Assembly (NCBI RefSeq): GCF_031286615.1
Contig: NZ_JAITUA010000008.1
Strand: one strand, 5' to 3'
Source: Chryseobacterium sp.
Lineage (GTDB): Bacteria > Bacteroidota > Bacteroidia > Flavobacteriales > Weeksellaceae
Length of the DNA: 64,000 nt
Part shown: one piece after another, positions 1-64,000 of the stretch
How the letters are laid out: every line of letters begins with the position of its first letter
Position numbering within the stretch: position 1 is the stretch's first letter
Position numbers and translations under genes: made by a program
Notes under the pieces: generated by a model
The model's database searches: none
The model's input: only the letters and a program-made list of their open reading frames with translations
What the model was told of the DNA's origin: nothing

Positions 1-73
1 TTATAAGCAGAAACAAAACAGAATTGTACTGCTGCAGACCTTATTCAGCAATAGCCACAATAGAATATCTTCG

Positions 74-2029
74 GTGAATGCTGAAGCGAATATAAGAATC
101 TATTACAAAAGGCCGCATGAGCTGGCTTCCAGTGCAGAAAAAGAGGATGCTGCTCCATCTATTTTAAACAAAGATTTAAGTGCTTTAAATCTGAATGAAA
201 AATTTCCTTCAGTACAATCCATCATTGATGCAATGAAAGGTTTGATTGACGAGCCTGAGCTGGATGATGAGGTAGTAGAAGAAGAAATAACAGCGGACAC
301 GGATAAAGATTTTATCAAAGAATTAATTGAAGAACCAAAGACATTTCAGGTAGGAAGCCTTATCAAAAGAATATGGAGCGGTCTGAAAATTCCTATGCGC
401 CACCTTTCTCCCGGAGAGCAGCCTATCGGAGGAATTTCTGATATGACCAACAAAGGTGATTTTCACAGAATGCTCCTTTCCGAGTTTGCCAATGAAGATG
501 ACGTCTTTATGAATAGAGTCGCCAACAATGAAGCACTTTACATTCAAAGAGAAATTCCGCCTGAAGAAAATATTTTTGAAAGAATTATTCTGATTGATAC
601 TTCCCTCAGAAACTGGGGAACTCCAAAAGTGTTGGCTTTTGCCTCTGCAATTGCTGTTATCAAACACCCGAAAGCACATTCTGAATGTAAAGTTTTTGCC
701 TTAGGACAGGCAGGTGTGCCGATTGTCCTTAACAAAGTAGAGGAAGTGGTTGAAAATCTCAATCAGGTGAGTCCGGTTCTTGAAGTTTCCGAAGCATTGG
801 AAAGTTTTTTTAATCAGGCGCATACCGAAAAAGATATTGAAGTGTTCTTCATTACCCATCAGGAGAATATGGAGGATGAAAAAATTCAGCGGGTGGTTCA
901 TCAGAATAGAGACAGACTTAAGTTTCTGGTGACGACAACATCAGATGGTGAAATTAATTTTTATAAACATCATAAAGGAGCCAGAAAACATATTCAGAAA
1001 ATAAAACTTCCATTGCAGGAGCTGTGGGCCAATCCGCCGCAGCAAAAACAGTCTGTTCATAACTTTAATGGAAAGAAAACCGATCTTCCACAAAATTATC
1101 CGGTTTTATTTCCAACCCCTGTTAATAAGATTGGCAAGTTTTTATACGAAGGCGAGTTTTTCATTCTGAGTTCTAAAAAACAATTGTTGAAGACTTACCT
1201 TTCTGATAATTATTACGACAAACATTCCTATGATTACTATAAAACACATCATGGCTGTGAAGTTCTGTTTGATAATATTTCCATAAAACCAAAAGGACAG
1301 TTTGCCCTTGCAAAAAATAAGCAGCAGCACTTTATTCTGTGCCAGTATCAGTCTGATCAGAAATTAATATCAAAGCTTAACCTCAATACAAGAGAATATT
1401 CTGAACAGAATCTTACAGGAATGAATATTCCGGAGTCCTACAAACTGATTTATTTTGGGCGGAGCTTTTACCTTCATCACCCGGACAATTCTACCCATTA
1501 TAAAATAAACATGGAGGGAAATATCTCTGTAGAACCTATTACCGGAAAAGATAAAGAATTTGAAAAAAATAATATAAAAGCCGAAGCTGAAGTTGCCAAA
1601 CTAAAAGGAAGCGGATTAAAAATTATCAATAATTTCAATAAAATAGGAATCAATCAACATGAAAATCTGGTTATTTCCGGACATGAATTGTACAGCTCTT
1701 TAGAAAACACGCTGGATTTTTCCAAAAACAAATATGATATTAAAATTTTTGCTGAGCAGAACAAAAATAAATTTACATTTCCCGATGGAAGCGAAATTAT
1801 TACAGACTCACGGGGAATGCTGACTTTCCGAAGCAGTAACAAAAGTATCGAAGAATTTTTTATTCCTTCCACGGCTCATGGGTTTCTTTCTCTGGCGACC
1901 TATACAGAATTTGGCGGATCAGAATATTATCTTCCGGAACATGCCTTGCTGAAAGTAAGAACAATGGATGATATGTGTGAAAGGTTTTTAAAACCGTTTA
2001 TAAAACAGATTTTGGATTATGGAGCTTAG
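74..2029 (+). CDS. vWA-like domain protein with a beta-strand-rich C-terminal half (start may lie upstream of the window)
   Basis: 651-aa ORF. 'IILIDTSLRNWG' looks like a degenerate vWA MIDAS strand and is preceded by a ViaA-like 'LLSEFANEDD' segment. The frame is open from nt 2, so the GTG at 74 may not be the true start. The 3' end overlaps the next ORF by 11 nt. Confidence 0.55.
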   Translation: MNAEANIRIYYKRPHELASSAEKEDAAPSILNKDLSALNLNEKFPSVQSIIDAMKGLIDEPELDDEVVEEEITADTDKDFIKELIEEPKTFQVGSLIKRIWSGLKIPMRHLSPGEQPIGGISDMTNKGDFHRMLLSEFANEDDVFMNRVANNEALYIQREIPPEENIFERIILIDTSLRNWGTPKVLAFASAIAVIKHPKAHSECKVFALGQAGVPIVLNKVEEVVENLNQVSPVLEVSEALESFFNQAHTEKDIEVFFITHQENMEDEKIQRVVHQNRDRLKFLVTTTSDGEINFYKHHKGARKHIQKIKLPLQELWANPPQQKQSVHNFNGKKTDLPQNYPVLFPTPVNKIGKFLYEGEFFILSSKKQLLKTYLSDNYYDKHSYDYYKTHHGCEVLFDNISIKPKGQFALAKNKQQHFILCQYQSDQKLISKLNLNTREYSEQNLTGMNIPESYKLIYFGRSFYLHHPDNSTHYKINMEGNISVEPITGKDKEFEKNNIKAEAEVAKLKGSGLKIINNFNKIGINQHENLVISGHELYSSLENTLDFSKNKYDIKIFAEQNKNKFTFPDGSEIITDSRGMLTFRSSNKSIEEFFIPSTAHGFLSLATYTEFGGSEYYLPEHALLKVRTMDDMCERFLKPFIKQILDYGA

Positions 2030-3716
2030 AATAAAACCTTTCCCGAAAAATAACTATCCCAAAAAGGGGCTTTTGATCAGAGGCTCTTCACCTGTGGTAT
2101 GGCTTCAGGAAATGGAAACGCTTGGTATTAATTTAAGCAAGGTAAGAACTTATGCAATTCCGGCAAACAGTCCTAATGTGCTGTATGGTTGTTTCCTTGT
2201 GTTTGACGACCATGCTCCACAGGAAATAGGTAGAAATGCTTACTTTCAATGTGTAGACAACAGGCTTTTTATTCCTGAAAACACTACTTTTTATCCCAAA
2301 ATAAATCCTGAAGACTGGGCACAGCTTGATTCCCGTTTTCTGGTTATACATCCTGAATTCGGACTCGTAAAACTCTCTGAAGAAATCGACTGGATTGCAT
2401 TAATTCAGCAGCCTGATATTATAGACGAAAATATCAGAAAACCGCTGAACGGAGTTTCAATTCCTCAAAAAATTGAAAGCTATACCGTTGAAATAGATGA
2501 CGAAAAAGTAATGGAAGCATTACAGCCAAAACAAACGGAAGAAGAATGGATTAATAACCTGCCATTTGACCTTAAAAAAGTGATGGCCGGAAATAAAAAA
2601 GAAATAGAAAAGTACTTACAGTACATTGAAAAATACCCTGAAAGAGCCGTAGAATTGGGTGTTTCTCTAGATGTAATGGGAACTTCCAGAGGAGACGGCT
2701 TTGGCAAGTTTACCTGGCTGGAAGGATTATTTGGTGGAGGTACAAGAGGTAAAACCGAAAGCACCGGAACAAGAAACTTTCGCAGAATATTCTGGGCGGT
2801 AATTATTACAGCTATAGTCTTAAAGATTGCATTGCCTTCAGATAAAGATAACCCCGGACAGGAAGAAAATACAACCTCTTCCGGAAAAATTGAAAACAAT
2901 GCTGTACAAGCTCCTTCCGATATGATTGCTTTCCAGTCCGGGACCTCAGAAATTGATCTGAAAATAGACTCTATATATCACCAGGAGAGAAAAGAATTGT
3001 CCAAAGAACTGGTTCACGCCGAGATCATAGAATCCAAAACAAAAGAAGACAAAGAAAATTATAAAAAAGCTGGTGGAAGGGATGTAAGTGAAATAGGAAG
3101 AGACATTGGGAAGCTTGTGAATAAAGAAAAACAAAGCCGGGATTCTCTTAAAACCATTTATAATAAGAAGATCACAAAACATCTTGAACAAAAAACTGAA
3201 AGACTGAAACGTAAAATTTCAGATTCCCTGAAGCAGTATACCAATGGAAAACCTGTAAATGGGGAAGTCGTAAAATTCCTGTTGAAAAAGAGAAAAGCCT
3301 TGATGGCTGATTCCTTGGGAAAACTTTACGGAACACTGGATATTGTAGATCCATCTTCAGCTTCCATTGATAAATCCAAAGTGAAAGCTGTGGGAACGGA
3401 AGGAACTCCATTAGAGAAAAAAGCCCCGGTTTCAGATATTATGTATATGGTTATCCTGATGATTGCCGGCGTAGGGTTGTATTTGTTCTTATTTAAAAAC
3501 AAATCATTAAATCTTGGCGGCGATAACGTACCTGCTTGGGTGAAATTTATTTTAATAGCAATTCTTGTGGCGATGCTGGTGTACTTATTTTATCCGTTGG
3601 TAAAAATGTTTGGCTATAACTGGTTTGTATGGGTGCTGGTGATCTGTGTGATGCTGCTTCTTTACCGTTTGTTCAGAGAAGATAAAACCATTTTAAAATC
3701 CGATGATGATGAATAA
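2019..3716 (+). CDS. membrane-anchored Lys/Glu-rich protein of unknown function
   Basis: 565 aa. Charged central region and three hydrophobic helices near the C-terminus (VILMIAGVGLYLFLF, FILIAILVAMLVYLFY, FVWVLVICVMLLLY). Overlaps both neighbouring ORFs, consistent with translational coupling. Confidence 0.6.
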   Translation: MELRIKPFPKNNYPKKGLLIRGSSPVVWLQEMETLGINLSKVRTYAIPANSPNVLYGCFLVFDDHAPQEIGRNAYFQCVDNRLFIPENTTFYPKINPEDWAQLDSRFLVIHPEFGLVKLSEEIDWIALIQQPDIIDENIRKPLNGVSIPQKIESYTVEIDDEKVMEALQPKQTEEEWINNLPFDLKKVMAGNKKEIEKYLQYIEKYPERAVELGVSLDVMGTSRGDGFGKFTWLEGLFGGGTRGKTESTGTRNFRRIFWAVIITAIVLKIALPSDKDNPGQEENTTSSGKIENNAVQAPSDMIAFQSGTSEIDLKIDSIYHQERKELSKELVHAEIIESKTKEDKENYKKAGGRDVSEIGRDIGKLVNKEKQSRDSLKTIYNKKITKHLEQKTERLKRKISDSLKQYTNGKPVNGEVVKFLLKKRKALMADSLGKLYGTLDIVDPSSASIDKSKVKAVGTEGTPLEKKAPVSDIMYMVILMIAGVGLYLFLFKNKSLNLGGDNVPAWVKFILIAILVAMLVYLFYPLVKMFGYNWFVWVLVICVMLLLYRLFREDKTILKSDDDE

Positions 3717-4731
3717 ACAGAAATTTATAGACAAATTTATGGCGGCATTCGTACTGCTGGCCATATTTAAGGTCATCGGAATCGTTGCCCAGTTATTCCA
3801 TGAAAGCTTCTGGAGCGTGGTCGGGACATTAGGAATCTTCTTAATTGTAGCCTTTATTATCCTTCTTGTGATCACTTCCTTAAAAGATAAAGAACAAAAC
3901 AACAGAAACACAACAGGAAGAAAAGGCAGTGGAAGCAGTAATTTCTATCTGGAAAACTCACTTTTTGACAGAATCCGGAGCAAATACGAAGAACTCGCCG
4001 AAAAATATATTGCGGAAAACGATTATAAAAAAGCAGCAAGAGTCTATATGAATTTGCTGCAGGATAATTACAGAGGTGCAAAAACACTTGAAAATGGCGG
4101 GTTTTATAATGAAGCAGCTGTAGTATACCTAAAGAAACTGAACAATAAATCTGATGCAGCACTTTGCTATGAAAAGGCAAAGCAATACAAAAAGGCAATT
4201 GACCTTTATAAAGAAATGGAGCAGAAAGAAAAAGTAGGTGATCTCTATAAAGAAATCAATGATCTTAAAAATGCCCACCATTACTATCAAATAGTTGCAG
4301 ATGATTATACAATCAATAATCAGATGGTGAAAGCTTCTTTAGTATACCGCAAAAAAATGGAAAAAGCTGAAGAGGCACAAAAAGTACTGTTGAAAGGATG
4401 GGAAGAAGACAGAGATGCTTTCAATTGTTTGAACAACTATTTTGCCAATATTTTTGATGTTAAAAAACTTGAATCTGAAATACAGCATTTATATCAGAAA
4501 ACTCCGGCTCACAAAAAGATCACTTTTCTGGAGGCTCTGAAATATGAATTTAAAAAAGGTCCGAAATTACATGCCATTACAAGAAATATAGCCTACGAAA
4601 TCATTGCTGAAAAAGTGGCCACCCGCTCAGAAATTGTCAACGAACTGAAATACTTTAATCCCGATGATGAAGTGATTCTGAAAGACATTTCCAGATTTAA
4701 AACCGGAAGGAATAAGATGTTTAGAAATTAA
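3703..4731 (+). CDS. two-TM protein with TPR-like helical repeats
   Basis: 342 aa. N-terminal hydrophobic helices, then repeated Y..A...Y/K..A helix pairs (YKKAARVYMNLL, YNEAAVVYLK, YKKAIDLYKE, AHHYYQIV). Overlaps the previous ORF by 14 nt. Confidence 0.55.
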   Translation: MMMNKQKFIDKFMAAFVLLAIFKVIGIVAQLFHESFWSVVGTLGIFLIVAFIILLVITSLKDKEQNNRNTTGRKGSGSSNFYLENSLFDRIRSKYEELAEKYIAENDYKKAARVYMNLLQDNYRGAKTLENGGFYNEAAVVYLKKLNNKSDAALCYEKAKQYKKAIDLYKEMEQKEKVGDLYKEINDLKNAHHYYQIVADDYTINNQMVKASLVYRKKMEKAEEAQKVLLKGWEEDRDAFNCLNNYFANIFDVKKLESEIQHLYQKTPAHKKITFLEALKYEFKKGPKLHAITRNIAYEIIAEKVATRSEIVNELKYFNPDDEVILKDISRFKTGRNKMFRN

Positions 4732-4802
4732 AAGATTGAAGAATTTAAAAATTAAAGAAAAACTTCTCTTTGAAAAAGGAATATAAATTTTATGTATGAT
4801 TT

Positions 4803-4955
4803 TTAAGGCGCAAGAAAATTGAAAATTTTCAGCAAGGTAGCTTATTAATTATGGCATTATTAAGAACAATATTATTATTGGTATTAAATTTTATCGGAGA
4901 TAAAATCCTCGCGCCTTAAAGTAGATTTTTTTAATATTATTTAGCGCCTTTGCGT
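4803..4955 (+). repeat. ~150-170 nt structured intergenic repeat, copy A
   Basis: Shares 'cagcaagg.a.cttat.aatta ... ggtattaaattttatc..agataaaatcct.gcgccttaa ... ttagcgcctttgcgt' with 40633-40803. Outer dyad is TTAAGGCGC...GCGCCTTAA. Confidence 0.7.
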
Positions 4956-5008
4956 ATCCAAAACCTTCCAGAGATTGTGAATCTTATAAAATAATACCAA
5001 AAAAGATT

Positions 5009-5016
5009 TATCTTTG
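5009..5016 (+). promoter_or_regulatory. Bacteroidota-type -7 box (TATCTTTG)
   Basis: Exact TAnnTTTG match 13 nt upstream of the ATG at 5029. Confidence 0.4.
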
Positions 5017-5028
5017 CCCCAGAAAATT

Positions 5029-5157
5029 ATGACAATACAAAGAGCACATATCAATGCAGAACTATTCGAAAGTCCTTCTAATAAAGGATTATTCGGATAT
5101 GATGAGATGATATGGAATGAGGCGAAATGTGCTGACTTTGGAAATTATTTACTGTAA
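5029..5157 (+). CDS. 42-aa small ORF (may instead be a small RNA)
   Basis: ATG to TAA gives MTIQRAHINAELFESPSNKGLFGYDEMIWNEAKCADFGNYLL. It sits between a -7 box and an intrinsic terminator. I recognise no homology. Confidence 0.3.
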   Translation: MTIQRAHINAELFESPSNKGLFGYDEMIWNEAKCADFGNYLL

Positions 5158-5187
5158 ACTTGTAAAAAATTAATCAAAATACAACAG

Positions 5188-5223
5188 AAACGCCTCGGAA
5201 AACCGAGGCGTTTTTTGTTTTTT
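5188..5223 (+). terminator. intrinsic terminator
   Basis: Hairpin AAACGCCTCGG-aaaa-CCGAGGCGTTT followed by a T-tract. Confidence 0.75.
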
Positions 5224-5544
5224 AGGTCAGAAATTATTTAGAATGAAAAAAAATAACCATAAACATGAAAATTTTTTAATAAACAATGAAACTTTAATAC
5301 GATAAAATAGAGTGATAAGCAACCCGGTGAGAGACAGTCATTTAGGTAATTAAGATATCTGCAAAATATTGCGGACAGAAATTCTCTACTCTAAAAACAA
5401 GGTGTAATCAATTGATTATCAGTAATTTAATTTGGAAATTTATTTGCGGATTCCAAAAATTCATATTTACTTTGCAACCGAAAATTGAAAGCAACAGGTT
5501 TTCAGGATTCAATTAAAAATAATTTAGAAACAAACAAAAATAAA

Positions 5545-5670
5545 ATGAAACAGTTACACAACATATTCAATCAATATTCAAGACTATTCGGACATGAGCC
5601 GGCAGGAGTTCTGTGTATTCTTGATAGTGAAATTGTGGATAAAAGGTGCTTATATACGTGGGTCAGCTAA
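5545..5670 (+). CDS. 41-aa small ORF (or ncRNA) just upstream of the tRNA array
   Basis: ATG at 5545 lies inside track ORF 5485-5670. A TTACTTTG -7-like box is at 5467-5474 and a terminator follows at 5695-5725. I recognise no homology. Confidence 0.25.
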   Translation: MKQLHNIFNQYSRLFGHEPAGVLCILDSEIVDKRCLYTWVS

Positions 5671-5694
5671 TGATCTCTTACGTTTAAAAATATG

Positions 5695-5725
5695 AAGCGC
5701 CTCCCGAAAAGAGGCGCTTTTTTTT
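5695..5725 (+). terminator. intrinsic terminator
   Basis: Hairpin AAGCGCCTC-ccgaaaa-GAGGCGCTT followed by T6. It ends 3 nt before the first tRNA. Confidence 0.75.
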
Positions 5726-5727
5726 AT

Positions 5728-5800
5728 GGTTTCTTTAGCTTATTTGGTAAAGCGCCGGTCTGTGGAACCGGAGAACAGGGTTCGATCCCCGGAGATACCC
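5728..5800 (+). tRNA. tRNA-His(GTG)-like, imperfect
   Basis: Anticodon arm CCGGT-CTGTGGA-ACCGG with GTG at 5762-5764. D stem GCTT/AAGC and T loop TTCGATC. The acceptor GGTTTCT/AGATACC has a T-T mismatch, the T stem has an A-G mismatch, and there is no clean G-1:C73. No CCA is encoded. Confidence 0.6.
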
Positions 5801-5809
5801 AAAATATAG

Positions 5810-5883
5810 AATCCCATAGCTCAATTGGTTAGAGCATCGACCTGATACGTCGAAGGTTGAAGGTTCGATTCCTTCTGGGATTA
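5810..5883 (+). tRNA. tRNA-Ile(GAT)
   Basis: Cloverleaf AATCCCA|TA|GCTC-AATTGGTTA-GAGC|A|TCGAC-CTGATAC-GTCGA|AGGTT|GAAGG-TTCGATT-CCTTC|TGGGATT|A. All stems pair perfectly. Confidence 0.9.
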
Positions 5884-5888
5884 CAAAT

Positions 5889-5944
5889 GTGAATTGTGAA
5901 ATTAAAAATTGACAAGCGAAACGAATTGATTATTGACGATTCAC
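5889..5944 (+). repeat. GTGAAT...ATTGACAAGCG...ATTCAC hairpin repeat, copy 1
   Basis: Shares 'aaaaattgacaagcg....g.attga..ttgac.attcac' with 31701-31787. The terminal dyad is GTGAAT/ATTCAC. Confidence 0.55.
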
Positions 5945-5955
5945 AAAATTAAAAC

Positions 5956-6029
5956 AATCTCATAGCTCAAATGGTTAGAGCACCGGTCTTTTAAACCGGG
6001 GGTTGAAAGTTCAAATCTTTCTGGGATTA
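5956..6029 (+). tRNA. tRNA-Lys(TTT)
   Basis: AATCTCA|TA|GCTC-AAATGGTTA-GAGC|A|CCGGT-CTTTTAA-ACCGG|GGGTT|GAAAG-TTCAAAT-CTTTC|TGGGATT|A. Confidence 0.9.
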
Positions 6030-6036
6030 CAAAAAC

Positions 6037-6110
6037 GGTTCCGTAGCTCAACCGGATAGAGCATGGGTTTTCTAAACCCAGGGTTAGAGGTTCAAGTCCT
6101 CTCGGAATCA
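6037..6110 (+). tRNA. tRNA-Arg(TCT)
   Basis: GGTTCCG|TA|GCTC-AACCGGATA-GAGC|A|TGGGT-TTTCTAA-ACCCA|GGGTT|AGAGG-TTCAAGT-CCTCT|CGGAATC|A. Confidence 0.9.
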
Positions 6111-6116
6111 CAAAAA

Positions 6117-6173
6117 GGTTCATGGAAAATTTCCAATCCGGCTGTCTCCCGGAAAAGAAACAGAAGTGAACCC
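6117..6173 (+). other. T-arm-less tRNA-Asp(GTC)-like mini-element (degenerate tRNA?)
   Basis: 7-bp acceptor-like helix GGTTCAT/GTGAACC. Small hairpin GGAA-aat-TTCC. Anticodon-like arm TCCGG-CTGTCTC-CCGGA with GTC at 6144-6146. An unstructured 12 nt replaces the T arm. Confidence 0.3.
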
Positions 6174-6178
6174 CAAAG

Positions 6179-6250
6179 CTGGAAAGATAACGGTGGTTGT
6201 TTACCCGTCTTGGACGCGGGAGGTCGCAAGTTCGAATCTTGCTTTCCAGA
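6179..6250 (+). tRNA. tRNA-Pro(TGG)
   Basis: Acceptor CTGGAAA/TTTCCAG, with C1:G72 and A73 as is typical for bacterial tRNA-Pro. Anticodon arm CCCGT-CTTGGAC-GCGGG. T arm GCAAG-TTCGAAT-CTTGC. The D stem is weak (3 bp). Confidence 0.8.
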
Positions 6251-6256
6251 CAATTT

Positions 6257-6328
6257 GTTCCATTAGCATAGAGGTAAGTGCATTCGGCTTTCTACCGAAC
6301 GACAAGGGTTCGATCCCCTTATGGAATA
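6257..6328 (+). tRNA. tRNA-Glu(TTC), copy 1 (U37 atypical)
   Basis: GTTCCAT|TA|GCAT-AGAGGTAA-GTGC|A|TTCGG-CTTTCTA-CCGAA|CGAC|AAGGG-TTCGATC-CCCTT|ATGGAAT|A. Position 37 is T rather than a purine. Confidence 0.75.
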
Positions 6329-6333
6329 CAAAT

Positions 6334-6407
6334 GATTTCGTAGCTCAAGTGGTTAGAGTGTCGGTCTGATACACCGAAGGTTGAAGGTTCGAGTCCTTCC
6401 GGAATTA
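6334..6407 (+). tRNA. tRNA-Ile(GAT), copy 2
   Basis: GATTTCG|TA|GCTC-AAGTGGTTA-GAGT|G|TCGGT-CTGATAC-ACCGA|AGGTT|GAAGG-TTCGAGT-CCTTC|CGGAATT|A. Confidence 0.85.
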
Positions 6408-6411
6408 CAAT

Positions 6412-6483
6412 GATTTTGTAGCTCAATGGTAGAGCGCCGGTCTGTTAAACCGGAAGTTGAAAGTTCGAATCTTTCCGGAATCG
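6412..6483 (+). tRNA. tRNA-Asn(GTT)
   Basis: GATTTTG|TA|GCTC-AATGGTA-GAGC|G|CCGGT-CTGTTAA-ACCGG|AAGTT|GAAAG-TTCGAAT-CTTTC|CGGAATC|G. Confidence 0.88.
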
Positions 6484-6509
6484 CAGGTAACTAATTGTTA
6501 ATTGTTTCA

Positions 6510-6586
6510 GGAGAAAGTAAAAGTTTGTCGAGAGCAGAAGATCTTTACGCCAAACACGAAAATACAGACAGACTTTTCTTCTCTCC
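6510..6586 (+). repeat. tRNA-array hairpin element, copy 1
   Basis: Lower stem ggagaaagtaaaagTTTGTC / GACAGActtttcttctctcc. Conserved apical sequence GAGAGCAGAAGATCTTTAcgCCAAAC. Confidence 0.8.
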
Positions 6587-6630
6587 CGATTAATTAAAAG
6601 TTAAAGAATATCATTTATAAATTTTTAGGT

Positions 6631-6695
6631 AAAAATAAAGTTTGTTGAGCGCAGAAGATCTTTAATCAAACAATTTTAGACAGACTTTATTTTTT
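6631..6695 (+). repeat. tRNA-array hairpin element, copy 2
   Basis: Lower stem aaaaataaagTTTGT / ACAGACtttattttt. Apical sequence TGAGCGCAGAAGATCTTTAatCAAAC. Confidence 0.8.
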
Positions 6696-6701
6696 TAATC
6701 T

Positions 6702-6784
6702 GATGGTTCGCCGAAGTGGAAGAGTCGGGGGCGGTCTGCAAAACCGTTGTGTAAACTGAGTGGGTTTGAATCCCATAGCCATCT
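6702..6784 (+). tRNA. class-II-bodied tRNA with a Cys anticodon (GCA) and U73
   Basis: Acceptor GATGGTT/AGCCATC plus discriminator T. Tyr-like D arm CCGA-AGTGGAAGAG-TCGG. Anticodon arm GCGGT-CTGCAAA-ACCGT with GCA at 6738-6740. 12-nt extra region. T arm GTGGG-TTTGAAT-CCCAT. Confidence 0.6.
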
Positions 6785-6865
6785 CAATGTAAAAACTATA
6801 GGAGATATAAGAATCTTTTATCAATGATCTTTTATCATCTATAGCAAAGAATATCCTTTATTAAT

Positions 6866-6935
6866 AAAAGAAAAAGGCTGTCGAGCGCAGAAGATCTTTA
6901 ACCAAACATTCAATAAAGACAGACCTTTTCTTTTT
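6866..6935 (+). repeat. tRNA-array hairpin element, copy 3
   Basis: Lower stem aaaagaaaaaGGCTGTC / GACAGACCttttcttttt. Apical sequence GAGCGCAGAAGATCTTTAacCAAAC. Confidence 0.8.
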
Positions 6936-6988
6936 AAAAGGAAAAAATGAGGAATTACTTATTCATGACTAATTGCTCATAAAAATCC

Positions 6989-7072
6989 GGAAGTACGCCG
7001 AAGTTGGAGAGTCGGGGCAGACTGTAAATCTGTTGCTTCATTGCTGAGTAGGTTCGAATCCTACTACTTCCA
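6989..7072 (+). tRNA. tRNA-Tyr(GTA), class II
   Basis: GGAAGTA|CG|CCGA-AGTTGGAGAG-TCGG|G|GCAGA-CTGTAAA-TCTGT|long variable arm (TTCA-ttgc-TGAG)|GTAGG-TTCGAAT-CCTAC|TACTTCC|A. Confidence 0.88.
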
Positions 7073-7077
7073 CTCAA

Positions 7078-7148
7078 CCACTGATAATGTAATGGCAGCA
7101 TGCAGGAAATGTACTCTTGTTGTTTAGGTTCGATTCCTGGTCAGTGGG
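7078..7148 (+). tRNA. tRNA-like gene with ambiguous anticodon (TGT/Thr if the loop is 7 nt, but A33)
   Basis: CCACTGA|TA|ATGT-AATGGCA-GCAT|G|CAGGA-AATGTAC-TCTTG|TTGT|TTAGG-TTCGATT-CCTGG|TCAGTGG|G. Position 33 is A and several pairs are G-T. Confidence 0.45.
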
Positions 7149-7153
7149 TTAAC

Positions 7154-7225
7154 GCTCTATTCGTCTAACGGTGAGGACGCCTGCCTTTCGAGCAGAAAAC
7201 AAGGGTTCGATTCCCTTATAGAGTA
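7154..7225 (+). tRNA. tRNA-Glu(TTC), copy 2
   Basis: GCTCTAT|TC|GTCT-AACGGTGA-GGAC|G|CCTGC-CTTTCGA-GCAGA|AAAC|AAGGG-TTCGATT-CCCTT|ATAGAGT|A. The TTCGTCTA..GGAC D arm is typical of bacterial tRNA-Glu. Confidence 0.82.
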
Positions 7226-7325
7226 CTGGATGTGAATAGCTGGTCAATATTGAATTGATATAATACCATGAAAGTTCAGATTTTTTTTTAAAATTGGCCA
7301 GTTACCATTCACACAAAAAATAAAG

Positions 7326-7395
7326 AAAAGAGAAAAAGGACTGTCAGGAGCAGAAGATCTTTAGTCAATAAAAATAGACAGCCTTTTACTTTTTT
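7326..7395 (+). repeat. tRNA-array hairpin element, copy 4
   Basis: Lower stem aaaagagaaaaaGGACTGTC / GACAGCCttttactttt. Apical sequence AGGAGCAGAAGATCTTTAgtCAATA. Confidence 0.8.
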
Positions 7396-7417
7396 AAAAC
7401 AAAATACATTAGGAAAT

Positions 7418-7492
7418 GAGAAAGGTTTGTCAAGCGCAGAAGATCTTTACAAATACTAGCAGGCATAATTTATAAACAGACAGAGCTTTCTC
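7418..7492 (+). repeat. tRNA-array hairpin element, copy 5
   Basis: Lower stem gagaaaGGTTTGTC / GACAGAGCtttctc. Apical sequence AAGCGCAGAAGATCTTTAcaaatac, with a longer loop than the other copies. Confidence 0.8.
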
Positions 7493-7588
7493 AAACCTAG
7501 ACATCATCTGAGTAATAAGCAATGAATGATGAGTAATTAAACAGCATAAATTACTTATTACAAATTGCTCATTATTGAGAAAAACGCT

Positions 7589-7664
7589 GCGGGAATGGTG
7601 GAATGGCAGACACTCTTGATTTAGGATCAAGCTTTTGGGGGTTCGAGTCCCCCTTCCCGTACCA
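7589..7664 (+). tRNA. tRNA-Leu(TAG) with a short (5-nt) variable region and encoded CCA
   Basis: Acceptor GCGGGAA/TTCCCGT plus A73, followed by CCA at 7662-7664. Leu-like D arm GGTGGAATGGCAGAC. Anticodon arm CTTGA-TTTAGGA-TCAAG. Variable region is only CTTTT. T arm GGGGG-TTCGAGT-CCCCC. Confidence 0.7.
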
Positions 7665-7751
7665 AAATATTAGTAATAAATAATGAGCAATGAGTAATGA
7701 TGCTAACAGTAGATATTTCTCATTACCAATTACTTATTGCTTATAAAATCT

Positions 7752-7824
7752 GGAAGAGTGGTGTAGAAGGTCTGCACGTTAGTCTGAAAAACTAAAGGTA
7801 CAGGTTCAATTCCTGTCTGTTCCA
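7752..7824 (+). tRNA. tRNA-Phe(GAA)
   Basis: Acceptor GGAAGAG/CTGTTCC (one G-G mismatch) plus A73. D stem GTGT/GCAC with a 9-nt loop. Anticodon arm TTAGT-CTGAAAA-ACTAA. T arm ACAGG-TTCAATT-CCTGT. Confidence 0.75.
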
Positions 7825-7884
7825 CAAAATATGAATGATAAATGATTGCTGGGCATTTCATCATTTATCAATTATAATTAAAAC

Positions 7885-7956
7885 TGATTCATAGTGTAAT
7901 AGGCAGCACACAAGATTTTGATTCTTGGAGTTTAGGTTCGGGTCCTAATGAATTAA
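7885..7956 (+). tRNA. tRNA-Gln(TTG)
   Basis: TGATTCA|TA|GTGT-AATAGGCA-GCAC|A|CAAGA-TTTTGAT-TCTTG|GAGT|TTAGG-TTCGGGT-CCTAA|TGAATTA|A. The U1:A72 pair is typical of bacterial tRNA-Gln. Confidence 0.82.
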
Positions 7957-7962
7957 CAATTT

Positions 7963-8033
7963 ACTCTGATAGTGTAATGGAAGCATCTCAGTCTCCAAAA
8001 CTGATGGTACTGGTTCGAGTCCGGTTCAGAGTG
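7963..8033 (+). tRNA. tRNA-Trp(CCA)
   Basis: ACTCTGA|TA|GTGT-AATGGAA-GCAT|C|TCAGT-CTCCAAA-ACTGA|TGGT|ACTGG-TTCGAGT-CCGGT|TCAGAGT|G. A1:U72 with G73 is typical of bacterial tRNA-Trp. Confidence 0.88.
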
Positions 8034-8117
8034 CAAAAGATGAAACCAGTGATGGGTTATCATTTATCATTTATCAATTATCAACAATCATTTATCAATT
8101 TAAAATATGTAGAAAAA

Positions 8118-8603
8118 ATGGAAACGCAACAACAAACATGGCAGAATATGAATGGAAAATTTTTCCAAAACTCTATCACACAGCTGGTAGAAGAAGCCAT
8201 TATCCGCGAACAGGCAAACGGACACCGTCTGAAAGTATGTGTGGGATCAGACTCTCATGTATATGGAGATGCCATCAATTATGCTACGGCAGTAGTATTT
8301 ATTCGTGAGGGAAAAGGAGCGTTTACCTTTATTAGAAAAGAAAGAGAAATACAGAGTATCAGTATCAAAGAGCGAATGCTGAATGAGGTTAACAAATCCG
8401 TAGAAATTGCATACGCTATCTGCTCTGTGTTGGATACTTATGGTGTAGAAATGGAGGTACACGCAGACATTAATACCGACCCCGATTTTAAATCCAATGT
8501 CGCACTTAAAGATGCAATGGGATACATTCTGGGAATGGGATATGTGTTTAAAGCAAAACCTTTTGCCTTCGCAAGTTCCAATTGTGCTGATATGATGGTT
8601 TAA
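8118..8603 (+). CDS. YkuK/DUF458-type RNase H-like fold protein
   Basis: Start trimmed to the ATG at 8118, because the track ORF start at 7977 overlaps tRNA-Trp. 'KVCVGSDSH..YATAVVFIREGKGAF..KERMLNEV..EVHADIN..KP.AFASS.AD' matches my recollection of the YkuK family. Confidence 0.6.
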   Translation: METQQQTWQNMNGKFFQNSITQLVEEAIIREQANGHRLKVCVGSDSHVYGDAINYATAVVFIREGKGAFTFIRKEREIQSISIKERMLNEVNKSVEIAYAICSVLDTYGVEMEVHADINTDPDFKSNVALKDAMGYILGMGYVFKAKPFAFASSNCADMMV

Positions 8604-8619
8604 TCTTTTAATCAAAAAA

Positions 8620-9432
8620 ATGAAAACAGTTTTAATTATTAATGGAGAAAAATATTGGAAGGATTATTTTGCAGGATTTGATGTAGTTCAGAAGAAAGTT
8701 CAGACATCAGAGTTTATGATAAAAGATTCTTCATTGTATGTAGTTGATGCAGATGGAGTCTGCAAGCCGGATATTATTTTCTGGCGGCTGGGAGCAATTA
8801 ATCCCGACCCCAAATATAGAAATATCCTAGAGTTGATTGACTATTCAGGAGTAGTTTGTATTAATTCTGCTTCCACATTATTAATGGGATATGAAAGGCT
8901 TACGATGCTGAATATCCTTAAAAAACTAGGGTTACCGGTTATCAACTTTAATGTAGCGACAAATACTCAGTATTTGAAAAATATGGAAATGAAATTTCCT
9001 TTTGTAGTTAAAGTTGGAAATCACCATGGTGGATACGGTAAAAGTCTGGTTTCAACAGAAGAGCAATGGGAAGAACTGAAAGACTTATTGTTTATTCATA
9101 GGAATTACGTGACTATCGAAAAGTTTATTGATTATAAATATGATATTCGCTATCTGGCTATAAATGATAAAGTTTGGGCAATGAAAAGAAGAGGGAAATA
9201 TTGGAAAGCCAATTCTTTAACTCAAGAATACCAAATTATAAATCCGGAAGATGAATGGATTGAAAAAGTAAAACTTTTACAGCAATATATCAAGGCTGAT
9301 ATTGTAGCCATTGATGTTTTGGAAACAGAAAATGGAGAAAAAATAATTTTAGAATACAATGATATTCCTGGTCTTTCAGGGTTTCCTGAAGATGTAAGGC
9401 TGGAATTATCAATGACAGTGAAAAGTAAATAA
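8620..9432 (+). CDS. ATP-grasp enzyme (RimK-like)
   Basis: 'FPFVVKVGNHHGGYGKS', 'RYLAINDKVWAMKRRG..WKANS' and 'VAIDVLETENGEKIILEYNDIPGLSG' are ATP-grasp core motifs. Confidence 0.72.
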   Translation: MKTVLIINGEKYWKDYFAGFDVVQKKVQTSEFMIKDSSLYVVDADGVCKPDIIFWRLGAINPDPKYRNILELIDYSGVVCINSASTLLMGYERLTMLNILKKLGLPVINFNVATNTQYLKNMEMKFPFVVKVGNHHGGYGKSLVSTEEQWEELKDLLFIHRNYVTIEKFIDYKYDIRYLAINDKVWAMKRRGKYWKANSLTQEYQIINPEDEWIEKVKLLQQYIKADIVAIDVLETENGEKIILEYNDIPGLSGFPEDVRLELSMTVKSK

Positions 9433-9454
9433 AAGAACCTTAAAATCAAAGAAT

Positions 9455-10231
9455 ATGTATTTTTTAGTTCAGGCTAATGTGTATTTAGATCCGGATCACT
9501 ATAAAATTTTTGATGCGCTGGAAGAATTGAATATCGATTACGATGTAATTAATATTCCTCCAGCAGCTGAGAAAATAGATTTTAATATAGACAGAAAAGA
9601 TGTTTTTGTCTATGGATCAGTAACCATTGCAAGATTGGCAAAACAAAATACAGAATGGTTTCCTGGTTCTTTTTACGGAGGCAATCATCTCTATGAAGTA
9701 TATTCTAAATATTATGGTGAAAACCTTCTTAATTATAATGTTTCTGTTCATAAAATCTCTGAGCAGCTGACTTGGGAAAAAGGTGAACTTAAATTCATTA
9801 AACCCTACAGTGAAGCAAAGATTTTTACAGGAAAAGCTTTTACAGAAATAGAATGGAAAGATTTTGTGTTTGAGGCACTGGAAAATCAAACCAATAGAAT
9901 TACGAAAGATTCTTTGGTACAGGTTTCCAAGGCAAAACGAACGATGAAAGAAGCAAGACTTTGGATTGTGGGGGGACAGATCATCGATGGAGGTTATTAT
10001 AAATTCAATGATGATGCTCCTTTTGAAGAAAAAGTTTCACAGGAAGGATTGGATTTTGCCAATAAAATGATTCAGCTTTTTAATCTTGAAGAAGCTTTTG
10101 TAATGGATATTTGTTTAACAGATGAAGGTTGGAAAATAGTTGAAATAAATTGTATCAACAGTTCTGGATTTTATCCAAACACCAATGTAAAAAGTGTTAT
10201 AAAAGCATTGAGCATTTATTTTTCAAATTAA
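9455..10231 (+). CDS. divergent ATP-grasp protein (DUF4343/R2K-like)
   Basis: 'FIKPYSEAKIFTGKAF', 'ARLWIVGGQIIDGGYY' and 'AFVMDICLTDEGWKIVEINCINSSGFY' give an ATP-grasp C-terminal signature. Confidence 0.55.
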   Translation: MYFLVQANVYLDPDHYKIFDALEELNIDYDVINIPPAAEKIDFNIDRKDVFVYGSVTIARLAKQNTEWFPGSFYGGNHLYEVYSKYYGENLLNYNVSVHKISEQLTWEKGELKFIKPYSEAKIFTGKAFTEIEWKDFVFEALENQTNRITKDSLVQVSKAKRTMKEARLWIVGGQIIDGGYYKFNDDAPFEEKVSQEGLDFANKMIQLFNLEEAFVMDICLTDEGWKIVEINCINSSGFYPNTNVKSVIKALSIYFSN

Positions 10232-10243
10232 ATTAACAGAACA

Positions 10244-10615
10244 ATGGAAAAAACAAAAAGATTATTATTTCTGGATGATATAAGATATCCTGTTGAGGCG
10301 TATCACTATACCAAACAGGAGATTTTCCTCAGAAATGACTGGCATATTGTGCGGAATTACGAGCAGTTTGTCAACAGGATTTTGGAAAAAGGACTTCCGG
10401 AAATGATTTCTTTTGACCATGACCTTGCCGATGAGCATTATCTGAAGCCGGATTCTCAGGAATTTGTTGAGAAAACAGGATACGACTGCGCCAAATGGCT
10501 GGTAGAATATTGTATGGACAATTATCTGGATCTTCCAAAATTCTATAGTCACTCCATGAATCCGGTAGGAAAGGAAAATATTCTTTCCCTTTTAAAAAAC
10601 TTTAAAAAACTGTAA
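10244..10615 (+). CDS. cyclic-phosphate-processing receiver (cREC) domain protein
   Basis: 123 aa. 'LFLDDIRYP', 'WHIVRNYEQF', 'ISFDHDL', 'TGYDCAKWLV' and 'HSMNPVGKENI' are the family hallmarks as I recall them. Confidence 0.65.
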   Translation: MEKTKRLLFLDDIRYPVEAYHYTKQEIFLRNDWHIVRNYEQFVNRILEKGLPEMISFDHDLADEHYLKPDSQEFVEKTGYDCAKWLVEYCMDNYLDLPKFYSHSMNPVGKENILSLLKNFKKL

Positions 10616-11178
10616 TGGATATTTTTAGATATATTCAGGATATAAAAACACATCTGAAACTCACATTTGATGAGGTAGACGGATGGTTTGAAAAAGATAA
10701 AGAAACGTTGAATCATCAGCCTTCAAACGGAGGCTGGACGGTTCAGCAGATTTTAGAACACATTTATCTTACAAATTTTTACTTGCTGATCCTTATTGAA
10801 AAAGGCGCCAAAAAAGCAATGAAGAATTCTTTGAATCTTGACCTTGAATCTGAAATAAAAAACTACAGTTTTAATAAGAAAAACTTTGACAGGGTAGGTG
10901 AACATGGTGCTTTTGAATGGATAAGACCAGAACATATGGAACCGAAAGGAGAATTAGGTCCGGATAAAATCAGAAGTTTAATGAGCCAGCAGTATCTACT
11001 GTGTTTACATTATCTGGAAGTGATGAAAAATGGTGAAGGACTCTTGTATAAGACGACAATGACAGTGAATGAGCTGGGGAAAATCAATGTATACGAATAT
11101 ATTTATTTTCTGTCACTTCATGCTCAGAGACATGTTACCCAGATGAAGAAAAACGAATCAGAAACGATTAAAAACTAA
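10615..11178 (+). CDS. DinB-family four-helix-bundle metalloprotein
   Basis: 'GGWTVQQILEHIYLTNFY' and the C-terminal 'LHAQRHVTQM' His-containing helices. The start overlaps the previous stop (TAATG). Confidence 0.65.
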   Translation: MDIFRYIQDIKTHLKLTFDEVDGWFEKDKETLNHQPSNGGWTVQQILEHIYLTNFYLLILIEKGAKKAMKNSLNLDLESEIKNYSFNKKNFDRVGEHGAFEWIRPEHMEPKGELGPDKIRSLMSQQYLLCLHYLEVMKNGEGLLYKTTMTVNELGKINVYEYIYFLSLHAQRHVTQMKKNESETIKN

Positions 11179-11184
11179 GACAAA

Positions 11185-12201
11185 ATGATTTTTAAAACAT
11201 ATAACTCTATAGAAAATGCTTATCAGACCCGCGTGATCGAACAGATCAGGATGCAGGGTTTTGGGGATGAGGTTTTCATAGTACAGGAAAAAGTTCACGG
11301 AGCTAATTTCTCTTTCTTTACCGACGGAAAGGAAATTAAAATCGCGAAGAGAACTGCTTTCATCGAAAAAGATGAAAAATTTTTCAATGCACATCAGATC
11401 TTGGAACGCTACAGAAAAAATGTATTAGAAGTGTTTCAGAAAGTGAAAACCATCCATCCGGATGTAGAAACTGTAGTGATCTACGGCGAATTGTTCGGTG
11501 GCGGTTACAAACATAAAGAAGTAGAACCTGTAAAAGATGCAGTGAAGGTACAGAAAGGCATTGAGTATGCCCCTCACAACGAATTTTACGCTTTCGATAT
11601 CAAATTGAATGGGATTACCTATTTGGATACAGAAGTTGTCAATCAGATTTTTGAGGAGACAGGATTTTTCTATGCTAAAATCTTGTTCCAGGGAACTCTA
11701 GAAGATGCTTTGAAATTCCCCAATGTTTTCAATTCAAAAATTCCGGCCTGGCTGGGATTGCCTGAAATGGAGAACAATATGTGTGAAGGTACCATCGTAA
11801 AAACTTTGAAAACCAAATATTTTGGAAACGGTGCAAGAATTATTCTTAAAAATAAGAATGAAAAATGGGTCGAAAAATCCAAAATGGTTAAAAAAGAGGC
11901 TAAAATTGTTCAGAAACAGGTTCATTTCAGTGAAAAAGCTCAGGAAATCTGGGAGGAAATCCAAAAATATGCTACTGTCAACAGGCTGAATAATGTTATC
12001 AGCAAAATTGGTGAATTCGAACCTAAAATGATAGGCAGGGTGATTGGCCTTTTTGCTCAGGATATTTTAGAAGACTTCGAGAAAGACTTCCCGGCAGCTT
12101 TTACAGCAATTGAAAAAGAAGAGCAGAAAAGGATCAACAAAAAGTTGAATTCTTTAGTAATTGATTTTATAAAAGAAGAGTTGATGACTCTTAAAGTATA
12201 G
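11185..12201 (+). CDS. RNA ligase, Rnl2 (T4 RnlB-like) family
   Basis: 338 aa, similar in size to T4 Rnl2. Motif I 'EKVHGANFSF' (Lys36), 'IYGELFGG', motif IV-like 'CEGTIVK', motif V 'IILKNKNEKW'. Confidence 0.8.
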   Translation: MIFKTYNSIENAYQTRVIEQIRMQGFGDEVFIVQEKVHGANFSFFTDGKEIKIAKRTAFIEKDEKFFNAHQILERYRKNVLEVFQKVKTIHPDVETVVIYGELFGGGYKHKEVEPVKDAVKVQKGIEYAPHNEFYAFDIKLNGITYLDTEVVNQIFEETGFFYAKILFQGTLEDALKFPNVFNSKIPAWLGLPEMENNMCEGTIVKTLKTKYFGNGARIILKNKNEKWVEKSKMVKKEAKIVQKQVHFSEKAQEIWEEIQKYATVNRLNNVISKIGEFEPKMIGRVIGLFAQDILEDFEKDFPAAFTAIEKEEQKRINKKLNSLVIDFIKEELMTLKV

Positions 12202-12229
12202 TTTCGGTATTTTTTACCGAAACTTTTTT
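12201..12229 (+). terminator. intrinsic terminator after the RNA ligase gene
   Basis: Hairpin GTTTCGGTA-ttttt-TACCGAAAC followed by T6. Confidence 0.7.
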
Positions 12230-12366
12230 GTATATAAACCTAACCATAAATGCTGCGTGAGTTTAAGGACCTGATTTTCATTATGCAGTAAGTTTGTCAT
12301 TCCGTAGGAATCTCAACCGTTAAAAGTGAAAATAGGCTTTCTTTTATGGTTTAAAAAAGAAAAAAT

Positions 12367-13311
12367 ATGTTACAGGCAGAAATAAAAAGTCTTTTAAAAG
12401 AAGACATTAGTATATTAATTAAAATTCCTAATTCAGGAAAGCACTATTTGTGTGATTGTGGAGAAGGAAGTTTATTAACTGTGAAAGAAGTACAGTCTAT
12501 ATCAGCTATATTCATAAGCCATACCCATATTGATCACTTTTCAAATTTCGATGGGATTTTCAGACATCAGATCGGAAGCGGAGAAAAAGTGATGATTTGT
12601 GGACCAAAAAATATTCATCAACAGGTTGAAGCAAGGTTAAAATCTTACACATGGAATCTGATTGATGAAAAAGCAATTGAATATGAAATTCGTGAAATTG
12701 TTTCACAAAATGAAATTAATATTTATACCCTTCGTCCGCCACATTGGAATCTGGAGTTGGTAAAGACTCAGAACTTCCTGTTTGAAGACGAATATGTCAA
12801 CGTTGATTTTGCTATTCTGGATCATAAAACAGATTCTATCGCTTATTTATTTAAAGAAAAAGATTCCGTCACCTTTAATGAAAATGCTTCCGGTTTTAAA
12901 AAAGGAAAGTGGATCAGCGAGCTGAAAACCGCTTTTGAAAATAATGATGGTGATAAAGAAATCAAAATTGAAGAAACTGTTTACAAAGCAGCTGATCTGT
13001 TTCACCTATTGACCCGTAATGCGGGCTATAAACTTGGCGTAATCATGGATCATGCGGCAGATGAAAACAATTACGAAAAAATCAGAACCGTATTTGAAGG
13101 TGCAGATATCGTGTATATCGAAAGCTTTTATAAAGATACAGATCAGGAATTTGCAAAGATCAATTACCACAGTTTTGCTTCTGCATCAGGAAAAATTATG
13201 AATGAATGTCAGGTGAAAGAAGCCATTCCAATTCACTTTTCAAGAAGATATACGGAAAGCGATCAGGAAGAAATTGAAACTGCTTTTTATAAAGCGTTTC
13301 GTAAGAATTAA
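12367..13311 (+). CDS. MBL-fold metallo-hydrolase (RNase Z/BN-like)
   Basis: 'FISHTHIDHFSNFDG' (HxHxDH) together with later D/H motifs. Confidence 0.7.
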   Translation: MLQAEIKSLLKEDISILIKIPNSGKHYLCDCGEGSLLTVKEVQSISAIFISHTHIDHFSNFDGIFRHQIGSGEKVMICGPKNIHQQVEARLKSYTWNLIDEKAIEYEIREIVSQNEINIYTLRPPHWNLELVKTQNFLFEDEYVNVDFAILDHKTDSIAYLFKEKDSVTFNENASGFKKGKWISELKTAFENNDGDKEIKIEETVYKAADLFHLLTRNAGYKLGVIMDHAADENNYEKIRTVFEGADIVYIESFYKDTDQEFAKINYHSFASASGKIMNECQVKEAIPIHFSRRYTESDQEEIETAFYKAFRKN

Positions 13312-13367
13312 TTAAAAATATTTATTAAACAAAACTATAGCATTCACAGAATAGTAATGTATGTACT

Positions 13368-13442
13368 TGTCATTCTGACAAAGGAAGAATCTCTTTAAGG
13401 AGAAAGATTCTTCATTCCACTTTGTTTCTTTCAGAATGACAG
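13368..13442. repeat. GTCATTCTGA/GAAGAATCTC palindromic intergenic element
   Basis: Nested dyad ttGTCATTCTGAcaaaGGAAGAATCTct...agAGATTCTTC...TCAGAATGACag. Related partial copies are at about 12290-12325 and 41875-41955. Confidence 0.6.
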
Positions 13443-13476
13443 AGAGAATGTTGTAGTTAAAAAACAATTTAAAAAA

Positions 13477-14040
13477 ATGAAACCCAATATATTTTTTACT
13501 GCTGATCATCATTTTGGTCACGAGAATATTATAAAATTTTCAGAAAGACCTTTTGAATCTCTGGACCATATGAATGAAGAACTCATTAAAAGATGGAATG
13601 AGAAAATTCAACCCGGTGACACGGTCTACCATTTAGGAGATATGAGTCTGGGAAAACCGGATTTTACAAAAGAGATTTTAGACAGATTAAATGGTAATAT
13701 CCATTTGATAAAGGGCAACCACGAAGGCGCAGCTTTAGCTTATCCCAAGCGCTTTGCTTCCATCAGAGATTATCACGAACTGAAAATTGATGAAGCAGAT
13801 AACAGCAACAGAAAACAGAAAATCATTCTTTTCCACTACGCCATGCGTACCTGGAATGGCTCACACCGAGGGGTCTGGCAGTTATACGGACATTCACATG
13901 GAACATTACCGGATGATGAAATGGCACTGAGTTTTGACGTAGGAGTAGACTGCCACAATTTTTATCCGGTTTCCTACGAGGAAGTCAAAGAAATTATGAA
14001 AAGGAAAAAATGGACACCACCATTTGGTCCAAGAAATTAA
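13477..14040 (+). CDS. calcineurin-like metallophosphoesterase
   Basis: 'FFTADHHFGH', 'YHLGDMSLG', 'IKGNHE' and 'GHSHG' are the canonical MPE motifs. Confidence 0.8.
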   Translation: MKPNIFFTADHHFGHENIIKFSERPFESLDHMNEELIKRWNEKIQPGDTVYHLGDMSLGKPDFTKEILDRLNGNIHLIKGNHEGAALAYPKRFASIRDYHELKIDEADNSNRKQKIILFHYAMRTWNGSHRGVWQLYGHSHGTLPDDEMALSFDVGVDCHNFYPVSYEEVKEIMKRKKWTPPFGPRN

Positions 14041-14155
14041 TGATGAGTAATAAGTAATGATTTGATGGAAGGAAAAATGGGAACGATATTTCAATGAGTA
14101 TTCAACAGCTTTCATCATACATTTTACTTTTTTACATCGTACATTTTATAATAAC

Positions 14156-14698
14156 ATGAAAACAACCAATGAGATCATAATTATCGATCTGGAAGCTACA
14201 TGTTGGGAAAACGACAGAATTCCCATCGGGCAGAAAGTCGATATTATAGAAATAGGGATTTGTAAATTAAACTTAACATCAAAAGCAATTTCCCAAAAAC
14301 AAAGCATTTATGTAATTCCTGAAAGATCAGAAATCAACAGATTTTGTACACAACTAACCGGAATTAGTCCTCAACTGATAGAAGAAAAAGGAATCTATTT
14401 TGAAGAAGCCTGTGAAATGATCAGAGATCAATACCGTTCTGCACCGCTTACATGGGCAGGATACGGAAACTTTGATGGAGAGCAGATCATAGAACAGTAC
14501 GACTGGCTTGGTATAAAAAATCCTTTTTCGGAAAACTATATGAATGTGATGCATGAATTCAAAAGACATTTCAGACTGCATAAACAAATAGGGCTTAAAA
14601 GAGCCTTGAGTTATCTGAAGATGGATTTTGAAGGCACTCATCACAGTGGAGCAGACGATGCTTACAATACAGCCAGAATTTTAAGTAAGATTCTGTAA
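14156..14698 (+). CDS. DEDDh 3'-5' exonuclease (ERI-1/KapD-like), copy 1
   Basis: 'IIIDLEATCWE' (Exo I) and 'HSGADDAYNTARIL' (Exo III, H-x4-D). Confidence 0.8.
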   Translation: MKTTNEIIIIDLEATCWENDRIPIGQKVDIIEIGICKLNLTSKAISQKQSIYVIPERSEINRFCTQLTGISPQLIEEKGIYFEEACEMIRDQYRSAPLTWAGYGNFDGEQIIEQYDWLGIKNPFSENYMNVMHEFKRHFRLHKQIGLKRALSYLKMDFEGTHHSGADDAYNTARILSKIL

Positions 14699-14809
14699 AA
14701 TAATTAGGCTGGAAGACTGAAGCTGGAGGCTGGAAGTAAATCAGACGCTGTAAAAACTTCCATCTTCCTGCATCCATCTTCTATCCTTTAACAATTAAAT
14801 TTTAAACAA

Positions 14810-15364
14810 GTGAAAACAACAGAAAATATATTAATCGTAGATCTTGAGGCCACGTGTTGGGAAAACCGACCGCCAAGAGGCCAGGAAAGCGAGATCATCG
14901 AGATCGGTGTATGCATCATGAATGCAAAAACCGGTAAGATCTCCAAAAATGAGGGGATTTTAATAAAACCCCAATATTCAAAAGTAAGTCCGTTTTGTAC
15001 AGAGCTTACTACCCTTACCCAAAATATGCTGGATAATGAAGGAATCATGCTGGATGATGCATTCGATATCCTGAGAGCAGAATATGATTCAGAAGAACTG
15101 ACGTGGGCCAGCTACGGAAACTACGATCTGAATATGCTTCAGAATCAGGCAAGAAGATTCTACACAGATTATCCTATGAGTGATGACCATATTAATGTGA
15201 AAACATTATTTGGAGAAACTCATCCTACCATCAGGAAAAGTGTCGGGATGAACAGAGCTTTGGGTGAATTGGGACTTACACTGGAAGGTACACACCACAG
15301 AGGAGTAGATGATGCCAAAAACATTGCAAAGATTCTACATTGGTGCCTGAAAAAGTCCTTATAA
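14810..15364 (+). CDS. DEDDh 3'-5' exonuclease, copy 2 (tandem paralog)
   Basis: 'LIVDLEATCWE' and 'HRGVDDAKNIAKIL'. Collinear with 14156-14698. GTG start. Confidence 0.8.
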   Translation: MKTTENILIVDLEATCWENRPPRGQESEIIEIGVCIMNAKTGKISKNEGILIKPQYSKVSPFCTELTTLTQNMLDNEGIMLDDAFDILRAEYDSEELTWASYGNYDLNMLQNQARRFYTDYPMSDDHINVKTLFGETHPTIRKSVGMNRALGELGLTLEGTHHRGVDDAKNIAKILHWCLKKSL

Positions 15365-15407
15365 AACCATTAAAATTTATATATTTAGATATCTTGAATA
15401 TTAATAA

Positions 15408-16442
15408 ATGACTGAAAAATATAATATCCTGGAGCACATGAGAATGCGTCCTGGAATGTATGTTGGTTTTCTGAACCATTTTGGCTATAATGAATTAATA
15501 AGCTACTTCATTAAAGATTTTATCAGAGCTGACATCTATGATATTACTTTCACCCTGAAAAAAGATAATAGACTGGTTATGAAATGGACTAGTTATAAAA
15601 AAACGCTTTTTAATACAGAAATCATAAAAAAGATTAATCAGTATCAACAAGAACCATTTTATTTATCATTGGCTGGTATTATTGCACTGACAGAGTATTC
15701 TACGATTGAGATTAATGGTGTACCTATACTACAATCAGAAAAAGGAAACTTTGAAGTTTTGGACAGCATTAATTATATTAATGAAGAAGAGACCTGCAAT
15801 TGGACGATTGATTTCATTCCTGATCAAGATATTTTTAAAGGTTTGATATTGAGTTACCAAATTTTGAATGATTTGTTCAGAAGGTTTTCCTTTTTGGATT
15901 CAAATATGAAAATAAAAAGCATTGATGAATCTGAAGATGAACAACAGATCAATATTTTTCATTATCCAAATGGTTTAGCAGAGATTATAAATTATGAAGT
16001 GGAAAAGAGTTTGCTGTATGATTTCTATTTTTTTACATTGAATTTTCGAAAAAAAACAGAATATTCATATTCAGTAGCATTTGCCTTTGCAGATAATCAG
16101 ATCTTTAAACCTAAAATCAAGATATATGCAAATTATCAAGAAACCTTTCTGGGAGGATCTTTACTGGATGGAATTATGCAAGGATTCAAGATGTCTTTGA
16201 AAGAAGAAGCTGCAAAGAGAAATATGAAATTAAATATAAGTACAACAAGACTTAAAAAATACCTGTTGCTTTATGCTTCTGTACAAGGAGAACTTACATT
16301 TTTGGGTTCAACAAGATGGAAGCTTGGAACTCTGAAAGTGCAGACAGAAATTAAGAACTTTATGTATGAAGAGCTAAAACTTTATTTTGCCAATAATGAA
16401 GATAAGGTAATTCATATCCTACAAATTTTACGGGATGAATAG
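15408..16442 (+). CDS. GyrB/ParE N-terminal-like protein with a degenerate GHKL ATP site
   Basis: 'LEHMRMRPGMYVG' matches the GyrB N-terminal signature. The expected E..DN..DE N-box reads 'YFIKDFIRAD'. At 344 aa it has no Toprim or tail. Confidence 0.5.
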   Translation: MTEKYNILEHMRMRPGMYVGFLNHFGYNELISYFIKDFIRADIYDITFTLKKDNRLVMKWTSYKKTLFNTEIIKKINQYQQEPFYLSLAGIIALTEYSTIEINGVPILQSEKGNFEVLDSINYINEEETCNWTIDFIPDQDIFKGLILSYQILNDLFRRFSFLDSNMKIKSIDESEDEQQINIFHYPNGLAEIINYEVEKSLLYDFYFFTLNFRKKTEYSYSVAFAFADNQIFKPKIKIYANYQETFLGGSLLDGIMQGFKMSLKEEAAKRNMKLNISTTRLKKYLLLYASVQGELTFLGSTRWKLGTLKVQTEIKNFMYEELKLYFANNEDKVIHILQILRDE

Positions 16443-16444
16443 TA

Positions 16445-16474
16445 AAAGGCTCCCTTTAATATGGGAGCTTTTTG
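16445..16474. terminator. bidirectional terminator between convergent genes
   Basis: Hairpin AAAGGCTCCC-tttaatat-GGGAGCTTTTT. It overlaps the 3' end of the minus-strand hydrolase gene. Confidence 0.6.
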
Positions 16475-17355
16475 TTGATATTACTGAAAATACTTTCACT
16501 GATTGTATTATATAATTCCCTCGGAATATAATGTCCCATTCCCTCAATGAGGACAAACTCAGAAAAGGGAATAGAATCCGCAATATCTTTTCCACAGTCA
16601 GGGTGAAAGATCAGATCATCTGTTCCATGAACAATCAAAGCCGGAGCAGTTATTTTTTTCAACATATTAGGATCATACTGAAAAGAACCCATTGCCATAA
16701 GCTGCCGAATGATGCCGTTTTTTGTTCTGGAACGATGAAGCTCTTCTTCAAGCAAAACCTTTTCCCGATTCGGATCAAACAGATATTTTGAACCGGATAT
16801 TTTTTCTGCAAAATGAAGCTTCTCTCTGAAGTATTCTTCTCTATGAAGAAAAGGATCTGCAGATACCTTTGTCATCATGGCCATCACTTCAGGATCAGGC
16901 TTGGGAAGAGTAGGATTCAAAGAGGTAGACATAATGATCGTCAATGATAAAACCCTTTCCGGATAATATGAACCCAAAAGCTGTGCAATAATTCCTCCCA
17001 TGGAACGTCCTGCAATATGCGCTTTCTCAATCTTTAAATAATCCAGTAAACCAATAACATCATTCGCCATATCCATCAATGAATAAGGGATACCGTCCTT
17101 ACCCAATGCAGCGAAAGTTTCTTCAATCCCTTTACTAGAAGGAATTTCCTTCTTTGTGTTAAAAACAGAACTCCCTGAATCCCTGTTATCAAAACGAATC
17201 ACTTTGAAACCTTTTTCTACCAGAAAATCACAAAACTCCTTATTCCAACGGATCATCTGACTTCCTAAACCGGAGATCAGGACTAAATTTTGGGAATTTC
17301 CTTCACCAAAAATTTCGTAGCATAAGTCTATATCTTTTATGCGGATTGTTTTCAT
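16456..17355 (-). CDS. alpha/beta hydrolase
   Basis: Nucleophile elbow 'GRSMGG', 'HG..D' and 'GMGHY' C-terminal motifs. Confidence 0.85.
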   Translation of the reverse strand: MKTIRIKDIDLCYEIFGEGNSQNLVLISGLGSQMIRWNKEFCDFLVEKGFKVIRFDNRDSGSSVFNTKKEIPSSKGIEETFAALGKDGIPYSLMDMANDVIGLLDYLKIEKAHIAGRSMGGIIAQLLGSYYPERVLSLTIIMSTSLNPTLPKPDPEVMAMMTKVSADPFLHREEYFREKLHFAEKISGSKYLFDPNREKVLLEEELHRSRTKNGIIRQLMAMGSFQYDPNMLKKITAPALIVHGTDDLIFHPDCGKDIADSIPFSEFVLIEGMGHYIPRELYNTISESIFSNINKKLPY

Positions 17356-17360
17356 AAGGA

Positions 17361-17699
17361 TTAATATAATTCCAGGTTACCTTCTGAGATTAATTTCTGC
17401 TCAGCTTTCTGTATTTCCTGACGATAATTGACATACTCATTATTCTGATCAGGAACAATCATGGCAAATTCAAAAGTAAAAACATTACTTCCGGATTCAG
17501 TCCATTCTTTCTGTAATTGCGGATGGGTAAACGATCCACCATTTAAAAGAAATTTCATCTTATTTACCAGTGCTTCCAGATTTAAAGATGCCTGTATAAA
17601 CTTTTTCCCATTCAAAGTATTGGTGACAGCAAGAACTCCCATGGTTGTTTTGTGATCCTTTGCCTTTTCCCTAAGCTGTTTTTTTAATGTATTTTTCAT
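17361..17699 (-). CDS. small GIY-YIG-like domain protein
   Basis: 'GVLAVTNTLNGKKFIQAS.NL....NK' resembles GIY-(x10)-YIG spacing, with substitutions. Confidence 0.4.
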   Translation of the reverse strand: MKNTLKKQLREKAKDHKTTMGVLAVTNTLNGKKFIQASLNLEALVNKMKFLLNGGSFTHPQLQKEWTESGSNVFTFEFAMIVPDQNNEYVNYRQEIQKAEQKLISEGNLELY

Positions 17700-17706
17700 G
17701 CTTTCA

Positions 17707-18132
17707 TTATTGTATATTTCCTCCTAAATCCAATAGAAATTCAGTTACTGTCTTTAAAGATTTACCCTTTTTAGAAGGAATAATCTCTTTGGTAAGATGC
17801 TCTGCACTTAATTTAGCTTCTTCAAATATCTTTTTACCATTGGGAGTAATGACCACATAGCTTACACGGGCATCCCTTTCATTGGTTTCTCTGGCTACCA
17901 GTCCTATTTTTTCCAACGGGTTCAGTAATCGTGTTACCCCAGATGCCGTAAGACCGATTTTTTCAGCAAGATCTATTCTTCGCATCCTGCTCTCAGAAGA
18001 AGAATTCAGAACATAAAGAATAACAAAGTCATTGAATCCCAGGCCATGAACGCTCAGGGAATCAAATTTTCTCGCAATTACAGACTGCAGTTTATTGATA
18101 TTTAATAAAAATAATAATTCGGTGCTTATCAT
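17707..18132 (-). CDS. MarR-family transcriptional regulator
   Basis: Winged-helix region 'RMRRIDLAEKIGLTASGVTRLLNPLEKIGLVARE..ERDARV'. Confidence 0.85.
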   Translation of the reverse strand: MISTELLFLLNINKLQSVIARKFDSLSVHGLGFNDFVILYVLNSSSESRMRRIDLAEKIGLTASGVTRLLNPLEKIGLVARETNERDARVSYVVITPNGKKIFEEAKLSAEHLTKEIIPSKKGKSLKTVTEFLLDLGGNIQ

Positions 18133-18490
18133 TGAAAAGTATTTGAGTTGTCAAGTATTTTTATTTTGCAAATATATAAAATTTAACGAATTGCAATCCT
18201 GATTTTTATATTTTAAATAAAATTAACGTATCTGTACAATAGAATGGTTTTAACATAAAGGATCACAAATTTTAAAATTAAGACACTAAATAATGTGTAA
18301 ATATCAAAGTAGAGAGTATTTAGCTACTTTTCCACTAATATATCTTTAAACAGGGAATTGTTTTTATGTGGCTAAAGTGATACTATCAGTTGCTTTATTA
18401 ACTTAATATTTTGTTAAAAAATTCACTTTAATGGGATAATTTACTGTCTGTCAGTCATTTTTTTTTATTTTAGCTGATAAGAATGAATTT

Positions 18491-18604
18491 ATGCTTATTG
18501 ATGAGGGTTTTAAGAGAAAATATTTAAACTGTAAAATAAAGGAGATGGTTCCTTTTCTTAAAAAGCTTACACCAAAAGATAAAAAAGAAGTCGTTACTCA
18601 ATAA
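18491..18604 (+). pseudogene. 37-codon remnant resembling the N-terminus of the following 898-aa protein
   Basis: '..KEMVPFLKKLTPKDKKEVV' versus the downstream 'IHEIIPFLKELSNEERKTLV'. It ends 35 nt before the real start. Confidence 0.35.
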
Positions 18605-18638
18605 CCTGAAACAAATTTATACATCAAATTAGAAGCAC

Positions 18639-21335
18639 ATGAAAGAAAGACTTTATGAGATCCTTAATGAGGAAAAGATACATGAGATTATCCCCTTTCT
18701 AAAAGAGCTTAGTAATGAAGAAAGGAAAACACTGGTGCCATCTATAAAGAAAATGGACAGGGAGATCAGTAAAATTGTAATGACTAAAAACTCCTACCAT
18801 ACGGCAGGATCTGTGAATCAGCATTCCATTATTGATATTGCTTCATTTGTCTGCATGGACAAAAAGAATTTCGGTAAAAATTACTGGAGTCTTTTCCGTA
18901 ACGCCGAACAGACCGAACAGATTCTGGAATGGGGCTGCCCGGAATGGTTTTCAGACTTTATCAATGAATCTGTAGAAGCTGAATTTACAGCATTTAACTA
19001 TAAAGATATTTTAGGATGGACAGAAAAGGGCTATATACAACCGAAACCGGAACTGCTGGGACATCATCTGAGCAATTATCCGGCTGAACTGGACCGCCAT
19101 CCCGAAACTCTTAATACACACTTTTGGTATTTATGTGAATATCCTTCCAAATCTTTACCCTTCCGTAAAGAATGGTTTCCAATTGTTCAGAAGCTGATCG
19201 CAGAAAAAAAGATTGAAAGGAAAAGATTTTTGAAAGAATGCCTTCTGGCTTCCAATAGAAATTTTAATAAAAATGTCACAGGTTGGTTTATGGATGCATT
19301 TACTTCATTAAAGCCAACCGAGGAAGAGCTGTCTGAGCTGCAGGATGAATTGCTTGCGGGGCTGGCTTCCTCACAGTCAAAAGCTGTAAATACCATATTA
19401 TCACATTTGAAAAAAATAGTGGGAGTTCCTGATTTTAAAAATGATGAATTTTCCCATTATCTTCCGAATCTGTTGAGCTCGGAAGTAAAAACAGTGGTTG
19501 TATCCAGTCTGGTACTGACTGAAAAAATATTCCAGAGAAAGAAAATAGATCCCGAAATGTTGGGAATGGCTTTAAGTACGGCATTTGTCAGCAAAGATGA
19601 TGGCATACAGTCAAAAGCTGCAAAGATCATTCTTAAATATATTCCGGCTTCAGAAAATATGATAGAGGCACTTTCCCATTATTCAGACAATATACTGACC
19701 AATGTACGTCCTCTTCTTGTAAAATATATTGAAGAAACACAGCCTGAACTGGTGGCAATCGCTTCAGAAAAATTATCTCTGACTACAGAAGAAAATGCAG
19801 TGAAAGTACTTCAGAACTTTGAAGATCTGATGTTTTATCTTCCTTTAGCGATGGATGATCCGTACAGCCATCATTGTGATATTGCTTTGGCTGGATTTAT
19901 CCGCTTTGCCGGAGATGTAAATACGGAATCCGTGAAATTAATAGAACCGGTATTTTTGAAAGCATGTAAAACAATTGCGAAATGGGAAGTTCCCTATCTG
20001 AATGTTTTACTGTGTAATGCTATTATTAATTATGGTTTGGATTTACTGGAAAAATACTCGGTTCAGCTTAAAAACCTGGAAAAAATTTACCATAAGACCA
20101 AAGAAGAGGAAGCAGCAAGAGAATCTTACTCCAATTATCAGAAAAAATTGGGACCGATTGAAAATGTCGGAGCAGATTGTCCTGCAAGAATGGCGTTTAA
20201 GGAGCTGGCTATCTATGCTTATGAAAAAATAAAATCAGGTGATAAGATCCCGTTATTGTTCACGGTTACCCATGCTCCATGTTGGATTTCCCCAGTAACG
20301 TTGGTAGAAAGATTGGAAAGCTATCAGAATAATAATGTTGAACCCCATCATCTGGATATTCAGCTGGCATTGCAGCGTTGTGCTTTAGACAATACTTCAG
20401 AAGCGATCATTGAAGTTGAAAAAAGATTAAAAGGAGAATATAAAGAACTGTTACTTTTCTTCTTTGGCAAAAAAGCTAAGCCGGAAGGAAAATTTGAACA
20501 TCCTTCATGGTGGATGACTGCAGGAATTACCCGTTCGCCGGAAACCGTATTTGAAGAATTCAGCGGTTTCGGGTATGATGATATTCCTTTAGAATTCTTT
20601 TCCGGAGCTTACAAATGGAAGACCATCGATAATAAGAAAAACTCATATTATCCTGTAGAGCTGAAGATTGTGATTCCTAAATATCATCTTGCAAAAAGGG
20701 AAGCACCTTTATTCGTGGAATATTTCGTTGCCGAACAGAAAGAGCTTACCGAAATTCCTGCATTGATGCTATGTTTTCCGAATACTCCGGCAAATGCTTT
20801 GGCAAAAGTAATCAAGCATTGTCTTTTCTTTTCAGGAATAGCCGAAGTCTATGAAAGAAGTCTGGTTTTGAATACAGCGAATGCACTTTATCAGATCAAA
20901 AACCCATTAGACGAAATCGGGTATCTGTTCTTAGGAACTATTTTCCTGGACAGCGATAAAACCATTCGTGGTACAGCAGCTGAAATATGGCTGGAGCATG
21001 TTTCTTCTCAAACGATGGATAATGCGTGGTTAGGAAGGGTGATCGGTCTGCATGAAAAACTGGAATGGGCACCCGTAAAAAGATTAACAGATCTTATGCA
21101 GCATCATATGCTGAATGTCAGTAAGAATCATAATATTGCCCTGGAAGAATTGATTTCCAATATATTGCTTCAAATGGAAACACCGGTTACCAATCTGAAA
21201 AAGATTCTGGAAATCTACCATGAAGTATTGGCTTTGAATCACTCAGAAGCTCATAATGAAATAATAGGGAAATTAAATAGCTGGAAAGAAAATTCGAGTC
21301 TGAAAAAGATCTGTGGCCTTCTTCTGAAGAAATAG
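18639..21335 (+). CDS. large alpha-helical repeat protein (DUF6493-like?)
   Basis: 898 aa, leucine-rich and predicted helical throughout. The stop lies 2 nt before the SWIM gene start. The family name is my recollection only. Confidence 0.5.
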   Translation: MKERLYEILNEEKIHEIIPFLKELSNEERKTLVPSIKKMDREISKIVMTKNSYHTAGSVNQHSIIDIASFVCMDKKNFGKNYWSLFRNAEQTEQILEWGCPEWFSDFINESVEAEFTAFNYKDILGWTEKGYIQPKPELLGHHLSNYPAELDRHPETLNTHFWYLCEYPSKSLPFRKEWFPIVQKLIAEKKIERKRFLKECLLASNRNFNKNVTGWFMDAFTSLKPTEEELSELQDELLAGLASSQSKAVNTILSHLKKIVGVPDFKNDEFSHYLPNLLSSEVKTVVVSSLVLTEKIFQRKKIDPEMLGMALSTAFVSKDDGIQSKAAKIILKYIPASENMIEALSHYSDNILTNVRPLLVKYIEETQPELVAIASEKLSLTTEENAVKVLQNFEDLMFYLPLAMDDPYSHHCDIALAGFIRFAGDVNTESVKLIEPVFLKACKTIAKWEVPYLNVLLCNAIINYGLDLLEKYSVQLKNLEKIYHKTKEEEAARESYSNYQKKLGPIENVGADCPARMAFKELAIYAYEKIKSGDKIPLLFTVTHAPCWISPVTLVERLESYQNNNVEPHHLDIQLALQRCALDNTSEAIIEVEKRLKGEYKELLLFFFGKKAKPEGKFEHPSWWMTAGITRSPETVFEEFSGFGYDDIPLEFFSGAYKWKTIDNKKNSYYPVELKIVIPKYHLAKREAPLFVEYFVAEQKELTEIPALMLCFPNTPANALAKVIKHCLFFSGIAEVYERSLVLNTANALYQIKNPLDEIGYLFLGTIFLDSDKTIRGTAAEIWLEHVSSQTMDNAWLGRVIGLHEKLEWAPVKRLTDLMQHHMLNVSKNHNIALEELISNILLQMETPVTNLKKILEIYHEVLALNHSEAHNEIIGKLNSWKENSSLKKICGLLLKK

Positions 21336-21337
21336 AT

Positions 21338-22681
21338 ATGGAAGGTACGCTTATTTACAACTATTCAGGAGCATCCTCTTTAGTAAGGAGAGGTGCACTT
21401 GAAGAATTGTTTCTCGCTAAATACAGTGAGATACATAAAAATACTGATGCACCATGTTTTTTCTGGGGAAACGTTGGGCAGCCTTTTATTCTGGCACGTT
21501 GTCTGATTACACTGTCCAATATTGTAAAATCAAGTTTTAACCTGTCTCCGTTTCAAATGGCGCTTCTTAAAGATCCGATCGTAACAGCCGGAAATAATAG
21601 ATTACGCTTTGAAGGTTTTTCTCACTGCGCTGGAGTTTACGCAAGAGTTGACGTACTGCCTGAAGGTCTGGAAGGAGAATTTCTTGAAAACGGAACTACA
21701 AATGTAGACTTCAATCAACCAATGATAACTGCGCTGGGAAGCATTCGCCCAAATGAAAAAATCATGCTTTCAGTGGGGAAAAAAGAAGTAGGGCTTTATA
21801 AAGAAGAAGAGAAAATACTAGAAAGAAAAGTTCCTTTACCTGCAAAATGGATTAAAGGATTGGGAACGGTTCAGGTATATTTATCGGAATCCGAAAAACG
21901 CTATACTTTTAATAAAATTCAGACCCAGCAATTATTCCGGGGGATGCCGAAAGGAGTGGTAAAGTCTGATTATTATTTGATTGTGAGAGGAAATAAACCC
22001 GTCTTTTCTCCGGTAAAATCCATGGATGCTGTTTGTATAGGCGGGCTTCACAGGCTTCGTCTTTTAGAACCTCTGCTTCCTTATATTGATTATATGCAGG
22101 TTTTTTCACATTCTAATATGCAGTCTGCAACATGTCAGCTTTATATGGGACCTATCAGATTTAGTTTTTCTTTGTCAAGAGAGTGTTGGAGGGGGTTCTC
22201 AGGAGAAGGAGCAGTCTTGGAAAACCTGATTTCTGAAATTTCTGATGAGTGGATCGATGCTTTGGATAAGTATGCTTATGCCAATCAATCCTTTAATCCA
22301 GACCTGCTTGCTCTGGAAGAAAATCTGAGTTTCAGCAAAACTGATACTATTACAGGAAGGCTTGCAGCAATGGGATTATTGGGGTATGATCTTGATGATC
22401 AAGAATTTTTCTACCGTAGGCTTCCTTTTAAATTAAGTCGTATTATCGGACTCAATCCCCGTATAAAGAATGCCAATAAGTTAATAGAAGACGGAAAAGT
22501 AGAAATTTTAAATAACAATAAAGAAAGAACAGAAGCCAGAGTAGAGGGAACTGGTGTGCACCATACGGTAATCATTGAAGAAGAAAAAGAGCGCTGTACC
22601 TGCGAGTGGTTCAGTAAATATCAGGGTGAAAGAGGTCCCTGTAAACATGTGCTGGCAGTAAAGAAACTGGTAAACAGTTAA
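21338..22681 (+). CDS. SWIM zinc-finger protein
   Basis: C-terminal 'CTCEWFSKYQGERGPCKHVLAV' gives CxC-x(n)-CxH. Confidence 0.8.
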   Translation: MEGTLIYNYSGASSLVRRGALEELFLAKYSEIHKNTDAPCFFWGNVGQPFILARCLITLSNIVKSSFNLSPFQMALLKDPIVTAGNNRLRFEGFSHCAGVYARVDVLPEGLEGEFLENGTTNVDFNQPMITALGSIRPNEKIMLSVGKKEVGLYKEEEKILERKVPLPAKWIKGLGTVQVYLSESEKRYTFNKIQTQQLFRGMPKGVVKSDYYLIVRGNKPVFSPVKSMDAVCIGGLHRLRLLEPLLPYIDYMQVFSHSNMQSATCQLYMGPIRFSFSLSRECWRGFSGEGAVLENLISEISDEWIDALDKYAYANQSFNPDLLALEENLSFSKTDTITGRLAAMGLLGYDLDDQEFFYRRLPFKLSRIIGLNPRIKNANKLIEDGKVEILNNNKERTEARVEGTGVHHTVIIEEEKERCTCEWFSKYQGERGPCKHVLAVKKLVNS

Positions 22682-22788
22682 AACTTTTTCTACCTTATTT
22701 TATTATTTTGCTGACAGTCGCAGGGACGCAAAAATTTTTTTTGATTTTCTTGCGCCTCTGTATTACATCAGTATCTAACAGTTTTATA

Positions 22789-23241
22789 TCAATTTTTTAC
22801 CGAGTTCATCCATTCCTCATAGCTAAGCACACCTAATTCCGGTTTGCTTTCTCCCTCAAGAATAGAGATGAACTCAAGCTGATTTCCATCCGGATCATTA
22901 AAATAAATGGCCAGTGCAGGCATCCACGCAAATACCATTGGCTCAACACTTCCATTTTTTAGGAAATTATATGGCTTTAAATCTTTATTTTCTAAAAACT
23001 CCACTGAATAGTTTAAAATATCTTCTTTACTGCTGGAAAAAGCAAAATGTCTGGTCTGAAGATTCTCCTTTTGCTCCCATAATCCTAACATAAATTCTTT
23101 CCCTTCTCCAACCCATAAAAAAGCAATAGGTCGGGTTTCGTCTCTGTGAGCCATTTTTAAGCCTAGCACTTCTGTATAAAATTGAATTGCATTTTCCAGA
23201 TTGCTTACCTGAACGTGAGTCTCATATATCCCTTTAATCAT
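22789..23241 (-). CDS. VOC (glyoxalase/bleomycin-resistance) family protein
   Basis: 'HVQVSNLENAIQFYTEVLGL' and 'DPDGNQLEF' are paired beta-alpha-beta-beta-beta module motifs. Confidence 0.8.
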   Translation of the reverse strand: MIKGIYETHVQVSNLENAIQFYTEVLGLKMAHRDETRPIAFLWVGEGKEFMLGLWEQKENLQTRHFAFSSSKEDILNYSVEFLENKDLKPYNFLKNGSVEPMVFAWMPALAIYFNDPDGNQLEFISILEGESKPELGVLSYEEWMNSVKN

Positions 23242-23577
23242 AGCTTAATTTTAATAACAAAACTAGAAAACCCTTCCCGAAAAACTTAGAATAGGTGATT
23301 TCTTTAATTGAAATGAATGATAGAAGGATTTTATAATGATGAATGATAAGTTATAAATGATGAATACAATCGTAATATTTCAAACATAGTGTAACTCTAT
23401 GAAATCGGGTTGAAATAATTTTCATATAGTATTCAATAGGAGTGGGCTATTATCCTGAGCGTAGACGAAGGGAGCCCGCCTTATAAATACTCCATTTATA
23501 CGGCTTTAGCCAAAACTTAAAATCTACGTAACCTCTATTCACAATAAAAAATTAGAAAAATTCTAAGAAAAATTTTC

Positions 23578-23613
23578 TACGCAAAAAGGTTGCGCAATAC
23601 TGTTTTTACTTTG
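23578..23613 (+). promoter_or_regulatory. P(rsr): 19-mer TACGCAAAAAGGTTGCGCA, N9, then the -7-like box TTACTTTG
   Basis: The same 19-mer/N9/8-mer architecture occurs at 26791 and 27011. It lies about 60 nt upstream of the ATG at 23674. Confidence 0.55.
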
Positions 23614-23673
23614 CATCAGAAATCAGAGAGGAAGTATCAATTCTTCCCAATGTTTAACAAAAAAACAGTAACC

Positions 23674-25191
23674 ATGAAATTTAATTTTTTAAAAAAAGAA
23701 ACTAAAGTAGTATTGAACTACGAAGGTGCAAAAGCATATGCGATGACACCTGCAGAAGAATTGTATAGTGCTGTTGTTACAACAGGACTGTCAGATGCCA
23801 ACTATGAAAAAGGAAATGACAGATTGGAAAGAATCCAGTCTCTGATCAAAAAAAATGATCCGGAATTTGTGGCAAAACTGGCAGTGTATGCAAGAAAATA
23901 TATGTATTTACGTTCCATTCCATTGGTGTTGACAACTGAACTGGCAAAACAGACTTCCGGTACGGATCTGGTAAGCAAAACAGTGGACGGTGTCGTTCAG
24001 AGAGCTGATGAAATCACAGAATTGCTGGCATATTACCAACTTGCCAATAAAAGAACAGATACTAAAAAACTGAATAAACTGTCAAAGCAGATTCAAAAAG
24101 GTCTGGTGAGATCATTCAATAAATTTGATGAATACCAGTTTGCAAAATATAACAGAAAAGCGGAAGTAACCTTGAAAGACGCATTATTCCTGGTTCACCC
24201 GAAAGCCAAAGATGAAAATCAGCAAGCTGTTTTCAACAAAATTGCCAATAATACACTGGAAACTCCATACACATGGGAAGTAGAGTTTTCCGTTTTGGGC
24301 CAGACGAAATTTGCTAATGATGCAGAAAGAAAGTTAGCTTTCAAAAACAAATGGGAAGAACTGATCTTCAGCAACAAATTGGGTTATATGGCAACCATGA
24401 GGAACCTGAGGAATATCCTTGAAGCGGGTGTATCATCTGATGCAATGAATAAAGTATGCAGATATCTTTCCGATGAAAGAGCGGTATACAATTCAAAGCA
24501 GCTTCCATTCCGATTTCTGGCGGCTTATAGGGAATTAAAAACTATAGATTCTCCTTATTTGTCTTCAGTATTGGAAGCATTGGAAAATGCTGTGGTGGTA
24601 AGTGCAAAAAATATCAAAGGCTTTGGTTTTGATACTTCGGTAGTGATTGCTGCGGATGTATCAGGTTCTATGCAGAAACCAGTTTCCAATAAAAGTAAAA
24701 TCTTGCTGTATGATATAGGTTTGTTGATGTCCATGATTCTTCAGTCACAGTGTAAAAATGTGGTGACAGGTATCTTTGGTGACCGTTGGCTGAGAGTTCC
24801 AATGCCTAAAAATGGTATCTTAAGAAATGTAGATGCCTTCTACAAACGCGAAGGTGAAGTAGGATATTCTACTAATGGCTACTTGGTCATCGAAGATCTG
24901 ATCAAAAGAGGTGAAAAAGTGGACAAAGTAATGCTATTCACTGATACTCAGTTGTGGGACAGCACTGGAAGCAGAAACTCCTTTGAAGACCTGTGGAACA
25001 GGTACAAAATGATCGCTCCCAATGCAAAGCTGTATATCTTTGACCTGGCAGGTTATGGTACACAGCCGCTTGATATCAGAAAAAATGATGTACATCTTAT
25101 AGCCGGTTGGTCAGACAAAATTTTCGATGTACTGAACGCTTTGGAAGACAAAAAATCAGCCGTAGAAATGATTCAAAAAGTAGTGCTGTAA
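23674..25191 (+). CDS. rsr: Ro60-related TROVE plus vWA protein (Rsr)
   Basis: Start trimmed to the ATG at 23674. 'LNYEGAKAY', 'EFVAKLAVYAR..MYLRS', 'LAYYQLAN', 'LPFRFLAAY' and the C-terminal vWA 'VVIAADVSGSM' are all present. Confidence 0.85.
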   Translation: MKFNFLKKETKVVLNYEGAKAYAMTPAEELYSAVVTTGLSDANYEKGNDRLERIQSLIKKNDPEFVAKLAVYARKYMYLRSIPLVLTTELAKQTSGTDLVSKTVDGVVQRADEITELLAYYQLANKRTDTKKLNKLSKQIQKGLVRSFNKFDEYQFAKYNRKAEVTLKDALFLVHPKAKDENQQAVFNKIANNTLETPYTWEVEFSVLGQTKFANDAERKLAFKNKWEELIFSNKLGYMATMRNLRNILEAGVSSDAMNKVCRYLSDERAVYNSKQLPFRFLAAYRELKTIDSPYLSSVLEALENAVVVSAKNIKGFGFDTSVVIAADVSGSMQKPVSNKSKILLYDIGLLMSMILQSQCKNVVTGIFGDRWLRVPMPKNGILRNVDAFYKREGEVGYSTNGYLVIEDLIKRGEKVDKVMLFTDTQLWDSTGSRNSFEDLWNRYKMIAPNAKLYIFDLAGYGTQPLDIRKNDVHLIAGWSDKIFDVLNALEDKKSAVEMIQKVVL

Positions 25192-25355
25192 AAGGCACTG
25201 CTTTTAAAAATAACAACTGACATTGATCAAAACAATCAATATATTTAGGAGCTAATCCTGCTTTCCACTATATCTTTTTCGCCAAAGCTTTTCTCAAGCC
25301 ATTCAGAAAAAGGATGCCGTTGCAATCAGGGCTATTGAATCAAACTATATATACT

Positions 25356-26018
25356 ATGAAACTCATTAATACCATTGAAATAAGCCCGTTACGATATTCC
25401 AGGGAAGAAGTCGAATTACCGGAAATTTCCGATTATCCAGACCACGAAGAATGGTTTGCAAAATGGGAAGAAGCCGTTTCTCAACTGAATTTTAATTTTG
25501 AGGTCATTGAGAAAGGATCTTATTTGACAGATATCGAAACAATAGATGACGAAAATCTGAAGATGATTGTAGAAGCCAAAATGGAAGACACAGAACCAGA
25601 CGAATCTGAAGAAGATATATATGTCATGGCTTTTGACGGAGGAATTGTATTAAAAATAGAAGATAAAATATTGATACAACCTAACTGTTGTGGTGATATA
25701 AGCAATATTGAAGATTGGAAAAATATTTTTAATACACCATCTTCGGAATGGAAAGACCTTTGGATAGGACATCCATGGGTATTTTACAAAAGGGAAAATG
25801 GGAAAGTCTGCTTCTCAGAATATACAGAATCCAATATTGAAGATGTTGAAAATATAAAAATTGTTGCAGAAGTAGAAGAATCCGAACTTAAAGCAGAGTT
25901 AGAAAAAGTAATCATGCAACAAATCAATTTACAAAACAGAATAGTATCTGTTCTAAAAACGCTGAATTGTAAATATCCAGAGAAAATTTCAAAGCAATTG
26001 GCTGGAATTAAAGAATGA
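25356..26018 (+). CDS. acidic hypothetical protein
   Basis: Start trimmed to the ATG at 25356, because the upstream codons fall in a repeat-like sequence. No motif recognised. Confidence 0.5.
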   Translation: MKLINTIEISPLRYSREEVELPEISDYPDHEEWFAKWEEAVSQLNFNFEVIEKGSYLTDIETIDDENLKMIVEAKMEDTEPDESEEDIYVMAFDGGIVLKIEDKILIQPNCCGDISNIEDWKNIFNTPSSEWKDLWIGHPWVFYKRENGKVCFSEYTESNIEDVENIKIVAEVEESELKAELEKVIMQQINLQNRIVSVLKTLNCKYPEKISKQLAGIKE

Positions 26019-26254
26019 CATAGGAAATGGAGGCGTTAAGAAAATAAACTATGCGAACGTTAAGAAAATTCTATTGTTTGAAGCGCGACACATAAATTGA
26101 AACGAAGAAGTAATATTACATTCGCGCAAGTTTTAGAATTTTTAGAGAGTGTAGATTATTTTTAGCCGGAATTTCCAAGTCTTGAACTTTTGGTTCTTTT
26201 GCTTCAAGGCAAAACGAACAAATATTTCAATAAAAATAAAACTGCTTAAAAATT

Positions 26255-26782
26255 ATGGAAAATTTATTTTACAGAATTGAACAGGATCTTAAAGAAGGCA
26301 GAAAGAAAAAAGCATGCGACAGACTAAGAAATATGATTAATCAGTTTCCCAATGACCTTTCCTTAAGAAAAAAATTAGGACAAATTTATTTTGAAGCAGG
26401 ATTTCTTGACGAAGCAGGTAAATTCTGGATTCTGTCTAAACCAGAGAATAATGAAATGGAAGCTGCAGTAGAGATTTACAGAAAGTCTTTAAGCAATTCA
26501 GGAAATGCAATTTTAAATGATATTGTTTTCAGAGGAGATAAAGATTTGCTTGATGAACATGCAAAAAAAGTAATCTTGGAACTTGAGCACGATAGCTTTA
26601 GAGTAACCGGACAAATTCCAACTTTTAAAGCGAAAGCAAGAGAAAAAGGACGTTATTCGGAAGACAAGACAAATTTTCTAGGCCAAATTGGATTTTTTTT
26701 ATTCATTGGATTTATTATTTTACTTCCGGTTTTAGGGATTTTTAAATTGTTTGAATTGATCTCATCATTATTTTCTCAATAA
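26255..26782 (+). CDS. hypothetical protein with a helical-repeat N-terminus and C-terminal TM anchor
   Basis: 175 aa. C-terminal 'FLGQIGFFLFIGFIILLPVLGIFKLF'. Confidence 0.5.
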   Translation: MENLFYRIEQDLKEGRKKKACDRLRNMINQFPNDLSLRKKLGQIYFEAGFLDEAGKFWILSKPENNEMEAAVEIYRKSLSNSGNAILNDIVFRGDKDLLDEHAKKVILELEHDSFRVTGQIPTFKAKAREKGRYSEDKTNFLGQIGFFLFIGFIILLPVLGIFKLFELISSLFSQ

Positions 26783-26790
26783 AAATAAAC

Positions 26791-26826
26791 TACGTAAAAA
26801 GATTGCGTACATATAATATAATTTTA
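26791..26826 (+). promoter_or_regulatory. 19-mer TACGTAAAAAGATTGCGTA, N9, then TAATTTTA
   Basis: Second copy of the rsr-type promoter architecture. It lies about 15 nt upstream of the first Y-like RNA 5' module. Confidence 0.5.
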
Positions 26827-26840
26827 CAGTGTTAATAATA

Positions 26841-26990
26841 CTGGTGCCGTTAGAAAGGCCTACTTCGATTCAAAACTGACAGAGTCTTTCAACAGATTGC
26901 CCGGTAGCTATAACCAATGTCGTTCATAAGAGTTCCATCATCAAACTTTTAATTTGACTAGAATCAAAAACTCTTATACATTGTTACTTG
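26841..26990 (+). ncRNA. Y-RNA-like element a (divergent, no T-arm)
   Basis: 5' module 'GGTGCCGTtAGAaAGGCCTACTTCG' is nearly identical to element d. There is an internal 9-bp stem ATAAGAGTT/AACTCTTAT and the 3' end reads 'TTGTTACTTGG' plus a T-run. It lacks GGTTCGA. Confidence 0.3.
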
Positions 26991-27010
26991 GTTTTTAATA
27001 AAAAAACAAC

Positions 27011-27046
27011 TGCGTAAATTGAATGCGTACCAGCAATATAAATTTG
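27011..27046 (+). promoter_or_regulatory. 19-mer TGCGTAAATTGAATGCGTA, N9, then TAAATTTG
   Basis: Third copy of the architecture, with a perfect TAnnTTTG box. It lies upstream of Y-like RNAs b, c and d. Confidence 0.55.
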
Positions 27047-27077
27047 TGAAAAGAATAAAGCTAATAATTATAAAAAG

Positions 27078-27201
27078 CAAGTGTCGTAAAACAGAGTTAC
27101 TTCTTTAGGGACGGTAATACAGGTTCGAATCCTGTTCTGCAGCAGCAGATAGTAGAAATGGTAACACCCCGTATTGGTCTCTGTTTGATCTAATTACCTT
27201 G
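27078..27201 (+). ncRNA. Y-RNA-like element b
   Basis: Terminal helix CAAG...CTTG plus AAACAGAG/CTCTGTTT flanks an internal loop (5' TGTCGT, 3' GATCTAATTAC). T-arm ACAGG-TTCGAAT-CCTGT is followed by hairpin TCTGC-agca-GCAGA. Confidence 0.6.
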
Positions 27202-27211
27202 TTTAAATTAT

Positions 27212-27353
27212 ATCAAGTGTCGTTTTAGAATCATACTTCGAGATTGAATAAACATTGGGTCGCAGGTTCGAATCCTGCCTTTTCCCTCGAAAAGGAGAGG
27301 TAGCTCAGCAGGTAGAGCAAATGCACGGAAGATTCTGAGAATTTTACCTTGAT
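27212..27353 (+). ncRNA. Y-RNA-like element c with a circularly permuted tRNA-like module (YrlA-like)
   Basis: Terminal helix ATCAAG/CTTGAT plus TTTTAGAATC/GATTCTGAGA. T-arm GCAGG-TTCGAAT-CCTGC. Closed acceptor stem CTTTTCC-loop-GGAGAGG. D-arm TA-GCTC-AGCAGGTA-GAGC. Confidence 0.7.
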
Positions 27354-27357
27354 TATT

Positions 27358-27460
27358 AAAAGAGTGCCGTAGAGAAGGCCTACTTCGGTTTAATTTGGTT
27401 CGACTCCAGAAGGTCATGGAAATGATCTTGTACAAGTCTTTTCGAATCTTGCCTCTTTTT
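27358..27460 (+). ncRNA. Y-RNA-like element d
   Basis: 5' module 'AGTGCCGTAGAGAAGGCCTACTTCG'. T-arm TTTGG-TTCGACT-CCAGA. Acceptor-like hairpin AGGTCAT-ggaa-ATGATCT. Terminal AAAAGAG/CTCTTTT plus a T-run. Confidence 0.5.
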
Positions 27461-27478
27461 ATTTTAAAATTAATAACA

Positions 27479-28318
27479 ATGAATATACCAAGTAATCTGA
27501 CTGAATTTTTATACTGGGTCAAAGAACGTACAGAAAAACTGTGGTCTGTGGATGATGAAAATTGTCCTAAAGGATTTTACGGTGCCCAATGGCAGGGACT
27601 TTCTGAAGAACAGATCAATCAGATTGAGAGGAAATATGACATTAGCTTTACATCTGAACATAGAGAATTTCTAAAAATTCTTCATGCCATCGACAAAAAA
27701 GTAATTGTTGAATATGAAGATGAAGGAGAAATGGTTACAGAAGAATGTACTTTCTTTTATAATTGGCTTGAAAATGAAGAGGAAATAAGAAAAATAATGA
27801 ATACACCATATGATTGGATGCTGGATGATATTGATTCAGTGAATAAAGTTTGGTTAAAATCATGGGGAATAAAGCCTGCATCCTTGGAAAAGAGAAAAGA
27901 AATTTTTGATGAATGGTTTTCACATGTTTCAACACTTTTACCACTCATGGGAACTCGTTATATAATAAGTGATGTAGATCTTGTTTGGAGACCTGTGCTT
28001 TCTATAAGAGGTTCAGATATTGTCATTATGGGATGGGATTTCAGAACTTATTTATTAAATGAGCTAGGAGGTTATCTTGATATTCATATTGACGTTTTTG
28101 ATGAAGAAGATCAGATGTTCTACCCTGAACTTATTGATGAAGTACAACAAATATTTAATGAAAACTATAAATATGATGAAACTAAAGACATTCCTTATTT
28201 GAAAGAAATGATTCTTTACTGGTCTTCCGGATGGAGTAGTTTCGGTTTAAGTTATCACCCGGAAAATGCCAGAGTTCATCCTATTGTTAAAACATATATT
28301 GCTGAAGAAGAAAAATAA
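27479..28318 (+). CDS. SMI1/KNR4 (SUKH-1)-like protein
   Basis: Start trimmed to the ATG at 27479, because the track start at 27395 overlaps Y-like RNA d. 'LSEEQINQIERKYDISFTSEHREFLKIL' is the typical SUKH-1 N-terminal signature. Confidence 0.55.
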   Translation: MNIPSNLTEFLYWVKERTEKLWSVDDENCPKGFYGAQWQGLSEEQINQIERKYDISFTSEHREFLKILHAIDKKVIVEYEDEGEMVTEECTFFYNWLENEEEIRKIMNTPYDWMLDDIDSVNKVWLKSWGIKPASLEKRKEIFDEWFSHVSTLLPLMGTRYIISDVDLVWRPVLSIRGSDIVIMGWDFRTYLLNELGGYLDIHIDVFDEEDQMFYPELIDEVQQIFNENYKYDETKDIPYLKEMILYWSSGWSSFGLSYHPENARVHPIVKTYIAEEEK

Positions 28319-28323
28319 AACAA

Positions 28324-28472
28324 ACAAGTGCCGTAGAAAAATGTTACTTCGCTCATCACGACGGGGTCACGGGTTCGAGTCCCGTCTCTTCCACAGCAAA
28401 AAAACACGATGTATATAGGAAGAGTAGCTCAGTTGGTTAGAGCACGACTGCATTATTCGGCTGTTGCCTTGT
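28324..28472 (+). ncRNA. Y-RNA-like element e with a circularly permuted tRNA-like module (YrlA-like)
   Basis: Terminal ACAAG..GCCG / CGGC..CTTGT. T-arm ACGGG-TTCGAGT-CCCGT. Perfect 7-bp closed acceptor stem CTCTTCC-(25-nt loop)-GGAAGAG. D-arm TA-GCTC-AGTTGGTTA-GAGC. Confidence 0.7.
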
Positions 28473-28483
28473 TTTCATAAAAT

Positions 28484-28600
28484 CAGAAGCCGGAAGTGGG
28501 AAGTTGAAAGATATCTTTGTATTATAATTTTCTATAAAGTCAGATAGATTTTTCGGACTTTACCCTCTTTCTTTTTCCCACTTCCAGCTTCTTTATAGTA
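28484..28600. repeat. long GGAAGTGGGAAG-type hairpin
   Basis: AGAAGCCGGAAGTGGGAAG ... CTTCCCACTTCCAGCTTCT inverted repeat. Related GGAAGCTGGAGG words occur at 14705-14775. Confidence 0.5.
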
Positions 28601-28607
28601 CTATTAT

Positions 28608-28736
28608 GAAGTGTCGTTAGGAAAAAATTCATCGCACCATAATGACGGGAGGAATAGCGAAGCCGGTTATTCCGGCAAGGTTATCCGGTTCGACTCCGGC
28701 AAACGAAAGCCCGGTTTTTTCCTTATTATTACCTTT
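28608..28736 (+). ncRNA. Y-RNA-like element f (tRNA-like parts in non-permuted order)
   Basis: 5' 'GAAGTGTCGTTAGGAAAAAA' pairs with 3' 'TTTTTTCCTTATTATTACCTT'. Internal hairpins GGAATA-..-TATTCC and GCCGG-ttatt-CCGGC, plus T-arm CCGG-TTCGACT-CCGG. Confidence 0.5.
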
Positions 28737-28737
28737 A

Positions 28738-28775
28738 AAAAAGTGCCGGTAAACTATTTACCGGCACTTTTCATT
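28738..28775. terminator. bidirectional terminator
   Basis: AAAAGTGCCGGTAAA-cta-TTTACCGGCACTTTT. The right arm overlaps the 3' end of the minus-strand HTH gene. Confidence 0.7.
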
Positions 28776-29089
28776 GTATCAAGCTCTTCTTCAAACATGA
28801 GTCTCCATTTTGAAAGAGTAGTTCTGCTTATTTTATATTTTCTGGACATATAGCTTGTTGAATGACCGTGCTTTTTCTGATACTGCAGCAATTTTAACAT
28901 AGTCTGTCTGTCATATGTTTTGAGTTTTTGATTTTCTCTGGACTGCTTGAACAGTTTTTCATTGAACTTCAGAACATCCTCACTGGTATTAAGTTTTTCA
29001 AGAAGTTCTTTTATTTTCGGATCTTTTAGCTTTTCCGGATATTCCATCTTTAGCATATCCTGATAAATTTTTTTGTAATTGGGGCGCAT
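28754..29089 (-). CDS. helix-turn-helix protein (transposase-accessory-like, no catalytic domain)
   Basis: C-terminal 'HSTSYMSRKYKISRTTLSKWR' is an HTH. Confidence 0.55.
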   Translation of the reverse strand: MRPNYKKIYQDMLKMEYPEKLKDPKIKELLEKLNTSEDVLKFNEKLFKQSRENQKLKTYDRQTMLKLLQYQKKHGHSTSYMSRKYKISRTTLSKWRLMFEEELDTMKSAGK

Positions 29090-29100
29090 GTTTTATTTGT

Positions 29101-29529
29101 TTATCCGTTTACATTATCGCTCTTCTGAAGCCATCTGTGAAGAGTACTTTTCGGAATAGAATACTCTTTAATAACTTCACTTTGGGTCATTTCACCGGAA
29201 AGAATCCTCTTCATAATAAAATCTTTAATTTCCTGAGTGTAAATGTTTTTCCTGAAATAAGGCGTTTTTTCGGACTTCTGCTGGTTCTTGTTGATAGCAG
29301 AAGGAGGTGCATATAAAATCAAATGGGAGCTGTAAAGTCTGAAAAAATCATATTCCAATAATTTGCTCCATCTTAGAAGAAGATCCGTATCCATTGATTT
29401 GCTGTCATACATTACATCGATCGTTCTTTCATCTTTACCTAAAAATTTGCATATCCTTTCTATTGTTATTTCATTTTCATCTACCCTTTCCTTAATAAAT
29501 TTCCCAATATGGATTTCTTTGTATAACAT
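29101..29529 (-). CDS. helix-turn-helix protein (two HTH-like segments)
   Basis: 'ITIERICKFLGKDERTI' and 'TQSEVIKEYSIPKSTLHRWL'. Confidence 0.55.
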   Translation of the reverse strand: MLYKEIHIGKFIKERVDENEITIERICKFLGKDERTIDVMYDSKSMDTDLLLRWSKLLEYDFFRLYSSHLILYAPPSAINKNQQKSEKTPYFRKNIYTQEIKDFIMKRILSGEMTQSEVIKEYSIPKSTLHRWLQKSDNVNG

Positions 29530-30131
29530 TTTTATTGAATATTATTCTTTTGATTAAACTTATATATCAAAAAAACGAAATAGAATATATATTATTTCGT
29601 GTGGCGGAAAATAATTCACTTCAATTTGAAATTGATAAGAAATAGAAATTATGATGTAAGAATGTTAAATTACATTTAATAAGATGTTAGTCTTAAAAAA
29701 CGGAACTGTAACTTACCAAATATCTTAAAAACAGGTGGGTAGGAGTCACCTTAATACTTGGGATATATTCTTTATTTTCAATGGGTTTCTTCTTCTTCTC
29801 TTTCAAACTTCTCTTCCTGCCATTTGTGTAAATAATATAACCTATTAAGGTTTTTTATGTAATTCTATGAGTTGAAGCTGTAGATAGGTTGGTATACAGC
29901 TTTTTACGCGTTGAATTTTTTAATTAGTACCAAATAATTGCTTATTCGTTTTCAAATGTAAACAAAAATAAGAAGTAAAAAGAGATGGAAATGTAAAAAT
30001 TATACTTTACATGCTGATTTTAATTAAAATTAACATATTATAAGAATTAATGTGTGAATTGTTTACAGGTGACACGCTTCATCATAGAAAAATGATAAAA
30101 AGAAAAAATTGTATACCATTGGGACAGTCCA

Positions 30132-30139
30132 TACCTTTG
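30132..30139 (+). promoter_or_regulatory. -7 box TACCTTTG
   Basis: Exact TAnnTTTG match ending 8 nt before the SulP ATG, which implies a very short leader. Confidence 0.4.
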
Positions 30140-30146
30140 CAAATCA

Positions 30147-31685
30147 ATGAAAAATACTATAAGCTTATTCGACTTTTCGAAGAAAATAAATTACAAAAAT
30201 GAATTGCTGGCCGGTTTTACGGTAGCGATGACAATGATTCCTGAATCTCTTTCATTTGCTATCCTTGCAGGCTTGTCTCCGCTTACAGGGCTTTATGCAG
30301 CATTTATGATGGGATTGGTAACTGCTGTTTTTGGAGGACGTCCGGGAATGGTTTCAGGTGGAGCTGGTGCAACCATCGTTGTATTGATTGCTCTGATACA
30401 GTCTCATGGGATTGAATATCTTTTTGCTACCGTAACACTGGCCGGAATACTTCAAATGCTGGTAGGTATCTTTAAATTGGGGAAATTTGTGAGATTAATT
30501 CCACAGCCGGTTATGTACGGATTCCTGAACGGATTGGCTATTATTATCTTTATGGCACAGGTAGAACAGTTCAAAATTACAGACAGCAGCGGAGCAGTAA
30601 GCTGGCTGCAGGGAATGCCTTTGTATATCATGGCGGGTTTAACTGCCCTGACAATCGCAGTAGTCTACTTTTTTCCAAAAATAACGAAGGCGGTTCCTGC
30701 CTCTCTGGTAGCCATTATAATTGTATTTGCTGTCGTTCTTGGATTTAATATTCCAACCAAAACAGTAGCAGATATTGCCCATATCAGTGGAAACCTTCCA
30801 AGTTTTCATATTCCAGAGATCCCTTTTTCTCTGGAAACTTTGCAAATTATTTTTCCTTATGCTTTAATTATGGCCGGAGTAGGTCTTATAGAATCTCTTC
30901 TGACCTTATCTATGGTGGATGAAATCACCAATACGAAAGGAAGTGCCAATAAAGAATCCGTAGCTCAGGGGTTGGCCAATATTACCAACGGTTTTTTTGG
31001 AGGAATGGGAGGTTGTGCAATGGTAGCACAGACTTTAGTGAATCTTAATGCAGGTTCCAGAGCAAGATTATCAGGAATAATAGCATCACTTCTTATTTTA
31101 ATAATCATTTTGTGTGGAGCACCTGTTATTGAAAAAATTCCTATGGCTGCTTTAGTAGGAGTGATGATGATGGTGGCCATCAGTACTTTTCAGTGGGTGT
31201 CTATCAGGATTGTTAATAAAATGCCGAAATCAGATATCTTCGTAGGAGTTACCGTTGCATTGATTACCGTGATTTTACACAATCTGGCACTGGCAGTTTT
31301 AATTGGAGTTATCATCTCGGCGTTGGTTTTTGCCTGGGATAATGCCAAAAGAATCCGGGCAAGAAAGCATGTAGATGAAAACGGAGTAAAACATTACGAA
31401 ATATATGGACCATTGTTTTTCGGTTCTGTAACTGCATTTACAGATAAGTTTGACCCAATGAATGATCCCGATCAAGTGGTTGTGGATTTTAAAGAAAGCC
31501 GTATTGTTGATATGAGTGCGATAGAAGCTTTAGGCAAGTTGTCGAAACGCTATAAAGAACAAAATAAAACAGTACACTTACGACATCTCAGCGAAGACTG
31601 TAGAAAAATATTGAAAAATGCAGAAGCTGTAGTAGAAGTTAATATCCAGGAAGATCCGACCTATAAAGTGATGCCGGAAAAATAG
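30147..31685 (+). CDS. SulP-family anion transporter with a C-terminal STAS domain
   Basis: Multi-TM protein with 'LAGFTVAMTMIPESLSFAILAGL', plus a STAS-like tail 'VVVDFKESRIVDMSAIEAL'. Confidence 0.88.
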   Translation: MKNTISLFDFSKKINYKNELLAGFTVAMTMIPESLSFAILAGLSPLTGLYAAFMMGLVTAVFGGRPGMVSGGAGATIVVLIALIQSHGIEYLFATVTLAGILQMLVGIFKLGKFVRLIPQPVMYGFLNGLAIIIFMAQVEQFKITDSSGAVSWLQGMPLYIMAGLTALTIAVVYFFPKITKAVPASLVAIIIVFAVVLGFNIPTKTVADIAHISGNLPSFHIPEIPFSLETLQIIFPYALIMAGVGLIESLLTLSMVDEITNTKGSANKESVAQGLANITNGFFGGMGGCAMVAQTLVNLNAGSRARLSGIIASLLILIIILCGAPVIEKIPMAALVGVMMMVAISTFQWVSIRIVNKMPKSDIFVGVTVALITVILHNLALAVLIGVIISALVFAWDNAKRIRARKHVDENGVKHYEIYGPLFFGSVTAFTDKFDPMNDPDQVVVDFKESRIVDMSAIEALGKLSKRYKEQNKTVHLRHLSEDCRKILKNAEAVVEVNIQEDPTYKVMPEK

Positions 31686-31700
31686 AGGAGAAGTTAAAAA

Positions 31701-31787
31701 GTGAATTTTGCTTCGCAAGTGAATAGTGAATTTTTGCAGTGTATGGAAAAATTGACAAGCGCAGCGGATTGACGATTGACCATTCAC
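31701..31787 (+). repeat. GTGAAT...ATTGACAAGCG...ATTCAC hairpin repeat, copy 2
   Basis: See 5889-5944. Confidence 0.5.
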
Positions 31788-31842
31788 CAAACACCCATAA
31801 CCAGACAAGGACTGTAAGAAAAAATCTACAGCCCTTGCTTGT

Positions 31843-33909
31843 TTAAGTGATTAATGTATTTGAAATAAAATCAGGCACTAAAGCATAGTGCGACAATTTC
31901 ATACTGATGGAAGCTCTTCCGCTTGTCAGCGTTCTCAGATCAGAAATATACCCGAAAGTTGAAGCTAACGGAACTTCCGCTGCAAAAATCTTTCTTCCTG
32001 ACCTTTCATCAATAGAAGTGATGATTCCTCTTCTTCTGTTGATATCTGCAGTGACAGCACCGGTGTATTCCTCAATACTTTGAATCTCCACCTGCATGAC
32101 TGGTTCCATAAGTTTGGGACTGCATCCTTTGGCCGCTGTTTTAAATCCTTCTCTTGCAGCAATTTCAAAATCAAGTGCCGCAGAATCCTGAGCGTGGAAA
32201 GAACCATCCAGAAGGGTAATCTTCATGTTTTCCAGTGGATATCCTTTTAAAGGTCCGTTTTCCATAGCTTCTCTGAATCCTTTTTCAACAGAAGGAATAA
32301 ACTCAGTGGGGATAACTCCTCCCTTGATCATGTTGATGAACTCCAATCCATGTTCATTATCATTTCCTGGCCCGATTTCAAAACTGATATCAGCGAACTG
32401 TCCGCTTCCTCCGTTCTGTTTGGAAAGTTTCTCTCTATGAACTTTGGATGCTGTTAAAATCTCACGGTAAGAAACTTTAGGTTTTCCCTGATTGACTTCA
32501 ATACCATGATTCAGACGGATTTTTTCCAAAGTAACCTCAAGATGAAGTTCTCCCAGTCCACTCAATAAAGTTTCTCCGGTCTGTTGATCTCTTTCAACCA
32601 CCAAAGAAGGATCTTCTTCCTGAATTTTAGCCAGTACCAAACCGAAAGATTTCTCATCACCATTGGTTTTCGGTTCAATAGCCACCCTGATAACAGGAGT
32701 CGGGATCGTAATAGATTCCAGTAATATCGGCTTGTCTGCAGAAGATAAAGAATCTCCGGTTTTGGCATCCTTTATTCCTGTCAAAGCAACAATATCTCCC
32801 GCTTTCGCTTCTTCCAGAGATAACGTTTTGTCAGACTGCATTTGTAAAATCCTGGAAATCCTGAAACTTTCGCCCGTTCTTACATTCAGTAAAGTATCTC
32901 CGGATTTAATCTTTCCGGAATATACACGGAGCATAGCCAGTCTCCCCATATGCTTATCAATCAAAACTTTGAAAACAAGCCCTGAAAAAGAAGATCTTTC
33001 ATTTCTTTCCAGTGTTATCGTTTCTTCGGTATGAGGATCTCTTCCCTGTAGGTCAGCAAGCTGATCAGGTGCCGGAAGATACGTTACAACCGCATCAAGA
33101 AGAGGCTGTATTCCCTTATTCTTAAAGGCAGAACCGCATAGAACCGGAACAGCTGCTCCTGTTTTACAGACTCTTTGTATAGCTTCCGAAAGCATTTCAA
33201 TGACGACAGTTTGTTCAGTATCCATAAAAATTTCAAAAAAGATCTCATCATTCTCCGCAAGAGTTTCCATTAACTTTACTCTGTATTCATTGGCTTCAGT
33301 GATAGAAGCAGCAGGGATTTCCTTTTCCACAATGGTTTCTCCATTTTCATCTGTCCAGTATAAGGCTTTCATTTTGACAAGATCAATAACGCCTTCAAAA
33401 TGGTTTTCAGCTCCAATCGGAATCTGAAGAGCCAGAGGAACAGCATTTAACTTGGTTTTTATCTCTTGAAGTACTGCAAAGAAATCTGCCCCAATTCTAT
33501 CCATTTTATTGATGAAACAAATCTTGGAAGTTCCATGTTTTTCAGCCTGAAACCATACATTCTCCGTTTGTGGCTGTACCCCTGATGAAGCACAGAAAAC
33601 TGCGACTACACTGTCCAGAACCCTTAAAGAACGCTCTACTTCCACGGCAAAATCAATGTGTCCCGGAGTATCAATAATGTTGATATTATAAACGGTATTG
33701 TCTTTTTTCCATTGCGTTGAAACTGCTGCTGAAGAAATGGTAATTCCTCTGTTTCTTTCCTGGATGTCTTTGTCCATGGTGGTATTTCCGTCATCTACAT
33801 TACCTATTTTATGAATAAGTCCTGTGTAATACAGAAGTCTTTCGGATAATGTTGTTTTTCCCGCATCTACATGTGCTATAATCCCTATATTTCGTGTGTT
33901 GTATTTCAT
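31843..33909 (-). CDS. elongation factor G paralog
   Basis: Start trimmed to the ATG at 33909 (MKYNTRNIGIIAHVDAGKT). G1-G4 are intact (AHVDAGKT, RGITI, DTPGH, NKMD). The EF-G-type 'FEGVIDLVKMKALYW' is present. Confidence 0.8.
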   Translation of the reverse strand: MKYNTRNIGIIAHVDAGKTTLSERLLYYTGLIHKIGNVDDGNTTMDKDIQERNRGITISSAAVSTQWKKDNTVYNINIIDTPGHIDFAVEVERSLRVLDSVVAVFCASSGVQPQTENVWFQAEKHGTSKICFINKMDRIGADFFAVLQEIKTKLNAVPLALQIPIGAENHFEGVIDLVKMKALYWTDENGETIVEKEIPAASITEANEYRVKLMETLAENDEIFFEIFMDTEQTVVIEMLSEAIQRVCKTGAAVPVLCGSAFKNKGIQPLLDAVVTYLPAPDQLADLQGRDPHTEETITLERNERSSFSGLVFKVLIDKHMGRLAMLRVYSGKIKSGDTLLNVRTGESFRISRILQMQSDKTLSLEEAKAGDIVALTGIKDAKTGDSLSSADKPILLESITIPTPVIRVAIEPKTNGDEKSFGLVLAKIQEEDPSLVVERDQQTGETLLSGLGELHLEVTLEKIRLNHGIEVNQGKPKVSYREILTASKVHREKLSKQNGGSGQFADISFEIGPGNDNEHGLEFINMIKGGVIPTEFIPSVEKGFREAMENGPLKGYPLENMKITLLDGSFHAQDSAALDFEIAAREGFKTAAKGCSPKLMEPVMQVEIQSIEEYTGAVTADINRRRGIITSIDERSGRKIFAAEVPLASTFGYISDLRTLTSGRASISMKLSHYALVPDFISNTLIT

Positions 33910-34525
33910 TTTGTTTGATTTAAATTGTTGATTTTTAGATCTGTATTTAGAAAAGATTCTGAAAAAAATGAACACAAAATACACTCCGGTCTCATAGAGC
34001 GGCAAAAATATTTTTGTATTTTGTATCAAAGTGAAATTTTCAGAGATCTTAACAAATAACAGAAGTTGTTTGAATTGTTAAAGTCTGAAATTAGGGCAGC
34101 AAAAAAGACCTATCCGAATAGACAGGTCTTCAATATATTTTTGGGTATAAAAGATCTATAGAACTATTCAGATAAATATTCAGTGCTGCCAAAGAACACA
34201 GCTCTGACAGGATTGCTTAATGTAATAATATTTATCATTTTTGTTGACATTGTTGATTGTTAATCGGTTGCGAAATTATAATTTTTTTTTGATTTCCAAA
34301 GAATTTTTGAAAATATTTTTTTTAAACGCTTCATAAATCATCTTCTGTGAATCTGTCAAACTCGCGGATTGTCATAAAAATATCTTAAAACAGATAACGA
34401 ACGTAATACGTTTATGATAAAAATTTTATCTTTGGGAAGAATAGTATTGTAAACACTTGTTGATGATTAAAAAATTTTAAATCTTTTTCAAGAAAGCTAA
34501 ATAAAAACTTTTAACTTAAAATCTA

Positions 34526-35194
34526 TTGAAAACAGATATCGACATCCATAACCACTGTCATTTTTCCTTTGACCTGTGGCTCACTTTAATCAAATCTCAT
34601 CCTGAATTTAAAGCAAAAAGAGTTGAGCTGTTCTCCTCATTTTTTAACGTAGATAAACCGATAGAAGAAGTTGCGAAAACTGTAAAATATTACGATGATC
34701 TTTGCAATACCATTAATGAAGTTACAGGAGGAAATATAGACACTTTTGAAATTTATCTGATGATTCTTGGTTCTTTGGATGTAGATGTAAAACAGGTGAG
34801 TAAAGAAAAACTCAATGAGTTTTACGGGAAAAGTGAAGATTTATTTCTGGAATACAGACCGGTTGTGATTTTTGAGAATATTCATGATTTTTTTGAGGAT
34901 ATTAAAAATCAAGGAAAGACTATCAATATTCTGAGCAATACAGGATTTATCAAAGGAACTACAATGAGAAAATTTCTGATTCATGAAAATCTGGATCAGT
35001 ACATTGATTTTCACATTTATTCCGATGAAATCAACTGTTCCAAACCAAATCCGCTTATTTTTCAGGAAGTGAAGAATAAGATCAAAAATCAGGATTTGCC
35101 AATGCATCAGATTCTGCATATCGGAGACAATCCGTTTGCTGATTACGAAGGGGCAAAAAACTTCGGTTTCAGTGCACATTTACTTAAACACTAA
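34526..35194 (+). CDS. HAD-superfamily hydrolase with atypical motif I (DLW)
   Basis: Motif I 'FDLWLTL' (Asp+2 replaced by Trp), motif II 'ILSNT', Lys 'SKPNP', motif IV 'IGDNPFAD'. TTG start. Confidence 0.65.
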   Translation: MKTDIDIHNHCHFSFDLWLTLIKSHPEFKAKRVELFSSFFNVDKPIEEVAKTVKYYDDLCNTINEVTGGNIDTFEIYLMILGSLDVDVKQVSKEKLNEFYGKSEDLFLEYRPVVIFENIHDFFEDIKNQGKTINILSNTGFIKGTTMRKFLIHENLDQYIDFHIYSDEINCSKPNPLIFQEVKNKIKNQDLPMHQILHIGDNPFADYEGAKNFGFSAHLLKH

Positions 35195-35202
35195 AAATAA
35201 AC

Positions 35203-36027
35203 ATGAATAAAAGATACAGCTTACACCACATTCATTCGGCGGATGAGTTTACCTTCTCACCTGCGGAATACAGCTATTTCAAATATGGCGATAAGTCGTA
35301 TGCTGAAAAATTTGCAAAAGAATTATTCAACGGATTTATTTCCGGAAATGAAGCACTTTTAGATACTGATAAAGAGATTGTAGTACTTCCAAGCCCTTAT
35401 ATGGCAATTCCTACAGCTTCTAATTTTTTATGCTTTTACTTTAAGAAACATCTGGATTTTTATCTGTTTCAAAAAGGAAAAAAGTCAAGTATTTTATCTA
35501 AAATCAATCGTAACCATACCTATATCACAGATTACGGGAATCTCAATTTTGAAGACCGTAAAAATCTGATCGCAAATGATACTTATTATATCGATAAAGA
35601 TTTTTTGAGAGGAAAACTTTGTATTTTTATAGACGATATAAAAATCACGGGAAGTCATGAATATACAGTCAACAGAATTCTGGATGAATACAGTGTGGAG
35701 GCAGACTTTATGTTCCTGTATTATGCTGAACTGATGAATTTTGACCTTGATCCCAAGATTGAAAACTTTTTCAACTATTATGCAGTAAAAAATGTAATAC
35801 ATGTTGCAGAAGTGATGAATAAAGAGAGTTTTGAATTCAATACAAGGATTGTAAAATATATTTTAGGGCTGGAATCAAGTAATTTTGATTATCTTACGTC
35901 TAAAGTAAAAAGAGAACAGATGGACCTGCTTTTGGAGCTGGCCATCAGCAACAATTATCATTTAATAAAAGAATACGAAAATAACATCAATACTTTAACA
36001 CAAACGGAATTATATTATGGCTATTAA
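35203..36027 (+). CDS. phosphoribosyltransferase-fold protein
   Basis: PRPP loop 'LCIFIDDIKITGSHE'. Overlaps the terD start by 11 nt. Confidence 0.65.
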   Translation: MNKRYSLHHIHSADEFTFSPAEYSYFKYGDKSYAEKFAKELFNGFISGNEALLDTDKEIVVLPSPYMAIPTASNFLCFYFKKHLDFYLFQKGKKSSILSKINRNHTYITDYGNLNFEDRKNLIANDTYYIDKDFLRGKLCIFIDDIKITGSHEYTVNRILDEYSVEADFMFLYYAELMNFDLDPKIENFFNYYAVKNVIHVAEVMNKESFEFNTRIVKYILGLESSNFDYLTSKVKREQMDLLLELAISNNYHLIKEYENNINTLTQTELYYGY

Positions 36028-36574
36028 CTTACAAAAAGGACAAAGAGAAAACATTAACGCACCTAAATTTACTGTAGGTTTAGGATGGGATATCAATAAT
36101 ACTTCTACGGGAACAGGATTTGACCTTGATGCCTCTTTGTTTTTGCTTGGAGACGACAAAAAATTAGTTTCAGATAATCACTTTATTTTCTATAATAACC
36201 TTGAATCTCCGGACAAATCGGTGATCCACACAGGAGATAACCTTACAGGAGAAGGAGCTGGTGATGATGAGCAGATCAAAATTGATCTGACAAAAATTGA
36301 TGATGCGATCAAAGAAATTACAGTAGTAGTAACTATTCACGAAGCAGAATCAAGAAAGCAAAACTTTGGACAGGTAAGAAATTCTTTCATCAGAATTTTC
36401 AATACAGATACCAATGAAGAAATCTTAAAATATGAATTAGATGAAGATTTCTCAATCGAAACCGCTGTAGAATTCGGAAGAATCTACAACAGAAACGGAG
36501 AATGGAAATTTGAGGCTGTAGGAGCTGGACAGAGAGACGGCCTTGACAAATTTGTATCAATTTATCAGAAGTAA
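36017..36574 (+). CDS. terD: TerD-family stress protein
   Basis: 'MAINLQKGQ..', 'GFDLDAS.FLL', 'GDNLTGEGAGDDEQI' and 'EWKFEAVG' are canonical TerD motifs. Confidence 0.9.
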   Translation: MAINLQKGQRENINAPKFTVGLGWDINNTSTGTGFDLDASLFLLGDDKKLVSDNHFIFYNNLESPDKSVIHTGDNLTGEGAGDDEQIKIDLTKIDDAIKEITVVVTIHEAESRKQNFGQVRNSFIRIFNTDTNEEILKYELDEDFSIETAVEFGRIYNRNGEWKFEAVGAGQRDGLDKFVSIYQK

Positions 36575-36576
36575 TC

Positions 36577-37752
36577 ATGGACAATCAGGAAAATCAACCC
36601 ATAGATCCGCTAGGGTCAATAGAACCTCTTAAAACTTTTGAACCTACTCCAATGGTTCCCCCAACTCCGGCTCAGCCTGTTCAAAATGCAGCACCGGCAG
36701 TTCTTGTAGACAGAGAGGGAAATGTAAACCTGACTCAATTGCAGTCAGAAGACCGTCAGAAATATGAAGTTCTTGCGAACTCTATTGACGAAACAAATCC
36801 GGGGTCTATTGTGAATTTCGGGGCGGAACTTCAGAAGACATTAACTAACCAGAGTGACAGTTTCTTAGGAAACGTAAGAAGATCAAACTCAGGAGAAGTA
36901 GGAGGGCTTATCAATGATCTTTTGGTAGAGCTTAATTATGTAGATGTGGAAGAACTTAACGGAAATAAAGTGAAAAGCTTCCTGAGCAAATTACCATTCA
37001 TGAAGAAGGTAATGACTCAGGTAGAAAACTTATTTGCAAAATACGATAAGATCATCAACAATATTGAGCAGATCTCTTATAAAGTAAATGCGGGAATCAT
37101 TACTTCTACAAAAGATAATGCTGTACTTCAGACTATCTTTGAAAGTAATGTGAATTCTATCAAGCAGATTGAAGATCTTGTGATTGCAGGAAACCTGAGA
37201 ATGGAAAGAGCTGCTGTTGAACTTGCTCAAATGGAAACTGCTCCTCAGAATTTCCAGGACTATCAGATTGCAGATAAGAGAGATTTCATTGCAAGATTAG
37301 ACAGAAGAATGGCTGATCTTAAAGTGGTGCGTGTGATTATGATGCAGTCACTTCCTCAGATCAGACTGGTACAGAATAACAATGTTTCTATTGCTGAAAA
37401 GGCACAGACGATTCTTACCACTACACTTCCGGTTTGGAAAAACCAGCTTTCACTTGCAGTGGCAATGTACAGACAGCAGCAGAATATTGAAATTCAGCAA
37501 AAGGTATCTTCCACTACAGAAGAGATCTTAAGAAAGAATGCAGAGCGTCTTGGACAAAATTCTGTGAATGTTGCCAGAGCTAATGAGCAGACTATCGTAT
37601 CTGTAGAAACATTGAGAGAAACAACATCAATGCTTATCAATACATTGAATGAAGTGAAACAAATCCAGAAACAGGGAGCAGATAACAGAAGAAAACTGGA
37701 TCAGGATCTTCAGACATTGGAGCATGAACTTAAAGCTAATGTCAGAGGTTAA
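36577..37752 (+). CDS. telA: TelA/KlaA toxic-anion-resistance family protein
   Basis: 391 aa, helical, with 'GSIVNFGAELQK', 'YDKIINNIEQI' and 'DNAVLQ' matching TelA as I recall it. Starts 3 nt after the terD stop. Confidence 0.75.
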   Translation: MDNQENQPIDPLGSIEPLKTFEPTPMVPPTPAQPVQNAAPAVLVDREGNVNLTQLQSEDRQKYEVLANSIDETNPGSIVNFGAELQKTLTNQSDSFLGNVRRSNSGEVGGLINDLLVELNYVDVEELNGNKVKSFLSKLPFMKKVMTQVENLFAKYDKIINNIEQISYKVNAGIITSTKDNAVLQTIFESNVNSIKQIEDLVIAGNLRMERAAVELAQMETAPQNFQDYQIADKRDFIARLDRRMADLKVVRVIMMQSLPQIRLVQNNNVSIAEKAQTILTTTLPVWKNQLSLAVAMYRQQQNIEIQQKVSSTTEEILRKNAERLGQNSVNVARANEQTIVSVETLRETTSMLINTLNEVKQIQKQGADNRRKLDQDLQTLEHELKANVRG

Positions 37753-37768
37753 TTTATAGGATACCAAG

Positions 37769-38716
37769 GTGGGGGATGATGCAGCAACCATATTGTCGCA
37801 AAGCAAAAGGAGATTAACCAAGCTTAAGCTTCTTGCGAATTTTTTTGAACATATTGACATAATATCTATTTACATCAAAACAGATATTATCCACAATCTG
37901 TTCCAGGAAAATACGGCTTTAGATTACAATAAACTGGAACTTTTCCACCTGCAGTATACAGACAGTCTTATAGAACTTCTGACTAAAATAAAAAAACAGA
38001 AGGAAAATGATATGCTGGCTGTTATCAATGAAATTAACATCAACAGTAAATATATTTCAGGTTTCGAAGAAAGACGGGTAGACAGCTTTCAGACCGACAG
38101 GAAAATGTACAGCGGTGTATTTTCCCAACATCTGAAAACCTTGTATAAAGATCTTACAGAAGATAGTTTTACAGCCAATTGGGATAATGTACTGTATTTT
38201 CATAAAAAATATGCTCAGGAATTTTACAGGACGGAAGCAGATGAAACATTGCTGAAATCCGATTCTTTTCCAGCCTATCAGTATAAAGATTATTCTATTG
38301 AAAGAAAACTGTTGGGAAGGCTTAATATACAGGGATTTAAAGTCCGTTTCGTATGTGGATACCTTATAGGAACCCATGATTATGAACTTTTCAAAATCTT
38401 TCAGTCTGATGATTATTTTATTTTCAGCGTAGACGAAAAGAAATTGTATCTTTTTGATAAAGAATTGGATAAGCTGGATATTTCTGAAAATCAGTCTAAC
38501 CAGAGTTCCATTATCGATCAGCTGAGAAATAAAAATGAACAGTTGGAAAACAGTATGAACGAAAGAAAACGTGCTTTACCGGCTGAAGTGGAAGGTGTTT
38601 TGAAAGATTATATTAAAAACCTTGAAAATATGGACATTATGAGCAAGATATTTGATTTTGACGAAGAAACGAATATTCTGCGGGCGATGCTTAATTTGAA
38701 TTTGAATAATAACTAA
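37769..38716 (+). CDS. hypothetical protein embedded in the Ter cluster
   Basis: 315 aa. GTG start is uncertain. No motif recognised. Confidence 0.45.
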   Translation: MGDDAATILSQSKRRLTKLKLLANFFEHIDIISIYIKTDIIHNLFQENTALDYNKLELFHLQYTDSLIELLTKIKKQKENDMLAVINEININSKYISGFEERRVDSFQTDRKMYSGVFSQHLKTLYKDLTEDSFTANWDNVLYFHKKYAQEFYRTEADETLLKSDSFPAYQYKDYSIERKLLGRLNIQGFKVRFVCGYLIGTHDYELFKIFQSDDYFIFSVDEKKLYLFDKELDKLDISENQSNQSSIIDQLRNKNEQLENSMNERKRALPAEVEGVLKDYIKNLENMDIMSKIFDFDEETNILRAMLNLNLNNN

Positions 38717-38783
38717 AACGAAATTTGTAAAGCAAAGAAGTGCGCTTTTTTGCAAAAAGTATATAACAACTAAACATAAAAAG

Positions 38784-39392
38784 ATGGCTATCAACTTACA
38801 AAAAGGTCAGAGAATCAACCTTAAAAAAGAAAATGGAGCTGAGCTTTCTCAAGCTTGTGTAGGAATCAACTGGGGAGCAATTGAGAAAAAAGGATTTTTC
38901 GGAACTAAAAAAGAGGCAGTAGACTTAGACGGAAGCTGTATTTTATATGATTCAAACAAAAACGTTACAGAAGTAATCTATTTTGGGAATCTTAAATCCA
39001 GAAACGGATCTGTAAGACACAGTGGGGATGACCTTACTGGTGATGTGGATGGTGATGACGGATTGGATAACGAAGTAATCACTGTAGATTTCAGCCAGCT
39101 GGAGCCTAACGTAGAACATGTTGCAATGGTACTGAACAGCTACAGAGGACAGGATTTCGGAACAATTCCTTTTGCTTCTATCCGTATTTATGAAGGGTCG
39201 CCTACCAACGTAAGAGAAGTTTTTGCAAAATATGACATTGCAAATGATGCTTCGTTCAGTGGACATGTTGCTATGGTAATGGGAGTTTTCTACAAGAGAA
39301 ACGGAGAGTGGAAGTTCAACGCTATCGGAGACCCTACTGCAGATAAAAAACTAGAGCAGACGGTTCAGACAGTTCAGATGAATTACCTATAA
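38784..39392 (+). CDS. TerD-family protein (second paralog)
   Basis: 'MAINLQKGQRINL', 'VDLDGSCILYD', 'SGDDLTGDVDGDDGLDNEVI', 'EWKFNAIG'. Confidence 0.9.
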   Translation: MAINLQKGQRINLKKENGAELSQACVGINWGAIEKKGFFGTKKEAVDLDGSCILYDSNKNVTEVIYFGNLKSRNGSVRHSGDDLTGDVDGDDGLDNEVITVDFSQLEPNVEHVAMVLNSYRGQDFGTIPFASIRIYEGSPTNVREVFAKYDIANDASFSGHVAMVMGVFYKRNGEWKFNAIGDPTADKKLEQTVQTVQMNYL

Positions 39393-39477
39393 TCAATTGT
39401 AAATCAAAAGATAAATAAAATAGCAATATTTGTACTCTGTACATCTATTGCTTTTATCATATAATAACATAACTCAA

Positions 39478-40521
39478 GTGGAACATCAAAGTATTTTAGA
39501 ACTGCACCCAGGTCTGGTGTGGGGATTTGCAATAACAGTTGTTATCATGCTGCTCCTGGACTTAGGGGTATTTAATAAAAAAAGTCACGAAGTATCTTCC
39601 AAAGAAGCTACCATCTGGTCTATCGTATGGATCTCGCTTTCAATGGTTTTTTCAGGGGTGGTGTATTGGGTATTCAATACCGATGGAAGTCCTGAAAGCC
39701 ATGCTTTGGCAATAGAGAAGTTTACACAGTATCAGGCTGCTTACTGGATTGAAAAAGCTCTGTCTGTGGATAACTTATTCGTATTTATCCTGGTTTTTGG
39801 ATTCTTCAAAGTTCCGAAATACCTTCATCACAAAGTTCTTTTCTGGGGAATCATTGGAGCATTAATCTTTAGAGCGATATTCATCTTTGCAGGAGTAGGA
39901 TTGATCAATCTGACGTATCTTCCTGAAATGAATATTTTCGGAGAAGCTGTGAAAATCAACGTTGTTATGACATTGTTCGGATTATTTCTTGTGTATGCGG
40001 GAATCAAATCCTGGGGCGATGGCGGTGATGATGACGATGAAGATTATAGCAATACCGCAGGAGCAAGGCTGATTAAGAGCTTCTGGAAAGTTTCCGATAA
40101 CTACGATGGAGATAAATTCTTCACCATTCAGAACGGGATCAAAATGGCAACTCCTCTTTTAGTGGTAGTTGGCGTTATCGAATTTACAGATGTTCTTTTC
40201 GCAGTAGATTCCATTCCGGCGATCTTTGCAATTTCAAATGATCCATTTATCCTTTATACATCAAATATCTTCGCGATTTTAGGATTAAGATCATTATACT
40301 TCCTGTTGGCGAATTTTATTCATATGTTCAGCAAACTTCCGTACGGATTGGCGATTATCCTATCCTTTATCGGGGTTAAAATGCTTATTGCACCATGGAT
40401 TCATATTCCGTCTCCGGTTTCTTTGGGAATCGTAGGAGGAGTATTGGTAATCTCTGTTCTTTTATCCATCATCTTCCCTGAAAAAGAAGAAGAGAAGAAA
40501 GAAGAATTGGAAGAAAAATAA
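39478..40521 (+). CDS. terC: TerC-family integral membrane protein
   Basis: Multi-TM protein with 'EKALSVDNLFVF', 'AVDSIPAIFAIS.DPFI' and 'SNIFAILGLRSLYF'. Start placed at the GTG at 39478 (the track gives TTG 39430), so it is uncertain. Confidence 0.85.
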   Translation: MEHQSILELHPGLVWGFAITVVIMLLLDLGVFNKKSHEVSSKEATIWSIVWISLSMVFSGVVYWVFNTDGSPESHALAIEKFTQYQAAYWIEKALSVDNLFVFILVFGFFKVPKYLHHKVLFWGIIGALIFRAIFIFAGVGLINLTYLPEMNIFGEAVKINVVMTLFGLFLVYAGIKSWGDGGDDDDEDYSNTAGARLIKSFWKVSDNYDGDKFFTIQNGIKMATPLLVVVGVIEFTDVLFAVDSIPAIFAISNDPFILYTSNIFAILGLRSLYFLLANFIHMFSKLPYGLAIILSFIGVKMLIAPWIHIPSPVSLGIVGGVLVISVLLSIIFPEKEEEKKEELEEK

Positions 40522-40540
40522 AATATTTGAAAATATATCA

Positions 40541-40575
40541 AAAGCCTCCGGAGTATAACTCTGGAGGCTTTTTTG
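40541..40575 (+). terminator. intrinsic terminator after terC
   Basis: AAAGCCTCCGGAG-tataa-CTCTGGAGGCTTT followed by T-run. Confidence 0.75.
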
Positions 40576-40632
40576 TTAATATAGTTTGATGGAATACGCA
40601 AAGACACAAGGGGTATAACCATAATTTTTGCT

Positions 40633-40803
40633 TTTAAGATGCAAGAATATTTCGGCTTCGCTCAATATAAGATTTACAGCAAGGATACTTATATTAATTA
40701 CTTGCATTGTTCAAAATCATATTATTAGCGGTATTAAATTTTATCAAAGATAAAATCCTTGCGCCTTAACACATTATCTTCATAAAACTTAGCGCCTTTG
40801 CGT
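40633..40803 (+). repeat. ~150-170 nt structured intergenic repeat, copy B
   Basis: See 4803-4955. Same orientation. Confidence 0.7.
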
Positions 40804-40902
40804 TTTCCAACATTTCACAAATAAATTATTTAAAAAACAAAATAGACAGACCAGTCTGTATTTTGTTTTTTTTCATACATTTGTTTCAGAAAAGAAAAGC
40901 AT

Positions 40903-41430
40903 ATGAAATCTCCAAGAGAAAGAATTGTGGAAAAAACCTTTGAATTGTTTGCAAAACAAGGATACAACTCCACAGGAATCAACCAGATCATCTCCGAAGC
41001 AGAAGTAGCCAAAGCAAGCTTTTATCAATATTTTAAATCCAAAGAAGACCTATGTGTAGAATTTCTGAAAGTAAGACATGAATATTGGTTCAGTGAATTC
41101 CGTAATTTTTTATCAAAGGAAAAAGAGCCGAAATCTAAAACGACCAAAGCTTTTGATTTTCTGGTATATATGAATAAAAAAGAAAATTTCCGTGGGTGCA
41201 GCTTCCTGAATATTTTATCAGAAATACCAATGGATAATATTAAAATTCTGAGTGTAATTCAATCTCATAAAGCTGATCTCAGAAACTTCTTTTTAGAATT
41301 ACTGAACGATGATATTCTTTCCGATCACATTTATATGCTTTTTGAAAGCAGTATCATAGAAAGCCAGCTTTTCAAATCCAATGAACTCATTGAAAAATCA
41401 AAAAAAATAGCCACCAATTTAATACAATAA
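40903..41430 (+). CDS. TetR/AcrR-family regulator
   Basis: N-terminal HTH 'FAKQGYNSTGINQIISEAEVAKASFYQYF'. Confidence 0.85.
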   Translation: MKSPRERIVEKTFELFAKQGYNSTGINQIISEAEVAKASFYQYFKSKEDLCVEFLKVRHEYWFSEFRNFLSKEKEPKSKTTKAFDFLVYMNKKENFRGCSFLNILSEIPMDNIKILSVIQSHKADLRNFFLELLNDDILSDHIYMLFESSIIESQLFKSNELIEKSKKIATNLIQ

Positions 41431-41433
41431 GTT

Positions 41434-41847
41434 ATGGAACAAAAACATCCGCTTCCGCCTTTCACTCTTGAAACGGCACTGGAAAAAATTCAAATGGCAG
41501 AAGATGCCTGGAACAGTCAGGATCCTGAGAAGGTTTCCAAAGCATATACCGTCGACAGCGAATGGAGAAACAGAGATACCTTCGTGAATGGAAGAGAAAA
41601 TATTGTAGTATTTCTACAGAAAAAATGGGAAAAAGAGCTTCATTATCACCTTAAAAAAGAATACTGGGCACACACAGACAACCGAATCGCCGTTCGCTTT
41701 GAATATGAATATCAGACCAAAGATGGCAGCTGGTTCAGAGCGTATGGAAATGAGAACTGGGAATTTGATGAAAATGGGCTGATGGCAAAAAGATATGCAA
41801 GCATCAATGATCTGGCAATTAAAGAAGAAGAAAGAAAATTCAGATAA
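41434..41847 (+). CDS. NTF2-like DUF1348-type protein
   Basis: 137 aa with 'AEDAWNS.DPE.V...YT.DS.WRNR' and 'NENWEFD..GLM'. Confidence 0.55.
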
Positions 41848-42014
41848 AACAAAGAAGCTGTCTCAAAATTGCCATTCTCAACGGAATGAAATGTAGTGAA
41901 GAATCTCATGTTTCAGTTTATCAATGAGATTCTTCTTTCGTCAGAAATCGAAGATTTGATGTAGCCAATGAGAAAAGCAAATGATCTCAAAAGTCATAAA
42001 TTATAATTCATAAT

Positions 42015-43022
42015 CTAACTGTTCTTCCCGTGCAGCAGTTTATTAATCTTTCTCCTCGTCTGTACAGACACTTTATAAGCTTCATCACGCAGTTTCTGTA
42101 TTTTTCCTACAGGCTGAAAAAAGATTTTACTTTCAAAAGGATTGAATGAGAGCAGCTCATTGGTACAATCACGGGAATCCAGTAATGACCCCTTATTTAT
42201 TTTTACCTCACCAATCTTAATGAAAGGAGAGTTTTTCCATTCTACATTCAGTTTATTGATTGGTTGATCCTGAAGATCGTAACATAGCTGTATCAATATA
42301 TCAGCAGAGAAATCATGGGTCTGCAGGTAATTTTTTAATGAGTCTTTGATCGGTTGCTTTTTTCCCGTATGTTTATCCACATTCTTAGGAGATAATTTTA
42401 TTTTAATGATTTGATCTCCCAGTCGGTAAGCACCTGCGGAATAATAATCAAATGACAGGATAAAATCATTTCTTTTACCTATCAGCTTGATCATATTACG
42501 AACCATATCACCCGTCAATGCAGAAGGAATTACTTTAATTATCTGAAGCAGCATTGGAAACAGACTGCTCCATTTTTTGATGTAAAACTTATTGACAGCG
42601 GTAAACAACTTCAGGAAAGTAGACACAGAGTTAATTGGGAACAACGGAAAGTTTACCAATGGATAATTGGCTAGTAATCCACCATTCTCATCCTTGATAT
42701 GCACAGCAAACCCATAAGCAGGAATATCCCTTTTAGAGTTTTTAATTTTAAGCTGGGCATTGGAAAACCGTATGGTCAGGTCAAACTTTTCCTTATCAAA
42801 AAAGGGCTGCAAGGATTCCGGAATGTCAGGTTTAGTCCAGAATGTTCCTTTTGCTACCGCATACGTTTTTGCATGGGCATTTCGGGTAGCATAATTGACG
42901 TCACTGATGGAAGAGGATTGTTCAACAAAATCCGCTATTGTTTTTTTATTGAGTTCCAGAAGTTTTTTTTCCTCCTCATTCAGTTCATCAAACTTCTTAT
43001 TATATTTTAATGGATTTGGCAT
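42015..43022 (-). CDS. catalase-related (small heme) family protein
   Basis: The 'ATRNAHAKTYAVAKGTF' segment resembles the R.AHAK.HG motif of catalase-like proteins. Weak call. Confidence 0.35.
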   Translation of the reverse strand: MPNPLKYNKKFDELNEEEKKLLELNKKTIADFVEQSSSISDVNYATRNAHAKTYAVAKGTFWTKPDIPESLQPFFDKEKFDLTIRFSNAQLKIKNSKRDIPAYGFAVHIKDENGGLLANYPLVNFPLFPINSVSTFLKLFTAVNKFYIKKWSSLFPMLLQIIKVIPSALTGDMVRNMIKLIGKRNDFILSFDYYSAGAYRLGDQIIKIKLSPKNVDKHTGKKQPIKDSLKNYLQTHDFSADILIQLCYDLQDQPINKLNVEWKNSPFIKIGEVKINKGSLLDSRDCTNELLSFNPFESKIFFQPVGKIQKLRDEAYKVSVQTRRKINKLLHGKNS

Positions 43023-43321
43023 TTAGTTTTTAAAATTCAATTATAACGCCAAGTTTCGAAATCTGTGTTAAGTAAGTATTACAATTATTTGAACTTTGTG
43101 GAAAAGATGTTTAAAAATAAGGAAATGTAAGATAATATGATTGGTAATTATTGAAAAATAAGAAGTTTAACTTGTTGATTGTTAATGCTTAGTTTTTTTA
43201 ATAAGAATGAATTAAAAGCATGTTGTTTTTGACAGCGAAATACTTTGGATTTTTAAACTTCCCTCATCGTGCTTTCCTCTTCCAACTCTAAAAAGCCTTA
43301 TCTTTGTAAAAAAATTATAAT

Positions 43322-43756
43322 ATGGGAGTAGCAGATTTGTTATTTAAACGTAAAAAAGAATTGGCAGAAAAAAACCTGAAAGATGGTAAAGAATATATGG
43401 AAGAGTATGGTAAAAGAGAAAGCGTTGTGCAGTTACCAAGCGGCTTACAATATGAAATCATTACAGAAGGTGATGGTGCAAAACCAGGGCCTAAGTCTAC
43501 TGTAAAATGCCACTATCACGGAACTACTATTTCCGGTAAAGTATTCGACAGCTCTGTAAAAAGAGGTACGCCTGCATCTTTCCCTTTAAACAGAGTAATT
43601 TCCGGATGGACGGAAGCTCTTCAGTTAATGCCTGTTGGAAGCAAATGGAGACTGATCATTCCACCGCATTTAGCGTATGGAGATCAGGAGATCAGCAAAG
43701 AAATCGGGCCAAACAGTACGCTTGTTTTTGAAGTTGAATTGCTGGATATTAAATAA
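43322..43756 (+). CDS. FKBP-type peptidyl-prolyl cis-trans isomerase
   Basis: 'HYHGT...GKVFDSS..RG.PASFPLN.VI.GW.E......GSKW.L.IP..LAYG'. Confidence 0.9.
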   Translation: MGVADLLFKRKKELAEKNLKDGKEYMEEYGKRESVVQLPSGLQYEIITEGDGAKPGPKSTVKCHYHGTTISGKVFDSSVKRGTPASFPLNRVISGWTEALQLMPVGSKWRLIIPPHLAYGDQEISKEIGPNSTLVFEVELLDIK

Positions 43757-43778
43757 TCCTTCTTAAAAATATATTAAA

Positions 43779-43808
43779 AAATTACCTGATTTCAGGTAAT
43801 TTTTTTTA
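43779..43808 (+). terminator. intrinsic terminator
   Basis: AAATTACCTGA-tt-TCAGGTAATTT followed by T-run. Confidence 0.7.
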
Positions 43809-43901
43809 TTTATACTATATTCGTATTAGTAATTGTAAAAAAAAGGTGACAGGAAAAGATTTGTTTTATAATACGTCCCGGTAACACAAAAATATGACTG
43901 A

Positions 43902-44852
43902 ATGAAAAAACTCTTCTACCTTCTCGCTGTGGTAAGCTTACTGGTGTCCTGTGTTTCCAAAAAAAATCAGGCAATCCAGCAGAATATCCTTACCCTTAAG
44001 GACAGCTACTGTAAAGCTCCCTTTAAGTATAATTACAATAATAAACTTCCGTCTTATAATTCGGATTCTATTTTAGCAGCTAATAAAGAACTCAGCGGAA
44101 TGTTTACCGATCAGAGTGTTTTAATTTTAAATGCATTGGGGAATCTTGATGATGTTCACAAAATCATCGAGCTGAAAAAAGATTCTTCCCTCACTTCACA
44201 AGTTAAAATATTGCAGCTTAAAACCAAAATTAACAGCAGAATTACTATTGCTTTAACAGAACTGGATGCAGTAGCAGCAGAATTTGACTGTGAAGGAGAG
44301 AGAGTAGCCCAGATCGGAAGTTATGTAGATAATCTGAATGCTTCAAGAAATAATAAACTGATTTTATATTCAATCATTGCCGGAGCGGCTTCATCCATTG
44401 CCGGAGGTATTGTGAAAAGTGATGGCTGGGATAATGCAATAGGTATCGGGGGAGGTATCTTAGGAGCAGGATTTGGTTTGGCAACCCTTAATCCCAAAGG
44501 AAAAAAAGTAGAATTTATCCATCAGAGAAATCTTTTGAGGGATATCTGGAAAGAAAAACTGGAGTCTCCCAACTTTCCACCCTTCATCTGGTATATGTAT
44601 ACCGAGAAAAAGTTTTCCAACAAGGAAGAATATTCTATCATAGGAAATATGAAACAGAGATGGCTTCATTATCAGTTTGATGATGTAAAAGAAGCTGCGG
44701 ATAAGTCTGTGATTTTCAGTGATGGAGGTTTTTACAGAGCAGATGATCTCAATAACCGTGCTGCCATGCTCAATCAGATGCAGTCTGCCACCCGTACTAT
44801 CAATCAGAACATCAATTATCTGCTGCTTGATCTGGATAAATTAATTCTTTAA
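43902..44852 (+). CDS. lipoprotein of unknown function
   Basis: Signal peptide with lipobox 'LLVSC'. Confidence 0.6.
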   Translation: MKKLFYLLAVVSLLVSCVSKKNQAIQQNILTLKDSYCKAPFKYNYNNKLPSYNSDSILAANKELSGMFTDQSVLILNALGNLDDVHKIIELKKDSSLTSQVKILQLKTKINSRITIALTELDAVAAEFDCEGERVAQIGSYVDNLNASRNNKLILYSIIAGAASSIAGGIVKSDGWDNAIGIGGGILGAGFGLATLNPKGKKVEFIHQRNLLRDIWKEKLESPNFPPFIWYMYTEKKFSNKEEYSIIGNMKQRWLHYQFDDVKEAADKSVIFSDGGFYRADDLNNRAAMLNQMQSATRTINQNINYLLLDLDKLIL

Positions 44853-44916
44853 GAAAAATTAACTGTAATAAATTTTGTTACATTTAAAAAATGTGTATAT
44901 TTGCAGAGTAATTACA

Positions 44917-45327
44917 ATGAACAACACAAGATTTGCTACGGCAATACATATTATGACATTATTGGCGAAGAGCCCTCAGGAGTGGCTTACTTCCGAGTGG
45001 ATAGCCGGTAGTATCAATGTAAATCCGGTGATTATCCGAAAAGAAATCAGCGTATTAAGAGAAACAGGTCTGATTATTAGCAGACAGGGAAAAGAAGGAG
45101 GAAGCCAGCTTGGCAAAAATGCGGAGTTGATCACTATTTCAGAGATCTATAAAGCAGTAAAAAATACAGAAGTATTAGGCAAAAAAAATCAGAACCCTAA
45201 TCCTGCCTGTAGTGTTGGTAAGGAAATTAACGTTCATTTAAATACATTATTTGAAGAAACAGATCATTTGGTAGTAAAGTTTTTAGGAGATAAGTCATTA
45301 CAGGAATTCGCTGACCAGTTCGAATAA
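44917..45327 (+). CDS. Rrf2-family transcriptional regulator
   Basis: Start trimmed to the ATG at 44917. 'TRFATAIHIMTLLA' and the wHTH 'WLTSEWIAGSINVNPVIIRKEISVLRETGLI'. Confidence 0.7.
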   Translation: MNNTRFATAIHIMTLLAKSPQEWLTSEWIAGSINVNPVIIRKEISVLRETGLIISRQGKEGGSQLGKNAELITISEIYKAVKNTEVLGKKNQNPNPACSVGKEINVHLNTLFEETDHLVVKFLGDKSLQEFADQFE

Positions 45328-45386
45328 AAATTTTTTAACTTTAAATGTAACAAAATTTATTACAATTTAATTAAAAATAAAACATT

Positions 45387-46040
45387 ATGAAAAAAGTAGC
45401 AGTAATTGGTGCAACAGGATTTGTAGGAGCACACGTAGTAGCAGAATTAGCAGACAGAGGTTATGCTGTAGAAGCGTTGGTAAGAGATGCTTCTAAGGTA
45501 AAATCACAGGACAATGTAACAGCAAAAAGCATTGATGTAAACAATGTAGATGAATTAGCTGAAGCATTAAAAGGAAGCGATGCCGTAATCAGTACATTCA
45601 ACGCAGGATGGACGAATCCTAATCTTTACAATGATTTTTTGAATGGTTCTGAAAATATTCAAAAAGCAGTAGAGCAGTCAGGTGTAAAAAGACTTATCGT
45701 AGTAGGAGGAGCAGGAAGCCTTTACACTCCGGATAATGTACAAATCGTAGACACCCCTGATTTCCCGGATGCTTACAAACCAGGAGCTACAGCAGCAAGA
45801 GATTATCTGAACAAAATCAAAGAAAACAAAACGCTGGATTGGACATTCTTCAGCCCTGCAGTGGAAATGAACCAGGCCAATGTAGGAGAAAGAACAGGGA
45901 AATACAGAACATCATTAGAAACTCCGGTATTTGATGAAAACGGAAGAAGCCGTCTGTCTGTAGAAGATGTAGCCGTAGTTTTGGTAGATGAGCTGGAACA
46001 AAACAATCATATCAGAGAACGTTTTACAGCGGCTTATTAA
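45387..46040 (+). CDS. NAD(P)H-binding (atypical SDR/NmrA-like) protein
   Basis: 'KVAVIGATGFVGAHVV' Rossmann motif. Confidence 0.8.
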   Translation: MKKVAVIGATGFVGAHVVAELADRGYAVEALVRDASKVKSQDNVTAKSIDVNNVDELAEALKGSDAVISTFNAGWTNPNLYNDFLNGSENIQKAVEQSGVKRLIVVGGAGSLYTPDNVQIVDTPDFPDAYKPGATAARDYLNKIKENKTLDWTFFSPAVEMNQANVGERTGKYRTSLETPVFDENGRSRLSVEDVAVVLVDELEQNNHIRERFTAAY

Positions 46041-47230
46041 TGATAAAAAAGACAGAAATGATACAAAAGAAATTATTGTCGTTATTGACGCTGTTGGGAT
46101 TTGTCAGCATATTTGCGGGAAACCTCAAAGTGAAAGTATATAATCCGGGAACCAAAGCTATTTTCCCGATTACTTCCACCATTATTTATGGAGATAAAGA
46201 TGCCATACTTGTTGATGCCCAATTTCAGAAACAATACGCGGTGCAGCTTGTGAAAGAAATAAAAGCAACAGGAAAAAACCTTAAAACAGTTTTTATTTCT
46301 CACAGTGATCCTGATTTTTATTTTGGACTGGATGTGATCAGAAAAGCGTTTCCTAATGCAAAGATCATTTCAACAGCGCAGACAGCTTATCTTATATCAG
46401 CTTCCAAAGATGATAAACTTGCAGTGTGGAAACCACAGTTGAAAACAGATGCTCCATCGGAAATTATCGTTCCTGACGCTGCTGTTTCCATTCCTGATCT
46501 TGAAGGAAATAAAATTGAAATCAGACAAAATCCTGAAGATCCGGCACACAGTTTTCTTTGGATTCCTTCCATTAAAACCATTGCTGGCGGGATTTCAGTT
46601 TCTGTAGGTTCACATCTTTGGATGGCAGACACTCAGAACGCAAAAGCAATAGATCAGTGGATAGGACAGATTGATGCAATGAAAGCATTGAAACCTGAAC
46701 AGGTGATTCCTTCCCATTTTGCAGAACTTTCTACCACTCCACAATCTCTTGATTTTGTGAAAAGCTATTTGGAAAACTATAAACAGGTAGTGGCAGAAAA
46801 TAAAACTTCGGATGCTATTGTAGATTTTATGGTTAAAAAATACCCCAATCTTCCTGGAAAAGAAGAGCTTGGAATGGGAGCTAAAGTTTATCTTAAAGAA
46901 ATGGATTGGGATCTGAAATCTCCATACCCGGCCATCGGCCATAAAGTTGAAGTTGATTTTGGAACCATAAAATTCCTTCTTGATTTTAAAGATAATAAAA
47001 CAATGACCTTCACAGGAACAGCAGGAAGTTCAAAAAATAGTACAGATACTGTAGAATATACGGCTGTGGAAGTAGCAAAGAATGTTTTTATGATCTATTG
47101 GCATGAGCCGCATCTTGGCTTCAATGTCACGCATATTCAGGATTATAATAAAAATATTGTGTATTCAAATATTGCAGGTCCCGATGGTACATTTACCCAT
47201 CCGAAGGGAACTCTTAAAATTTTGAAATAA
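46040..47230 (+). CDS. secreted MBL-fold-like hydrolase with an extra C-terminal domain
   Basis: Signal peptide. 'VFISHSDPDFYFG' is a variant of the HxHxDH region. The start overlaps the previous stop (TAATG). Confidence 0.45.
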   Translation: MIKKTEMIQKKLLSLLTLLGFVSIFAGNLKVKVYNPGTKAIFPITSTIIYGDKDAILVDAQFQKQYAVQLVKEIKATGKNLKTVFISHSDPDFYFGLDVIRKAFPNAKIISTAQTAYLISASKDDKLAVWKPQLKTDAPSEIIVPDAAVSIPDLEGNKIEIRQNPEDPAHSFLWIPSIKTIAGGISVSVGSHLWMADTQNAKAIDQWIGQIDAMKALKPEQVIPSHFAELSTTPQSLDFVKSYLENYKQVVAENKTSDAIVDFMVKKYPNLPGKEELGMGAKVYLKEMDWDLKSPYPAIGHKVEVDFGTIKFLLDFKDNKTMTFTGTAGSSKNSTDTVEYTAVEVAKNVFMIYWHEPHLGFNVTHIQDYNKNIVYSNIAGPDGTFTHPKGTLKILK

Positions 47231-47355
47231 TGATAAGAATCAAAAGTACATGTAAATTTTTGCATGTACTTTTTGTTATATTTGATTTGCAGAAAATGAT
47301 TCTTTTAAAAAGAGAAGAGGATCTGTAATTTATTTTTAAAATCAAATAATAACCA

Positions 47356-48039
47356 ATGAAATCAATTAAAATTCTGCCCTTTCTGGTGTTAACCTTATTT
47401 TTATTCAGCTGTGGTAAACTTGCAACTACAGCCGCAGATAAAAAATCTGTTGACGAAGTTCTTAAATTTTACGGAGGCTATGTTGAAACGATGAAAGGAG
47501 TACAAACGCTGAATGGAACATCCAGCGATTTTTTTGAAGTACAGATTAAAGACAGTAAACTGATCAATAATCAACCCCAAAGAGCGATATCTAACGCAGC
47601 CAATATTGCATTTATAGTTTTTCAGAATCAAAAACCTGGAGAATATGATGTTGTAAAAACAAAATTACTTTTATCTGATGGCGCCACTTTTACAAAATCA
47701 TTCACTCAAAAAGAACTGCAGGAAGTAAAAGATATATATCCGGAAATTGATAAGGTCAATTCATTTTTGATTAATAAAAACTACAGCGGAATTCTTGAAA
47801 TGTTTGATCCAAAATTTAAACCTAAAGAGGAAGTAGTTAGAGAAACACTTTCAGGAATGGATTCTCAATTAGGAGCAATAACAAAAATACAGTTTCAGGG
47901 ATTTGAATTTCTTGAAGATTTCAATTTAGGACATATCATTTTAGTAAGGGAGGTGGGGCAGAGAAAGCAGTTGTTTCCTTTTATCAATCTTGCATTTGAC
48001 AGAAAGACAAAGAAACTGTTGAATATTGAATTCCCGTAA
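47356..48039 (+). CDS. lipoprotein of unknown function
   Basis: Lipobox 'LFSCG'. Confidence 0.55.
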   Translation: MKSIKILPFLVLTLFLFSCGKLATTAADKKSVDEVLKFYGGYVETMKGVQTLNGTSSDFFEVQIKDSKLINNQPQRAISNAANIAFIVFQNQKPGEYDVVKTKLLLSDGATFTKSFTQKELQEVKDIYPEIDKVNSFLINKNYSGILEMFDPKFKPKEEVVRETLSGMDSQLGAITKIQFQGFEFLEDFNLGHIILVREVGQRKQLFPFINLAFDRKTKKLLNIEFP

Positions 48040-48063
48040 AAACAGATCTCAGGATTAAAATAA

Positions 48064-48095
48064 AAAGGCCGTTCTATGTGAACAGCCTTTTCTTT
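48064..48095. terminator. bidirectional terminator
   Basis: AAGGCCGTTC-tatgt-GAACAGCCTT between convergent genes. Confidence 0.6.
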
Positions 48096-49118
48096 TTATA
48101 GATTCATAAACAACTTCGGATTAATCGGAGTATTGTTTTTGTGTACTTCATAATGAAGATGAGGACCTGTAGAACGTCCTGAATTTCCGGATTTGGCAAT
48201 CACCTGACCTACTTTTACTTTATCATTTACCTTAGATACAAGTTGAGATAAATGTCCATATAGCGTAGCCAGACCGTTTCCGTGAGAAACAATCACGCAG
48301 TTTCCATAGCCTCCTTTCTGTCCGGAAAAAATGATTGTTCCGGCAGCCGCAGCTCTTACATCAGAACCATAAGCAACAGCAATGTCCAGTCCTTTATGGA
48401 ATTGCATCTGATCAGCTTCAGCAGGCGGATTGTTTTTTTCAGCAGCAGTTTTAGTAGTAGTTCCAGCCACAGCTTTTGTTGTAGATGGAGCTGAGGCAGC
48501 AGCCACAGGAGCGGCCTTTGGAGTAACCATTACTTTCACTTCCCTTTTATTTCCATAGCTGTCTGTAAGTTCAATAATTTTCTCAACAGGTTCAGCTTTT
48601 ACTTCAGGTTTTGGAGCTGCAGCCACTGTCGGTTTTGCTTCCGCTGCTGCACTTGTTTTTACCGAAGCGAAAACAGTTTTGAATGGAATCGGGTTTTTTC
48701 TCACTCCAAAATTAGAGGAAATATATCCGTCTGTAGGCATACCTAATGGAACCTGCATCAGTTTTTTCTGAAGATCCATCAGATACTGGCTGTATCGGTT
48801 GGCCTGTTTGGAAAGATAAATAGAATTTGAAATACTGTCCTGGTTGAGCATCATCAGCTTTTCGTTGGTAATGTCTTTGGACTTCAGGAAGGAATTGAGT
48901 TGAGCCACTGTCTGATCTACAAGTGTAAGATCAGTTTTCATTTTTAGATAATCTACACTGTCTTTTTCAGTGTTTATTTTTACAAGGTTGACTTCGTAGG
49001 TTTTGTCGTCTCTTTCAGAAAAGAGCTTCGCAATGAAGACACCTTGTGCAAAAACTACTAGCAAAAGTCCTCCCAGGAGAATGTTTACGTTCTTCTTGCT
49101 GTTTAGAAATTTTTTCAT
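48096..49118 (-). CDS. M23-family metallopeptidase
   Basis: Start trimmed to the ATG at 49118. 'HKGLDIA', 'GNCVIVSHGNGLATLYGHLS' and 'GNSGRSTGPHLHYEVH'. Confidence 0.9.
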   Translation of the reverse strand: MKKFLNSKKNVNILLGGLLLVVFAQGVFIAKLFSERDDKTYEVNLVKINTEKDSVDYLKMKTDLTLVDQTVAQLNSFLKSKDITNEKLMMLNQDSISNSIYLSKQANRYSQYLMDLQKKLMQVPLGMPTDGYISSNFGVRKNPIPFKTVFASVKTSAAAEAKPTVAAAPKPEVKAEPVEKIIELTDSYGNKREVKVMVTPKAAPVAAASAPSTTKAVAGTTTKTAAEKNNPPAEADQMQFHKGLDIAVAYGSDVRAAAAGTIIFSGQKGGYGNCVIVSHGNGLATLYGHLSQLVSKVNDKVKVGQVIAKSGNSGRSTGPHLHYEVHKNNTPINPKLFMNL

Positions 49119-49318
49119 ATTTCTTCTCTTAGTAAATTTAAAACGGTTTTGAAGCTGCAAATTTAATTAAAAATAAGCTTTGCCGGTTATTTTTAATTAA
49201 AATTCAGTTTTTTCTGTATTTAACGGTTAATTAGCTGTTTAATTGTGTTGAAGTGTTAATTTTTTCAGAAAATGGCGTTTATCATAGTTTCAAAGCCTTT
49301 GTTACGTCTTTGTTTTAA

Positions 49319-49326
49319 TATCTTTG
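49319..49326 (+). promoter_or_regulatory. -7 box TATCTTTG
   Basis: Exact TAnnTTTG match 18 nt upstream of the gpsA ATG at 49344. Confidence 0.4.
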
Positions 49327-49343
49327 CAGTTCACATTCCAATT

Positions 49344-50384
49344 ATGGCTAAAAAGAAAATTATTTCAGAATCTTCGAATCCAAAAAAGAATAAAAAGGAT
49401 ATTTCTGTAGGAGTTGTAGGGAGCGGAAGTTTTGCAACCGCTATCGTAAAAATGCTTGTTGAAAACTGCAAAGTCGTACACTGGTGCGTAAGAAGTGAAT
49501 TTGTAAAAGGAGCCATTGAGCTTCGCGGACACAACCCAACGTATCTTACAGCTGCTCACTTTAATCTGAAAAGCTTAAAATTAACCACGGATATCAATGA
49601 ACTGGTTTCTGCCTGTGACGTTATTGTTCTGGCAACTCCGTCTATCTACCTGTCTGATACATTGGATAAGATGACCTGTGATTATTCCGATAAGATCTTT
49701 ATCTCTGCAATTAAAGGGATTATTCCTAAAGTAAATGATGTGGTAGCTCATTATTTGCGTGATGAATTTAAAATCGGGTTCAGAAATCAGGCTGTTATTG
49801 CAGGACCTTGTCATGCAGAAGAGGTAGCAATGGAAAGACTTTCTTACCTTACCATTGCGGCAGTAGAAGATGAGACGGCTGAAAAACTTGAAGGAATCTT
49901 CAGTTCAGACTTTATCAAAGTACATACAAGTAAAGATATTTTAGGAAATGAGTACAGTGCCATTCTTAAAAATATTTTTGCCATAGGAGCGGGAATAGCA
50001 AGTGGATTAGGATATGGAGACAACTTTACCGCTGTTTTTGTTTCCAATGCAATCCGTGAAATGGAAGCTTTCCTGGAGGCCATTTATGAAGCACCGAGAG
50101 ATGTGAATGAAAGCGCTTATCTGGGTGACCTTCTGGTGACTGCTTACTCACTTTTCTCAAGAAACAGAAACCTTGGAAATCTTATCGGAAAAGGATATAC
50201 CGTGAGATCTGCCATTCAGTCTATGAATATGGTGGCGGAAGGATACTATGCAGCAGATTCTATTTATAAAACAGCAAAACAGAAAAATCTTAAACTTCCG
50301 ATTATAGATACTGTATACGCCATTCTTTATGAAGGTAAAAGCGCTGAAAAACAGTTTAAAAAACTGACTGCAAAATTGAACTAA
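49344..50384 (+). CDS. gpsA: NAD(P)H-dependent glycerol-3-phosphate dehydrogenase
   Basis: Start trimmed to the ATG at 49344. 'VGVVGSGSFATAI', 'IKGI', 'AGPCHAEEVA', 'KNIFAIGAGI' and 'MVAEGYYA'. Confidence 0.85.
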   Translation: MAKKKIISESSNPKKNKKDISVGVVGSGSFATAIVKMLVENCKVVHWCVRSEFVKGAIELRGHNPTYLTAAHFNLKSLKLTTDINELVSACDVIVLATPSIYLSDTLDKMTCDYSDKIFISAIKGIIPKVNDVVAHYLRDEFKIGFRNQAVIAGPCHAEEVAMERLSYLTIAAVEDETAEKLEGIFSSDFIKVHTSKDILGNEYSAILKNIFAIGAGIASGLGYGDNFTAVFVSNAIREMEAFLEAIYEAPRDVNESAYLGDLLVTAYSLFSRNRNLGNLIGKGYTVRSAIQSMNMVAEGYYAADSIYKTAKQKNLKLPIIDTVYAILYEGKSAEKQFKKLTAKLN

Positions 50385-50432
50385 AAACAAGGTTTTATTG
50401 CTGAAATCTTGTTTGTAAAATAAAATTAACTG

Positions 50433-50465
50433 AAACTTAAGCATTCCAATGCTTAAGTTTTTTTG
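50433..50465 (+). terminator. intrinsic terminator
   Basis: AAACTTAAGCATT-cca-ATGCTTAAGTTT followed by T-run. Confidence 0.75.
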
Positions 50466-50661
50466 TGCTCATTTTGATGATCCGGAAGATGAAATGTTCT
50501 GATATTATCAATCATTTCAATGGTGTTTTATTGAAATTTTCCATGGTTTTTTGTTGTGTACTCAAGAAGTGTTTTTGCAGCAAAAAATAACGTGTTAAAA
50601 TCGTTAAACGCGTTCCTGTTTTTAAAACTTTTCCCGAAATTTGAAGTAAAATTTAAAAATT

Positions 50662-52167
50662 ATGTCACAATCGCTTACAAGCAGAACACCGAAACCTAAA
50701 TATGACGTTGTACTGATAGGCGGCGGAATCATGAGCGCCACTTTAGCAACGCTGCTTCATGAATTTGATCCAAAACTTGAAATTGCAATCTTTGAAAGAC
50801 TGGGAAGGTTTGCCAAAGAAAGTACAGCAGCATGGAACAACGCCGGAACAGGGCACTCCGCATTTTGTGAGCTAAATTATACCCCGGAAAAACCAGACGG
50901 GTCTATTGATATTACCAAAGCAGAAAGTATTGCAGAACAGTTTGAAATCTCAAAACAATTCTGGGCGTATCTTCTCACCAAAGGTTATATTCATGAGCCA
51001 AAAGAATTCATTAATTCCTGCCCGCACATGAGTCTGGTTTTCGGAGAAAAAGATGCTGAATACCTTAGAAAACGCCACGATAAAATGGCAGAATCTGTTC
51101 TTTTCTCAGGAATGGAATTTTCTACAGATCATGAAAAACTGAGAGAATGGATTCCTCTGGTAATGAGCAAAAGAAATCAGTCTGAAGTAATGGCAGCCAC
51201 GAAGATGGATATGGGGACGGATGTGAACTTCGGAACACTGACAAGAAAAATGGGAAGACATCTTCTGGAAGATTCCAATGTTGAGGTTTTCCTATACCAT
51301 GAAGTGAAGGACATAGATCCAAGAGAAGACGGGAAGTGGGAAATGAAGGTAAAAGACAGAATTCATAGTCACAAACAGGAAGTGGTGGCAGATTTTGTAT
51401 TTATCGGAGCAGGAGGATATGCGCTTCCGTTATTGGACAGTTCAGATATTAAAGAAAGTGAAGGCTACGGAGGTTTCCCGGTTTCCGGACAGTGGCTGGT
51501 AAGCCATAACCAGGAATTGGTAGAAAAACACCAGGCTAAAGTATATACGCAGGCTACGGTAGACGCACCTCCAATGTCTGTTCCACACCTTGACCTTAGA
51601 ATTATTGATGGTAAGAAGGCTCTTCTTTTCGGACCTTTTGCAGGATTCTCCACCAAATTTCTAAGAGAAGGAAGCTATCTTGACCTTCCTGAAAGTGTAA
51701 ACACCAAGAACCTGAAATCACTTTTCGGAGCGTGGTGGCATAATATTCCTCTGACGAAATACCTTATCCAGCAGGTTGCGATGACGAAATCTCAGAGAAT
51801 GCAGCATTTAAGAGAATTTATCAAAGATGCCAAAGAAGACGACTGGGAATTGAAAGTAGCAGGACAGAGAGTTCAGGTCATCAAAAAAGATGAAAAAGAA
51901 GGAGGTAAGCTGGAATTCGGAACTGAAGTGGTTGTGAATAAGAACGGAACAATTGCTTCTTTGCTGGGAGCTTCACCAGGAGCATCTACAGCGGTATATG
52001 CCATGTTGAATGTGCTGGAAAAATGCTTCCCGGAAAAGCTTCATGGTGAATGGAAAGGGAAATTGCTTGAAATGGTTCCTTCTTATGGACAAAAACTGGC
52101 TGAAAATCCTGCTTTGACCAATGAAGTGAGAAATTATACAAAAGAAAAATTAGAATTAGAATATTAA
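50662..52167 (+). CDS. mqo: malate:quinone oxidoreductase
   Basis: 'DVVLIGGGIMSATLATLL', 'WNNAGTGHSAFCELNYT' and 'LLGASPGASTAV'. Confidence 0.9.
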   Translation: MSQSLTSRTPKPKYDVVLIGGGIMSATLATLLHEFDPKLEIAIFERLGRFAKESTAAWNNAGTGHSAFCELNYTPEKPDGSIDITKAESIAEQFEISKQFWAYLLTKGYIHEPKEFINSCPHMSLVFGEKDAEYLRKRHDKMAESVLFSGMEFSTDHEKLREWIPLVMSKRNQSEVMAATKMDMGTDVNFGTLTRKMGRHLLEDSNVEVFLYHEVKDIDPREDGKWEMKVKDRIHSHKQEVVADFVFIGAGGYALPLLDSSDIKESEGYGGFPVSGQWLVSHNQELVEKHQAKVYTQATVDAPPMSVPHLDLRIIDGKKALLFGPFAGFSTKFLREGSYLDLPESVNTKNLKSLFGAWWHNIPLTKYLIQQVAMTKSQRMQHLREFIKDAKEDDWELKVAGQRVQVIKKDEKEGGKLEFGTEVVVNKNGTIASLLGASPGASTAVYAMLNVLEKCFPEKLHGEWKGKLLEMVPSYGQKLAENPALTNEVRNYTKEKLELEY

Positions 52168-52171
52168 TACC

Positions 52172-52218
52172 AATAATGAGCAATGAGTAGCAGCAGCTAT
52201 TACTCATTGCTCATTTTT
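52172..52218 (+). terminator. terminator hairpin of the AATGAGCAATGAGTA family
   Basis: AATAATGAGCAATGAGTA-gcagcagc-TATTACTCATTGCTCATT followed by T-run. Confidence 0.7.
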
Positions 52219-52233
52219 ATTACTGATTAAAAG

Positions 52234-52635
52234 GTGGAAGAAGTAATTGTAAAACCTGTCATTGCTAAGGAAATCCTGGAATCTTTTAAGGCAAAAACGG
52301 AAGAGGAGAAGCAGGTGATTGTACACTGTTGCTTTCCGGCATCACCGTTTTTAGGAAACCTGATCAGGATCTGGCATTCGACCTATCTTTTTGATAACCA
52401 GTCTGAACATAGAAGTAAATTGATTCATGCAGAAAACATATCAATTTCTCCTTATTGGACTCCGGTTCCTTTTATGAGAGATTTTTGGTTTACCCTGATA
52501 TTTTCCGGGCTTCCGAAAGATTGCAAAAGTTTTGATTTAAAAGAAGTAATTCCTGAAGAAGGCGGCTTTTTTGTAGAATCAATCAAGAGAAATTCTTCCG
52601 ATGTGTATCGGGTAAAAATTTCAGAATCTTATTAA
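52234..52635 (+). CDS. hypothetical protein
   Basis: 133 aa, GTG start. The stop lies 1 nt before the next start. Confidence 0.45.
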   Translation: MEEVIVKPVIAKEILESFKAKTEEEKQVIVHCCFPASPFLGNLIRIWHSTYLFDNQSEHRSKLIHAENISISPYWTPVPFMRDFWFTLIFSGLPKDCKSFDLKEVIPEEGGFFVESIKRNSSDVYRVKISESY

Positions 52636-52636
52636 T

Positions 52637-53503
52637 ATGAAAGTAAGGGAAGAAAAACTGAAACAGATTATTCATTGGGCTGAAAACAACCCTGATATCC
52701 GTGCTGTGCTTCTGACCAGTTCACTGGTAAACCCTTATGCTCCCGTAGATGATTTTAGTGATCTTGACGTAGAACTTGTTTTTGAAAACAGGACATCTTA
52801 TGAATCCGGAAATGAATGGATCAGGCTTTTTGGTGATCCTATTTCCATGATTGAAGAGGATGACAGTGTTTTTGAGAGAAAACATGCCATGAAAATGGTT
52901 TTGTATAAAGACCATGTGAAAGTTGACTTTAAGCTCTATCAGGTATCTGAATTTATTGAAGAAATCAATGAAGAACCCCTTCCCGAAGATTGGGATGTAG
53001 GATATCAGGTTTTAATAGATAAAGATCATCTGACAGAAAATATGAAACCGCCCACGTATCAGTCTGTCATGATCCATCAGCCTGCGGAAAAAGAATTTCA
53101 ACAGCTGTTCAATGATTTCTGGTGGGATACAACCTATGTAGCAAAATGTCTTAAACGCGGGGATATTTTTTATGCCAAATTTATGTCTGAAAATGTCCTG
53201 CGTACAGATTATCTCGTTCCTTTGATTGAATGGTATATCGCCGAAAGTCATGATTGGAATACTATTACGACCAATAAACACGGAAGACTTTTCAAACAAT
53301 ATTTATCCTCAGACTTATGGAATAAAGTGGAAGCTACTTTTCCAGGAAATGATATTGAGGAAAACTGGAAAGCATTGCTTGCCTGTGCCGATCTGGTACA
53401 TGAACTGGGCACTTCTTTGGCCGAAAAACTTCATTTTATCTATCCGGTGAAACTGGAAGACGATATCCGGAATTATCTTACAGAAATACAATCAATACCT
53501 TGA
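52637..53503 (+). CDS. aminoglycoside 6-adenylyltransferase (ANT(6)/AadK)-like nucleotidyltransferase
   Basis: 'IRAVLLTSSLVNPYAPVDDFSDLDVELVF' matches the ANT(6) N-terminal nucleotidyltransferase motif. The length (288 aa) fits. Confidence 0.6.
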   Translation: MKVREEKLKQIIHWAENNPDIRAVLLTSSLVNPYAPVDDFSDLDVELVFENRTSYESGNEWIRLFGDPISMIEEDDSVFERKHAMKMVLYKDHVKVDFKLYQVSEFIEEINEEPLPEDWDVGYQVLIDKDHLTENMKPPTYQSVMIHQPAEKEFQQLFNDFWWDTTYVAKCLKRGDIFYAKFMSENVLRTDYLVPLIEWYIAESHDWNTITTNKHGRLFKQYLSSDLWNKVEATFPGNDIEENWKALLACADLVHELGTSLAEKLHFIYPVKLEDDIRNYLTEIQSIP

Positions 53504-53505
53504 TT

Positions 53506-55086
53506 TCAGACAAATTCATTCTGTTTGATGAGGTTTTCAATACAGTATTCTGCAATCGCAGTAATGGTAACAAACGGATTAACTCCAATGGTTCCGGGAA
53601 TTAATGATCCGTCCAGAACATACATATTTTCATGATTTTTTAATTTGCCATATTCATTGGTAGCTTCGCCCAAAACACACCCTCCAAGCGGATGATAACA
53701 GATATCAGCCCCAAAACCATTATTGAAAAGCAGGTGGCTTCTCGTACCGCCATTGGCTTTATTCATTTTCCGAATAAAATATTGGGCATTTTCTCTCATT
53801 TTAGCAGTATTGCTTTCGTTCCAGTTTAAGGTTAGGGATTGGCTGGCTTTATTGTACACAACTTCTCCCTTTTTATCAACTCTGTTAATCAGCAGATATA
53901 AAGCGGTAGCGACATCCATTCCCATTGGTAAAGGGGCAATCTCTGTAAAAAACGGGTGATCCGGATCATCCCAGTTGTCAATTCCACCTACCGGAATAGT
54001 AGATTGCTTGGCTCCTGTACCGCCAGATAAAGGTTTTACCCAGTTTCTTCCGGTCATAAAGTTTCCGTTATTTCCCCATTTTTTTCCGACCTTTTCATGA
54101 ACAGGGAAATTGTTTTCCGTATGAGATTGTAGCAGAAGCTGTAAAGTTCCCATTGTTCCTGCAGAAAGAATCAGCTTTTTACAGTTGAAAACTTTGTCAG
54201 CAACCGGAATTCCAGATGTATCAATCTGCTGAACATTTAATGTATAGCTTTTATCATCATTAAGTTTTATCGTTTGCACACGATGAAGATCAAGGATTTC
54301 TAAATTTCCCGTTTCCAGTGCTTTTCTGAGATAAGTTTTATCCAAACTGTTTTTTCCATAATTGTTGCCATAGATCACTTCGGTATTAAGAGCAGAACGG
54401 GGAACCTCATTCCGGAACTCTTTTTCCATATACTTAAAATCATACACATTCGGAACTCTCATGGTCTTAAAACCAGCTTTATGGGCCTCTTCTTCACCTA
54501 CCCATGTGAATTTATAATAAGGACAGTCCTTCAGAAACTGTTCATCAATTACATTTACCTTCAGTTCTTCCCGTACCAGAGGAAAGTAATGATCGTAAAA
54601 CTTTTCAGCATCAAGATCCGGAAAAACTTCCCTGAAATAGCTTTCTTTGGGAGTAACCGCCATACCTCCGTTCACAAGAGAACCTCCGCCAACGCCTCTT
54701 CCTACCCAGATATTGATATGTTCAAAATCCAGACGGTCTAATATTCCGGTAAAAGGAGTCAACGAAAAAATATTCATGAAAGGTGCAATGCTTTTCTTCT
54801 TCAGCCATGCAGAACTTTTCCCGGGTTTCAAAAGATTGGAAAACGGAATTCCTGCTTTTTCCCAGTTAAGACCCATTTCAAGCATCACTACTTTTTTTCC
54901 GGCTTCACAAAGGCGTAACGCAGATACAGCTCCTCCGTACCCGCTGCCAATGATCACAATCGGGACATCAGTATTTTCTGTTATCCGGCTGTTTTTTCTT
55001 TCTGCAGCCCGAAATAATTCAGATTGAAGAAAATAGAAACCTGATATCGCCAATGCACTGGTTCTGATGAAATTTTTTCTATCCAT
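53506..55086 (-). CDS. GMC-family FAD oxidoreductase (cholesterol-oxidase-like), Tat-type signal
   Basis: 'MDRKNFIRTSALA' and 'VIIGSGYGGAVSALRLCEAGKKVVMLEMG'. Confidence 0.8.
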   Translation of the reverse strand: MDRKNFIRTSALAISGFYFLQSELFRAAERKNSRITENTDVPIVIIGSGYGGAVSALRLCEAGKKVVMLEMGLNWEKAGIPFSNLLKPGKSSAWLKKKSIAPFMNIFSLTPFTGILDRLDFEHINIWVGRGVGGGSLVNGGMAVTPKESYFREVFPDLDAEKFYDHYFPLVREELKVNVIDEQFLKDCPYYKFTWVGEEEAHKAGFKTMRVPNVYDFKYMEKEFRNEVPRSALNTEVIYGNNYGKNSLDKTYLRKALETGNLEILDLHRVQTIKLNDDKSYTLNVQQIDTSGIPVADKVFNCKKLILSAGTMGTLQLLLQSHTENNFPVHEKVGKKWGNNGNFMTGRNWVKPLSGGTGAKQSTIPVGGIDNWDDPDHPFFTEIAPLPMGMDVATALYLLINRVDKKGEVVYNKASQSLTLNWNESNTAKMRENAQYFIRKMNKANGGTRSHLLFNNGFGADICYHPLGGCVLGEATNEYGKLKNHENMYVLDGSLIPGTIGVNPFVTITAIAEYCIENLIKQNEFV

Positions 55087-55217
55087 GAGCTTTGCTTTTC
55101 AAAAAGTATGCTACATCAGCCGGTACCTATTTTATTTAAAACAGATTATATTTTTTTATTAGAATTTTAACTTTTGTTGTTCCGGAAATTCATAGTTTTA
55201 CTTATAATTTTATATTC

Positions 55218-55835
55218 ATGAAAAAATATATAGTACTCTTTTTACTCCTTCCATTGTGGGCTTTTTCTCAGAAAGCAGTTTCAAAGGAAGAGAAAGATGT
55301 TCAGAAGTTTCAGAAAGAACTCAATGCTGAATATCTCAATTCAAAAGAGACTCCGTTAAGAGGAGATAATTTTAAAAACTTTAAAGGGCATCCTTTCTTT
55401 CCTTTTGATGCCAAATACAGAGTAACCGCTAAATTTGTTAAATCAAAAGATACACAACCCTTTGAACTTCCCACTTCTTCAGGGAAAACAAAAACATATC
55501 AGGAGTACGGAAAAGCCACATTTATGCTGGACAATAAACCCTATACGGTCACTTTATACCAAAGTCTGGCTTTAATTAAACAGGATAAATACAAAGACTA
55601 TCTTTTTCTTCCGTTCCGTGATGCTACCAATGAAAAAGAAACCTATGGAGGAGGGAAATATATGGATCTGAAGATTCCGAAAGGGAACACCATTGTGCTT
55701 GATTTTAATCAATCATATCATCCTTTCTGTGCTTATAATGCTTACGATTACAATTGTCCTATTGTTCCTGAGGAGAATAAACTTCCCGTAGAAATCCGTG
55801 CAGGAGTAATGTATGAAGATATATACCATCACTAA
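55218..55835 (+). CDS. DUF1684-domain protein
   Basis: Signal peptide. 'YGGGKYMDL' and 'NQSYHPFCAYNAYDYNCPIVPEENKLPVEIRAGV'. Confidence 0.7.
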   Translation: MKKYIVLFLLLPLWAFSQKAVSKEEKDVQKFQKELNAEYLNSKETPLRGDNFKNFKGHPFFPFDAKYRVTAKFVKSKDTQPFELPTSSGKTKTYQEYGKATFMLDNKPYTVTLYQSLALIKQDKYKDYLFLPFRDATNEKETYGGGKYMDLKIPKGNTIVLDFNQSYHPFCAYNAYDYNCPIVPEENKLPVEIRAGVMYEDIYHH

Positions 55836-55838
55836 GAT

Positions 55839-56312
55839 ATGATACATTTAGAATTCTACAAACCAGAAGATCTTTCCGGAGTCAGTTATGCTTTGGATGA
55901 AAACCAGATGCGTTTTACTGCGACAGCTCAACAGGCTTTGAAAAGTATCAGTGAACGGGATGATGACGACGCATTTCCGGTGACAATATTTGAAAATGAT
56001 CAGGTTGCAGGTTTTTTTGTACTTGATTTCGGAAAAGATAAATTTGAACTTACCGATGATGAAACATCAGTTTTATTACGTTCTTTATCGGTAAATCCCA
56101 AAATGCAGGGAAAAGGAATAGGAAAAATGGCTATGCTGGAGGTAGGGAATTTTGTAAAGAACCATTTCAGGGATTGTAAAGAAATCGTACTGGCCGTAAA
56201 CCAGAAAAATGATTCCGCTTACCATATTTATCTTCAGTCAGGATATATTTTTGAGGGTAAAACCAGAATTGGAAGAAGCGGCCCTCAATACCTGATGTAC
56301 AAAAAACTTTAA
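55839..56312 (+). CDS. GNAT-family N-acetyltransferase
   Basis: 'LSVNPKMQGKGIGKMAM' acetyl-CoA loop. Confidence 0.8.
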   Translation: MIHLEFYKPEDLSGVSYALDENQMRFTATAQQALKSISERDDDDAFPVTIFENDQVAGFFVLDFGKDKFELTDDETSVLLRSLSVNPKMQGKGIGKMAMLEVGNFVKNHFRDCKEIVLAVNQKNDSAYHIYLQSGYIFEGKTRIGRSGPQYLMYKKL

Positions 56313-56385
56313 TAAAATTTTAAAATCATAATTTTTTATCTGCTGATATCTTTCCATAACTTTGAGTAACATCAAATTACAAAAC

Positions 56386-57195
56386 ATGGAAATATCACTT
56401 CGAAATCAGGTAGCTGTAGTTACAGGTGCCTCCAGTGGAATAGGTTCAGGAATTGCAAAATCTTTAGCTGAAGCAGGAGCAACAGTCATTGTCAACCATT
56501 CTTCAGAAAGGTCTGCAGAAGAAGCCAAAGCTGTTTTAAAAGAAATTACCGATGCCGGAGGGAAAGGGATCACTTACGCATGTGATGTTTCTAAAGAAGA
56601 TCAGGTAATCAAAATGTTTCAGGATGTTGTTTCAGAATTTCAAACTGTAGATATTCTGGTGAATAATGCAGGGATTCAAAAGGATGCAAAATTCACTGAA
56701 ATGACAATAGACCAATGGAATGCTGTCATTGGTGTTAACCTGACAGGACAATTTCTGTGTGCCAGGGAAGCCATCAAAGAATTTTTACGGCGGGGAATAG
56801 ATCCTTCACGTTCTGTTGCCTGTGGAAAGATTATTCATATCAGTTCTGTACATGAAATTATTCCATGGGCCGGACATGCCAACTACGCATCAAGCAAAGG
56901 AGCCATCAGAATGTTGATGCAAACCCTTGCTCAGGAATATGGTGCAGCCAAAATCAGGGTCAATTCTATTTGTCCGGGAGCCATTCAGACTCCTATTAAC
57001 CAAAATGCATGGAGTACTCCTGAAGCACTCAATTCTCTTCTTACTCTTATTCCTTATAACAGAATCGGACAGCCGCAGGATATCGGGAATTTAGCCGCTT
57101 TTCTTGCCAGTGATCTTGCTGATTATATCACAGGAACCAGCATCTTCGTTGATGGTGGAATGACTACGTTTGAGAGTTTTTCCACAGGAGGTTAA
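56386..57195 (+). CDS. SDR-family oxidoreductase (glucose 1-dehydrogenase-like)
   Basis: Start trimmed to the ATG at 56386. 'VTGASSGIG', 'NNAG', 'YASSK' and 'PGAIQTP'. Confidence 0.9.
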   Translation: MEISLRNQVAVVTGASSGIGSGIAKSLAEAGATVIVNHSSERSAEEAKAVLKEITDAGGKGITYACDVSKEDQVIKMFQDVVSEFQTVDILVNNAGIQKDAKFTEMTIDQWNAVIGVNLTGQFLCAREAIKEFLRRGIDPSRSVACGKIIHISSVHEIIPWAGHANYASSKGAIRMLMQTLAQEYGAAKIRVNSICPGAIQTPINQNAWSTPEALNSLLTLIPYNRIGQPQDIGNLAAFLASDLADYITGTSIFVDGGMTTFESFSTGG

Positions 57196-57295
57196 GACGT
57201 TCAAGGTTTAAAGTTCAAGGTTTAGGGTTTAAAGTTTTGAGCTTATTGTCATCAATACATGAATACATTTTACAATTGTACAAAACATCTTATCT

Positions 57296-59965
57296 ATGTC
57301 AGAAAAACAGAGAATTTCAGATATTTCATGGAAAAAATGGGGCCCATATGTAAGTAACCGGGAGTGGGGGCTTGTTCGTGAAGACTACAGTGAAAACGGA
57401 GATGCCTGGAATTATACCAGCCATGATACAGCTGAAGCCAAAACATACCGTTGGGGCGAAGAAGGCATATGTGGAATCTGTGATGATCTTCAGAAACTGG
57501 TATTCTCTGTCGGATTCTGGAATAAAAAGGATAAAATGGTGAAAGAACGGTTCTTTGGACTGACCAATGGACAGGGAAATCACGGTGAAGATGTAAAGGA
57601 ATATTTTTATTATCTGGATTCTACACCTACGCATTCCTACATGAAAATGCTGTATAAATATCCGCAAAATATTTTCCCTTATGAAGATCTTGTAAAAACA
57701 AATGCTGCAAGAAGTAAGGATGAAACAGAATATGAACTGATTGATACCGGAATTTTTGATAATAATGAATACTTTGACATCTTCATTGAATATGCAAAAG
57801 AAAGTCAAAATGATATTCTTGTCAGGCTCACCATTATCAACAAATCTGAAAAAGAGGCTTCTCTTGTGATATTGCCTACGGTTTGGTTCAGGAATACCTG
57901 GAATTGGGGATATGATGATTATCAACCACAATTACATGCTGAAGATGCAGACCGCATTAAAGTAAATCATCGGGATATTGAAATTAAAAATGTGTATGCA
58001 AAACAATCGTTGAAGCCCCTGTTTTGTAACAATGAAACCAATAATGAAAGACTTTACCAGTCGCAAAACGGATCAAAGTTCTGTAAAGACGGGATCAATA
58101 ATTTTGTAATGACGGGTAATTCTCAATCTGTAAATCCAAAAAATGTAGGAACCAAAGCTTCTTTTTTTATTGATGAAGATTTTAAAGCCGGGGAATCCAG
58201 AATATTTGAATTCAGATTATCAGATAAAGATTTACGAGAGCCGTTCGGTGATTTTGATACCCTTTTTAATCAAAGACAGAAAGAAGCGGATGAATTTTAT
58301 GCCGAAATCCAGAAAGGAATCACTTCGGAAGATGAAAAACTCGTACAAAGACAGGCTTTTGCAGGAATGTTGTGGAATAAAATGTTTTACCACTACAATG
58401 TTGAAAAATGGCTGAAAGGAGATCCTGGTGAAATGCTTCCTCCAAAGTCCCGGGAAAAAATAAGAAATTATGAATGGAAGCATCTTAATAACGAACATAT
58501 TATTTCCATGCCGGATAAATGGGAATATCCTTGGTATGCCACCTGGGATCTGGCGTTTCATACCATCAGTTTTTCCCTTATAGATCCGGATTTTGCAAAG
58601 CATCAGCTGAAGCTTTTCCTGTTTGAATGGTATATGCATCCCAACGGACAGCTTCCCGCTTACGAATGGAATCTCAGTGACGTGAATCCTCCGGTACATG
58701 CCTGGGCGGTTTTCAGAGTATTTAAAATTGATGAATATTTAAAAGATAAACCCGACCTGGAATTTCTGGAAAGTGCTTTCCAGAAACTATTGATGAACTT
58801 TACCTGGTGGGTGAATAAAAAAGATACCAACGGCAACAATATATTTGAAGGAGGTTTCTTAGGTCTTGATAATATTGGTGTTTTTGACCGGAATGCTGTT
58901 TTACCAAACGGAGAACAGCTGGAACAATCTGATGGGACAAGCTGGATGGCTATGTTCGCCCTGAATATGATGCGGATTGCTCTGGAGCTGGCACTTTATA
59001 ATAATGTGTACGAAGAGATGGCGATGAAGTTTTTTGAGCATTTTCTGTCAATTGCCAATTCACTGGATAATATGGGGGATGAAGAATTCAGTTTGTGGGA
59101 TGAACAAGATGAGTTTTTTTATGATGCCATAGCTTCTAATGACGGTACGCATATGTATTTAAGATTAAGGACCATCGTAGGGCTGATCCCGATGTTTGCC
59201 GTTGAGGTTATAGATGATGAAATGATTGAAAACCTTCCCAATTTTAAGAAAAGAATGAAGTGGGTATTGGATAATAAGCCGGAACTGGCTTCTCTGGTTT
59301 CAAGATGGGAAGTTAAGGGTCAGGATTCCAAGCACCTTTTGTCTTTGCTTCGCGGACACCGTTTGAAAAGATTGTTAAACAGAATGTTGAATCCGGAGGA
59401 GTTTTTGAGTGATTATGGCGTAAGAGCGCTATCAAAAGAATATGAAAATAATCCTTATACTTTAACTCTGAATGAAACGGATTATAGTGTGAAATATACT
59501 CCGGCAGAAAGTGACAGTGGACTGTTTGGAGGGAACAGCAACTGGCGCGGCCCGGTATGGTTTCCTATTAATTTTTTGATAATTGACAGCCTTCAACGGT
59601 TTTTCTTCTACTACAGTCCCGATTTTTTAGTGGAATATCCTACAGGAAGTGGAAACTATTCAAATCTGGATCAGATAGCAGATGCTTTAAATAAAAGGCT
59701 TGCAAAGATTTTCTTAAAGGATGAAAATGGAAAAAGACCGGTTCATGGACAGTATGAAAGATTTCAGACCGATCCGGATTTTAAAGATTATATCCTGTTC
59801 TACGAATATTTTCATGGGGATAACGGCCGTGGAGTAGGAGCTTCCCACCAGACAGGCTGGACCGGACTTATTGCCAAGATCCTGCAGCCAAGATTCTCCA
59901 AAAAAGAAATTGCAGAATCTGAAACTGAAATGCCTGAAGATGTTGAAAAGACAAAAGAATCATAA
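57296..59965 (+). CDS. GH63/MGH1-like glucosidase
   Basis: 889 aa. 'GGFLGLDNIGVFDR', 'EQSDGTSWMAM' and 'HQTGWTGLIA', recognised from memory of the family. Confidence 0.5.
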   Translation: MSEKQRISDISWKKWGPYVSNREWGLVREDYSENGDAWNYTSHDTAEAKTYRWGEEGICGICDDLQKLVFSVGFWNKKDKMVKERFFGLTNGQGNHGEDVKEYFYYLDSTPTHSYMKMLYKYPQNIFPYEDLVKTNAARSKDETEYELIDTGIFDNNEYFDIFIEYAKESQNDILVRLTIINKSEKEASLVILPTVWFRNTWNWGYDDYQPQLHAEDADRIKVNHRDIEIKNVYAKQSLKPLFCNNETNNERLYQSQNGSKFCKDGINNFVMTGNSQSVNPKNVGTKASFFIDEDFKAGESRIFEFRLSDKDLREPFGDFDTLFNQRQKEADEFYAEIQKGITSEDEKLVQRQAFAGMLWNKMFYHYNVEKWLKGDPGEMLPPKSREKIRNYEWKHLNNEHIISMPDKWEYPWYATWDLAFHTISFSLIDPDFAKHQLKLFLFEWYMHPNGQLPAYEWNLSDVNPPVHAWAVFRVFKIDEYLKDKPDLEFLESAFQKLLMNFTWWVNKKDTNGNNIFEGGFLGLDNIGVFDRNAVLPNGEQLEQSDGTSWMAMFALNMMRIALELALYNNVYEEMAMKFFEHFLSIANSLDNMGDEEFSLWDEQDEFFYDAIASNDGTHMYLRLRTIVGLIPMFAVEVIDDEMIENLPNFKKRMKWVLDNKPELASLVSRWEVKGQDSKHLLSLLRGHRLKRLLNRMLNPEEFLSDYGVRALSKEYENNPYTLTLNETDYSVKYTPAESDSGLFGGNSNWRGPVWFPINFLIIDSLQRFFFYYSPDFLVEYPTGSGNYSNLDQIADALNKRLAKIFLKDENGKRPVHGQYERFQTDPDFKDYILFYEYFHGDNGRGVGASHQTGWTGLIAKILQPRFSKKEIAESETEMPEDVEKTKES

Positions 59966-59991
59966 AAGAATTCTGGCAATCAGGAATTGAT

Positions 59992-60678
59992 CTATTCAAA
60001 TATCTGCTGGATAATTTCCAGTGAAGCAGGTGTTTTGAAGTCTGTGATATGATAATGGTAGTACACCAGAAGGCTGTCCAGGAATTCCTTTCTTAATGAA
60101 GAATGGATTTTTGTAGCATATAGATTTTCGGCACAGAGTGCTTCTTTCCATAATGTGGAAATTTCTTCATTGAATTGCTGATGACAGATCACCAGGGAAA
60201 AAGTTCCGGTTTCCGGATCTAAAAATTTACCTTCACCCAACAATGGAGCAACCCCCTGAATTTTTAAAACAGCCAGTAAAAAAAGCAGATGTGCCTGATA
60301 ATTTTTGTTCGTCAGTTCATTGATAAAATGATTAATGCCGGCATAGATAGGAATATTTTTATCCTCATATTTAAGGATATGACTCAAAAAATCTGAAATG
60401 AAGAAAATAACGGTATTGACTTTTATATCTGTATAAATGTCGTTATTTTTTACCAGTTCAAACTTTGAAACAGTCGGTATACCATTGCCACGAAGCGGAT
60501 TTATTGAAAAATTCAGCTGACTCAATGGCTGCAGCAGGGCTTTCTTTTTGTTCTTCTTAGAATAAATTCCTTTTAGAAAATAGCTTTGAAAACCCTCTTC
60601 TTCAGTAAAACAATGCAGTACTGCATCGTTTTCTCCATATTTTATAAACGAAAGTAAAAAACCGTTTTGTGAATTCAT
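59992..60678 (-). CDS. recO: DNA repair protein RecO
   Basis: 228 aa. The N-terminal OB-fold pattern 'GFLLSFIKYGENDAVLHCFTEEEG' is typical of flavobacterial RecO. Confidence 0.7.
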   Translation of the reverse strand: MNSQNGFLLSFIKYGENDAVLHCFTEEEGFQSYFLKGIYSKKNKKKALLQPLSQLNFSINPLRGNGIPTVSKFELVKNNDIYTDIKVNTVIFFISDFLSHILKYEDKNIPIYAGINHFINELTNKNYQAHLLFLLAVLKIQGVAPLLGEGKFLDPETGTFSLVICHQQFNEEISTLWKEALCAENLYATKIHSSLRKEFLDSLLVYYHYHITDFKTPASLEIIQQIFE

Positions 60679-60681
60679 TAA

Positions 60682-62946
60682 TTAATTGACTACTCCTATT
60701 TTGGCTGTAGCTTTATCAGACCCATCTTCATTGGTCATCAGAACAAAATACATTCCTGATGCTACTCTTACTCCTTTCTGATTATTAAGATCCCATTCAT
60801 AATAACCTCCTCTTGCTACTGCAGAGTGTACCACATTTCCTGCTGCATCTACAATTCTTATATTGGTTTTTTCTGCAAGACCTTTAAGGGTCACTTTTCC
60901 TTTAAAATTAGAATATACAACAGGGTTAGGATATACCACAACATCACCGAAATTGGAAGTTACATCAGCAACATCACCCTGATAGGTTACAATACCATTA
61001 TACGTTACAAAATATACTTTCCCGGTTTTCTTATCAACTTTTATATCTGTAACACTATTGGTAGGAAGTGGCGAATTTTCCTGAGTAAAATGTTTTATTG
61101 TTTTCTGGCCGTCAGCAGAAAGGTAATATACACCACCACCATCAATGGAAACCCACTTATAATTTCCTTCGTCTACTGCAATCTGAAGAATAGCTGATTC
61201 TCTAAAAAGCTCTTCACCAAGTCCGTTTTGTTCTATTATTATAGGTTCTACTTCAGGCTGTGGAGTTTTTATTTCAGACGCAGCGTTAGACATAATCCTT
61301 AAACCTCCATCTGTACCGATCCATGCATCTCCGGATTTATCAAATGCTACCGATAAGATTCCTCCTGAACTGTTAAATCCATTAGCAGAACCCAGGATAT
61401 AATCTGTGTCATCAGAAAGATTGGTCGCATTTTTATAGTCATATACCCAGAAATTATTAGATCTAGGCAGTGGAGTCCATAACATATTTTCATGGTAAAC
61501 AGTCTTTTGTATACCATCACTGGCAAGAACGATTTTCTTTATAAGAAAGTCATCAGAAGCTTTGTCATAGATTCCTATGGAAGGATTTCCGTCGTTAAAT
61601 CCAAAAGAGACAAAAAGATTATTCTGAGTATCTGTAGCAAATCCTACAGGACGTCTAAGGTAAGGCTGCGCTCCTAGATTGTAATATTTTACCAGTTCAA
61701 AATCTTTGCTTGTTGCATTGTATTTCATTTTATACACCCCATTATCCAACATTGTATAATTGGTAAAAAGTACTTCATTACTGTTATAAGGGCTTATAAT
61801 AGCATCTAATACGTTGACAAAGATTGGACGGTTTGGATTACTTTTATTGAAAAATGAAGGATAAATCCATTCTGTACCGTTGAAATAATAAAATCCCGGT
61901 TCCTGTGGCTGAATAAAAGGATGGTTATATCTATTTGCTCTGGCACCGGAAGAAACCAGAATCTGGTTATTATCAAAAAGATTAATATTATATGCAAAAT
62001 TGAAATAAGGACCTGATGGCTTAAAAGTATTGTTACTTTCATCCTTTATTCCTGATAATACGGTTCCTCCAAAGATTTTTCCACCAGCTGTTATTGCAGT
62101 GTTGCATTCTTCTCCAAGGCTTATTGCATTTTGTGCTACTCCGTTTGTTCCGTAGGTATATACCCGGTTGTCAGTAACAATAATATTATTGGATGTAATA
62201 ACGAGGTCACGGATATTTTCGAAACTTGTAGGAAGTTGTGTCGGAGTTCCGTTGTTATAAAAATAGGCAGCTGTAGCTGATGAATATACCAACTCAGATT
62301 CTGAATCTATATGTTTGAATGCGCCGGGAGCTTCCGTGGTCCATGTAGAATATACAGGAAAGGTAGTATTCATCTGATGGCTTTTCAATCCTGTATCTGT
62401 TACTGAATATACCTTATTCCCGAATATGGTGGCTTCATTACTTGCTTGATAAACGCCTCCGCTCAGGAAAAACGTAGAATCTCCGAACTCTTTATTGTTC
62501 AGATTAAATATGGAAAGTCCATAGCCTACAGAAATAACAGCCTGATTTCCTGTTATGGAAATATGATTGATTTTTTTATTTCCGTTATAGCCGGTCGCAA
62601 TAGGAATATCAACAATATATTTTATTTCCTGTGGAGTGATAACATCCATGGAGCCGTTTTCATACCCAATAAGTCCTGTTTTGGTCTGTGGGTTGTAATC
62701 GAAGGCTGTTATACCAATATTATGCAGACCATTGGCTTTGGACAACTTCGTAATTTCTCCTGTTGATATTGTATAATAGAATATTCCGTTTTCTGTAGCT
62801 GCAATGATTTTCCCATTGTCTTCTTTCATAGCTAAGACTTTGTTGTAGGAAAATAAATCTGCCCATTTTTTTGATGAAATGACCTGAGCTTTTGTAAACT
62901 GCAGGGATGCTAAAATACCAAGAGAAATTAAAGAGAGTTTTTTCAT
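60682..62946 (-). CDS. beta-propeller protein with a T9SS C-terminal sorting domain (PorZ-like)
   Basis: Signal peptide. Repeated propeller-like blades. The C-terminal 'VVYPNPV...GMYFVLMTNEDG...AKIGVVN' is a T9SS CTD. Confidence 0.5.
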   Translation of the reverse strand: MKKLSLISLGILASLQFTKAQVISSKKWADLFSYNKVLAMKEDNGKIIAATENGIFYYTISTGEITKLSKANGLHNIGITAFDYNPQTKTGLIGYENGSMDVITPQEIKYIVDIPIATGYNGNKKINHISITGNQAVISVGYGLSIFNLNNKEFGDSTFFLSGGVYQASNEATIFGNKVYSVTDTGLKSHQMNTTFPVYSTWTTEAPGAFKHIDSESELVYSSATAAYFYNNGTPTQLPTSFENIRDLVITSNNIIVTDNRVYTYGTNGVAQNAISLGEECNTAITAGGKIFGGTVLSGIKDESNNTFKPSGPYFNFAYNINLFDNNQILVSSGARANRYNHPFIQPQEPGFYYFNGTEWIYPSFFNKSNPNRPIFVNVLDAIISPYNSNEVLFTNYTMLDNGVYKMKYNATSKDFELVKYYNLGAQPYLRRPVGFATDTQNNLFVSFGFNDGNPSIGIYDKASDDFLIKKIVLASDGIQKTVYHENMLWTPLPRSNNFWVYDYKNATNLSDDTDYILGSANGFNSSGGILSVAFDKSGDAWIGTDGGLRIMSNAASEIKTPQPEVEPIIIEQNGLGEELFRESAILQIAVDEGNYKWVSIDGGGVYYLSADGQKTIKHFTQENSPLPTNSVTDIKVDKKTGKVYFVTYNGIVTYQGDVADVTSNFGDVVVYPNPVVYSNFKGKVTLKGLAEKTNIRIVDAAGNVVHSAVARGGYYEWDLNNQKGVRVASGMYFVLMTNEDGSDKATAKIGVVN

Positions 62947-62955
62947 ATTATGCGG

Positions 62956-63903
62956 TTATGCTATGCTGCTGTCTATTGCCTGATTGTTCCAGGAAATATG
63001 CTGTACGTTTTTGTTTGTATCAAAATAAAAATCTATTCTACCCAAAAGGAGACCTGCCCATCCTACCTGATTGACAAGAACGTTTTTGCCCTGTCTGTTG
63101 GTATAAGATTGAGGTTCCGGTAAAAATGTATGAGTATGGCCTCCCAGAATAATATCAATATTTTCTGTACTGGCCGCTAAAATTTTGTCACTTATTTTAT
63201 TCGGTTCATCTTTATAATCATAACCGATGTGTGAAAGACAAATCACCAGATCACATTTCTGATCTTTTTTCAGATAATTGGAATAATGCTGTGCTACACT
63301 AATAGGATCGGAATATACGGTTTCTCCATACTGCTTTTTACCTACAAGGCCGTCCAGCTGAATTCCCACCCCGAAAATTCCTACTTTGATTCCATTCTTG
63401 TTGAAAATCTTATATGGGGAAGTTTTTCCGTCAAGAATTGTATTTTTAAAATCATAATTGGAACAGATAAAAGGAAACTTCGCATTGGGAAGTACTTTTA
63501 AAAATCCATCAAGACCATTATCAAAATCATGATTTCCCATGGTAGAGGCATCATATTTCATCATGGACATTAATTTAAACTCCAGTTCTCCTCCGAAGAA
63601 ATTGAAATATGGAGTCCCCTGAAAAATATCTCCTGAATCAAGAAGCAGTACATTGCTTTCCTGATTTCTGATCTGCTGAATTAAACTCGCCCTTCTTGCA
63701 AAACCTCCCTGATTCGGGTTTCTTGTATAGCTTGCGTCGAAAGGTTCTATTCTGCTATGCTGGTCATTGGTATGAAGGATAGTCAGTTTATTTGCGGACT
63801 TTAAATCAAGAATTTTCAATTCTTCCGCCATCATCATATTGGGAGCTAAAGCCATTGCCAAAGATCCGCCTCCTATTGCTTTTAAAAAACTTTTTCTATC
63901 CAT
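62956..63903 (-). CDS. metallophosphatase domain of 5'-nucleotidase (UshA-like), Tat signal
   Basis: 'ILHTNDQHS', 'SGDIFQGTP', 'MGNHDFDNG' and 'GGHTHTF'. Confidence 0.85.
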   Translation of the reverse strand: MDRKSFLKAIGGGSLAMALAPNMMMAEELKILDLKSANKLTILHTNDQHSRIEPFDASYTRNPNQGGFARRASLIQQIRNQESNVLLLDSGDIFQGTPYFNFFGGELEFKLMSMMKYDASTMGNHDFDNGLDGFLKVLPNAKFPFICSNYDFKNTILDGKTSPYKIFNKNGIKVGIFGVGIQLDGLVGKKQYGETVYSDPISVAQHYSNYLKKDQKCDLVICLSHIGYDYKDEPNKISDKILAASTENIDIILGGHTHTFLPEPQSYTNRQGKNVLVNQVGWAGLLLGRIDFYFDTNKNVQHISWNNQAIDSSIA

Positions 63904-64000
63904 TACTTCTTCCCGATAAAATTTAAACGAACATCTGAATTTACTGCAACTTCAGGCGTTTTCTTAAAATAATCAATAAACAGATCTCTCATTTTAATTC
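63903..64000 (-). CDS. 3' end of an upstream gene (probable 5'-nucleotidase C-terminal domain protein), partial
   Basis: Minus-strand frame is open to the window edge and ends '...MRDLFIDYFKKTPEVAVNSDVRLNFIGKK*'. The TAATG overlaps the next gene's start. Confidence 0.5.
   Translation of the reverse strand, partial: IKMRDLFIDYFKKTPEVAVNSDVRLNFIGKK

Follow-up and report, generated by a model that had tools for sequence, protein, structure and literature searches.

RNA repair operons that join Band-7 and RtcB to an adjacent tRNA-like gene were predicted by Burroughs and Aravind in 2016, as summarised in bioRxiv 10.1101/312249. Work on jumbo phages has framed phage tRNAs, ligases and cREC (cyclic-phosphate-processing receiver) proteins as counter-measures against anticodon nucleases; the cREC domain was defined by Iyer et al. 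in 2021 and is mostly a phage domain (PMC9503650). A precedent for translational stress inducing a tRNA array together with rtcB is the L-array of Anabaena (PMC8421152). The initial annotation of the window, the whole 64,000-nt stretch of Chryseobacterium sp. DNA analysed here, knew of no experimental characterisation of this combined architecture; the 2016 prediction and the jumbo-phage framing are nonetheless precedents for it. The citation given there was partly wrong, crediting cREC to the 2016 paper. The closest prior art is the predicted Band-7/b7a-tRNA/RtcB system; the locus of the window strain carries Rnl2, and neither RtcB nor Band_7 was found there. We read this locus as an accessory, conditionally expressed translation-rescue module, with a probability of roughly 60%.

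Sixteen tRNA genes were identified by ARAGORN on the + strand at 5728-8034, followed by 11 ORFs on the same strand. The array and the hairpins in its spacers are as follows.

5728..5800 (+): tRNA-His(GUG), G-1 and C73 present
5810..5884 (+): tRNA-Ile(GAU)
5956..6030 (+): tRNA-Lys(UUU), 76% body identity to the Ile copies
6037..6111 (+): tRNA-Arg(UCU)
6179..6251 (+): tRNA-Pro(UGG), C1-G72
6257..6329 (+): tRNA-Glu(UUC) copy 1, G1.U72
6334..6408 (+): tRNA-Ile(GAU) copy 2
6412..6484 (+): tRNA-Asn(GUU), G73
6510..6590 (+): hairpin element copy 1 (loop conserved as rAGmGCAGAAGATCTTTA)
6631..6694 (+): hairpin element copy 2, stopping a few nt short of tRNA-Cys
6702..6785 (+): tRNA-Cys(GCA), class II-shaped, long variable arm, U73
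6866..6934 (+): hairpin element copy 3
6989..7073 (+): tRNA-Tyr(GUA), class II, A73
7078..7148 (+): tRNA-like 'Thr(UGU)', anticodon loop AAUGUAC, A33 replacing U33
7154..7226 (+): tRNA-Glu(UUC) copy 2
7326..7395 (+): hairpin element copy 4
7417..7493 (+): hairpin element copy 5
7507..7580 (+): long AT-rich hairpin in the Glu-Leu spacer, z -6.4
7589..7664 (+): tRNA-Leu(UAG), of class I shape with a short variable loop; A73, encoded CCA, G1.U72
7683..7744 (+): AT-rich hairpin in the Leu-Phe spacer, z -3.8
7752..7825 (+): tRNA-Phe(GAA)
7830..7876 (+): AT-rich hairpin in the Phe-Gln spacer, z -4.0
7885..7957 (+): tRNA-Gln(UUG), U1-A72
7963..8034 (+): tRNA-Trp(CCA), G73, at the end of the array

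The array tRNAs are partly non-canonical. Thirteen of the 16 pass the gathering score of the Rfam tRNA model; Cys and Tyr have a class II shape, and the 'Thr' gene, which scores below the threshold, has an aberrant anticodon loop, an anticodon that drifts among UGU, UAU and AGU between species, and a variable N73. The Cys gene is 83 nt long in 66/66 Chryseobacterium copies. About 16 different anticodons are kept across species, together with discriminator bases and acceptor features that fit them (His G-1/C73, Cys U73, Pro C1-G72, Gln U1-A72), and the repertoire is stable across genera. We compared 69 full-length Chryseobacterium loci, one per species. Array size ranges from 5 to 18 tRNAs, isoacceptors are duplicated within the array, and His, Trp, Cys, Phe and Tyr are each lacking in 8-27 of the 69 species; no Gly, Ala or Val tRNA occurs in any of these arrays. 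Because the essential isoacceptors held by the array differ between species, its tRNAs are, judging by presence and absence across species rather than by whole-genome tRNA counts, accessory and non-housekeeping.

The array is directly followed by YkuK and then by variable repair cassettes in all 69 loci, at the same chromosomal position genus-wide, and the array-to-enzyme arrangement is therefore far from chance. Only YkuK, cREC and exonuclease 2 are near-universal among the enzymes, and the one constant neighbour of the array is YkuK rather than Rnl2 or cREC in themselves. The array-YkuK junction recurs in other Flavobacteriales, where YkuK is 54-77% identical, in 29/29 loci of one YkuK clade and in 6/7 testable loci of a second. 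The partners there include RtcB, a PrfH-like RF-1, an AlkB-like oxygenase, Rnl2 with HIRAN, Metallophos and Band_7, which indicates that the same slot is filled by different repair enzymes. In 41 related loci, Band_7 is the last of the cassettes. Ro60 and Flavo-1 RNA lie near many of these loci. In several loci the gap between the last tRNA and YkuK is just 25-32 nt, leaving no room for a promoter; the 16 tRNA genes are probably co-transcribed, under the control of a switch, with genes for enzymes predicted to cut, trim and ligate RNA.

The genes downstream of the array are given below, with their occurrence among the 69 loci.

8118..8603 (+): YkuK/DUF458 RNase H-like protein, 161 aa (PF04308, 107 bits), abutting the array; 69/69, dN/dS 0.11
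8620..9432 (+): RimK-like ATP-grasp ligase, 270 aa; 17/69, dN/dS 0.08
9455..10231 (+): R2K.3-clade ATP-grasp, 258 aa (R2K_3, PF14243, 89 bits); 34/69
10244..10615 (+): cREC domain protein, 123 aa (PF20274, 79 bits); dN/dS 0.08
10615..11178 (+): DinB_2 superfamily protein, 187 aa; 38/69
11185..12201 (+): Rnl2-family RNA ligase, 338 aa (TIGR02307, 206 bits, cutoff 197; PF09414, PF18043); 55/69, absent from 14/69
12200..12224 (+): intrinsic terminator directly 3' of the Rnl2 stop, putative end of transcription unit 1
12289..12296 (+): -7 promoter box TAAGTTTG, from which transcription unit 2 may start
12367..13311 (+): RNase Z-like hydrolase of the MBL fold, 314 aa (PF12706; HTHIDH motif); 40/69, dN/dS 0.07
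13477..14040 (+): calcineurin-type metallophosphoesterase, 187 aa (Metallophos_2, PF12850; DHH, GD and GNHE motifs); 59/69, dN/dS 0.03
14156..14698 (+): DEDDh 3'-5' exonuclease 1, KapD/RNase T-like, 180 aa (PF00929, NF005838); 55/69
14810..15364 (+): DEDDh 3'-5' exonuclease 2, 184 aa (PF00929); 67/69
15408..16442 (+): truncated GyrB-like protein, 344 aa (PF00204); 6/69, dN/dS 0.27 from a single pair
16449..16468 (-): hairpin resembling a terminator, at the convergent end of the locus

The 11 ORFs lie where the initial annotation had placed them, and profile searches supported all of its domain calls, those of Rnl2, cREC and the phosphoesterase among them. Both ligase motifs it had named, EKVHGAN and KNKNEKW, are in the translation, and the ligase aligns over its full length to T4 Rnl2 (2HVQ, E=1.6e-33). 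The label "MBL hydrolase" holds for the fold, and the protein is more exactly RNase Z-like (220 bits against NF002558, under the cutoff of 315). The AF2 model of YkuK (pLDDT 77) gave weak fold matches enriched for RNase H-type nucleases. The two exonucleases are 42% identical paralogues, and a homologue of the metallophosphoesterase adjoins the array in locus L097. Ten genes are under purifying selection (dN/dS 0.03-0.11); the GyrB-like gene, in which only the second (transducer) domain of GyrB was detected, is probably peripheral to the locus. As claimed earlier, profile searches found neither a polynucleotide kinase nor RtcB in the window. Since the kinase is missing, Rnl2 could not, with this gene set alone, seal the breaks of classical anticodon nucleases, which leave 5'-OH ends. 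The first six genes are tightly packed as described, with gaps of -1 to 22 nt rather than 0-24 nt, and later gaps measure 43-165 nt. Of the proposed 11-gene operon, the same-strand run stands and the single operon does not: given the terminator after Rnl2 and the promoter box before the RNase Z-like gene, the eleven genes probably form two transcription units.

Upstream of the array lie two conserved modules, each a small ORF with a terminator.

5009..5016 (+): Bacteroidetes-type -7 box TATCTTTG (consensus TAnnTTTG), from which transcription unit 1 may start
5029..5157 (+): small ORF1, 42 codons, MTIQRAHINAELFESPSNKGLFGYDEMIWNEAKCADFGNYLL
5186..5215 (+): intrinsic terminator 1, 13-bp stem and T-run
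5460..5500 (+): strongly conserved non-coding block, with column identity of 95-97%
5545..5670 (+): leader ORF2, 41 codons, MKQLHNIFNQYSRLFGHEPAGVLCILDSEIVDKRCLYTWVS, its final codons overlapping the antiterminator strand
5644..5657 (+): candidate antiterminator strand AGGTGCTTATATAC, able to pair with 5690-5702
5694..5720 (+): intrinsic terminator 2; its end lies 8 nt 5' of tRNA-His

Only two -7 boxes, at 5009 and 12289, occur on the + strand between 4700 and 16500. In a comparison of this upstream region across 77 Chryseobacterium species, the 5009 box is identical in 75 and reads TATATTTG in the other 2. No matching -33 TTG was found for it, and the promoter is assigned tentatively, by consensus match. 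Small ORF1 is intact in 76/77 Chryseobacterium loci, is called as a gene in L081 and has a 37%-identical counterpart in L098; the stem of terminator 1 is kept across species while its loops vary. The block at 5460-5500 is possibly a second promoter or a leader element. Leader ORF2 is intact in 65/77 species, the exceptions shown stopping 3 codons early, and ORFs of 36-41 codons occupy the same position in L097, L117, L119, L098 and L115, all of which also carry homologous terminators 5' of their arrays. Terminator 2 is 98.4% paired, with a compensatory G-C to A-U swap in 8 sequences. The antiterminator pairing appears when the 3' arm of the terminator is left out of the fold; across 63 sequences 97.2% of its cells are paired, and this within-genus pairing is invariant and shows no covariation. 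The antiterminator fold in the window was not significantly better than those of shuffled sequences. Mutually exclusive terminator and antiterminator folds occur in four lineages (the window, L097, L117 and L119) whose sequences differ, which suggests that the proximal module may be a leader-peptide attenuator sensing translation. The end of the leader ORF overlies the antiterminator strand in six lineages.

Based on these features, we propose the following mechanism. Transcription would probably start near 5009 and have to read through both modules to reach the array. The last codons of the 41-codon leader overlap the strand that pairs with the 5' arm of the terminator; during normal leader translation, ribosomes would cover this strand, the terminator would form and the array would stay off. 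When ribosomes stall through tRNA cleavage or poisoned translation, the antiterminator could form and polymerase would enter the array. Besides 16 spare tRNAs and the hairpin RNAs, the resulting long transcript would encode YkuK, both ATP-grasp proteins, cREC, DinB and Rnl2, while the second unit would supply the RNase Z-like enzyme, the phosphoesterase and both 3'-5' exonucleases. The spare tRNAs, some of them structural variants, would replenish the tRNA pool. cREC and the phosphoesterase may open and remove 2',3'-cyclic or 3'-phosphate ends, the exonucleases and the RNase Z-like enzyme may trim 3' ends, and Rnl2 may seal 3'-OH/5'-P breaks. What each enzyme does and what kind of damage it meets are inferred, as are the repair activity itself and any link to specific anticodon nucleases.

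The tRNA-like genes might instead be cofactors, scaffolds or nuclease decoys rather than charged spare tRNAs, like Y RNAs with Ro60 or the band-7-associated tRNA idea of Burroughs and Aravind, as summarised in bioRxiv 10.1101/312249. The closing position of Band_7 in the 41 related loci and the nearby Ro60 and Flavo-1 RNA would fit, as would conserved oddities such as the A33 loop, the drifting anticodon, G1.U72, the class-switched Leu and Cys and the hairpin RNAs. We consider this unlikely, because about 16 anticodons with conserved identity elements are hard to explain without aminoacylation; the stable repertoire across genera and the window strain, which lacks Band_7, also speak against it. 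If the locus were an ordinary tRNA operon encoding the enzymes for its own maturation, with the RNase Z-like, RNase T-like and YkuK proteins processing the precursor, this would account for the RNase Z-like and DEDDh assignments, the fixed chromosomal position and the many spacers and hairpins that require processing. However, array content varies, with essential isoacceptors lost, others duplicated and Gly, Ala and Val missing; Rnl2/RtcB, cREC, PrfH and AlkB-like partners are of repair type rather than maturation type; the RNase Z-like gene is found in only 40 of the 69 loci; and the array is gated by terminators and leader ORFs, all of which makes this explanation very improbable.

The locus might also be a domesticated or decaying phage-derived block beside a bpMoxR conflict system, either serving in effector reset or immunity or lacking a current function. 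In one uncultured phage clade, the closest phage homologues of cREC (52-55% identity) and R2K ATP-grasp (35%) lie within tRNA arrays, in line with the mostly phage distribution of cREC; tRNA bodies in the window appear duplicated with switched anticodons, and bpX genes lie upstream in all Chryseobacterium loci. Yet bpX genes are missing from other genera that carry the array locus, and two terminators separate it from the bpMoxR genes. No integrase, structural or other phage genes were found at the locus, the array had no close match in phage DNA, and YkuK was not found in viral contigs. With purifying selection on a locus kept genus-wide, we regard a phage-derived block as the least probable of these explanations.

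Homologous genes co-occur with tRNA arrays throughout Chryseobacterium, in a single phage clade and, with another ligase, in other Flavobacteriales lineages. The view of the locus as a putative repair island gains strong comparative support from sequence: the coupling of tRNAs to a repair toolkit proposed initially is supported, whereas the single operon and Rnl2/cREC as the core partner do not. New here are the two ORF-terminator modules before the array, the proximal one with mutually exclusive alternative folds. Overall, the locus has the look of an emergency set of parts and tools for when the translation machinery is damaged.

The eleven open reading frames that follow the tRNA array (8118-16442) lie on the same strand as the array, and the domain calls of the initial annotation for all eleven proteins were upheld by Pfam or NCBIfam. 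For comparison within the genus, cREC was used as the query for the locus search. This yielded 140 confirmed loci, of which 80 were kept, all named Chryseobacterium, with cREC proteins 85-98% identical across the loci from the search. Within-genus counts refer to 69 full-length loci, one per species, scored by tblastn and ARAGORN.

Proteins encoded downstream of the array, with their profile support and occurrence in the 69 full-length loci
Gene 1: YkuK/RNaseH_like protein; Pfam/NCBIfam; 69/69 loci
Gene 2: RimK-like ATP-grasp protein; Pfam/NCBIfam; 17/69 loci
Gene 3: R2K_3 ATP-grasp protein; Pfam/NCBIfam; 34/69 loci
Gene 4: cREC_REC protein; Pfam/NCBIfam; 69/69 loci (cREC itself was the search query)
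Gene 5: DinB_2 protein; Pfam/NCBIfam; 38/69 loci
Gene 6: Rnl2 with the Rnl2 C-terminal domain; above the TIGR02307 cutoff, end-to-end alignment with T4 Rnl2; 55/69 loci
Gene 7: MBL hydrolase, RNase Z-like; Pfam/NCBIfam; 40/69 loci
Gene 8: calcineurin-type phosphoesterase; Pfam/NCBIfam; 59/69 loci
Genes 9-10: two DEDDh exonucleases; Pfam/NCBIfam; Exo1 55/69 loci, Exo2 67/69 loci
Gene 11: GyrB-like protein; GyrB transducer domain only; 6/69 loci

The ligase scores 206.2 bits against TIGR02307, whose curated equivalog cutoff is 197.15. Its nucleotidyltransferase domain matches PF09414 (80 bits) and its Rnl2-specific C-terminal domain matches PF18043 (83.5 bits). The translation carries the motif I lysine (KxxG) in EKVHGAN and motif V in LKNKNEKW, and the alignment covers residues 2-327 of T4 Rnl2 (2HVQ). 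By sequence the protein is a member of the Rnl2 family, and sealing of 3'-OH/5'-PO4 nicks is predicted. The MBL protein carries an HxHxDH motif, and its best RNase Z model, NF002558, gives 220 bits against a cutoff of 315, with 106 against 293 for TIGR02651. Since these scores fall under the curated cutoffs, its sequence is classed as RNase Z-like only, not as RNase Z. The cREC protein, encoded in the same unit as Rnl2, matches PF20274 at 79 bits (gathering score 27), and its translation contains LFLDDIR and SFDHDL, read without mapping onto the family alignment. The domain was defined by Iyer et al. 2021 in the context of RNA ligases and repair genes, never of histidine kinases (PMC7824862), and it was still described in 2022 as experimentally uncharacterised (PMC9503650). 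Profile searches likewise detected no histidine kinase among the neighbours of cREC in the window. The R2K.3 enzymes are predicted in the literature to be protein-modifying peptide ligases. A structure search with YkuK returned no significant match, so that no specific mechanism can be assigned to it. No polynucleotide 5'-kinase domain was detected by Pfam or NCBIfam in the eleven proteins or their neighbours, and the earlier statement that polynucleotide kinase and RtcB are both missing is borne out across the 64-kb window, in which no Band_7 homologue was found either.

The gene order in the 69 full loci is fixed: bpX genes, tRNA array, YkuK, cassettes. Median dN/dS is 0.03-0.11 in ten genes. 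Judged from these sequences, the genes of the locus are functional and their arrangement is cassette-like and quickly reshuffled; the ligase is dispensable in some species. The description of the downstream genes as an eleven-gene operon needs revision: eleven same-strand genes are present, and a single unit is made unlikely by an intrinsic terminator after the Rnl2 stop (12200-12224) and by a -7 box at 12289, one of only two of the Bacteroidetes type on this strand. The spacing differs as well, with gaps of -1 to 22 nt in the first six genes and 43-165 nt in the next five. From these three features we read the eleven genes as probably forming two transcription units.

ARAGORN identified 16 tRNA genes in the array (5728-8034, + strand), in the order His, Ile, Lys, Arg, Pro, Glu, Ile, Asn, Cys, Tyr, Thr, Glu, Leu, Phe, Gln, Trp; 13 of the 16 pass the Rfam tRNA model. 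Array size ranges from 5 to 18 tRNA genes in the 69 genome loci and reaches 19 in one metagenome locus. Two copies of Glu(UUC) are usual, and Gly, Ala and Val tRNAs never occur in the array of any of the 69 loci. His, Trp, Cys, Phe or Tyr is missing from the array in 8-27 of the 69 species each, which means that the genomes concerned must carry copies outside the array. The array tRNAs are thus accessory, and they are partly non-canonical. Identity elements are kept (His G-1/C73, Cys U73, Tyr A73, Pro C1-G72, Gln U1-A72), which argues for aminoacylation. In bacteria Leu, Ser and Tyr tRNAs are class II and Cys tRNA is class I. Against this rule, the array Leu(UAG/UAA) tRNAs are 74-76 nt long with a short variable loop, and the long-armed Cys(GCA) measures 83 nt in 66/66 copies. 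The window tRNA-Leu(UAG) at 7589-7664 lacks the long arm and has A73 and an encoded CCA; the tRNA-Cys at 6702-6785 has U73. These class-switched Leu and Cys tRNAs are kept across dozens of species, with their main identity elements apparently retained. Glu, Leu, Met and many Ile copies carry G1.U72 at the end of the acceptor stem. A tRNA-like gene at 7078-7148 has the anticodon loop AAUGUAC, with A33 in place of the near-universal U33. Across loci this species keeps the loop AANNNAC, its anticodon drifts (UAU or AGU elsewhere) and N73 is variable; it may be non-decoding. The bodies of the Ile, Lys, Arg and Asn genes are 63-76% identical to one another, a similarity that suggests duplication followed by anticodon switching.

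The array also contains a repeated hairpin element, present in five copies on the + strand.

Hairpin elements within the tRNA array
6510-6590, + strand, hairpin element
6631-6694, + strand, hairpin element
6866-6934, + strand, hairpin element
7326-7395, + strand, hairpin element
7417-7493, + strand, hairpin element

Each has a 12-bp stem, purine-rich on one side and pyrimidine-rich on the other, with compensatory changes in 6 of the 12 pairs, and a near-invariant loop segment, rAGmGCAGAAGATCTTTA. Five copies in the window compare with 0.05 expected, and all 157 matches with at most one mismatch in the 69 full loci lie within arrays. The element has no Rfam family and was found neither in viral contigs nor in the arrays of other genera. 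Even at a permissive E-value neither the hairpin elements nor the leader matched an Rfam family; weak YrlA and Phe_leader matches overlap tRNAs and terminators and were dismissed. The hairpin element is probably cut out as a small RNA by tRNA processing. Separately, AT-rich inverted and direct repeats occur at 7505-7580, 7665-7750, 7830-7880 and 8040-8110 (units such as TCATTTATCAATTATCAA and GAGTAATAAG). Long hairpins formed by these repeats lie between the last tRNAs and ahead of YkuK and may be processing sites.

Approximately 700 nt ahead of tRNA-His are kept in 76/80 loci, with the following elements.

Elements of the leader upstream of tRNA-His
5009, conserved -7 box, first leader element
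5029-5157, 42-codon ORF (ORF1), intact in 76/77 species
5186-5215, terminator 1
5460-5500, highly conserved block
5545-5670, 41-codon ORF (ORF2), intact in 65/77 species; the exceptions shown stop three codons early
5694-5720, terminator 2, 8 nt short of tRNA-His

Terminator 2 is 98.4% paired with one compensatory pair. When its 3' arm is left out of the folding, the 5' arm instead pairs with 14 nt (5644-5657) in the last codons of ORF2. This antiterminator pairing is compatible with 97% of cells; its sequence does not vary, and it therefore shows no covariation within Chryseobacterium. Alternative terminator and antiterminator folds are nevertheless found in four lineages whose sequences differ. 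The equivalent leaders of Psychroserpens and two metagenomic relatives pair GGAAGGU with ACCUUCC, giving a significant antiterminator fold without the 3' arm and a terminator fold with it. Leader ORFs of 36-41 codons that end over the antiterminator strand are present in five further lineages. In the Chryseobacterium ORF2 the third-codon-position bias is weak. We read this region as a candidate leader-peptide attenuator that would open on ribosome stalling. It would resemble the trp, his and pheA leader attenuators in combining a short putative leader ORF, an intrinsic terminator and a possible alternative pairing at the 3' end of the ORF. Those leaders govern biosynthetic genes, whereas this one would govern tRNA and repair genes; unlike them, it has no run of a single regulatory codon, its first ten codons being rich in Lys, Gln, His, Asn and Tyr. 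These five amino acids account for 7 of the first ten leader codons in the window and in L097 (one of the Psychroserpens and metagenomic loci) and for 4-5 of ten in others, against a background fraction of 0.25. Because this test was post hoc, the enrichment is a lead only.

YkuK homologues at 54-77% identity occur in other Flavobacteriales and are grouped in clades. In the clade that includes Chryseobacterium, a same-strand tRNA array is chained to the YkuK start in 29/29 loci. A second clade has this arrangement in 6 of the 7 testable loci and also has a terminator ahead of the array. Approximately 47 further YkuK loci have no tRNAs and lie in unrelated contexts, and the link between array and YkuK is therefore limited to a subfamily rather than family-wide. 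Co-occurrence with tRNA arrays, seen initially in this one genome, is thus repeated elsewhere, the array-YkuK order being found in the 69 Chryseobacterium loci and in other Flavobacteriales clades. In the loci of other genera the gap between the last tRNA and YkuK is as short as 25-32 nt, a spacing that implies co-transcription of array and YkuK. Partners in these array loci include RtcB, a PrfH-like release factor, an AlkB-like oxygenase, Rnl2 with HIRAN, R2K, exonucleases, Band_7 and the same phosphoesterase as in the window. From lineage to lineage the position behind the array is thus taken by differing RNA-repair enzymes, including ligases of unrelated folds, and this is the strongest argument for a coupling to RNA repair. 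The initial reading of the locus as a repair island is partly supported; the single eleven-gene operon that it included is probably two units, given the terminator and the -7 box.

Among viral homologues of cREC, the nearest (52-55% identity) are located within arrays of 18-25 tRNAs plus a tmRNA. These arrays, of about 12 kb, are found on five related, uncultured phage contigs of up to 363 kb (IMG/VR; L082-L085, L090). cREC lies in the array in all five, and R2K_3 lies between tRNA genes in three; many neighbouring ORFs on these contigs have no Pfam match. Other phage cREC genes, including those of the cultured Cellulophaga phi17:2 and Stenotrophomonas DLP_6, are not adjacent to tRNAs, so the phage case amounts to about one extra independent lineage. 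The viral contigs searched contain no YkuK relative. A close phage source of the array was sought by DNA match, which returned only generic tRNA similarity.

Several known or predicted systems resemble the locus. Burroughs and Aravind 2016 (NAR 44:8525, as summarised in bioRxiv 10.1101/312249) predicted RtcB/Band-7 operons with an adjacent "b7a-tRNA", a gene with strong resemblance to a tRNA; the prediction is purely computational and unvalidated. In both cases an RNA ligase operon lies beside tRNA-like genes, 16 of them directly upstream in the window. As far as that summary shows, the window differs in having a 16-gene array of differing isoacceptors instead of one b7a-tRNA-like gene, Rnl2 in place of RtcB, no Band_7 and an invariant YkuK at the junction. 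It further adds cREC, ATP-grasp, DinB, RNase Z-like and DEDDh cassettes and a putative leader attenuator. Band_7 ends the cassette series in 41 related loci, often with RtcB next to it; RtcB is present in the related loci L097, L099, L115-117, L145, L161, L164 and L176. The locus therefore belongs to the predicted Band-7/b7a-tRNA/RtcB kind as an expanded variant. Three related loci (L051, 12782-12876; L099, 11067-11164; L107, 9954-10034) carry overlong tRNA-like genes of 81-98 nt, placed 340-450 nt ahead of Band_7; these genes are candidates for the predicted band-7-associated tRNA.

A jumbo-phage survey (Iyer et al. 2021, PMC7824862) interpreted phage tRNAs together with RNA ligases and cREC as a means of countering anticodon nucleases. 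Such phage sets, of which T4 Pnkp/Rnl1 is the paradigm, share with the window replacement tRNAs, Rnl1/Rnl2 ATP-grasp ligases, cREC and calcineurin-type phosphoesterases (PMC7824862). Unlike them, the window module is chromosomal, genus-wide, fused in one unit, without a kinase and led by YkuK. The L-array of Anabaena PCC 7120 (trn operon) is accessory as well and includes non-canonical tRNAs; normally silent, it is switched on under translational stress and shares its regulation with rtcB (Santamaria-Gomez et al. 2021, PMC8421152). That array lies on a megaplasmid, has non-adjacent repair genes and is controlled by the TrcR repressor (PMC10272220), whereas the present locus has its repair genes in line with the array and is apparently controlled by attenuation. 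Under the definition of a tRNA array unit as at least 20 tRNA genes at a density of at least 2 per kb (Tran et al. 2016, PMC4758250), the window array has the density (16 in 2.3 kb), its 16 genes being under 20. The Salmonella rsr-yrlBA-rtcBA operon (Rsr(Ro60)/Y RNA/RtcB) also encodes RNA repair and quality-control proteins with tRNA-mimicking RNAs. In the window, Ro60 and the Flavo-1 RNA lie 7 kb downstream, outside the array operon, and in other species directly after the cassettes; the Salmonella operon is controlled by RtcR/sigma-54, not by attenuation. In the literature searched, we found no description of the junction between array and YkuK, of the attenuator or of class-switched tRNAs like these.

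The genes downstream of the locus encode an alpha/beta hydrolase, MarR, DUF6493, SWIM and Ro60/TROVE proteins. At 18639-22681 (+ strand) two adjacent genes encode an 898-aa DUF6493/DUF7824/DUF7825 protein and, after it, a 447-aa SWIM zinc-finger protein, and this pair recurs downstream of the locus in about one-third of Chryseobacterium species. The Ro60/TROVE (Rsr) gene at 23590-25191 (+ strand) is immediately followed by the orphan motif Flavo-1 RNA (RF01705) at 25250-25337 (- strand). The same pairing was seen in 6 of 7 other Chryseobacterium loci tested, and our search returned no published report linking Flavo-1 to Ro60. Flavo-1 may be a Y-RNA-like partner of flavobacterial Ro60. Upstream, a complete bpMoxR/bpX0-4 "ternary" conflict system lies at 74-4731 (+ strand) and likewise in the related locus L081 (1-8359). 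Its parts are bpX4, DUF4919, the bpMoxR AAA+ protein, BpX2, bpX0/bpX1, bpX3 and a protein of 340 aa that matches no Pfam family. In every Chryseobacterium species this system immediately precedes the array, and it is absent from the array loci of other genera; its adjacency is thus genus-specific synteny, and a functional tie of the array to bpMoxR was rejected on this ground. Kaur et al. 2020 made no link between MoxR-vWA-propeller systems and tRNA or RNA repair. PADLOC defence models gave no match for the bpX genes or the operon proteins.

We propose a stress-gated co-expression of spare tRNAs with healing, trimming and sealing enzymes, a mechanism whose steps are all inferred. Healing would fall to cREC and the phosphoesterase, trimming to the DEDDh exonucleases and the RNase Z-like protein, and sealing to Rnl2; YkuK could be a processing nuclease or one that excises damage. 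Weak points of this proposal are the missing 5' kinase and a ligase that some species do without. A bolder reading, to which we give roughly one chance in four, takes the leader ORF as a sensor of tRNA integrity that releases emergency tRNAs, hairpin RNAs and repair enzymes in one transcript, a self-contained "translation immune response". The first leader codons would then sample the targets of anticodon nucleases (Lys, Gln, His, Asn, Tyr), and stalling would flip the attenuator. The hairpin RNAs would serve as nuclease decoys or ligase cofactors, and the class I-shaped Leu, the class II-shaped Cys, the G1.U72 ends and the A33 loop would confer nuclease resistance on the emergency tRNAs.

To our knowledge, bacterial RNA-repair operons are widespread and their natural substrates and triggers are largely unknown. 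The locus brings the enzymes together with tRNAs as candidate substrates and with a putative translation-sensing leader as candidate trigger. Its conservation and modular build, and the fact that it can be tested directly, give it high interest. A culturable genus and natural swaps of ligase and accessory cassettes make the type of damage, the idea of stress-induced spare tRNAs and the roles of YkuK, cREC and R2K open to experiment. The class-switched tRNA-Leu and tRNA-Cys could inform work on the rules of tRNA identity and on resistance to toxins that target tRNAs. If the leader does act as a sensor of tRNA integrity, the locus would provide the first functions for the YkuK and R2K ATP-grasp families, as tRNA-directed enzymes.

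Follow-up and report, generated by a model that had tools for sequence, protein, structure and literature searches.

Accessory tRNA arrays are already known as a kind. Anabaena has a long tRNA array that is normally silent; translational stress induces it along with rtcB, and it helps survival (PMC8421152). Phage tRNAs and ligases counteract tRNA cleavage (PMC7824862). The locus described here lies in a 64,000-nt window of Chryseobacterium sp. contig NZ_JAITUA010000008.1 and has these cases as precedents. With moderate confidence, we read it as an accessory tRNA set, probably co-transcribed with tRNA-repair enzymes and possibly gated by an attenuator, whose role is to back up or restore damaged tRNAs; if true, the array would be a built-in back-up for damaged tRNAs. 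The first-pass annotation of this DNA had described the array without its surroundings, an RNA-repair operon immediately downstream and a leader ORF with a terminator immediately upstream, and these neighbours give the array its likely meaning.

Every tRNA gene that ARAGORN called in the 64 kb, 16 in total, lies on the + strand between 5728 and 8034. The isotypes and coordinates are those assigned earlier by hand folding, and the one gene left ambiguous there is called Thr-TGT (7078). In gene order, with Rfam scores, the ARAGORN calls are:

5728..5800, +, tRNA-His(GTG), 47.3 bits; G-1:C73 could extend the acceptor stem to 8 bp (register read by hand)
5810..5884, +, tRNA-Ile(GAT) copy 1, in the Ile/Lys/Arg-ACG/CAT paralogue group, 75 bits
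5956..6030, +, tRNA-Lys(TTT), acceptor stem identical to Ile copy 1, 71.1 bits
6037..6111, +, tRNA-Arg(TCT), 67.1 bits
6179..6251, +, tRNA-Pro(TGG), C1-G72, A37, 46.9 bits
6257..6329, +, tRNA-Glu(TTC) family 1, pyrimidine at position 37, 60.8 bits
6334..6408, +, tRNA-Ile(GAT) copy 2, 66.5 bits
6412..6484, +, tRNA-Asn(GTT), G73, 73.6 bits
6702..6785, +, tRNA-Cys(GCA), class II build, sub-threshold only
6989..7073, +, tRNA-Tyr(GTA), class II, A73, sub-threshold only
7078..7148, +, tRNA-like 'Thr(TGT)', loop AATGTAC (U33 absent), C1-G72, no Rfam match
7154..7226, +, tRNA-Glu(TTC) family 2, 61.9 bits
7589..7664, +, tRNA-Leu(TAG), CCA encoded, 58.5 bits
7752..7825, +, tRNA-Phe(GAA), 64.1 bits
7885..7957, +, tRNA-Gln(TTG), U1-A72, A73, 55.7 bits
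7963..8034, +, tRNA-Trp(CCA), A1-U72, G73, 59 bits

Thirteen of the 16 genes reach the Rfam RF00005 gathering score (46.9–75 bits). The three below threshold are the long-arm Cys-GCA and Tyr-GTA, which gave only sub-threshold tRNA-Sec matches, and the U33-less 'Thr-TGT', for which no Rfam match was found at E<=1; all three are conserved across species. Acceptor stems contain 1–4 G-C pairs out of 7, as AT-rich as first described, and CCA is encoded only in Leu-TAG, being absent from the other 15. Because each family keeps an almost unchanged anticodon loop (up to 77 species) and stems show compensatory changes between species, the alignments indicate that the array genes are real tRNAs under selection rather than decayed pseudogenes.

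Several members are non-standard in build and keep that build from species to species, namely the class II Cys, the Leu with a short arm, the 'Thr' that lacks U33 and the variants at position 37. Cys-GCA has a Tyr-like D arm, a 13-nt variable arm, U73 and the T-loop TTTGAAT, and its 70 copies are nearly invariant; in the variable arm a T-A pair is exchanged for C-G, a compensatory change. The Leu-TAG gene has a Leu-type D arm and a variable loop that is merely short; compensatory stem changes occur among its 75 copies, and the short form is also present in two distant contigs (L097, L108). The 'Thr-TGT' gene folds in RNAalifold into a cloverleaf with 4 compensatory pairs (27 species), its anticodon being TGT, AGT or TAT depending on the species. 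Recurrent anticodon loops are CTGTAAA in Tyr-GTA (68/68 copies), CTTTCTA in Glu-TTC family 1 (35 copies) and CTTGGAC in Pro-TGG (69/73 copies), the last carrying A37 whereas E. coli tRNA-Pro has G37.

Upstream of tRNA-His lies a compact candidate control region:

5444..5475, +, candidate Bacteroidetes-type promoter (TTTG, 21 nt, TACTTTG), read by hand
5476..5544, +, conserved 5' leader (67-locus alignment, RNAfold)
5545..5670, +, 41-codon leader ORF, MKQLHNIFNQYSRLFGHEPAGVLCILDSEIVDKRCLYTWVS, with each of the 20 amino acids present (alignment, tblastn)
5644..5702, +, predicted antiterminator (RNAfold minimum-energy structure of the nascent leader)
5694..5727, +, intrinsic terminator, GAAGCGCCTC / GAGGCGCTTT followed by a T-run (terminator scan)

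The putative promoter block is nearly invariant (67 species), its -7 box being one base short of the Bacteroidetes consensus TAnnTTTG. The first ~40 nt of the leader (CAACCGAAAATTGAAAGCAACAGGTTTTCAGGATTCAA) are nearly invariant across 67 loci and are predicted by RNAfold to form a 5' hairpin. An open frame initiated by ATGAAACA follows in 62/67 loci, with length variants that are all multiples of 3, and tblastn detected the ORF in 75/80 loci. A random 41-mer would contain all 20 amino acids with P ~0.004. In the predicted antiterminator, an outer helix joins 5644-5655, which falls within the K-R-C-L-Y codons, to the terminator's 5' arm at 5690-5702 and encloses a hairpin (5656-5683) that carries the stop codon UAA (5668-5670) in its loop. 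In 60 species, 97% of cells in the outer helix are paired; two-sided covariation was not found in this set because the 5' strand is invariant. The distant contig L097 has the same layout with a different sequence. The terminator, which ends 2–3 nt ahead of tRNA-His, has 98.3% of cells paired in the 60 species; in 10 of these a G-C pair is replaced by A-U, a compensatory change.

These alternative structures make it possible that a leader-peptide attenuator gates expression of the array. The leader ORF might instead be a plain small-protein gene. Neither a run of regulatory codons nor an upstream pause hairpin was found in the leader, which counts against attenuation, as does the slight excess of third-position entropy (sums of 15.2 vs 11.6 and 11.8 at the other positions); the ORF matched no Pfam or NCBIfam family. 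Under attenuation, the gate would consist of the promoter, the 41-codon ORF with its full set of amino acids and the strong terminator abutting tRNA-His. A leader translated to its stop codon would let the ribosome mask the antiterminator strand, so that the terminator forms and the array is off, while stalled or failed translation would let the antiterminator form and induce read-through into the array and the repair genes.

The genes past the array are all on the + strand:

8118..8603, +, YkuK-like RNase H-fold protein PF04308, first gene past the array (Pfam E=1e-30; start chosen by eye)
8620-9432, +, RimK-like ATP-grasp gene, variable accessory (Pfam; 13/80 loci)
9455-10231, +, R2K_3 ATP-grasp gene, variable accessory (Pfam; 32/80 loci)
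10244..10615, +, cREC (cyclic-phosphate processing receiver) domain protein (PF20274 E=4e-22; 73/80 loci)
10615..11178, +, DinB_2 family protein, variable accessory (42/80 loci)
11185..12201, +, Rnl2-family ATP-dependent RNA ligase (Pfam RNA_ligase and T4_Rnl2_C)
12367..13311, +, RNase Z-like metallo-beta-lactamase protein, variable accessory (41/80 loci)
13477..14040, +, calcineurin-like metallophosphoesterase (69/80 loci)
14156-14698 and 14810-15364, +, two RNase T-family 3'-5' exonucleases (each in 79/80 loci)
15408..16442, +, GyrB-like fragment protein, rare accessory (9/80 loci)

The core of this cluster comprises the YkuK-like protein (79/80 loci, median identity 95%), cREC, the Rnl2 ligase, the metallophosphoesterase and the two RNase T-like exonucleases; optional extras include the RNase Z-like protein and the two ATP-grasp proteins. 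The ligase scores 206 bits against NCBIfam TIGR02307, above the equivalog cut-off of 197, and shares ~34% identity with RnlB ligases from T4-like phages. The RNase Z-like protein matches NCBIfam ribonuclease Z NF002558 (E=3.9e-65) under that model's cut-off. The role proposed for cREC follows PMC7824862, and the metallophosphoesterase is a candidate 3'-end healing enzyme. A polynucleotide kinase domain was not found in the cluster, so the heal-and-seal pathway is not demonstrated as complete, and the cluster matched no PADLOC model.

The array and the repair enzymes are probably co-transcribed. From leader through exonucleases, the locus lies on one strand with conserved gene order (80 loci), and the terminator scan found no terminator-like site between Trp and the first repair gene. 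Within the array there are five array-specific intergenic hairpin elements with T-rich tails, sharing the invariant core GCAGAAGATCTTT:

6512..6700, +, copies 1 and 2, cores at 6534 and 6651
6865..6940, +, copy 3, core at 6887
7328..7490, +, copies 4 and 5, cores at 7350 and 7436

These elements could be read-through blocks or could mark separate transcription units; no exact + strand TAnnTTTG was found between 5017 and 8810, hence none inside the array. As a single same-strand unit, array and cluster would most likely sustain translation after damage to the cell's regular tRNAs, such as cleavage by anticodon nucleases that come from phage defence or from competitor toxins. Replacement tRNAs for 14 amino acids would come from the array, while trimming, healing and re-ligation of broken tRNAs would fall to the enzymes.

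The comparisons draw on 80 Chryseobacterium loci defined by the presence of Rnl2 (80/80 by construction), which is 82–96% identical across species. In 78/80 species, the array precedes Rnl2 on the same strand, flanked by the small conserved ORF and terminator on one side and the RNA-repair cluster on the other; the other two contigs are cut. The array is thus chromosomal and genus-wide and, on the best reading, vertically inherited. Its size varies from 4 to 17 tRNA genes (median 14), and the one anticodon shared by all 77 complete arrays is that of Glu-TTC; Trp-CCA is absent from 25/77 and His-GTG from 10/77. C. cucumeris GSE06 has 78 annotated tRNAs in total vs 15 in its array (L021), and C. 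phosphatilyticum ISE14 has 77 vs 14 (L064). Judging by the variable content and these published counts for two related species, the array copies appear to be supernumerary. The first-pass annotation had likened them to phage or accessory tRNAs, and the accessory part holds. The view it set against its own, that these are the sole, syntenically conserved housekeeping copies, is half right, synteny being kept in the 78 species. Strain-specific or recent phage-derived acquisition is rejected by that synteny, and sequenced phages showed nothing beyond generic single-tRNA similarity to the array. Among distant Rnl2 genes, at least 3 tRNAs lie within 10 kb in 19/80 metagenome loci and 9/80 phage loci, and in contigs L097, L102 and L108 a tRNA array is directly upstream of Rnl2.

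Growth of the array by duplication and anticodon change, as proposed at first reading, is supported by sequence relationships among its members. All the common strings quoted then were found: AATC[C/T]CATAGCTCAA..TGGTTAGAGCA and the 3' end CTGGGATTA in Ile (5810) and Lys (5956), the arm CCGGTCT-NNN-[AG]AACCGG in His, Lys and Asn, and GATTT[CT]GTAGCTCAA with CCGGAAT in Ile (6334) and Asn (6412). With anticodons masked, identity in this array is 81% for Ile5810 vs Lys5956 and for Lys vs Asn, 82% for Ile6334 vs Asn, 73% for the neighbours Cys and Tyr and 69% for the Glu-TTC pair, against an all-pairs median of 58%. Across species, single-linkage clustering (88% identity, anticodon removed) places Ile-GAT, Lys-TTT, Arg-ACG and CAT genes together, close paralogues whose differences lie mostly in the anticodon arm. 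Outside that arm, genes of one array can be as much as 98% identical (GAT vs CAT) or 91% (Ile vs Lys); the two Glu-TTC genes have a median of 71%. One-base anticodon variants occur within single families (TGT/AGT/TAT, TTG/CTG, TTC/TTT), the CTG variants of the Gln family in 6 species.

The place of Ile copy 2, between Pro/Glu and Asn, is taken by CAT or a second Leu-TAG gene in other species' arrays. What looks like an in-place switch from Ile to Arg-ACG at the second position is better explained by two tandem paralogues of which different species lost different ones, since three loci (L073, L080, L093) still have both, and an apparent Trp to Leu-CAA switch in L031 proved to be a 2-nt deletion. 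Array evolution would have combined tandem duplication, gene loss and anticodon change jointly with identity bases. Between Ile-GAT and its paralogue Arg-ACG, the differences are in the anticodon loop and at position 20, where T in Ile-GAT is A in Arg-ACG, and A20 is an ArgRS identity base in E. coli.

ARAGORN reproduced the list of 16 tRNA genes and anticodons drawn up in the first-pass annotation, placed all of them on the + strand at 5728-8034 with 0 others in the 64 kb, and assigned the one gene left as ambiguous there to Thr-TGT. The 16 genes fill 2.3 kb in one orientation, separated by gaps of 3-362 nt. Thirteen of them scored above the Rfam RF00005 gathering threshold (46.9-75 bits vs 29), Cys-GCA at 6702 and Tyr-GTA at 6989 gave only sub-threshold matches to tRNA-Sec, and the gene starting at 7078 had no Rfam match. 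The unusually AT-rich acceptor stems described earlier were borne out, with 1-4 G-C pairs per 7, and every shared string quoted as a sign of common descent was found in the sequence. Encoded CCA is absent from 15 of the 16 genes, and in most N73-C74 is followed by A. U33 and purine-37 in a canonical 7-nt anticodon loop are found in 14 genes, the exceptions being the 7078 gene (A33) and the Glu gene at 6257 (T37). The array and the features around it are as follows.

74-4731, upstream of the array: proteins of a MoxR-vWA-beta-propeller ternary system (bpX1, bpX3)
Before tRNA-His, in this order: promoter-like TTTG-N21-TACTTTG, almost invariant 40-nt leader, 41-codon ORF (5545-5670), strong terminator (5694-5727)
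5728-8034 (+): 16 tRNA genes
6512-6700, 6865-6940 and 7328-7490 (+): hairpin element with core GCAGAAGATCTTT
8118-16442 (+), genes 1-4: YkuK-like RNase H-fold protein, ATP-grasp RimK-like protein, ATP-grasp R2K protein, cREC protein
8118-16442 (+), genes 5-7: DinB_2 protein, Rnl2 RNA ligase, RNase Z-like protein
8118-16442 (+), genes 8-11: calcineurin-like phosphoesterase, two RNase T-like exonucleases, GyrB-like fragment

The Rnl2 protein encoded 3 kb downstream of the array matches an NCBI Chryseobacterium protein at 100% identity, and all of the 120 best relatives with a named source come from Chryseobacterium. It scored 206 bits against a cut-off of 197 for the NCBIfam equivalog TIGR02307, contains the Pfam domains RNA_ligase and T4_Rnl2_C, and shares ~34% identity with RnlB ligases from T4-like phages. 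The cREC domain and the calcineurin-like phosphoesterase are candidates for 3'-end healing, as 2',3'-cyclic phosphodiesterase or phosphatase, an activity suggested by their family membership. For the 5' end, Pfam and NCBIfam detected no kinase domain of the kind expected in a 5'-OH polynucleotide kinase among the proteins of 8100-16442; such an enzyme may be of an unrecognised type or encoded at another site in the genome. A known defence system was considered and dropped, PADLOC giving 0 matches for ten locus proteins. Elsewhere in the window are chromosomal genes: those for malate:quinone oxidoreductase, a sulfate permease and a glycoside hydrolase, together with an EF-G paralogue and ter genes. 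The GC content is uniform (~0.36), the array region equalling the remainder, and the window gene annotation contains no phage structural or replication genes and no plasmid genes nearby. The locus is part of the chromosome, neither phage nor plasmid.

A scan for Rnl2 with one genome per species recovered loci from 80 Chryseobacterium species at 82-96% identity. In 78 of the 80, ARAGORN called an array of + strand tRNA genes that lies 1.5-6 kb upstream of Rnl2; in the other two the contigs were cut. The conserved order starts with a first small ORF, followed by the leader ORF, the array and the YkuK-like gene. By tblastn, the core of the 80 loci consists of the YkuK-like gene (79), cREC (73), Rnl2 (80), the phosphoesterase (69) and both exonucleases (79), and the RimK-like (13), R2K (32), DinB (42), RNase Z-like (41) and GyrB-like (9) genes vary. 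Conservation at the same locus indicates that the array is genus-wide and vertically inherited.

Conservation across 67 species is high over the 300 nt that precede tRNA-His. Pairing in the terminator reaches 98%, 10 species replace a G-C by an A-U pair through compensatory change, and the T-run of the terminator stops 2-3 nt before tRNA-His in 60 species. Upstream of it, a frame starting ATGAAACA is open in 62 of the 67 loci, with length variants that are all in-frame; the 41-codon ORF includes all 20 amino acids (P ~0.004 for a random 41-mer) and no run of regulatory codons. Minimum-energy folding of the nascent leader with RNAfold paired 5644-5655, within the K-R-C-L-Y codons, with 5690-5702, the 5' arm of the terminator. 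The predicted alternative helix encloses a hairpin with the stop codon in its loop, and is 97% paired in 60 species. Within the ORF, the 16-nt segment AAAAGGTGCTTATATA shows one substitution in 60 species, and the flanking codons vary. Because the 5' strand of the antiterminator lies within this near-invariant segment, no two-sided covariation was seen in the 60 species. The same layout in a different sequence was found at the metagenome locus L097, where a 47-codon ORF with 19 amino acid types has its stop codon in the inner hairpin and AGGCGC pairs with GCGCCU of the terminator. A second metagenome locus, L108, was not counted as support, since its leader folds otherwise and is unlinked to the ORF, and a T-box or other described leader RNA was dropped for want of any Rfam match at E<=1 in 5400-5727. 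Downstream, no exact + strand TAnnTTTG box occurs inside the array and no terminator-like site was found between Trp and the first repair gene, which fits one long transcript.

This arrangement suggests how a leader-peptide attenuator might control the array, a model that we hold at well below even confidence. Full translation of the leader would mask the antiterminator, so that transcription would stop before the array; when leader translation fails, the antiterminator would form and transcription would enter the array. Leader-peptide transcription attenuators are established in the enterobacterial trp, his, leu and pheA operons. As in those, the regulated genes directly follow an intrinsic terminator that is itself preceded by a short ORF, a segment in or near this ORF is predicted to pair with the terminator's 5' arm, and a ribosome that has reached the stop codon would mask that segment. 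Unlike those, the candidate would control tRNA genes and repair enzymes instead of biosynthetic ones, the ORF has all 20 amino acids in place of a single-codon run, and no 1:2 pause hairpin was found in the leader. We know of no attenuator of such kind in Bacteroidota. If real, it would be a leader-peptide attenuator in that phylum and a simple device that gauges the translation capacity of the cell and answers with more tRNA.

It is quite possible, if still short of probable, that there is no attenuator: the 41-codon ORF would then encode an independent small protein, the terminator would just end that gene, and array expression would depend on leaky read-through or on internal promoters that have gone unrecognised. 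A frame that stays open through in-frame indels is what a small protein would show, and both the missing regulatory codon run and the missing two-sided covariation of the antiterminator agree with it. The five conserved intergenic elements inside the array point the same way, as their hairpins could carry internal promoters, and the distant L108 array has no comparable layout. Against this reading, AAAAGGTGCTTATATA is almost invariant at all codon positions and complementary to the 5' arm of the terminator, L097 repeats the ORF, antiterminator, stop-codon hairpin and terminator in different sequence, and a terminator ending 2-3 nt from tRNA-His in 60 species leaves no room for a promoter there.

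Two other features were observed upstream of the array. First, a second conserved small ORF of 42 aa (5029-5157), found in 76 of 80 loci, immediately precedes the leader unit, with its own TATCTTTG promoter box and strong terminator (5186-5215); the promoter and 5' region of L097 resemble those of this ORF and not the leader promoter. Second, ARAGORN called a minus-strand tRNA-like structure of 72-73 nt ~830 nt upstream of tRNA-His in 7 species (L026 3681-3753 (-), L039 3736-3807 (-), L048, L053, L054, L057 and L059), with differing 'anticodons' (GCT, ATA, GAT). The matching place in the window, ~4800-4925, has a long inverted repeat, TTAAGGCGCAAG...CTCGCGCCTTAA, and no ARAGORN call.

The intergenic element is specific to the array. 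Its 13-mer core, GCAGAAGATCTTT, has 5 copies in the window, all between tRNAs (the Asn-Cys, Cys-Tyr and Glu-Leu gaps), and 178 exact copies in 74 of the 81 loci examined, all but one of them on the + strand inside arrays. The core lies in the 5' part of the loop of a long hairpin, AAAAGGTTTGTC ... GACAGGCTTTTTCTT, which shows a few compensatory changes; the element has no match in IMG/VR or Rfam. This element and a tripled Cys unit in two species are the only repeats of the arrays. We dropped a genome-wide miniature transposon, the element being array-confined with no other exact copy in the window; it is also without the + strand TAnnTTTG of a canonical promoter, and an in-frame stop codon in some copies speaks against coding sequence. 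The element may serve as a partial terminator, as a site of processing or as one where a protein binds.

The proposal that the array grew by duplication and anticodon change stood in substance. We clustered 1081 tRNAs from the window and 80 loci by single linkage with the anticodon removed. At 88% identity one cluster joined Ile-GAT, Lys-TTT, Arg-ACG and a gene with a CAT anticodon present in the arrays of other species, and at 80% it also took in Arg-TCT and Asn. Outside the anticodon arm, identity within the same array reached up to 98% for the GAT and CAT genes and up to 91% for Ile and Lys, with a median of 83% for Ile and Arg-ACG, and the two Glu-TTC genes of one array had a median of 71% only; genes with different anticodons are thus closer than two with the same anticodon. 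Arg-ACG shares its acceptor and T arms with the Ile gene; its anticodon loop is different, and at position 20 it carries A instead of T. One-base anticodon variants occur inside single families (TGT/AGT/TAT, TTG/CTG, TTC/TTT). Because it has an Ile body, the CAT gene may specify a lysidine-type Ile tRNA and not Met. Two apparent switches were rejected. An in-place change from Ile to Arg-ACG at the second position of the array was dropped because Ile-GAT and Arg-ACG coexist side by side in three loci (L073, L080, L093), so that differential loss of tandem paralogues is a better fit to the 'slot' pattern; a Trp to Leu-CAA switch in one further locus (L031) was a 2-nt deletion in a damaged gene.

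Remoulding of tRNA genes by alloacceptor or anticodon shifts is known in organelle and some nuclear genomes. The yeast mt-tRNA-Thr(UAG), for example, derives from tRNA-His (cited in PMC7609411). As in those cases, duplicated genes in the array shift the anticodon and at times the identity elements, and with them presumably specificity; the examples are Ile-GAT/Arg-ACG (with A20)/Lys-TTT/CAT, Tyr-GTA/Cys-GCA (with U73), TGT/TAT, TTG/CTG and TTC/TTT. Unlike in those genomes, the setting is a redundant bacterial array, in which selection on single genes is relaxed.

Divergence has not eroded the genes. Anticodon loops are almost invariant inside each family across species (the Tyr-GTA loop is identical in 68 of 68 copies), and stems show compensatory changes between species, including 4 compensatory pairs in the cloverleaf of the 7078 family in 27 species. 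Invariant loops with compensatory stem changes argue that the array is not decaying into pseudogenes. Several conserved members are of non-standard build. In Cys-GCA the D arm is Tyr-like, the variable arm is 13 nt long and shows a compensatory T-A to C-G change (70 copies), base 73 is U and the T-loop is TTTGAAT; the gene is 73% identical to the adjacent Tyr, with GCA paired with U73 in one and GTA with A73 in the other. Leu-TAG, like the Leu-TAA of other species, has a Leu-type D arm and A73, yet a short variable loop. The 'Thr' family, comprising the 7078 gene and its orthologues, has an invariant loop AATGTAC without U33, an anticodon of TGT, AGT or TAT, and a discriminator base that may be G, C, A or T. 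Position 37 is a pyrimidine in one Glu family and in Asp, and is A in Pro, where G37 is expected. The other identity elements presumably suit the cognate synthetases: His has G-1:C73, Asn and Trp have G73, Trp has A1-U72, Pro has C1-G72, and the Arg genes have A20, the ArgRS identity base in E. coli.

A long variable arm combined with the Cys identity set (U73 and GCA) is shared with the selC* tRNA-Cys. In the selC* tRNA-Cys and allo-tRNAs (Mukai et al. 2017) the acceptor branch is 12 or 13 bp long, divided 8/4 or 9/3 between acceptor and T stem; their genes are found in anaerobes, adjoining selB or cysS paralogues (PMC7609411). By contrast, the Chryseobacterium Cys has a 7-bp acceptor and a 5-bp T stem with Tyr-like D and variable arms. 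Two further details of this gene were recorded. At 6726-6730, the junction of its D stem and anticodon stem, there are five Gs, one more than in each of the 69 other copies; the extra G is either an insertion in this strain or an error of sequencing. In two species the class II Cys-GCA is present three times (L070 7229-7811, L078 6157-6981); the L070 copies are 250 nt apart with an intergenic element beside each, a spacing that indicates recent tandem duplication of a tRNA-plus-element unit. With its Ile/Arg/Lys/CAT and Tyr/Cys sets, its Leu without the long arm and its tRNA without U33, the array is a natural experiment in tRNA identity, and its identity changes are relevant to tRNA engineering and to evasion of anticodon nucleases.

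From its context and from precedent, we infer that the array and the adjoining cluster probably form a back-up and repair module for tRNAs. Accessory tRNA arrays are known, with a purpose understood in one case only, that of Anabaena. The long array of Anabaena PCC 7120 is silent, is induced by translational stress together with rtcB under control of direct repeats in its promoter, and aids survival; such L-arrays occur sporadically, are horizontally spread on plasmids and mobile elements, and hold up to 43 genes (PMC8421152; Santamaria-Gomez et al. 2021). The Chryseobacterium array resembles them in having many same-strand tRNA genes in one potential operon without periodicity, in probably being made up of supernumerary genes that offer isodecoder redundancy over new codon coverage, and in surroundings rich in RNA-processing genes. 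It differs in being chromosomal, with 4-17 genes fixed at one locus across the genus rather than patchy, in its physical fusion to an Rnl2-type and not an RtcB-type cluster, in the leader ORF and terminator (a candidate translation-sensing attenuator) that precede it, and in its conserved non-standard tRNAs. A genus-fixed array in one gene string with ligase-based repair offers a testable purpose, the replacement and repair of damaged tRNAs.

An alternative, which we judge unlikely, is that the main role of the array lies outside translation, its tRNAs acting as decoys or sponges for anticodon nucleases, or else serving the neighbouring ligase, ATP-grasp peptide ligases or exonucleases as dedicated substrates or cofactors. 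A missing U33, a pyrimidine at position 37 and A37 in Pro are all features that should impair decoding, and they are seen here in the 'Thr' family with its variable discriminator, in the Glu family and Asp, and in Pro. The array also includes tRNAs for Lys, Glu, Gln, His, Asn, Tyr and Arg, the targets of described anticodon nucleases, and a sponge role has been put forward for the Anabaena array. Most members, however, have canonical loops and synthetase identity elements, and identity bases moved together with anticodons (A20 with ACG, U73 with GCA), a joint change that is sensible only if charging matters. A subset such as the 7078 gene may have a non-translational role; for the array as a whole we favor back-up and repair.

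Rnl2-linked arrays extend beyond the genus. Besides Chryseobacterium-type contigs, a profile of more distant Rnl2 proteins yielded metagenome loci at 42-60% and IMG/VR loci at 25-43% identity. At least 3 tRNAs lay within 10 kb of Rnl2 at 19 of the 80 loci from metagenomes and at 9 of the 80 from phages, which makes Rnl2 beside an array a recurrent module of cells and phages. In three loci (L097, L102, L108) the array lies directly upstream of Rnl2, and L097 has the unusual Pro, Glu and short-arm Leu in common with the window at 76-82% identity. Short-arm Leu(TAG) genes were noted at L097 1356-1430 and L108 3050-3127, next to distantly related Rnl2 genes (57% and 47% identity), and show that the unusual Leu build travels with Rnl2-linked arrays beyond Chryseobacterium.

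Large-phage tRNAs, Rnl1/Rnl2/RtcB ligases, cREC and Ro/TROVE have been read as counter-measures to tRNA cleavage (PMC7824862). The locus overlaps in its parts with the tRNA and repair sets of T4 (Pnkp/Rnl1/Rnl2) and jumbo phages (Iyer et al. 2021, PMC7824862), sharing the Rnl2 ligase, cREC, calcineurin-like phosphoesterase, R2K ATP-grasp, tRNAs with AT-rich stems and Ro60/TROVE, and has in common with them the proposed logic of replacing and repairing nuclease-cut tRNAs. Unlike those sets, it is vertically inherited on a bacterial chromosome with no phage genes nearby, no polynucleotide kinase was detected in its cluster, and a related array was found in no sequenced phage record. Recent phage transfer was dropped: a blastn search of 50,697 phage records matched single tRNAs alone, at <=83% identity, and an array-specific 21-mer had no match in IMG/VR.

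That the locus is instead a cryptic phage or mobile relic, an array and Rnl2 cassette captured once and now of little function or expression, seems to us improbable. Large phages typically carry Rnl2, cREC, R2K ATP-grasp and tRNA clusters (PMC7824862), Rnl2 lies in or beside tRNA arrays on IMG/VR phage contigs (e.g. L197, L222, L230), content falls to 4-9 genes in some species, and long arrays of other bacteria are reported to be weakly transcribed. Against this, phage records match single tRNAs only, the array-specific element is not in IMG/VR and the GC content of the region is that of the remaining window; tRNAs, leader, terminator and repair proteins are strongly conserved at genus-wide divergence, a mark of continuing selection. 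A phage origin long ago would be compatible with the back-up and repair explanation.

Gene content bears on whether the array is accessory. Among 77 complete arrays, the number of genes ranges over 4-17 (median 14) and Glu-TTC is the only universal one; 25 arrays lack Trp-CCA, 10 lack His-GTG and 62 lack the CAT gene, and Gly, Ala and Val tRNAs never occur. Where a species has no array copy, that tRNA must be encoded elsewhere. Published annotations list 78 tRNAs in C. cucumeris GSE06 and 77 in C. phosphatilyticum ISE14, whose arrays have 15 and 14 genes (L021 and L064), leaving ~63 further tRNAs in those two species. The first-pass annotation had set its accessory reading against sole, syntenically conserved housekeeping copies; the synteny holds (78/80) and the sole-copy part probably does not. 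An ordinary housekeeping tRNA operon, carrying the only genes for some isoacceptors and adjoining RNA-processing genes by chance, would agree with the synteny, the conserved anticodon loops and the identity elements that suit synthetases (His G-1:C73, Cys U73 with GCA, Asn/Trp G73, Arg A20), but is very hard to reconcile with the loss of single-isoacceptor Trp and His genes, the ~63 other tRNAs, the constant absence of Gly, Ala and Val, and the class II Cys, short-arm Leu, U33-less 'Thr' and G-C-poor acceptor stems. The array is real, and although indirect, the evidence from variable content and from the annotated counts of two species argues strongly that its copies are supernumerary.

Taken jointly, and doubtfully, the leader may be a sensor of translation capacity, the array a nuclease-resistant reserve and the hairpin element a further signal. 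The 41-codon peptide would sample all 20 amino acids; a leader left untranslated through tRNA cleavage or depletion or ribosome damage would flip the antiterminator, and the flipped switch would turn on both the reserve of unusual tRNAs and the enzymes mending broken ones. Class II Cys, short-arm Leu and the position-37 variants could stay chargeable yet resist tRNA-targeting nucleases, and the array-specific hairpin element would be an additional, undescribed signal for control or processing.

Finally, the stretch around the array is rich in genes of stress and conflict: the bpX1/bpX3 ternary system, a DUF6493/DUF7824/DUF7825 protein with a SWIM partner, the EF-G paralogue and a TelA/TerC tellurite-resistance cluster (74-4731, 18639-22681, 31843-34029 (-) and 34526-41847). 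A Ro60/TROVE-vWA gene lies 7 kb beyond the repair cluster, at 23590-25191 (+). Convergent with this gene and 59 nt downstream of it is a Flavo-1 RNA at 25250-25337 (-) (Rfam, 59.9 bits, above threshold). Bacterial Ro60 genes usually have a Y RNA adjacent; our literature search returned no paper connecting Flavo-1 to Ro60 or Y RNA, and Flavo-1 may be the Y RNA of Flavobacteriia.

Follow-up and report, generated by a model that had tools for sequence, protein, structure and literature searches.

Long tRNA arrays that lie beside RNA-repair genes are thought to back up translation when tRNAs are attacked or translation is stressed, and the expression and maturation of such arrays are poorly understood. 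The tRNA cluster of phage T4 holds small stable RNAs, species 1 and 2 (RNA C and D), that are co-transcribed and processed with the tRNAs and whose function is unknown, and rtT RNA derives from a spacer of the tyrT operon. The 3'ETS-leuZ of E. coli is a sponge RNA, likewise derived from a spacer of a tRNA operon (PMC8383071).

The locus described here holds a genus-wide, strongly selected RNA motif, the H element, that is found only inside one array of this kind. Its copies lie in tRNA-sense spacers, the position occupied by 3'ETS- and ITS-type RNAs, and these spacers are probably transcribed. It is a repeated hairpin of ~75 nt with an invariant loop.

Five hairpins interleaved with the tRNA genes

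The window, by which we mean the whole 64,000-nt stretch of DNA analysed, contains an array of 16 tRNA genes (Table 1) in the order His-Ile-Lys-Arg-Pro-Glu-Ile-Asn-[H1][H2]-Cys-[H3]-Tyr-Thr-Glu-[H4][H5]-Leu-Phe-Gln-Trp. The array is presumably a common transcript that carries the H elements, which divide it into four tRNA blocks. None of the 16 tRNAs called by ARAGORN overlaps an H element, and no tRNA-model match falls on one even at E up to 10. The earlier note on this DNA had reported a five-copy hairpin interleaved with the tRNAs, which is confirmed, its coordinates being right to within a few bases. All five copies share an exact 14-mer. Within the apical block that the note described, copy 2 reads TGTT rather than TGTC and copy 4 is without CAAAC.

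Table 1. The tRNA array, its five hairpins and the downstream genes in the window
Feature	Position	Strand	Evidence	Loop motif	Start of exact 14-mer
tRNA array, 16 genes	5728-8034	+	ARAGORN and Rfam		
H1 hairpin	6509-6586	+	CM 82.2 bits	6530-6545	6534
H2 hairpin	6626-6698	+	CM 72.7 bits	6647-6662	6651
H3 hairpin, tRNA-Cys/tRNA-Tyr spacer	6862-6937	+	CM 78.1 bits	6883-6898	6887
H4 hairpin, ~100 nt past tRNA-Glu	7325-7396	+	CM 67.8 bits	7346-7361	7350
H5 hairpin, 18 nt past H4	7411-7498	+	CM 67.3 bits	7432-7447	7436
Downstream operon: YkuK-type RNase H-like, Lactamase_B_2 metallo-beta-lactamase-superfamily, two RNase T-like exonucleases, Rnl2-type ligase					

The exact 14-mer, GCAGAAGATCTTTA, occurs five times in the window, each time on the + strand. 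At up to two mismatches there are 8 matches in the window against 0.88 expected, a count reached by 0 of 100 shuffles. Under the family covariance model the five copies reach 67-82 bits on the + strand versus 20-25 bits on the - strand, and no further convincing copy turns up in the 64 kb. The fold z-scores of the five run from -2.35 to -3.24. H1 starts ~25 nt past tRNA-Asn, and folding extends its outer pairing to ~6488-6603. tRNA-Cys (6702) begins a few bases 3' of H2, at 7 nt when measured from the HMM hit. H5 carries a class-specific insert, CAGGCATAATTTAT, and its orthologous class comprises 63 distinct sequences. H thus has a structure under selection and a firm link to the tRNA array.

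Structure, loop motif and distribution

Copies were gathered with a covariance model and an HMM across 98 Chryseobacterium/Epilithonimonas loci, in which the gene order of the array is the same. These loci hold 357 H copies, 2-5 per array and every one tRNA-sense, in fixed, orthologous slots of the homologous array across the genus; the slot after Asn, for instance, is kept in 65 arrays. All 357 lie in arrays, and none was found in ~650 kb of flanking DNA of the 98 loci, so on this sample the element is not the generic genome-wide REP that the earlier note had named as refuting its reading. Abutment to the tRNAs is tight, at ~24-28 nt past Asn and Cys and 2-3 nt before Cys; the last distance, taken to the full-model end and corresponding to that from H2 to tRNA-Cys, is the commonest class across arrays. 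In the main classes the nearest tRNA end is 2-28 nt from H, and the neighbours are same-strand tRNA genes.

Flanking proteins are only 55-90% identical among the host species, yet the loop motif, a 16-nt RAGMGYAGAAGWUCUU followed by CAAAC, is near-invariant in 334 distinct copies, with RAGMGYAGAAG its most conserved part. The proposal that the loop is conserved far beyond what a terminator needs is therefore borne out. The same cannot be said of AAGATCTT, which had been taken as an invariant palindromic core: it is palindromic in this genome, but the central base varies among copies, with A in 61% and T in 37% of them. A capping RAG/CUU helix is compatible with the copies, position -4 being A or G, never U, opposite an invariant U, with both sides invariant. 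Two alternative pairings, GUUUG to CAAAC and the AGAAG of the loop to CUUUU of the 3' arm, were considered by eye and set aside, as they are not kept where the stem starts CUGUC.

Among 329 copies the helix has a median length of 21 bp (at least 16 bp in 97% of copies) around a loop with a median of 36 nt, G-C pairs make up 30% of it, and a T5 run stands at its end in 10% of copies. The helix enclosing the loop thus supplies the ~20 bp of near-continuous dsRNA that characterize RNase III hairpins. In 268 of 335 distinct copies (80%) the + strand, which is the tRNA sense, gives a more stable fold than the - strand (mean -18.1 vs -15.3 kcal/mol, p ~1e-30), and G·U accounts for 11.8% of pairs, with U·G/U·A and G·U/A·U alternations and few disruptions. 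This strand preference and the share of G·U pairs mark the structure as one of RNA. The spacing from TGTC to GACA changes with loop length, over a range of 14-51 nt.

Covariation is modest. Only a few compensatory pairs occur within orthologous classes, and paired cells reach 89.1% as against 87.8% after shuffling. The pairings of the lower stems, put forward earlier as compensatory changes, are likewise real but carry little information: cognate lower arms pair at -5.19 vs -4.18 kcal/mol for non-cognate ones, and a median of 32% of foreign 3' arms pair as well or better. The apparent compensation comes mostly from low-complexity, purine-rich 5' arms opposite pyrimidine-rich 3' arms. With covariation this weak, the case for the structure rests mainly on conserved pairing potential and strand asymmetry. 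The other long spacers of the array are all hairpins too (z -2.6 to -5.2), which points to structured spacers as a possible general demand of the array. Several other hairpin repeat families occur in the same spacers.

H is a new, uncatalogued RNA motif family with a putative function. The earlier note could match it to no RNA family, and the Rfam scan that the note had suggested agrees: at Rfam 15 gathering thresholds the whole window yields only tRNAs and Flavo-1 (25250-25337), and when 6450-7560 is scanned permissively (E up to 10), only tRNA-type and chance microRNA-type matches appear. Compared by eye, the sarcin-ricin loop, anticodon loops, integron attC core sites and K-turns all fit poorly.

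Outside the genus, six islands of other Flavobacteriales that were found through their YkuK-like protein contain arrays with RtcB or Rnl2 and neither H nor an analogous repeat. Islands of other Flavobacteriales that combine YkuK, array and ligase have compact spacers without H. As it is absent from these homologous islands, H is no general requirement of such arrays. Phage loci with cREC homologues have tRNA arrays and no H, and BLAST against phage and plasmid collections gave matches to tRNAs only. In viral contigs, the plain 14-mer returned single chance matches, none with the stem signature, and a longer pattern returned two matches, both rejected by the model.

A model for the spacer hairpins and its alternatives

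We propose, with a probability of roughly 0.4, that H forms structured modules in the spacers of the polycistronic pre-tRNA and that a protein recognises its loop. The elements would be cis-encoded within one polycistronic array transcript and fold in the tRNA sense. The A-U/G·U-rich helix of ~21 bp would draw the 3' trailer of the upstream tRNA near the 5' leader of the next feature, serving as an insulating and processing stalk of the length of an RNase III-type substrate, and could protect the spacer against exonucleases and Rho. The ~36-nt loop would display the motif and the CAAAC that follows it as single strand, a dock for a specific trans-acting protein working at several points of the precursor. 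Cuts by RNase P and RNase Z at the neighbouring tRNAs would free the hairpins as RNAs of ~80-115 nt. The data show the existence, strand, structure and conservation of H, its confinement to the array and its fixed slots; its co-transcription, processing and protein binding we infer. A plain processing stalk needs no 16-nt invariant loop, which, like the weak covariation and the absence of H from homologous islands, counts against the model. Of the roles listed in the earlier note, a processing signal, a protein site and a small RNA all stay candidates.

The setting may also supply the partners. Besides the genes in Table 1, the island encodes cREC and a metallophosphatase and reads as an RNA-damage-response island, and RNase Z belongs to the Lactamase_B_2 superfamily. 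The downstream RNA-processing and repair enzymes, among them the YkuK-like protein (8118-8603) and the metallo-beta-lactamase-fold protein (12367-13311), are candidate partners of H. Neither promoter nor terminator signals internal to the array were found. The only Bacteroidetes-type TAnnTTTG box in 4700-8700 lies at 5009, upstream of the array. By eye, H does not fit TTG...TAnnTTTG as a Bacteroidetes promoter on either strand, and sigma-70-type promoter matches are at background level.

Released hairpins might instead act in trans, as a multi-copy stable small RNA that is co-induced with the spare tRNAs. Such an RNA could be a sponge or decoy that titrates, for instance, a ribotoxin or a regulator, or a scaffold that brings the island's repair enzymes together, much as Y RNA serves Rsr. 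An invariant single-stranded motif in up to five copies per transcript, hairpin ends that coincide with tRNA processing sites, and a damage-response site with its Rnl2-like ligase, cREC, metallophosphatase and exonucleases would suit such a role, and regulators derived from tRNA-operon spacers have a precedent in 3'ETS-leuZ (PMC8383071). We nonetheless regard it as unlikely: no conserved RNA target complementary to the loop motif was found in the window or the 98 loci, the island itself included; the 14 flanking ORFs scanned against Pfam contain no Ro/TROVE protein, and Rfam gave no Y-RNA or other small-RNA match; and sister islands with the same enzymes have no H element. It is tempting, if quite unlikely to be right, to see in H the island's own RNA component, co-induced with spare tRNAs and repair enzymes, the invariant loops of its five hairpins acting in trans either to decoy or sense a toxin of the anticodon-nuclease type or to scaffold the island's nucleases and ligase. 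Control of that induction would then fall to the upstream leader peptides, which sample all 17 of the amino acids that the array serves, and H would represent a new class of non-coding RNA associated with defence or repair. The loop could also be a boxA-like loading site for NusB/NusE that keeps RNA polymerase termination-resistant over the 2.3-kb untranslated array and the genes downstream. The GAUCUUUAA(C)CAA of H2 and H3 looks like the boxA of E. coli, for which the consensus is GYTCTTTAANA (PMC5725501), and the genus has an rrn boxA, AAGATCATTGACAT, in the 16S leader of 112/116 loci and the 16S-23S spacer of 64/69, with the same A/T dimorphism at position 2. Two arrays from other Flavobacteriales carry AAGTTC[AT]TTGACATATTGG between leader terminator and first tRNA, and the arrays of Chryseobacterium leave no space for a boxA in the leader and contain none of the rrn type at other positions. 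What makes this reading improbable is that the likeness, to the genus rrn boxA or to the gamma-proteobacterial consensus, is no better than chance. A weight matrix from 110 rrn boxA sites gives H a median of -5.8 bits, equalled by 21% of random 75-nt windows, and the 7-8 of 10 consensus positions that H matches are reached by 50% and 9% of random windows, respectively. Moreover, an invariant A of the genus rrn boxA is replaced by an invariant U in H, RAGMGYAGAAG falls outside boxA, and the first H copy lies ~780 nt into the array rather than in a leader. A GATCTCTT box just before the leader terminator was likewise rejected as a conserved boxA, since no more than 33 of 79 loci have it.

Two further readings were weighed. 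One, that they act at the DNA level or selfishly, as a MITE/REP-like palindrome or a DNA-binding or recombination site that colonised long spacers, draws on the lineage restriction of H, the compact H-free arrays of relatives, the other hairpin repeat families that share its spacers, and the AAGATCTT palindrome of this genome. It is made very improbable by the strong strand asymmetry with G·U pairs, by slots that are fixed and orthologous genus-wide, and by the confinement of all copies to the array, both in the 64-kb window and against the ~650 kb of flanks. The variable TGTC-GACA spacing is unlike a DNA operator, the centre of the palindrome varies, no transposase or integrase lies next to the array among the scanned ORFs, and phage and plasmid collections gave no matches. 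The other, which takes up the terminators considered in the earlier note, is that the hairpins are intrinsic terminators or attenuators that cut the array into separately expressed blocks. It could appeal to the partition into four tRNA blocks, to U-rich 3' arms opposite A-rich 5' arms, and to the T-run reported at the end of the 3' arm, which is present in copies 2-4 but missing from the other two. Yet a terminator scan flagged 0/5 H elements while flagging two canonical GC-rich terminators just upstream of the array (5186-5215 and 5694-5720), and a helix so poor in G-C, with so large a loop and so rarely a T5 run, is unlike a terminator, in which a short G+C-rich stem with a loop of 3-8 nt runs straight into a U-tract. 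The few bases between H2 and tRNA-Cys could not accommodate a restart promoter, and the array contains no Bacteroidetes -7 box; we consider termination extremely improbable.

The invariant loop offers a bait with which to isolate whatever protein or RNA acts on the transcript of the array. H and the upstream leader peptides together open a spare-tRNA operon, in its regulation and its processing, to direct tests in a bacterium that can be cultivated. In a broader context, H adds an uncatalogued family to the conserved bacterial RNA structures.

Comparison with known systems

To our knowledge, Bacteroidota are without Hfq. H resembles 3'ETS-leuZ and rtT RNA as a stretch of a presumed polycistronic tRNA transcript that is itself no tRNA, is delimited by tRNA processing sites and might survive as a separate RNA. 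Unlike them, it forms a long hairpin whose loop is invariant, and each presumed transcript has 2-5 copies of it. The search for a base-pairing partner turned up none, and Rfam matches, rtT included, are absent. It also differs from the Y RNA/YrlA of Rsr-RtcB operons, as there is neither an Rfam match nor a TROVE protein among the 14 flanking ORFs. With T4 species 1 and 2 it shares the status of a structured non-tRNA RNA embedded in a tRNA cluster, but H is chromosomal, genus-wide and repeated, has no sequence relation to them and was not found in phage collections.

The helix recalls RNase III hairpins, such as the stalks of rRNA operons and the sites of the T7 early region, in placing ~20 bp between units of a long transcript. 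In H, however, the apical loop is 36 nt long and carries an invariant motif, where RNase III hairpins have a small loop or an internal bubble, and cleavage is putative. The loop resembles boxA in that a short U/C-rich single strand (G-N-UCUU-UA) recurs along an untranslated stable-RNA operon, and the rrn boxA of the genus shares AAG(A/T)TC..TT with it, a match not above chance. It departs from the rrn boxA at positions that are invariant there, and it is placed in hairpin loops within the array instead of in a leader. Finally, H is, like REP/BIME and MITEs, a repeated imperfect palindrome in intergenic DNA; unlike REP and MITE sequences, it is confined to one locus, occupies fixed slots, is strand-specific, and conserves its loop rather than its arms.

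A hairpin family of one tRNA array lineage

The H elements, five hairpins (H1-H5) lying between tRNA genes of the array, belong to a real, strongly selected and uncatalogued RNA motif family of one tRNA array lineage. The loop 14-mer GCAGAAGATCTTTA occurs exactly five times in the window, at 6534, 6651, 6887, 7350 and 7436, always on the + strand. Allowing up to two mismatches gives eight matches where 0.88 are expected, a count reached in none of 100 shuffles. A long hairpin folds around each copy (z-scores -2.35 to -3.24), and 14-mer positions and folds together bear out, to within a few bases, the coordinates and description in the earlier note. Each element runs from a purine-rich 5' arm through (U)UUGUC, a four-base linker RAGM and the core to a variable A-rich stretch (usually CAAAC), GACAG(R) and a pyrimidine-rich 3' arm. 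A covariance model, R1, made from 37 copies (78 positions, 14 pairs), recovers only these five from the 64-kb window; they score 67-82 bits in the + orientation and 20-25 bits in reverse. A weak match at 48054-48101, on both strands (21.8 and 18.9 bits, E 0.014-0.07), spans ~48 nt, too short for a 36-nt loop, and was judged a generic A/T-rich hairpin. At gathering thresholds Rfam returns only tRNAs and the unrelated, intergenic Flavo-1 motif (RF01705, 59.9 bits) from the window, and in 6450-7560 even a permissive search with E up to 10 finds no credible match to the hairpins and no tRNA-model match. The earlier note could match the element to no RNA family, and this holds for Rfam at either threshold.

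A scan of one genome per species with the pattern TGTYNNNNGCAGAAGATCTTTA found at least 119 stretches. The matches listed are overwhelmingly from Chryseobacterium, with one Epilithonimonas, and often number two to four per 8-kb locus; those among them from other phyla are single, lack the purine-rich stem signature and in some cases are clearly protein-coding. R1 gave at least 300 matches across 100 sources. An HMM derived from the model alignment found 357 copies in 98 Chryseobacterium and Epilithonimonas loci with a homologous array (two copies in 11 loci, three in 40, four in 20 and five in 27), many with diverged cores overlooked by the exact pattern. All 357 lie within the array, three apparent exceptions being artefacts of array delimitation, and none was found in the remaining ~650 kb of these loci, in which arrays total ~185 kb. 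On this confinement in the 98 loci the element is not a dispersed repeat; the covariance scan suggested in the earlier note shows nothing of the scatter of a generic REP there. Nor, by searches of phage and plasmid collections, is it phage- or plasmid-borne.

Within the array the copies occupy fixed slots. After tRNA-Asn come ~26 nt, H1, ~45 nt, H2 and 2-7 nt before Cys; Cys is followed by ~26 nt (~80 nt in the window's clade), H3 and ~50 nt before Tyr-Thr-Glu, and these by ~100 nt, H4, ~18 nt, H5 and ~95 nt before Leu.

Features of the window discussed in the text
Feature	Position	Strand	Remark
MoxR-vWA-beta-propeller (bpX1/bpX3) conflict system	74-4731		upstream of array
Conserved small ORFs, 41-42 codons	5029-5157; 5545-5670
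Canonical GC-rich terminators	5186-5215; 5694-5720		one after each small ORF
Phe_leader match (Rfam)	5116-5218		sub-threshold
tRNA genes (16)	5728-8034	+
H1-H5	6509-6586; 6626-6698; 6862-6937; 7325-7396; 7411-7498	+
tRNA-Cys(GCA)	6702-6785	+
tRNA-Tyr(GTA)	6989-7073	+
Other hairpin spacers	5885-5955; 6112-6178; 7227-7320; 7493-7588; 7665-7751; 7826-7884; 8035-8110		from folds
Spacer repeat family			GTGAATTGT...ATTCACA
Spacer repeat family			GGTTCA..CCGGCTGTCTCCCGG..TGAACC; before tRNA-Pro, 67 nt, kept in at least 68 loci
Spacer repeat families			ATGAGCAATAAGTAAT-type; ATCATTTATCA-type
RNA repair and processing operon	8118-16442		downstream of array; includes two ATP-grasp genes and a GyrB-like gene
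Flavo-1 motif	25250-25337	-

Helix, strand and conserved loop

In 329 copies the loop-enclosing helix has a median of 21 bp (at least 16 bp in 97%), with G-C making up 30% of pairs, and the loop a median of 36 nt (range 14-51). Of 335 distinct copies, 268 fold better as the tRNA-sense strand than as the complement (-18.1 versus -15.3 kcal/mol, Wilcoxon p ~1e-30), and G·U accounts for 11.8% of predicted pairs, leaving A·C mismatches on the opposite strand. Together with the asymmetry of the covariance-model scores, this indicates that the structure is one of RNA (or of a single strand) with the sense of the tRNAs.

The earlier note also saw in the stems covariation-like support for a selected structure. 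The hairpin itself is real, but the covariation is weaker than claimed, and what looked like compensation is largely low complexity. Pairing holds in 89.1% of cells of the model alignment versus 87.8% after shuffling, with changes on both sides in 7 of 14 pairs. Shifting the 3' partner by one column lowers pairing to 57-63%, and the register is therefore specific. Most pairs inside an orthologous class either do not vary or switch between U·G and U·A or G·U and A·U. Unambiguous compensation is rare, with one pair in the H5 class (GC 33, AU 18, GU 8) and one in the H3 class (CG 30, UA 6). Swapping full arms among the window's copies gives -17.8 kcal/mol for cognate versus -14.5 for non-cognate combinations, the diagonal being best in four of five rows. 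For the variable lower arms alone the effect is small (-5.19 versus -4.18 kcal/mol, p = 2e-7), and a median of 32% of foreign 3' lower arms pair at least as well as the cognate one. Whatever the copy, a purine-rich arm can pair with almost every pyrimidine-rich one.

The loop carries the near-invariant motif RAGMGYAGAAGWUCUU in 334 distinct copies. Conservation reaches 97-100% at each of its A, G, G, A, G, A, A, G, U, C, U and U, and CAAA(C/A) follows within a few bases 3'. This motif is unchanged among species whose neighbouring proteins are just ~55-75% identical, a constancy that implies purifying selection. The supposedly invariant palindrome AAGATCTT is not itself under selection, since its centre reads A in 61% of these copies, T in 37% and C in a few. 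The centre is linked to the bases after UCUU, which are UA when it is A and AU or AC when it is U (~175 copies A-UA, ~100 U-AU/AC, ~25 mixed; motif positions 7 and 12-13, for instance window 6541 and 6546-6547), and it switches inside orthologous slots. The linkage could reflect a one-pair closure of a UCUU tetraloop, or simply lineage history.

The array and its island

Every long spacer in the Chryseobacterium/Epilithonimonas array folds as a hairpin. At least three spacer families stand beside H (z -2.6 to -5.2), and H alone among the array's families has a conserved loop. The gene called as tRNA-Cys(GCA), 84 nt with a long variable arm and kept in most Chryseobacterium arrays, is clearly paralogous to tRNA-Tyr(GTA) of the array, with a common D-arm, CGCCGAAGT.G.AGAGTCGGGG. 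It has a GCA anticodon and, by eye, a U after the acceptor stem, which we take to be Cys identity marks, here on a Tyr-type class II body.

Six islands from other Flavobacteriales, among them Psychroserpens and several metagenomic contigs, were reached through YkuK-like homologues; they have a tRNA array directly upstream of the YkuK-like gene and an RtcB or Rnl2 ligase near. Their tRNAs are mostly spaced 4-10 nt apart, and the covariance model finds no H element in them. Comparison with these compact, H-free relatives indicates that H, and long structured spacers generally, are a derived trait of the Chryseobacterium/Epilithonimonas array. Linkage of cREC to tRNA arrays recurs in phages: homologues of the island's cREC (~50% identity) lie within large phage tRNA arrays (IMG/VR contigs L241-L244 and L249). 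Four of these five loci hold a tmRNA gene (L241, L242, L243, L249). The literature records long tRNA arrays in Bacteroidetes and, for cyanobacteria, ties them to surviving translational stress (PMC8421152).

Across the genus the island is syntenic as a whole. Its order is the MoxR-vWA-bpX system, a membrane protein, two small ORFs each with a terminator, and the tRNA array; then a YkuK-type RNase H-like gene, ATP-grasp genes, cREC, DinB and an Rnl2-type RNA ligase; and finally a metallo-beta-lactamase-fold gene, a metallophosphatase and two RNase T-like genes. For YkuK, RNase H-like endonuclease activity is predicted (PMC3985635); cREC domains, which are linked to RNA ligases, are predicted to be enzymes that process cyclic phosphates (PMC7824862). 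The first small ORF remains intact in 76 of 76 homologues, the second in 49 of 63. Of 60 distinct peptides from each, 50 and 41 respectively include all 17 amino acids of the genus' array tRNAs, as do just 0.7% of random 41-residue windows drawn from the window's proteins. The second terminator abuts tRNA-His, and the same layout stands ahead of other Flavobacteriales arrays (L254-L259). From composition and layout, the small ORFs look like a candidate multi-amino-acid leader-peptide attenuator sensing the tRNAs that the array backs up. Such attenuation would mean that the operon is controlled ahead of the array, consistent with H elements not being terminators.

What the H elements may do

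We propose, with a probability of roughly 40%, that the H elements are structured modules in the spacers of one pre-tRNA transcript, each with a protein-binding loop; this is the most economical reading. The ~21-bp helix, of the length of a double-strand-RNase substrate, would act as an insulating and processing stalk, and the invariant loop as a docking site for a specific protein acting repeatedly along the precursor. The hairpins would be set free when the tRNAs on either side are cleaved. The analysis establishes the element itself, its strand and structure, the selection on it and its confinement to the array, whereas its co-transcription, its processing and the binding of a protein are inferred. 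The observation in the earlier note is confirmed, and its interpretation partly supported.

It is possible, if doubtful, that H instead acts in trans as a sponge, decoy or scaffold RNA for the repair island, where we found no conserved complementary partner of the loop. A DNA-level or selfish repeat is improbable given the strand bias in folding, the G·U pairs, and the placement of all copies in fixed slots of the array with none in the flanks. Least probable is a terminator, an option raised in the earlier note, or an attenuator: the scan that detects the canonical terminators just upstream of the array passes none of the five copies, a T5 run ends the helix in 10% of copies, and H2 nearly adjoins tRNA-Cys (7 nt by HMM match; 2-3 nt to the model end, the commonest class). 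A promoter was rejected, the sole Bacteroidetes -7 box (TAnnTTTG) in 4700-8700 being at 5009.

A minority alternative, which we regard as unlikely, makes the loop a boxA-like Nus-factor site. H3 contains GAUCUUUAACCAAAC, which resembles GCUCUUUAACAA, the boxA of E. coli rrn operons. In 120 Chryseobacterium-type rRNA operons from metagenomes the boxA is AAGATCATTGACAT, carried once in the leader of the 16S gene (112 of 116 loci) and once ahead of the 23S gene (64 of 69), and it makes the same A/T choice at position 2 as H. AAGTTC[AT]TTGACATATTGG lies between leader terminator and first tRNA in two arrays of other Flavobacteriales (L255:8821; L258:2795), making Nus-type antitermination of such arrays plausible. 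The H loop itself, however, fails the boxA comparison: the elements score a median of -5.8 bits against a weight matrix of 110 rrn sites, equalled by 21% of random 75-nt windows, and match the published consensus GYTCTTTAANA (PMC5725501) at 7-8 of 10 positions, levels that 50% and 9% of random windows reach.

Spacers of tRNA operons are a source of RNAs such as rtT, and the tRNA cluster of phage T4 has stable RNAs inside it. In kind, the systems nearest to H are RNAs derived from the spacers of tRNA operons, namely rtT and 3'ETS-leuZ (PMC8383071), the T4 RNAs and RNase III stalks, but by sequence H belongs to none of these.
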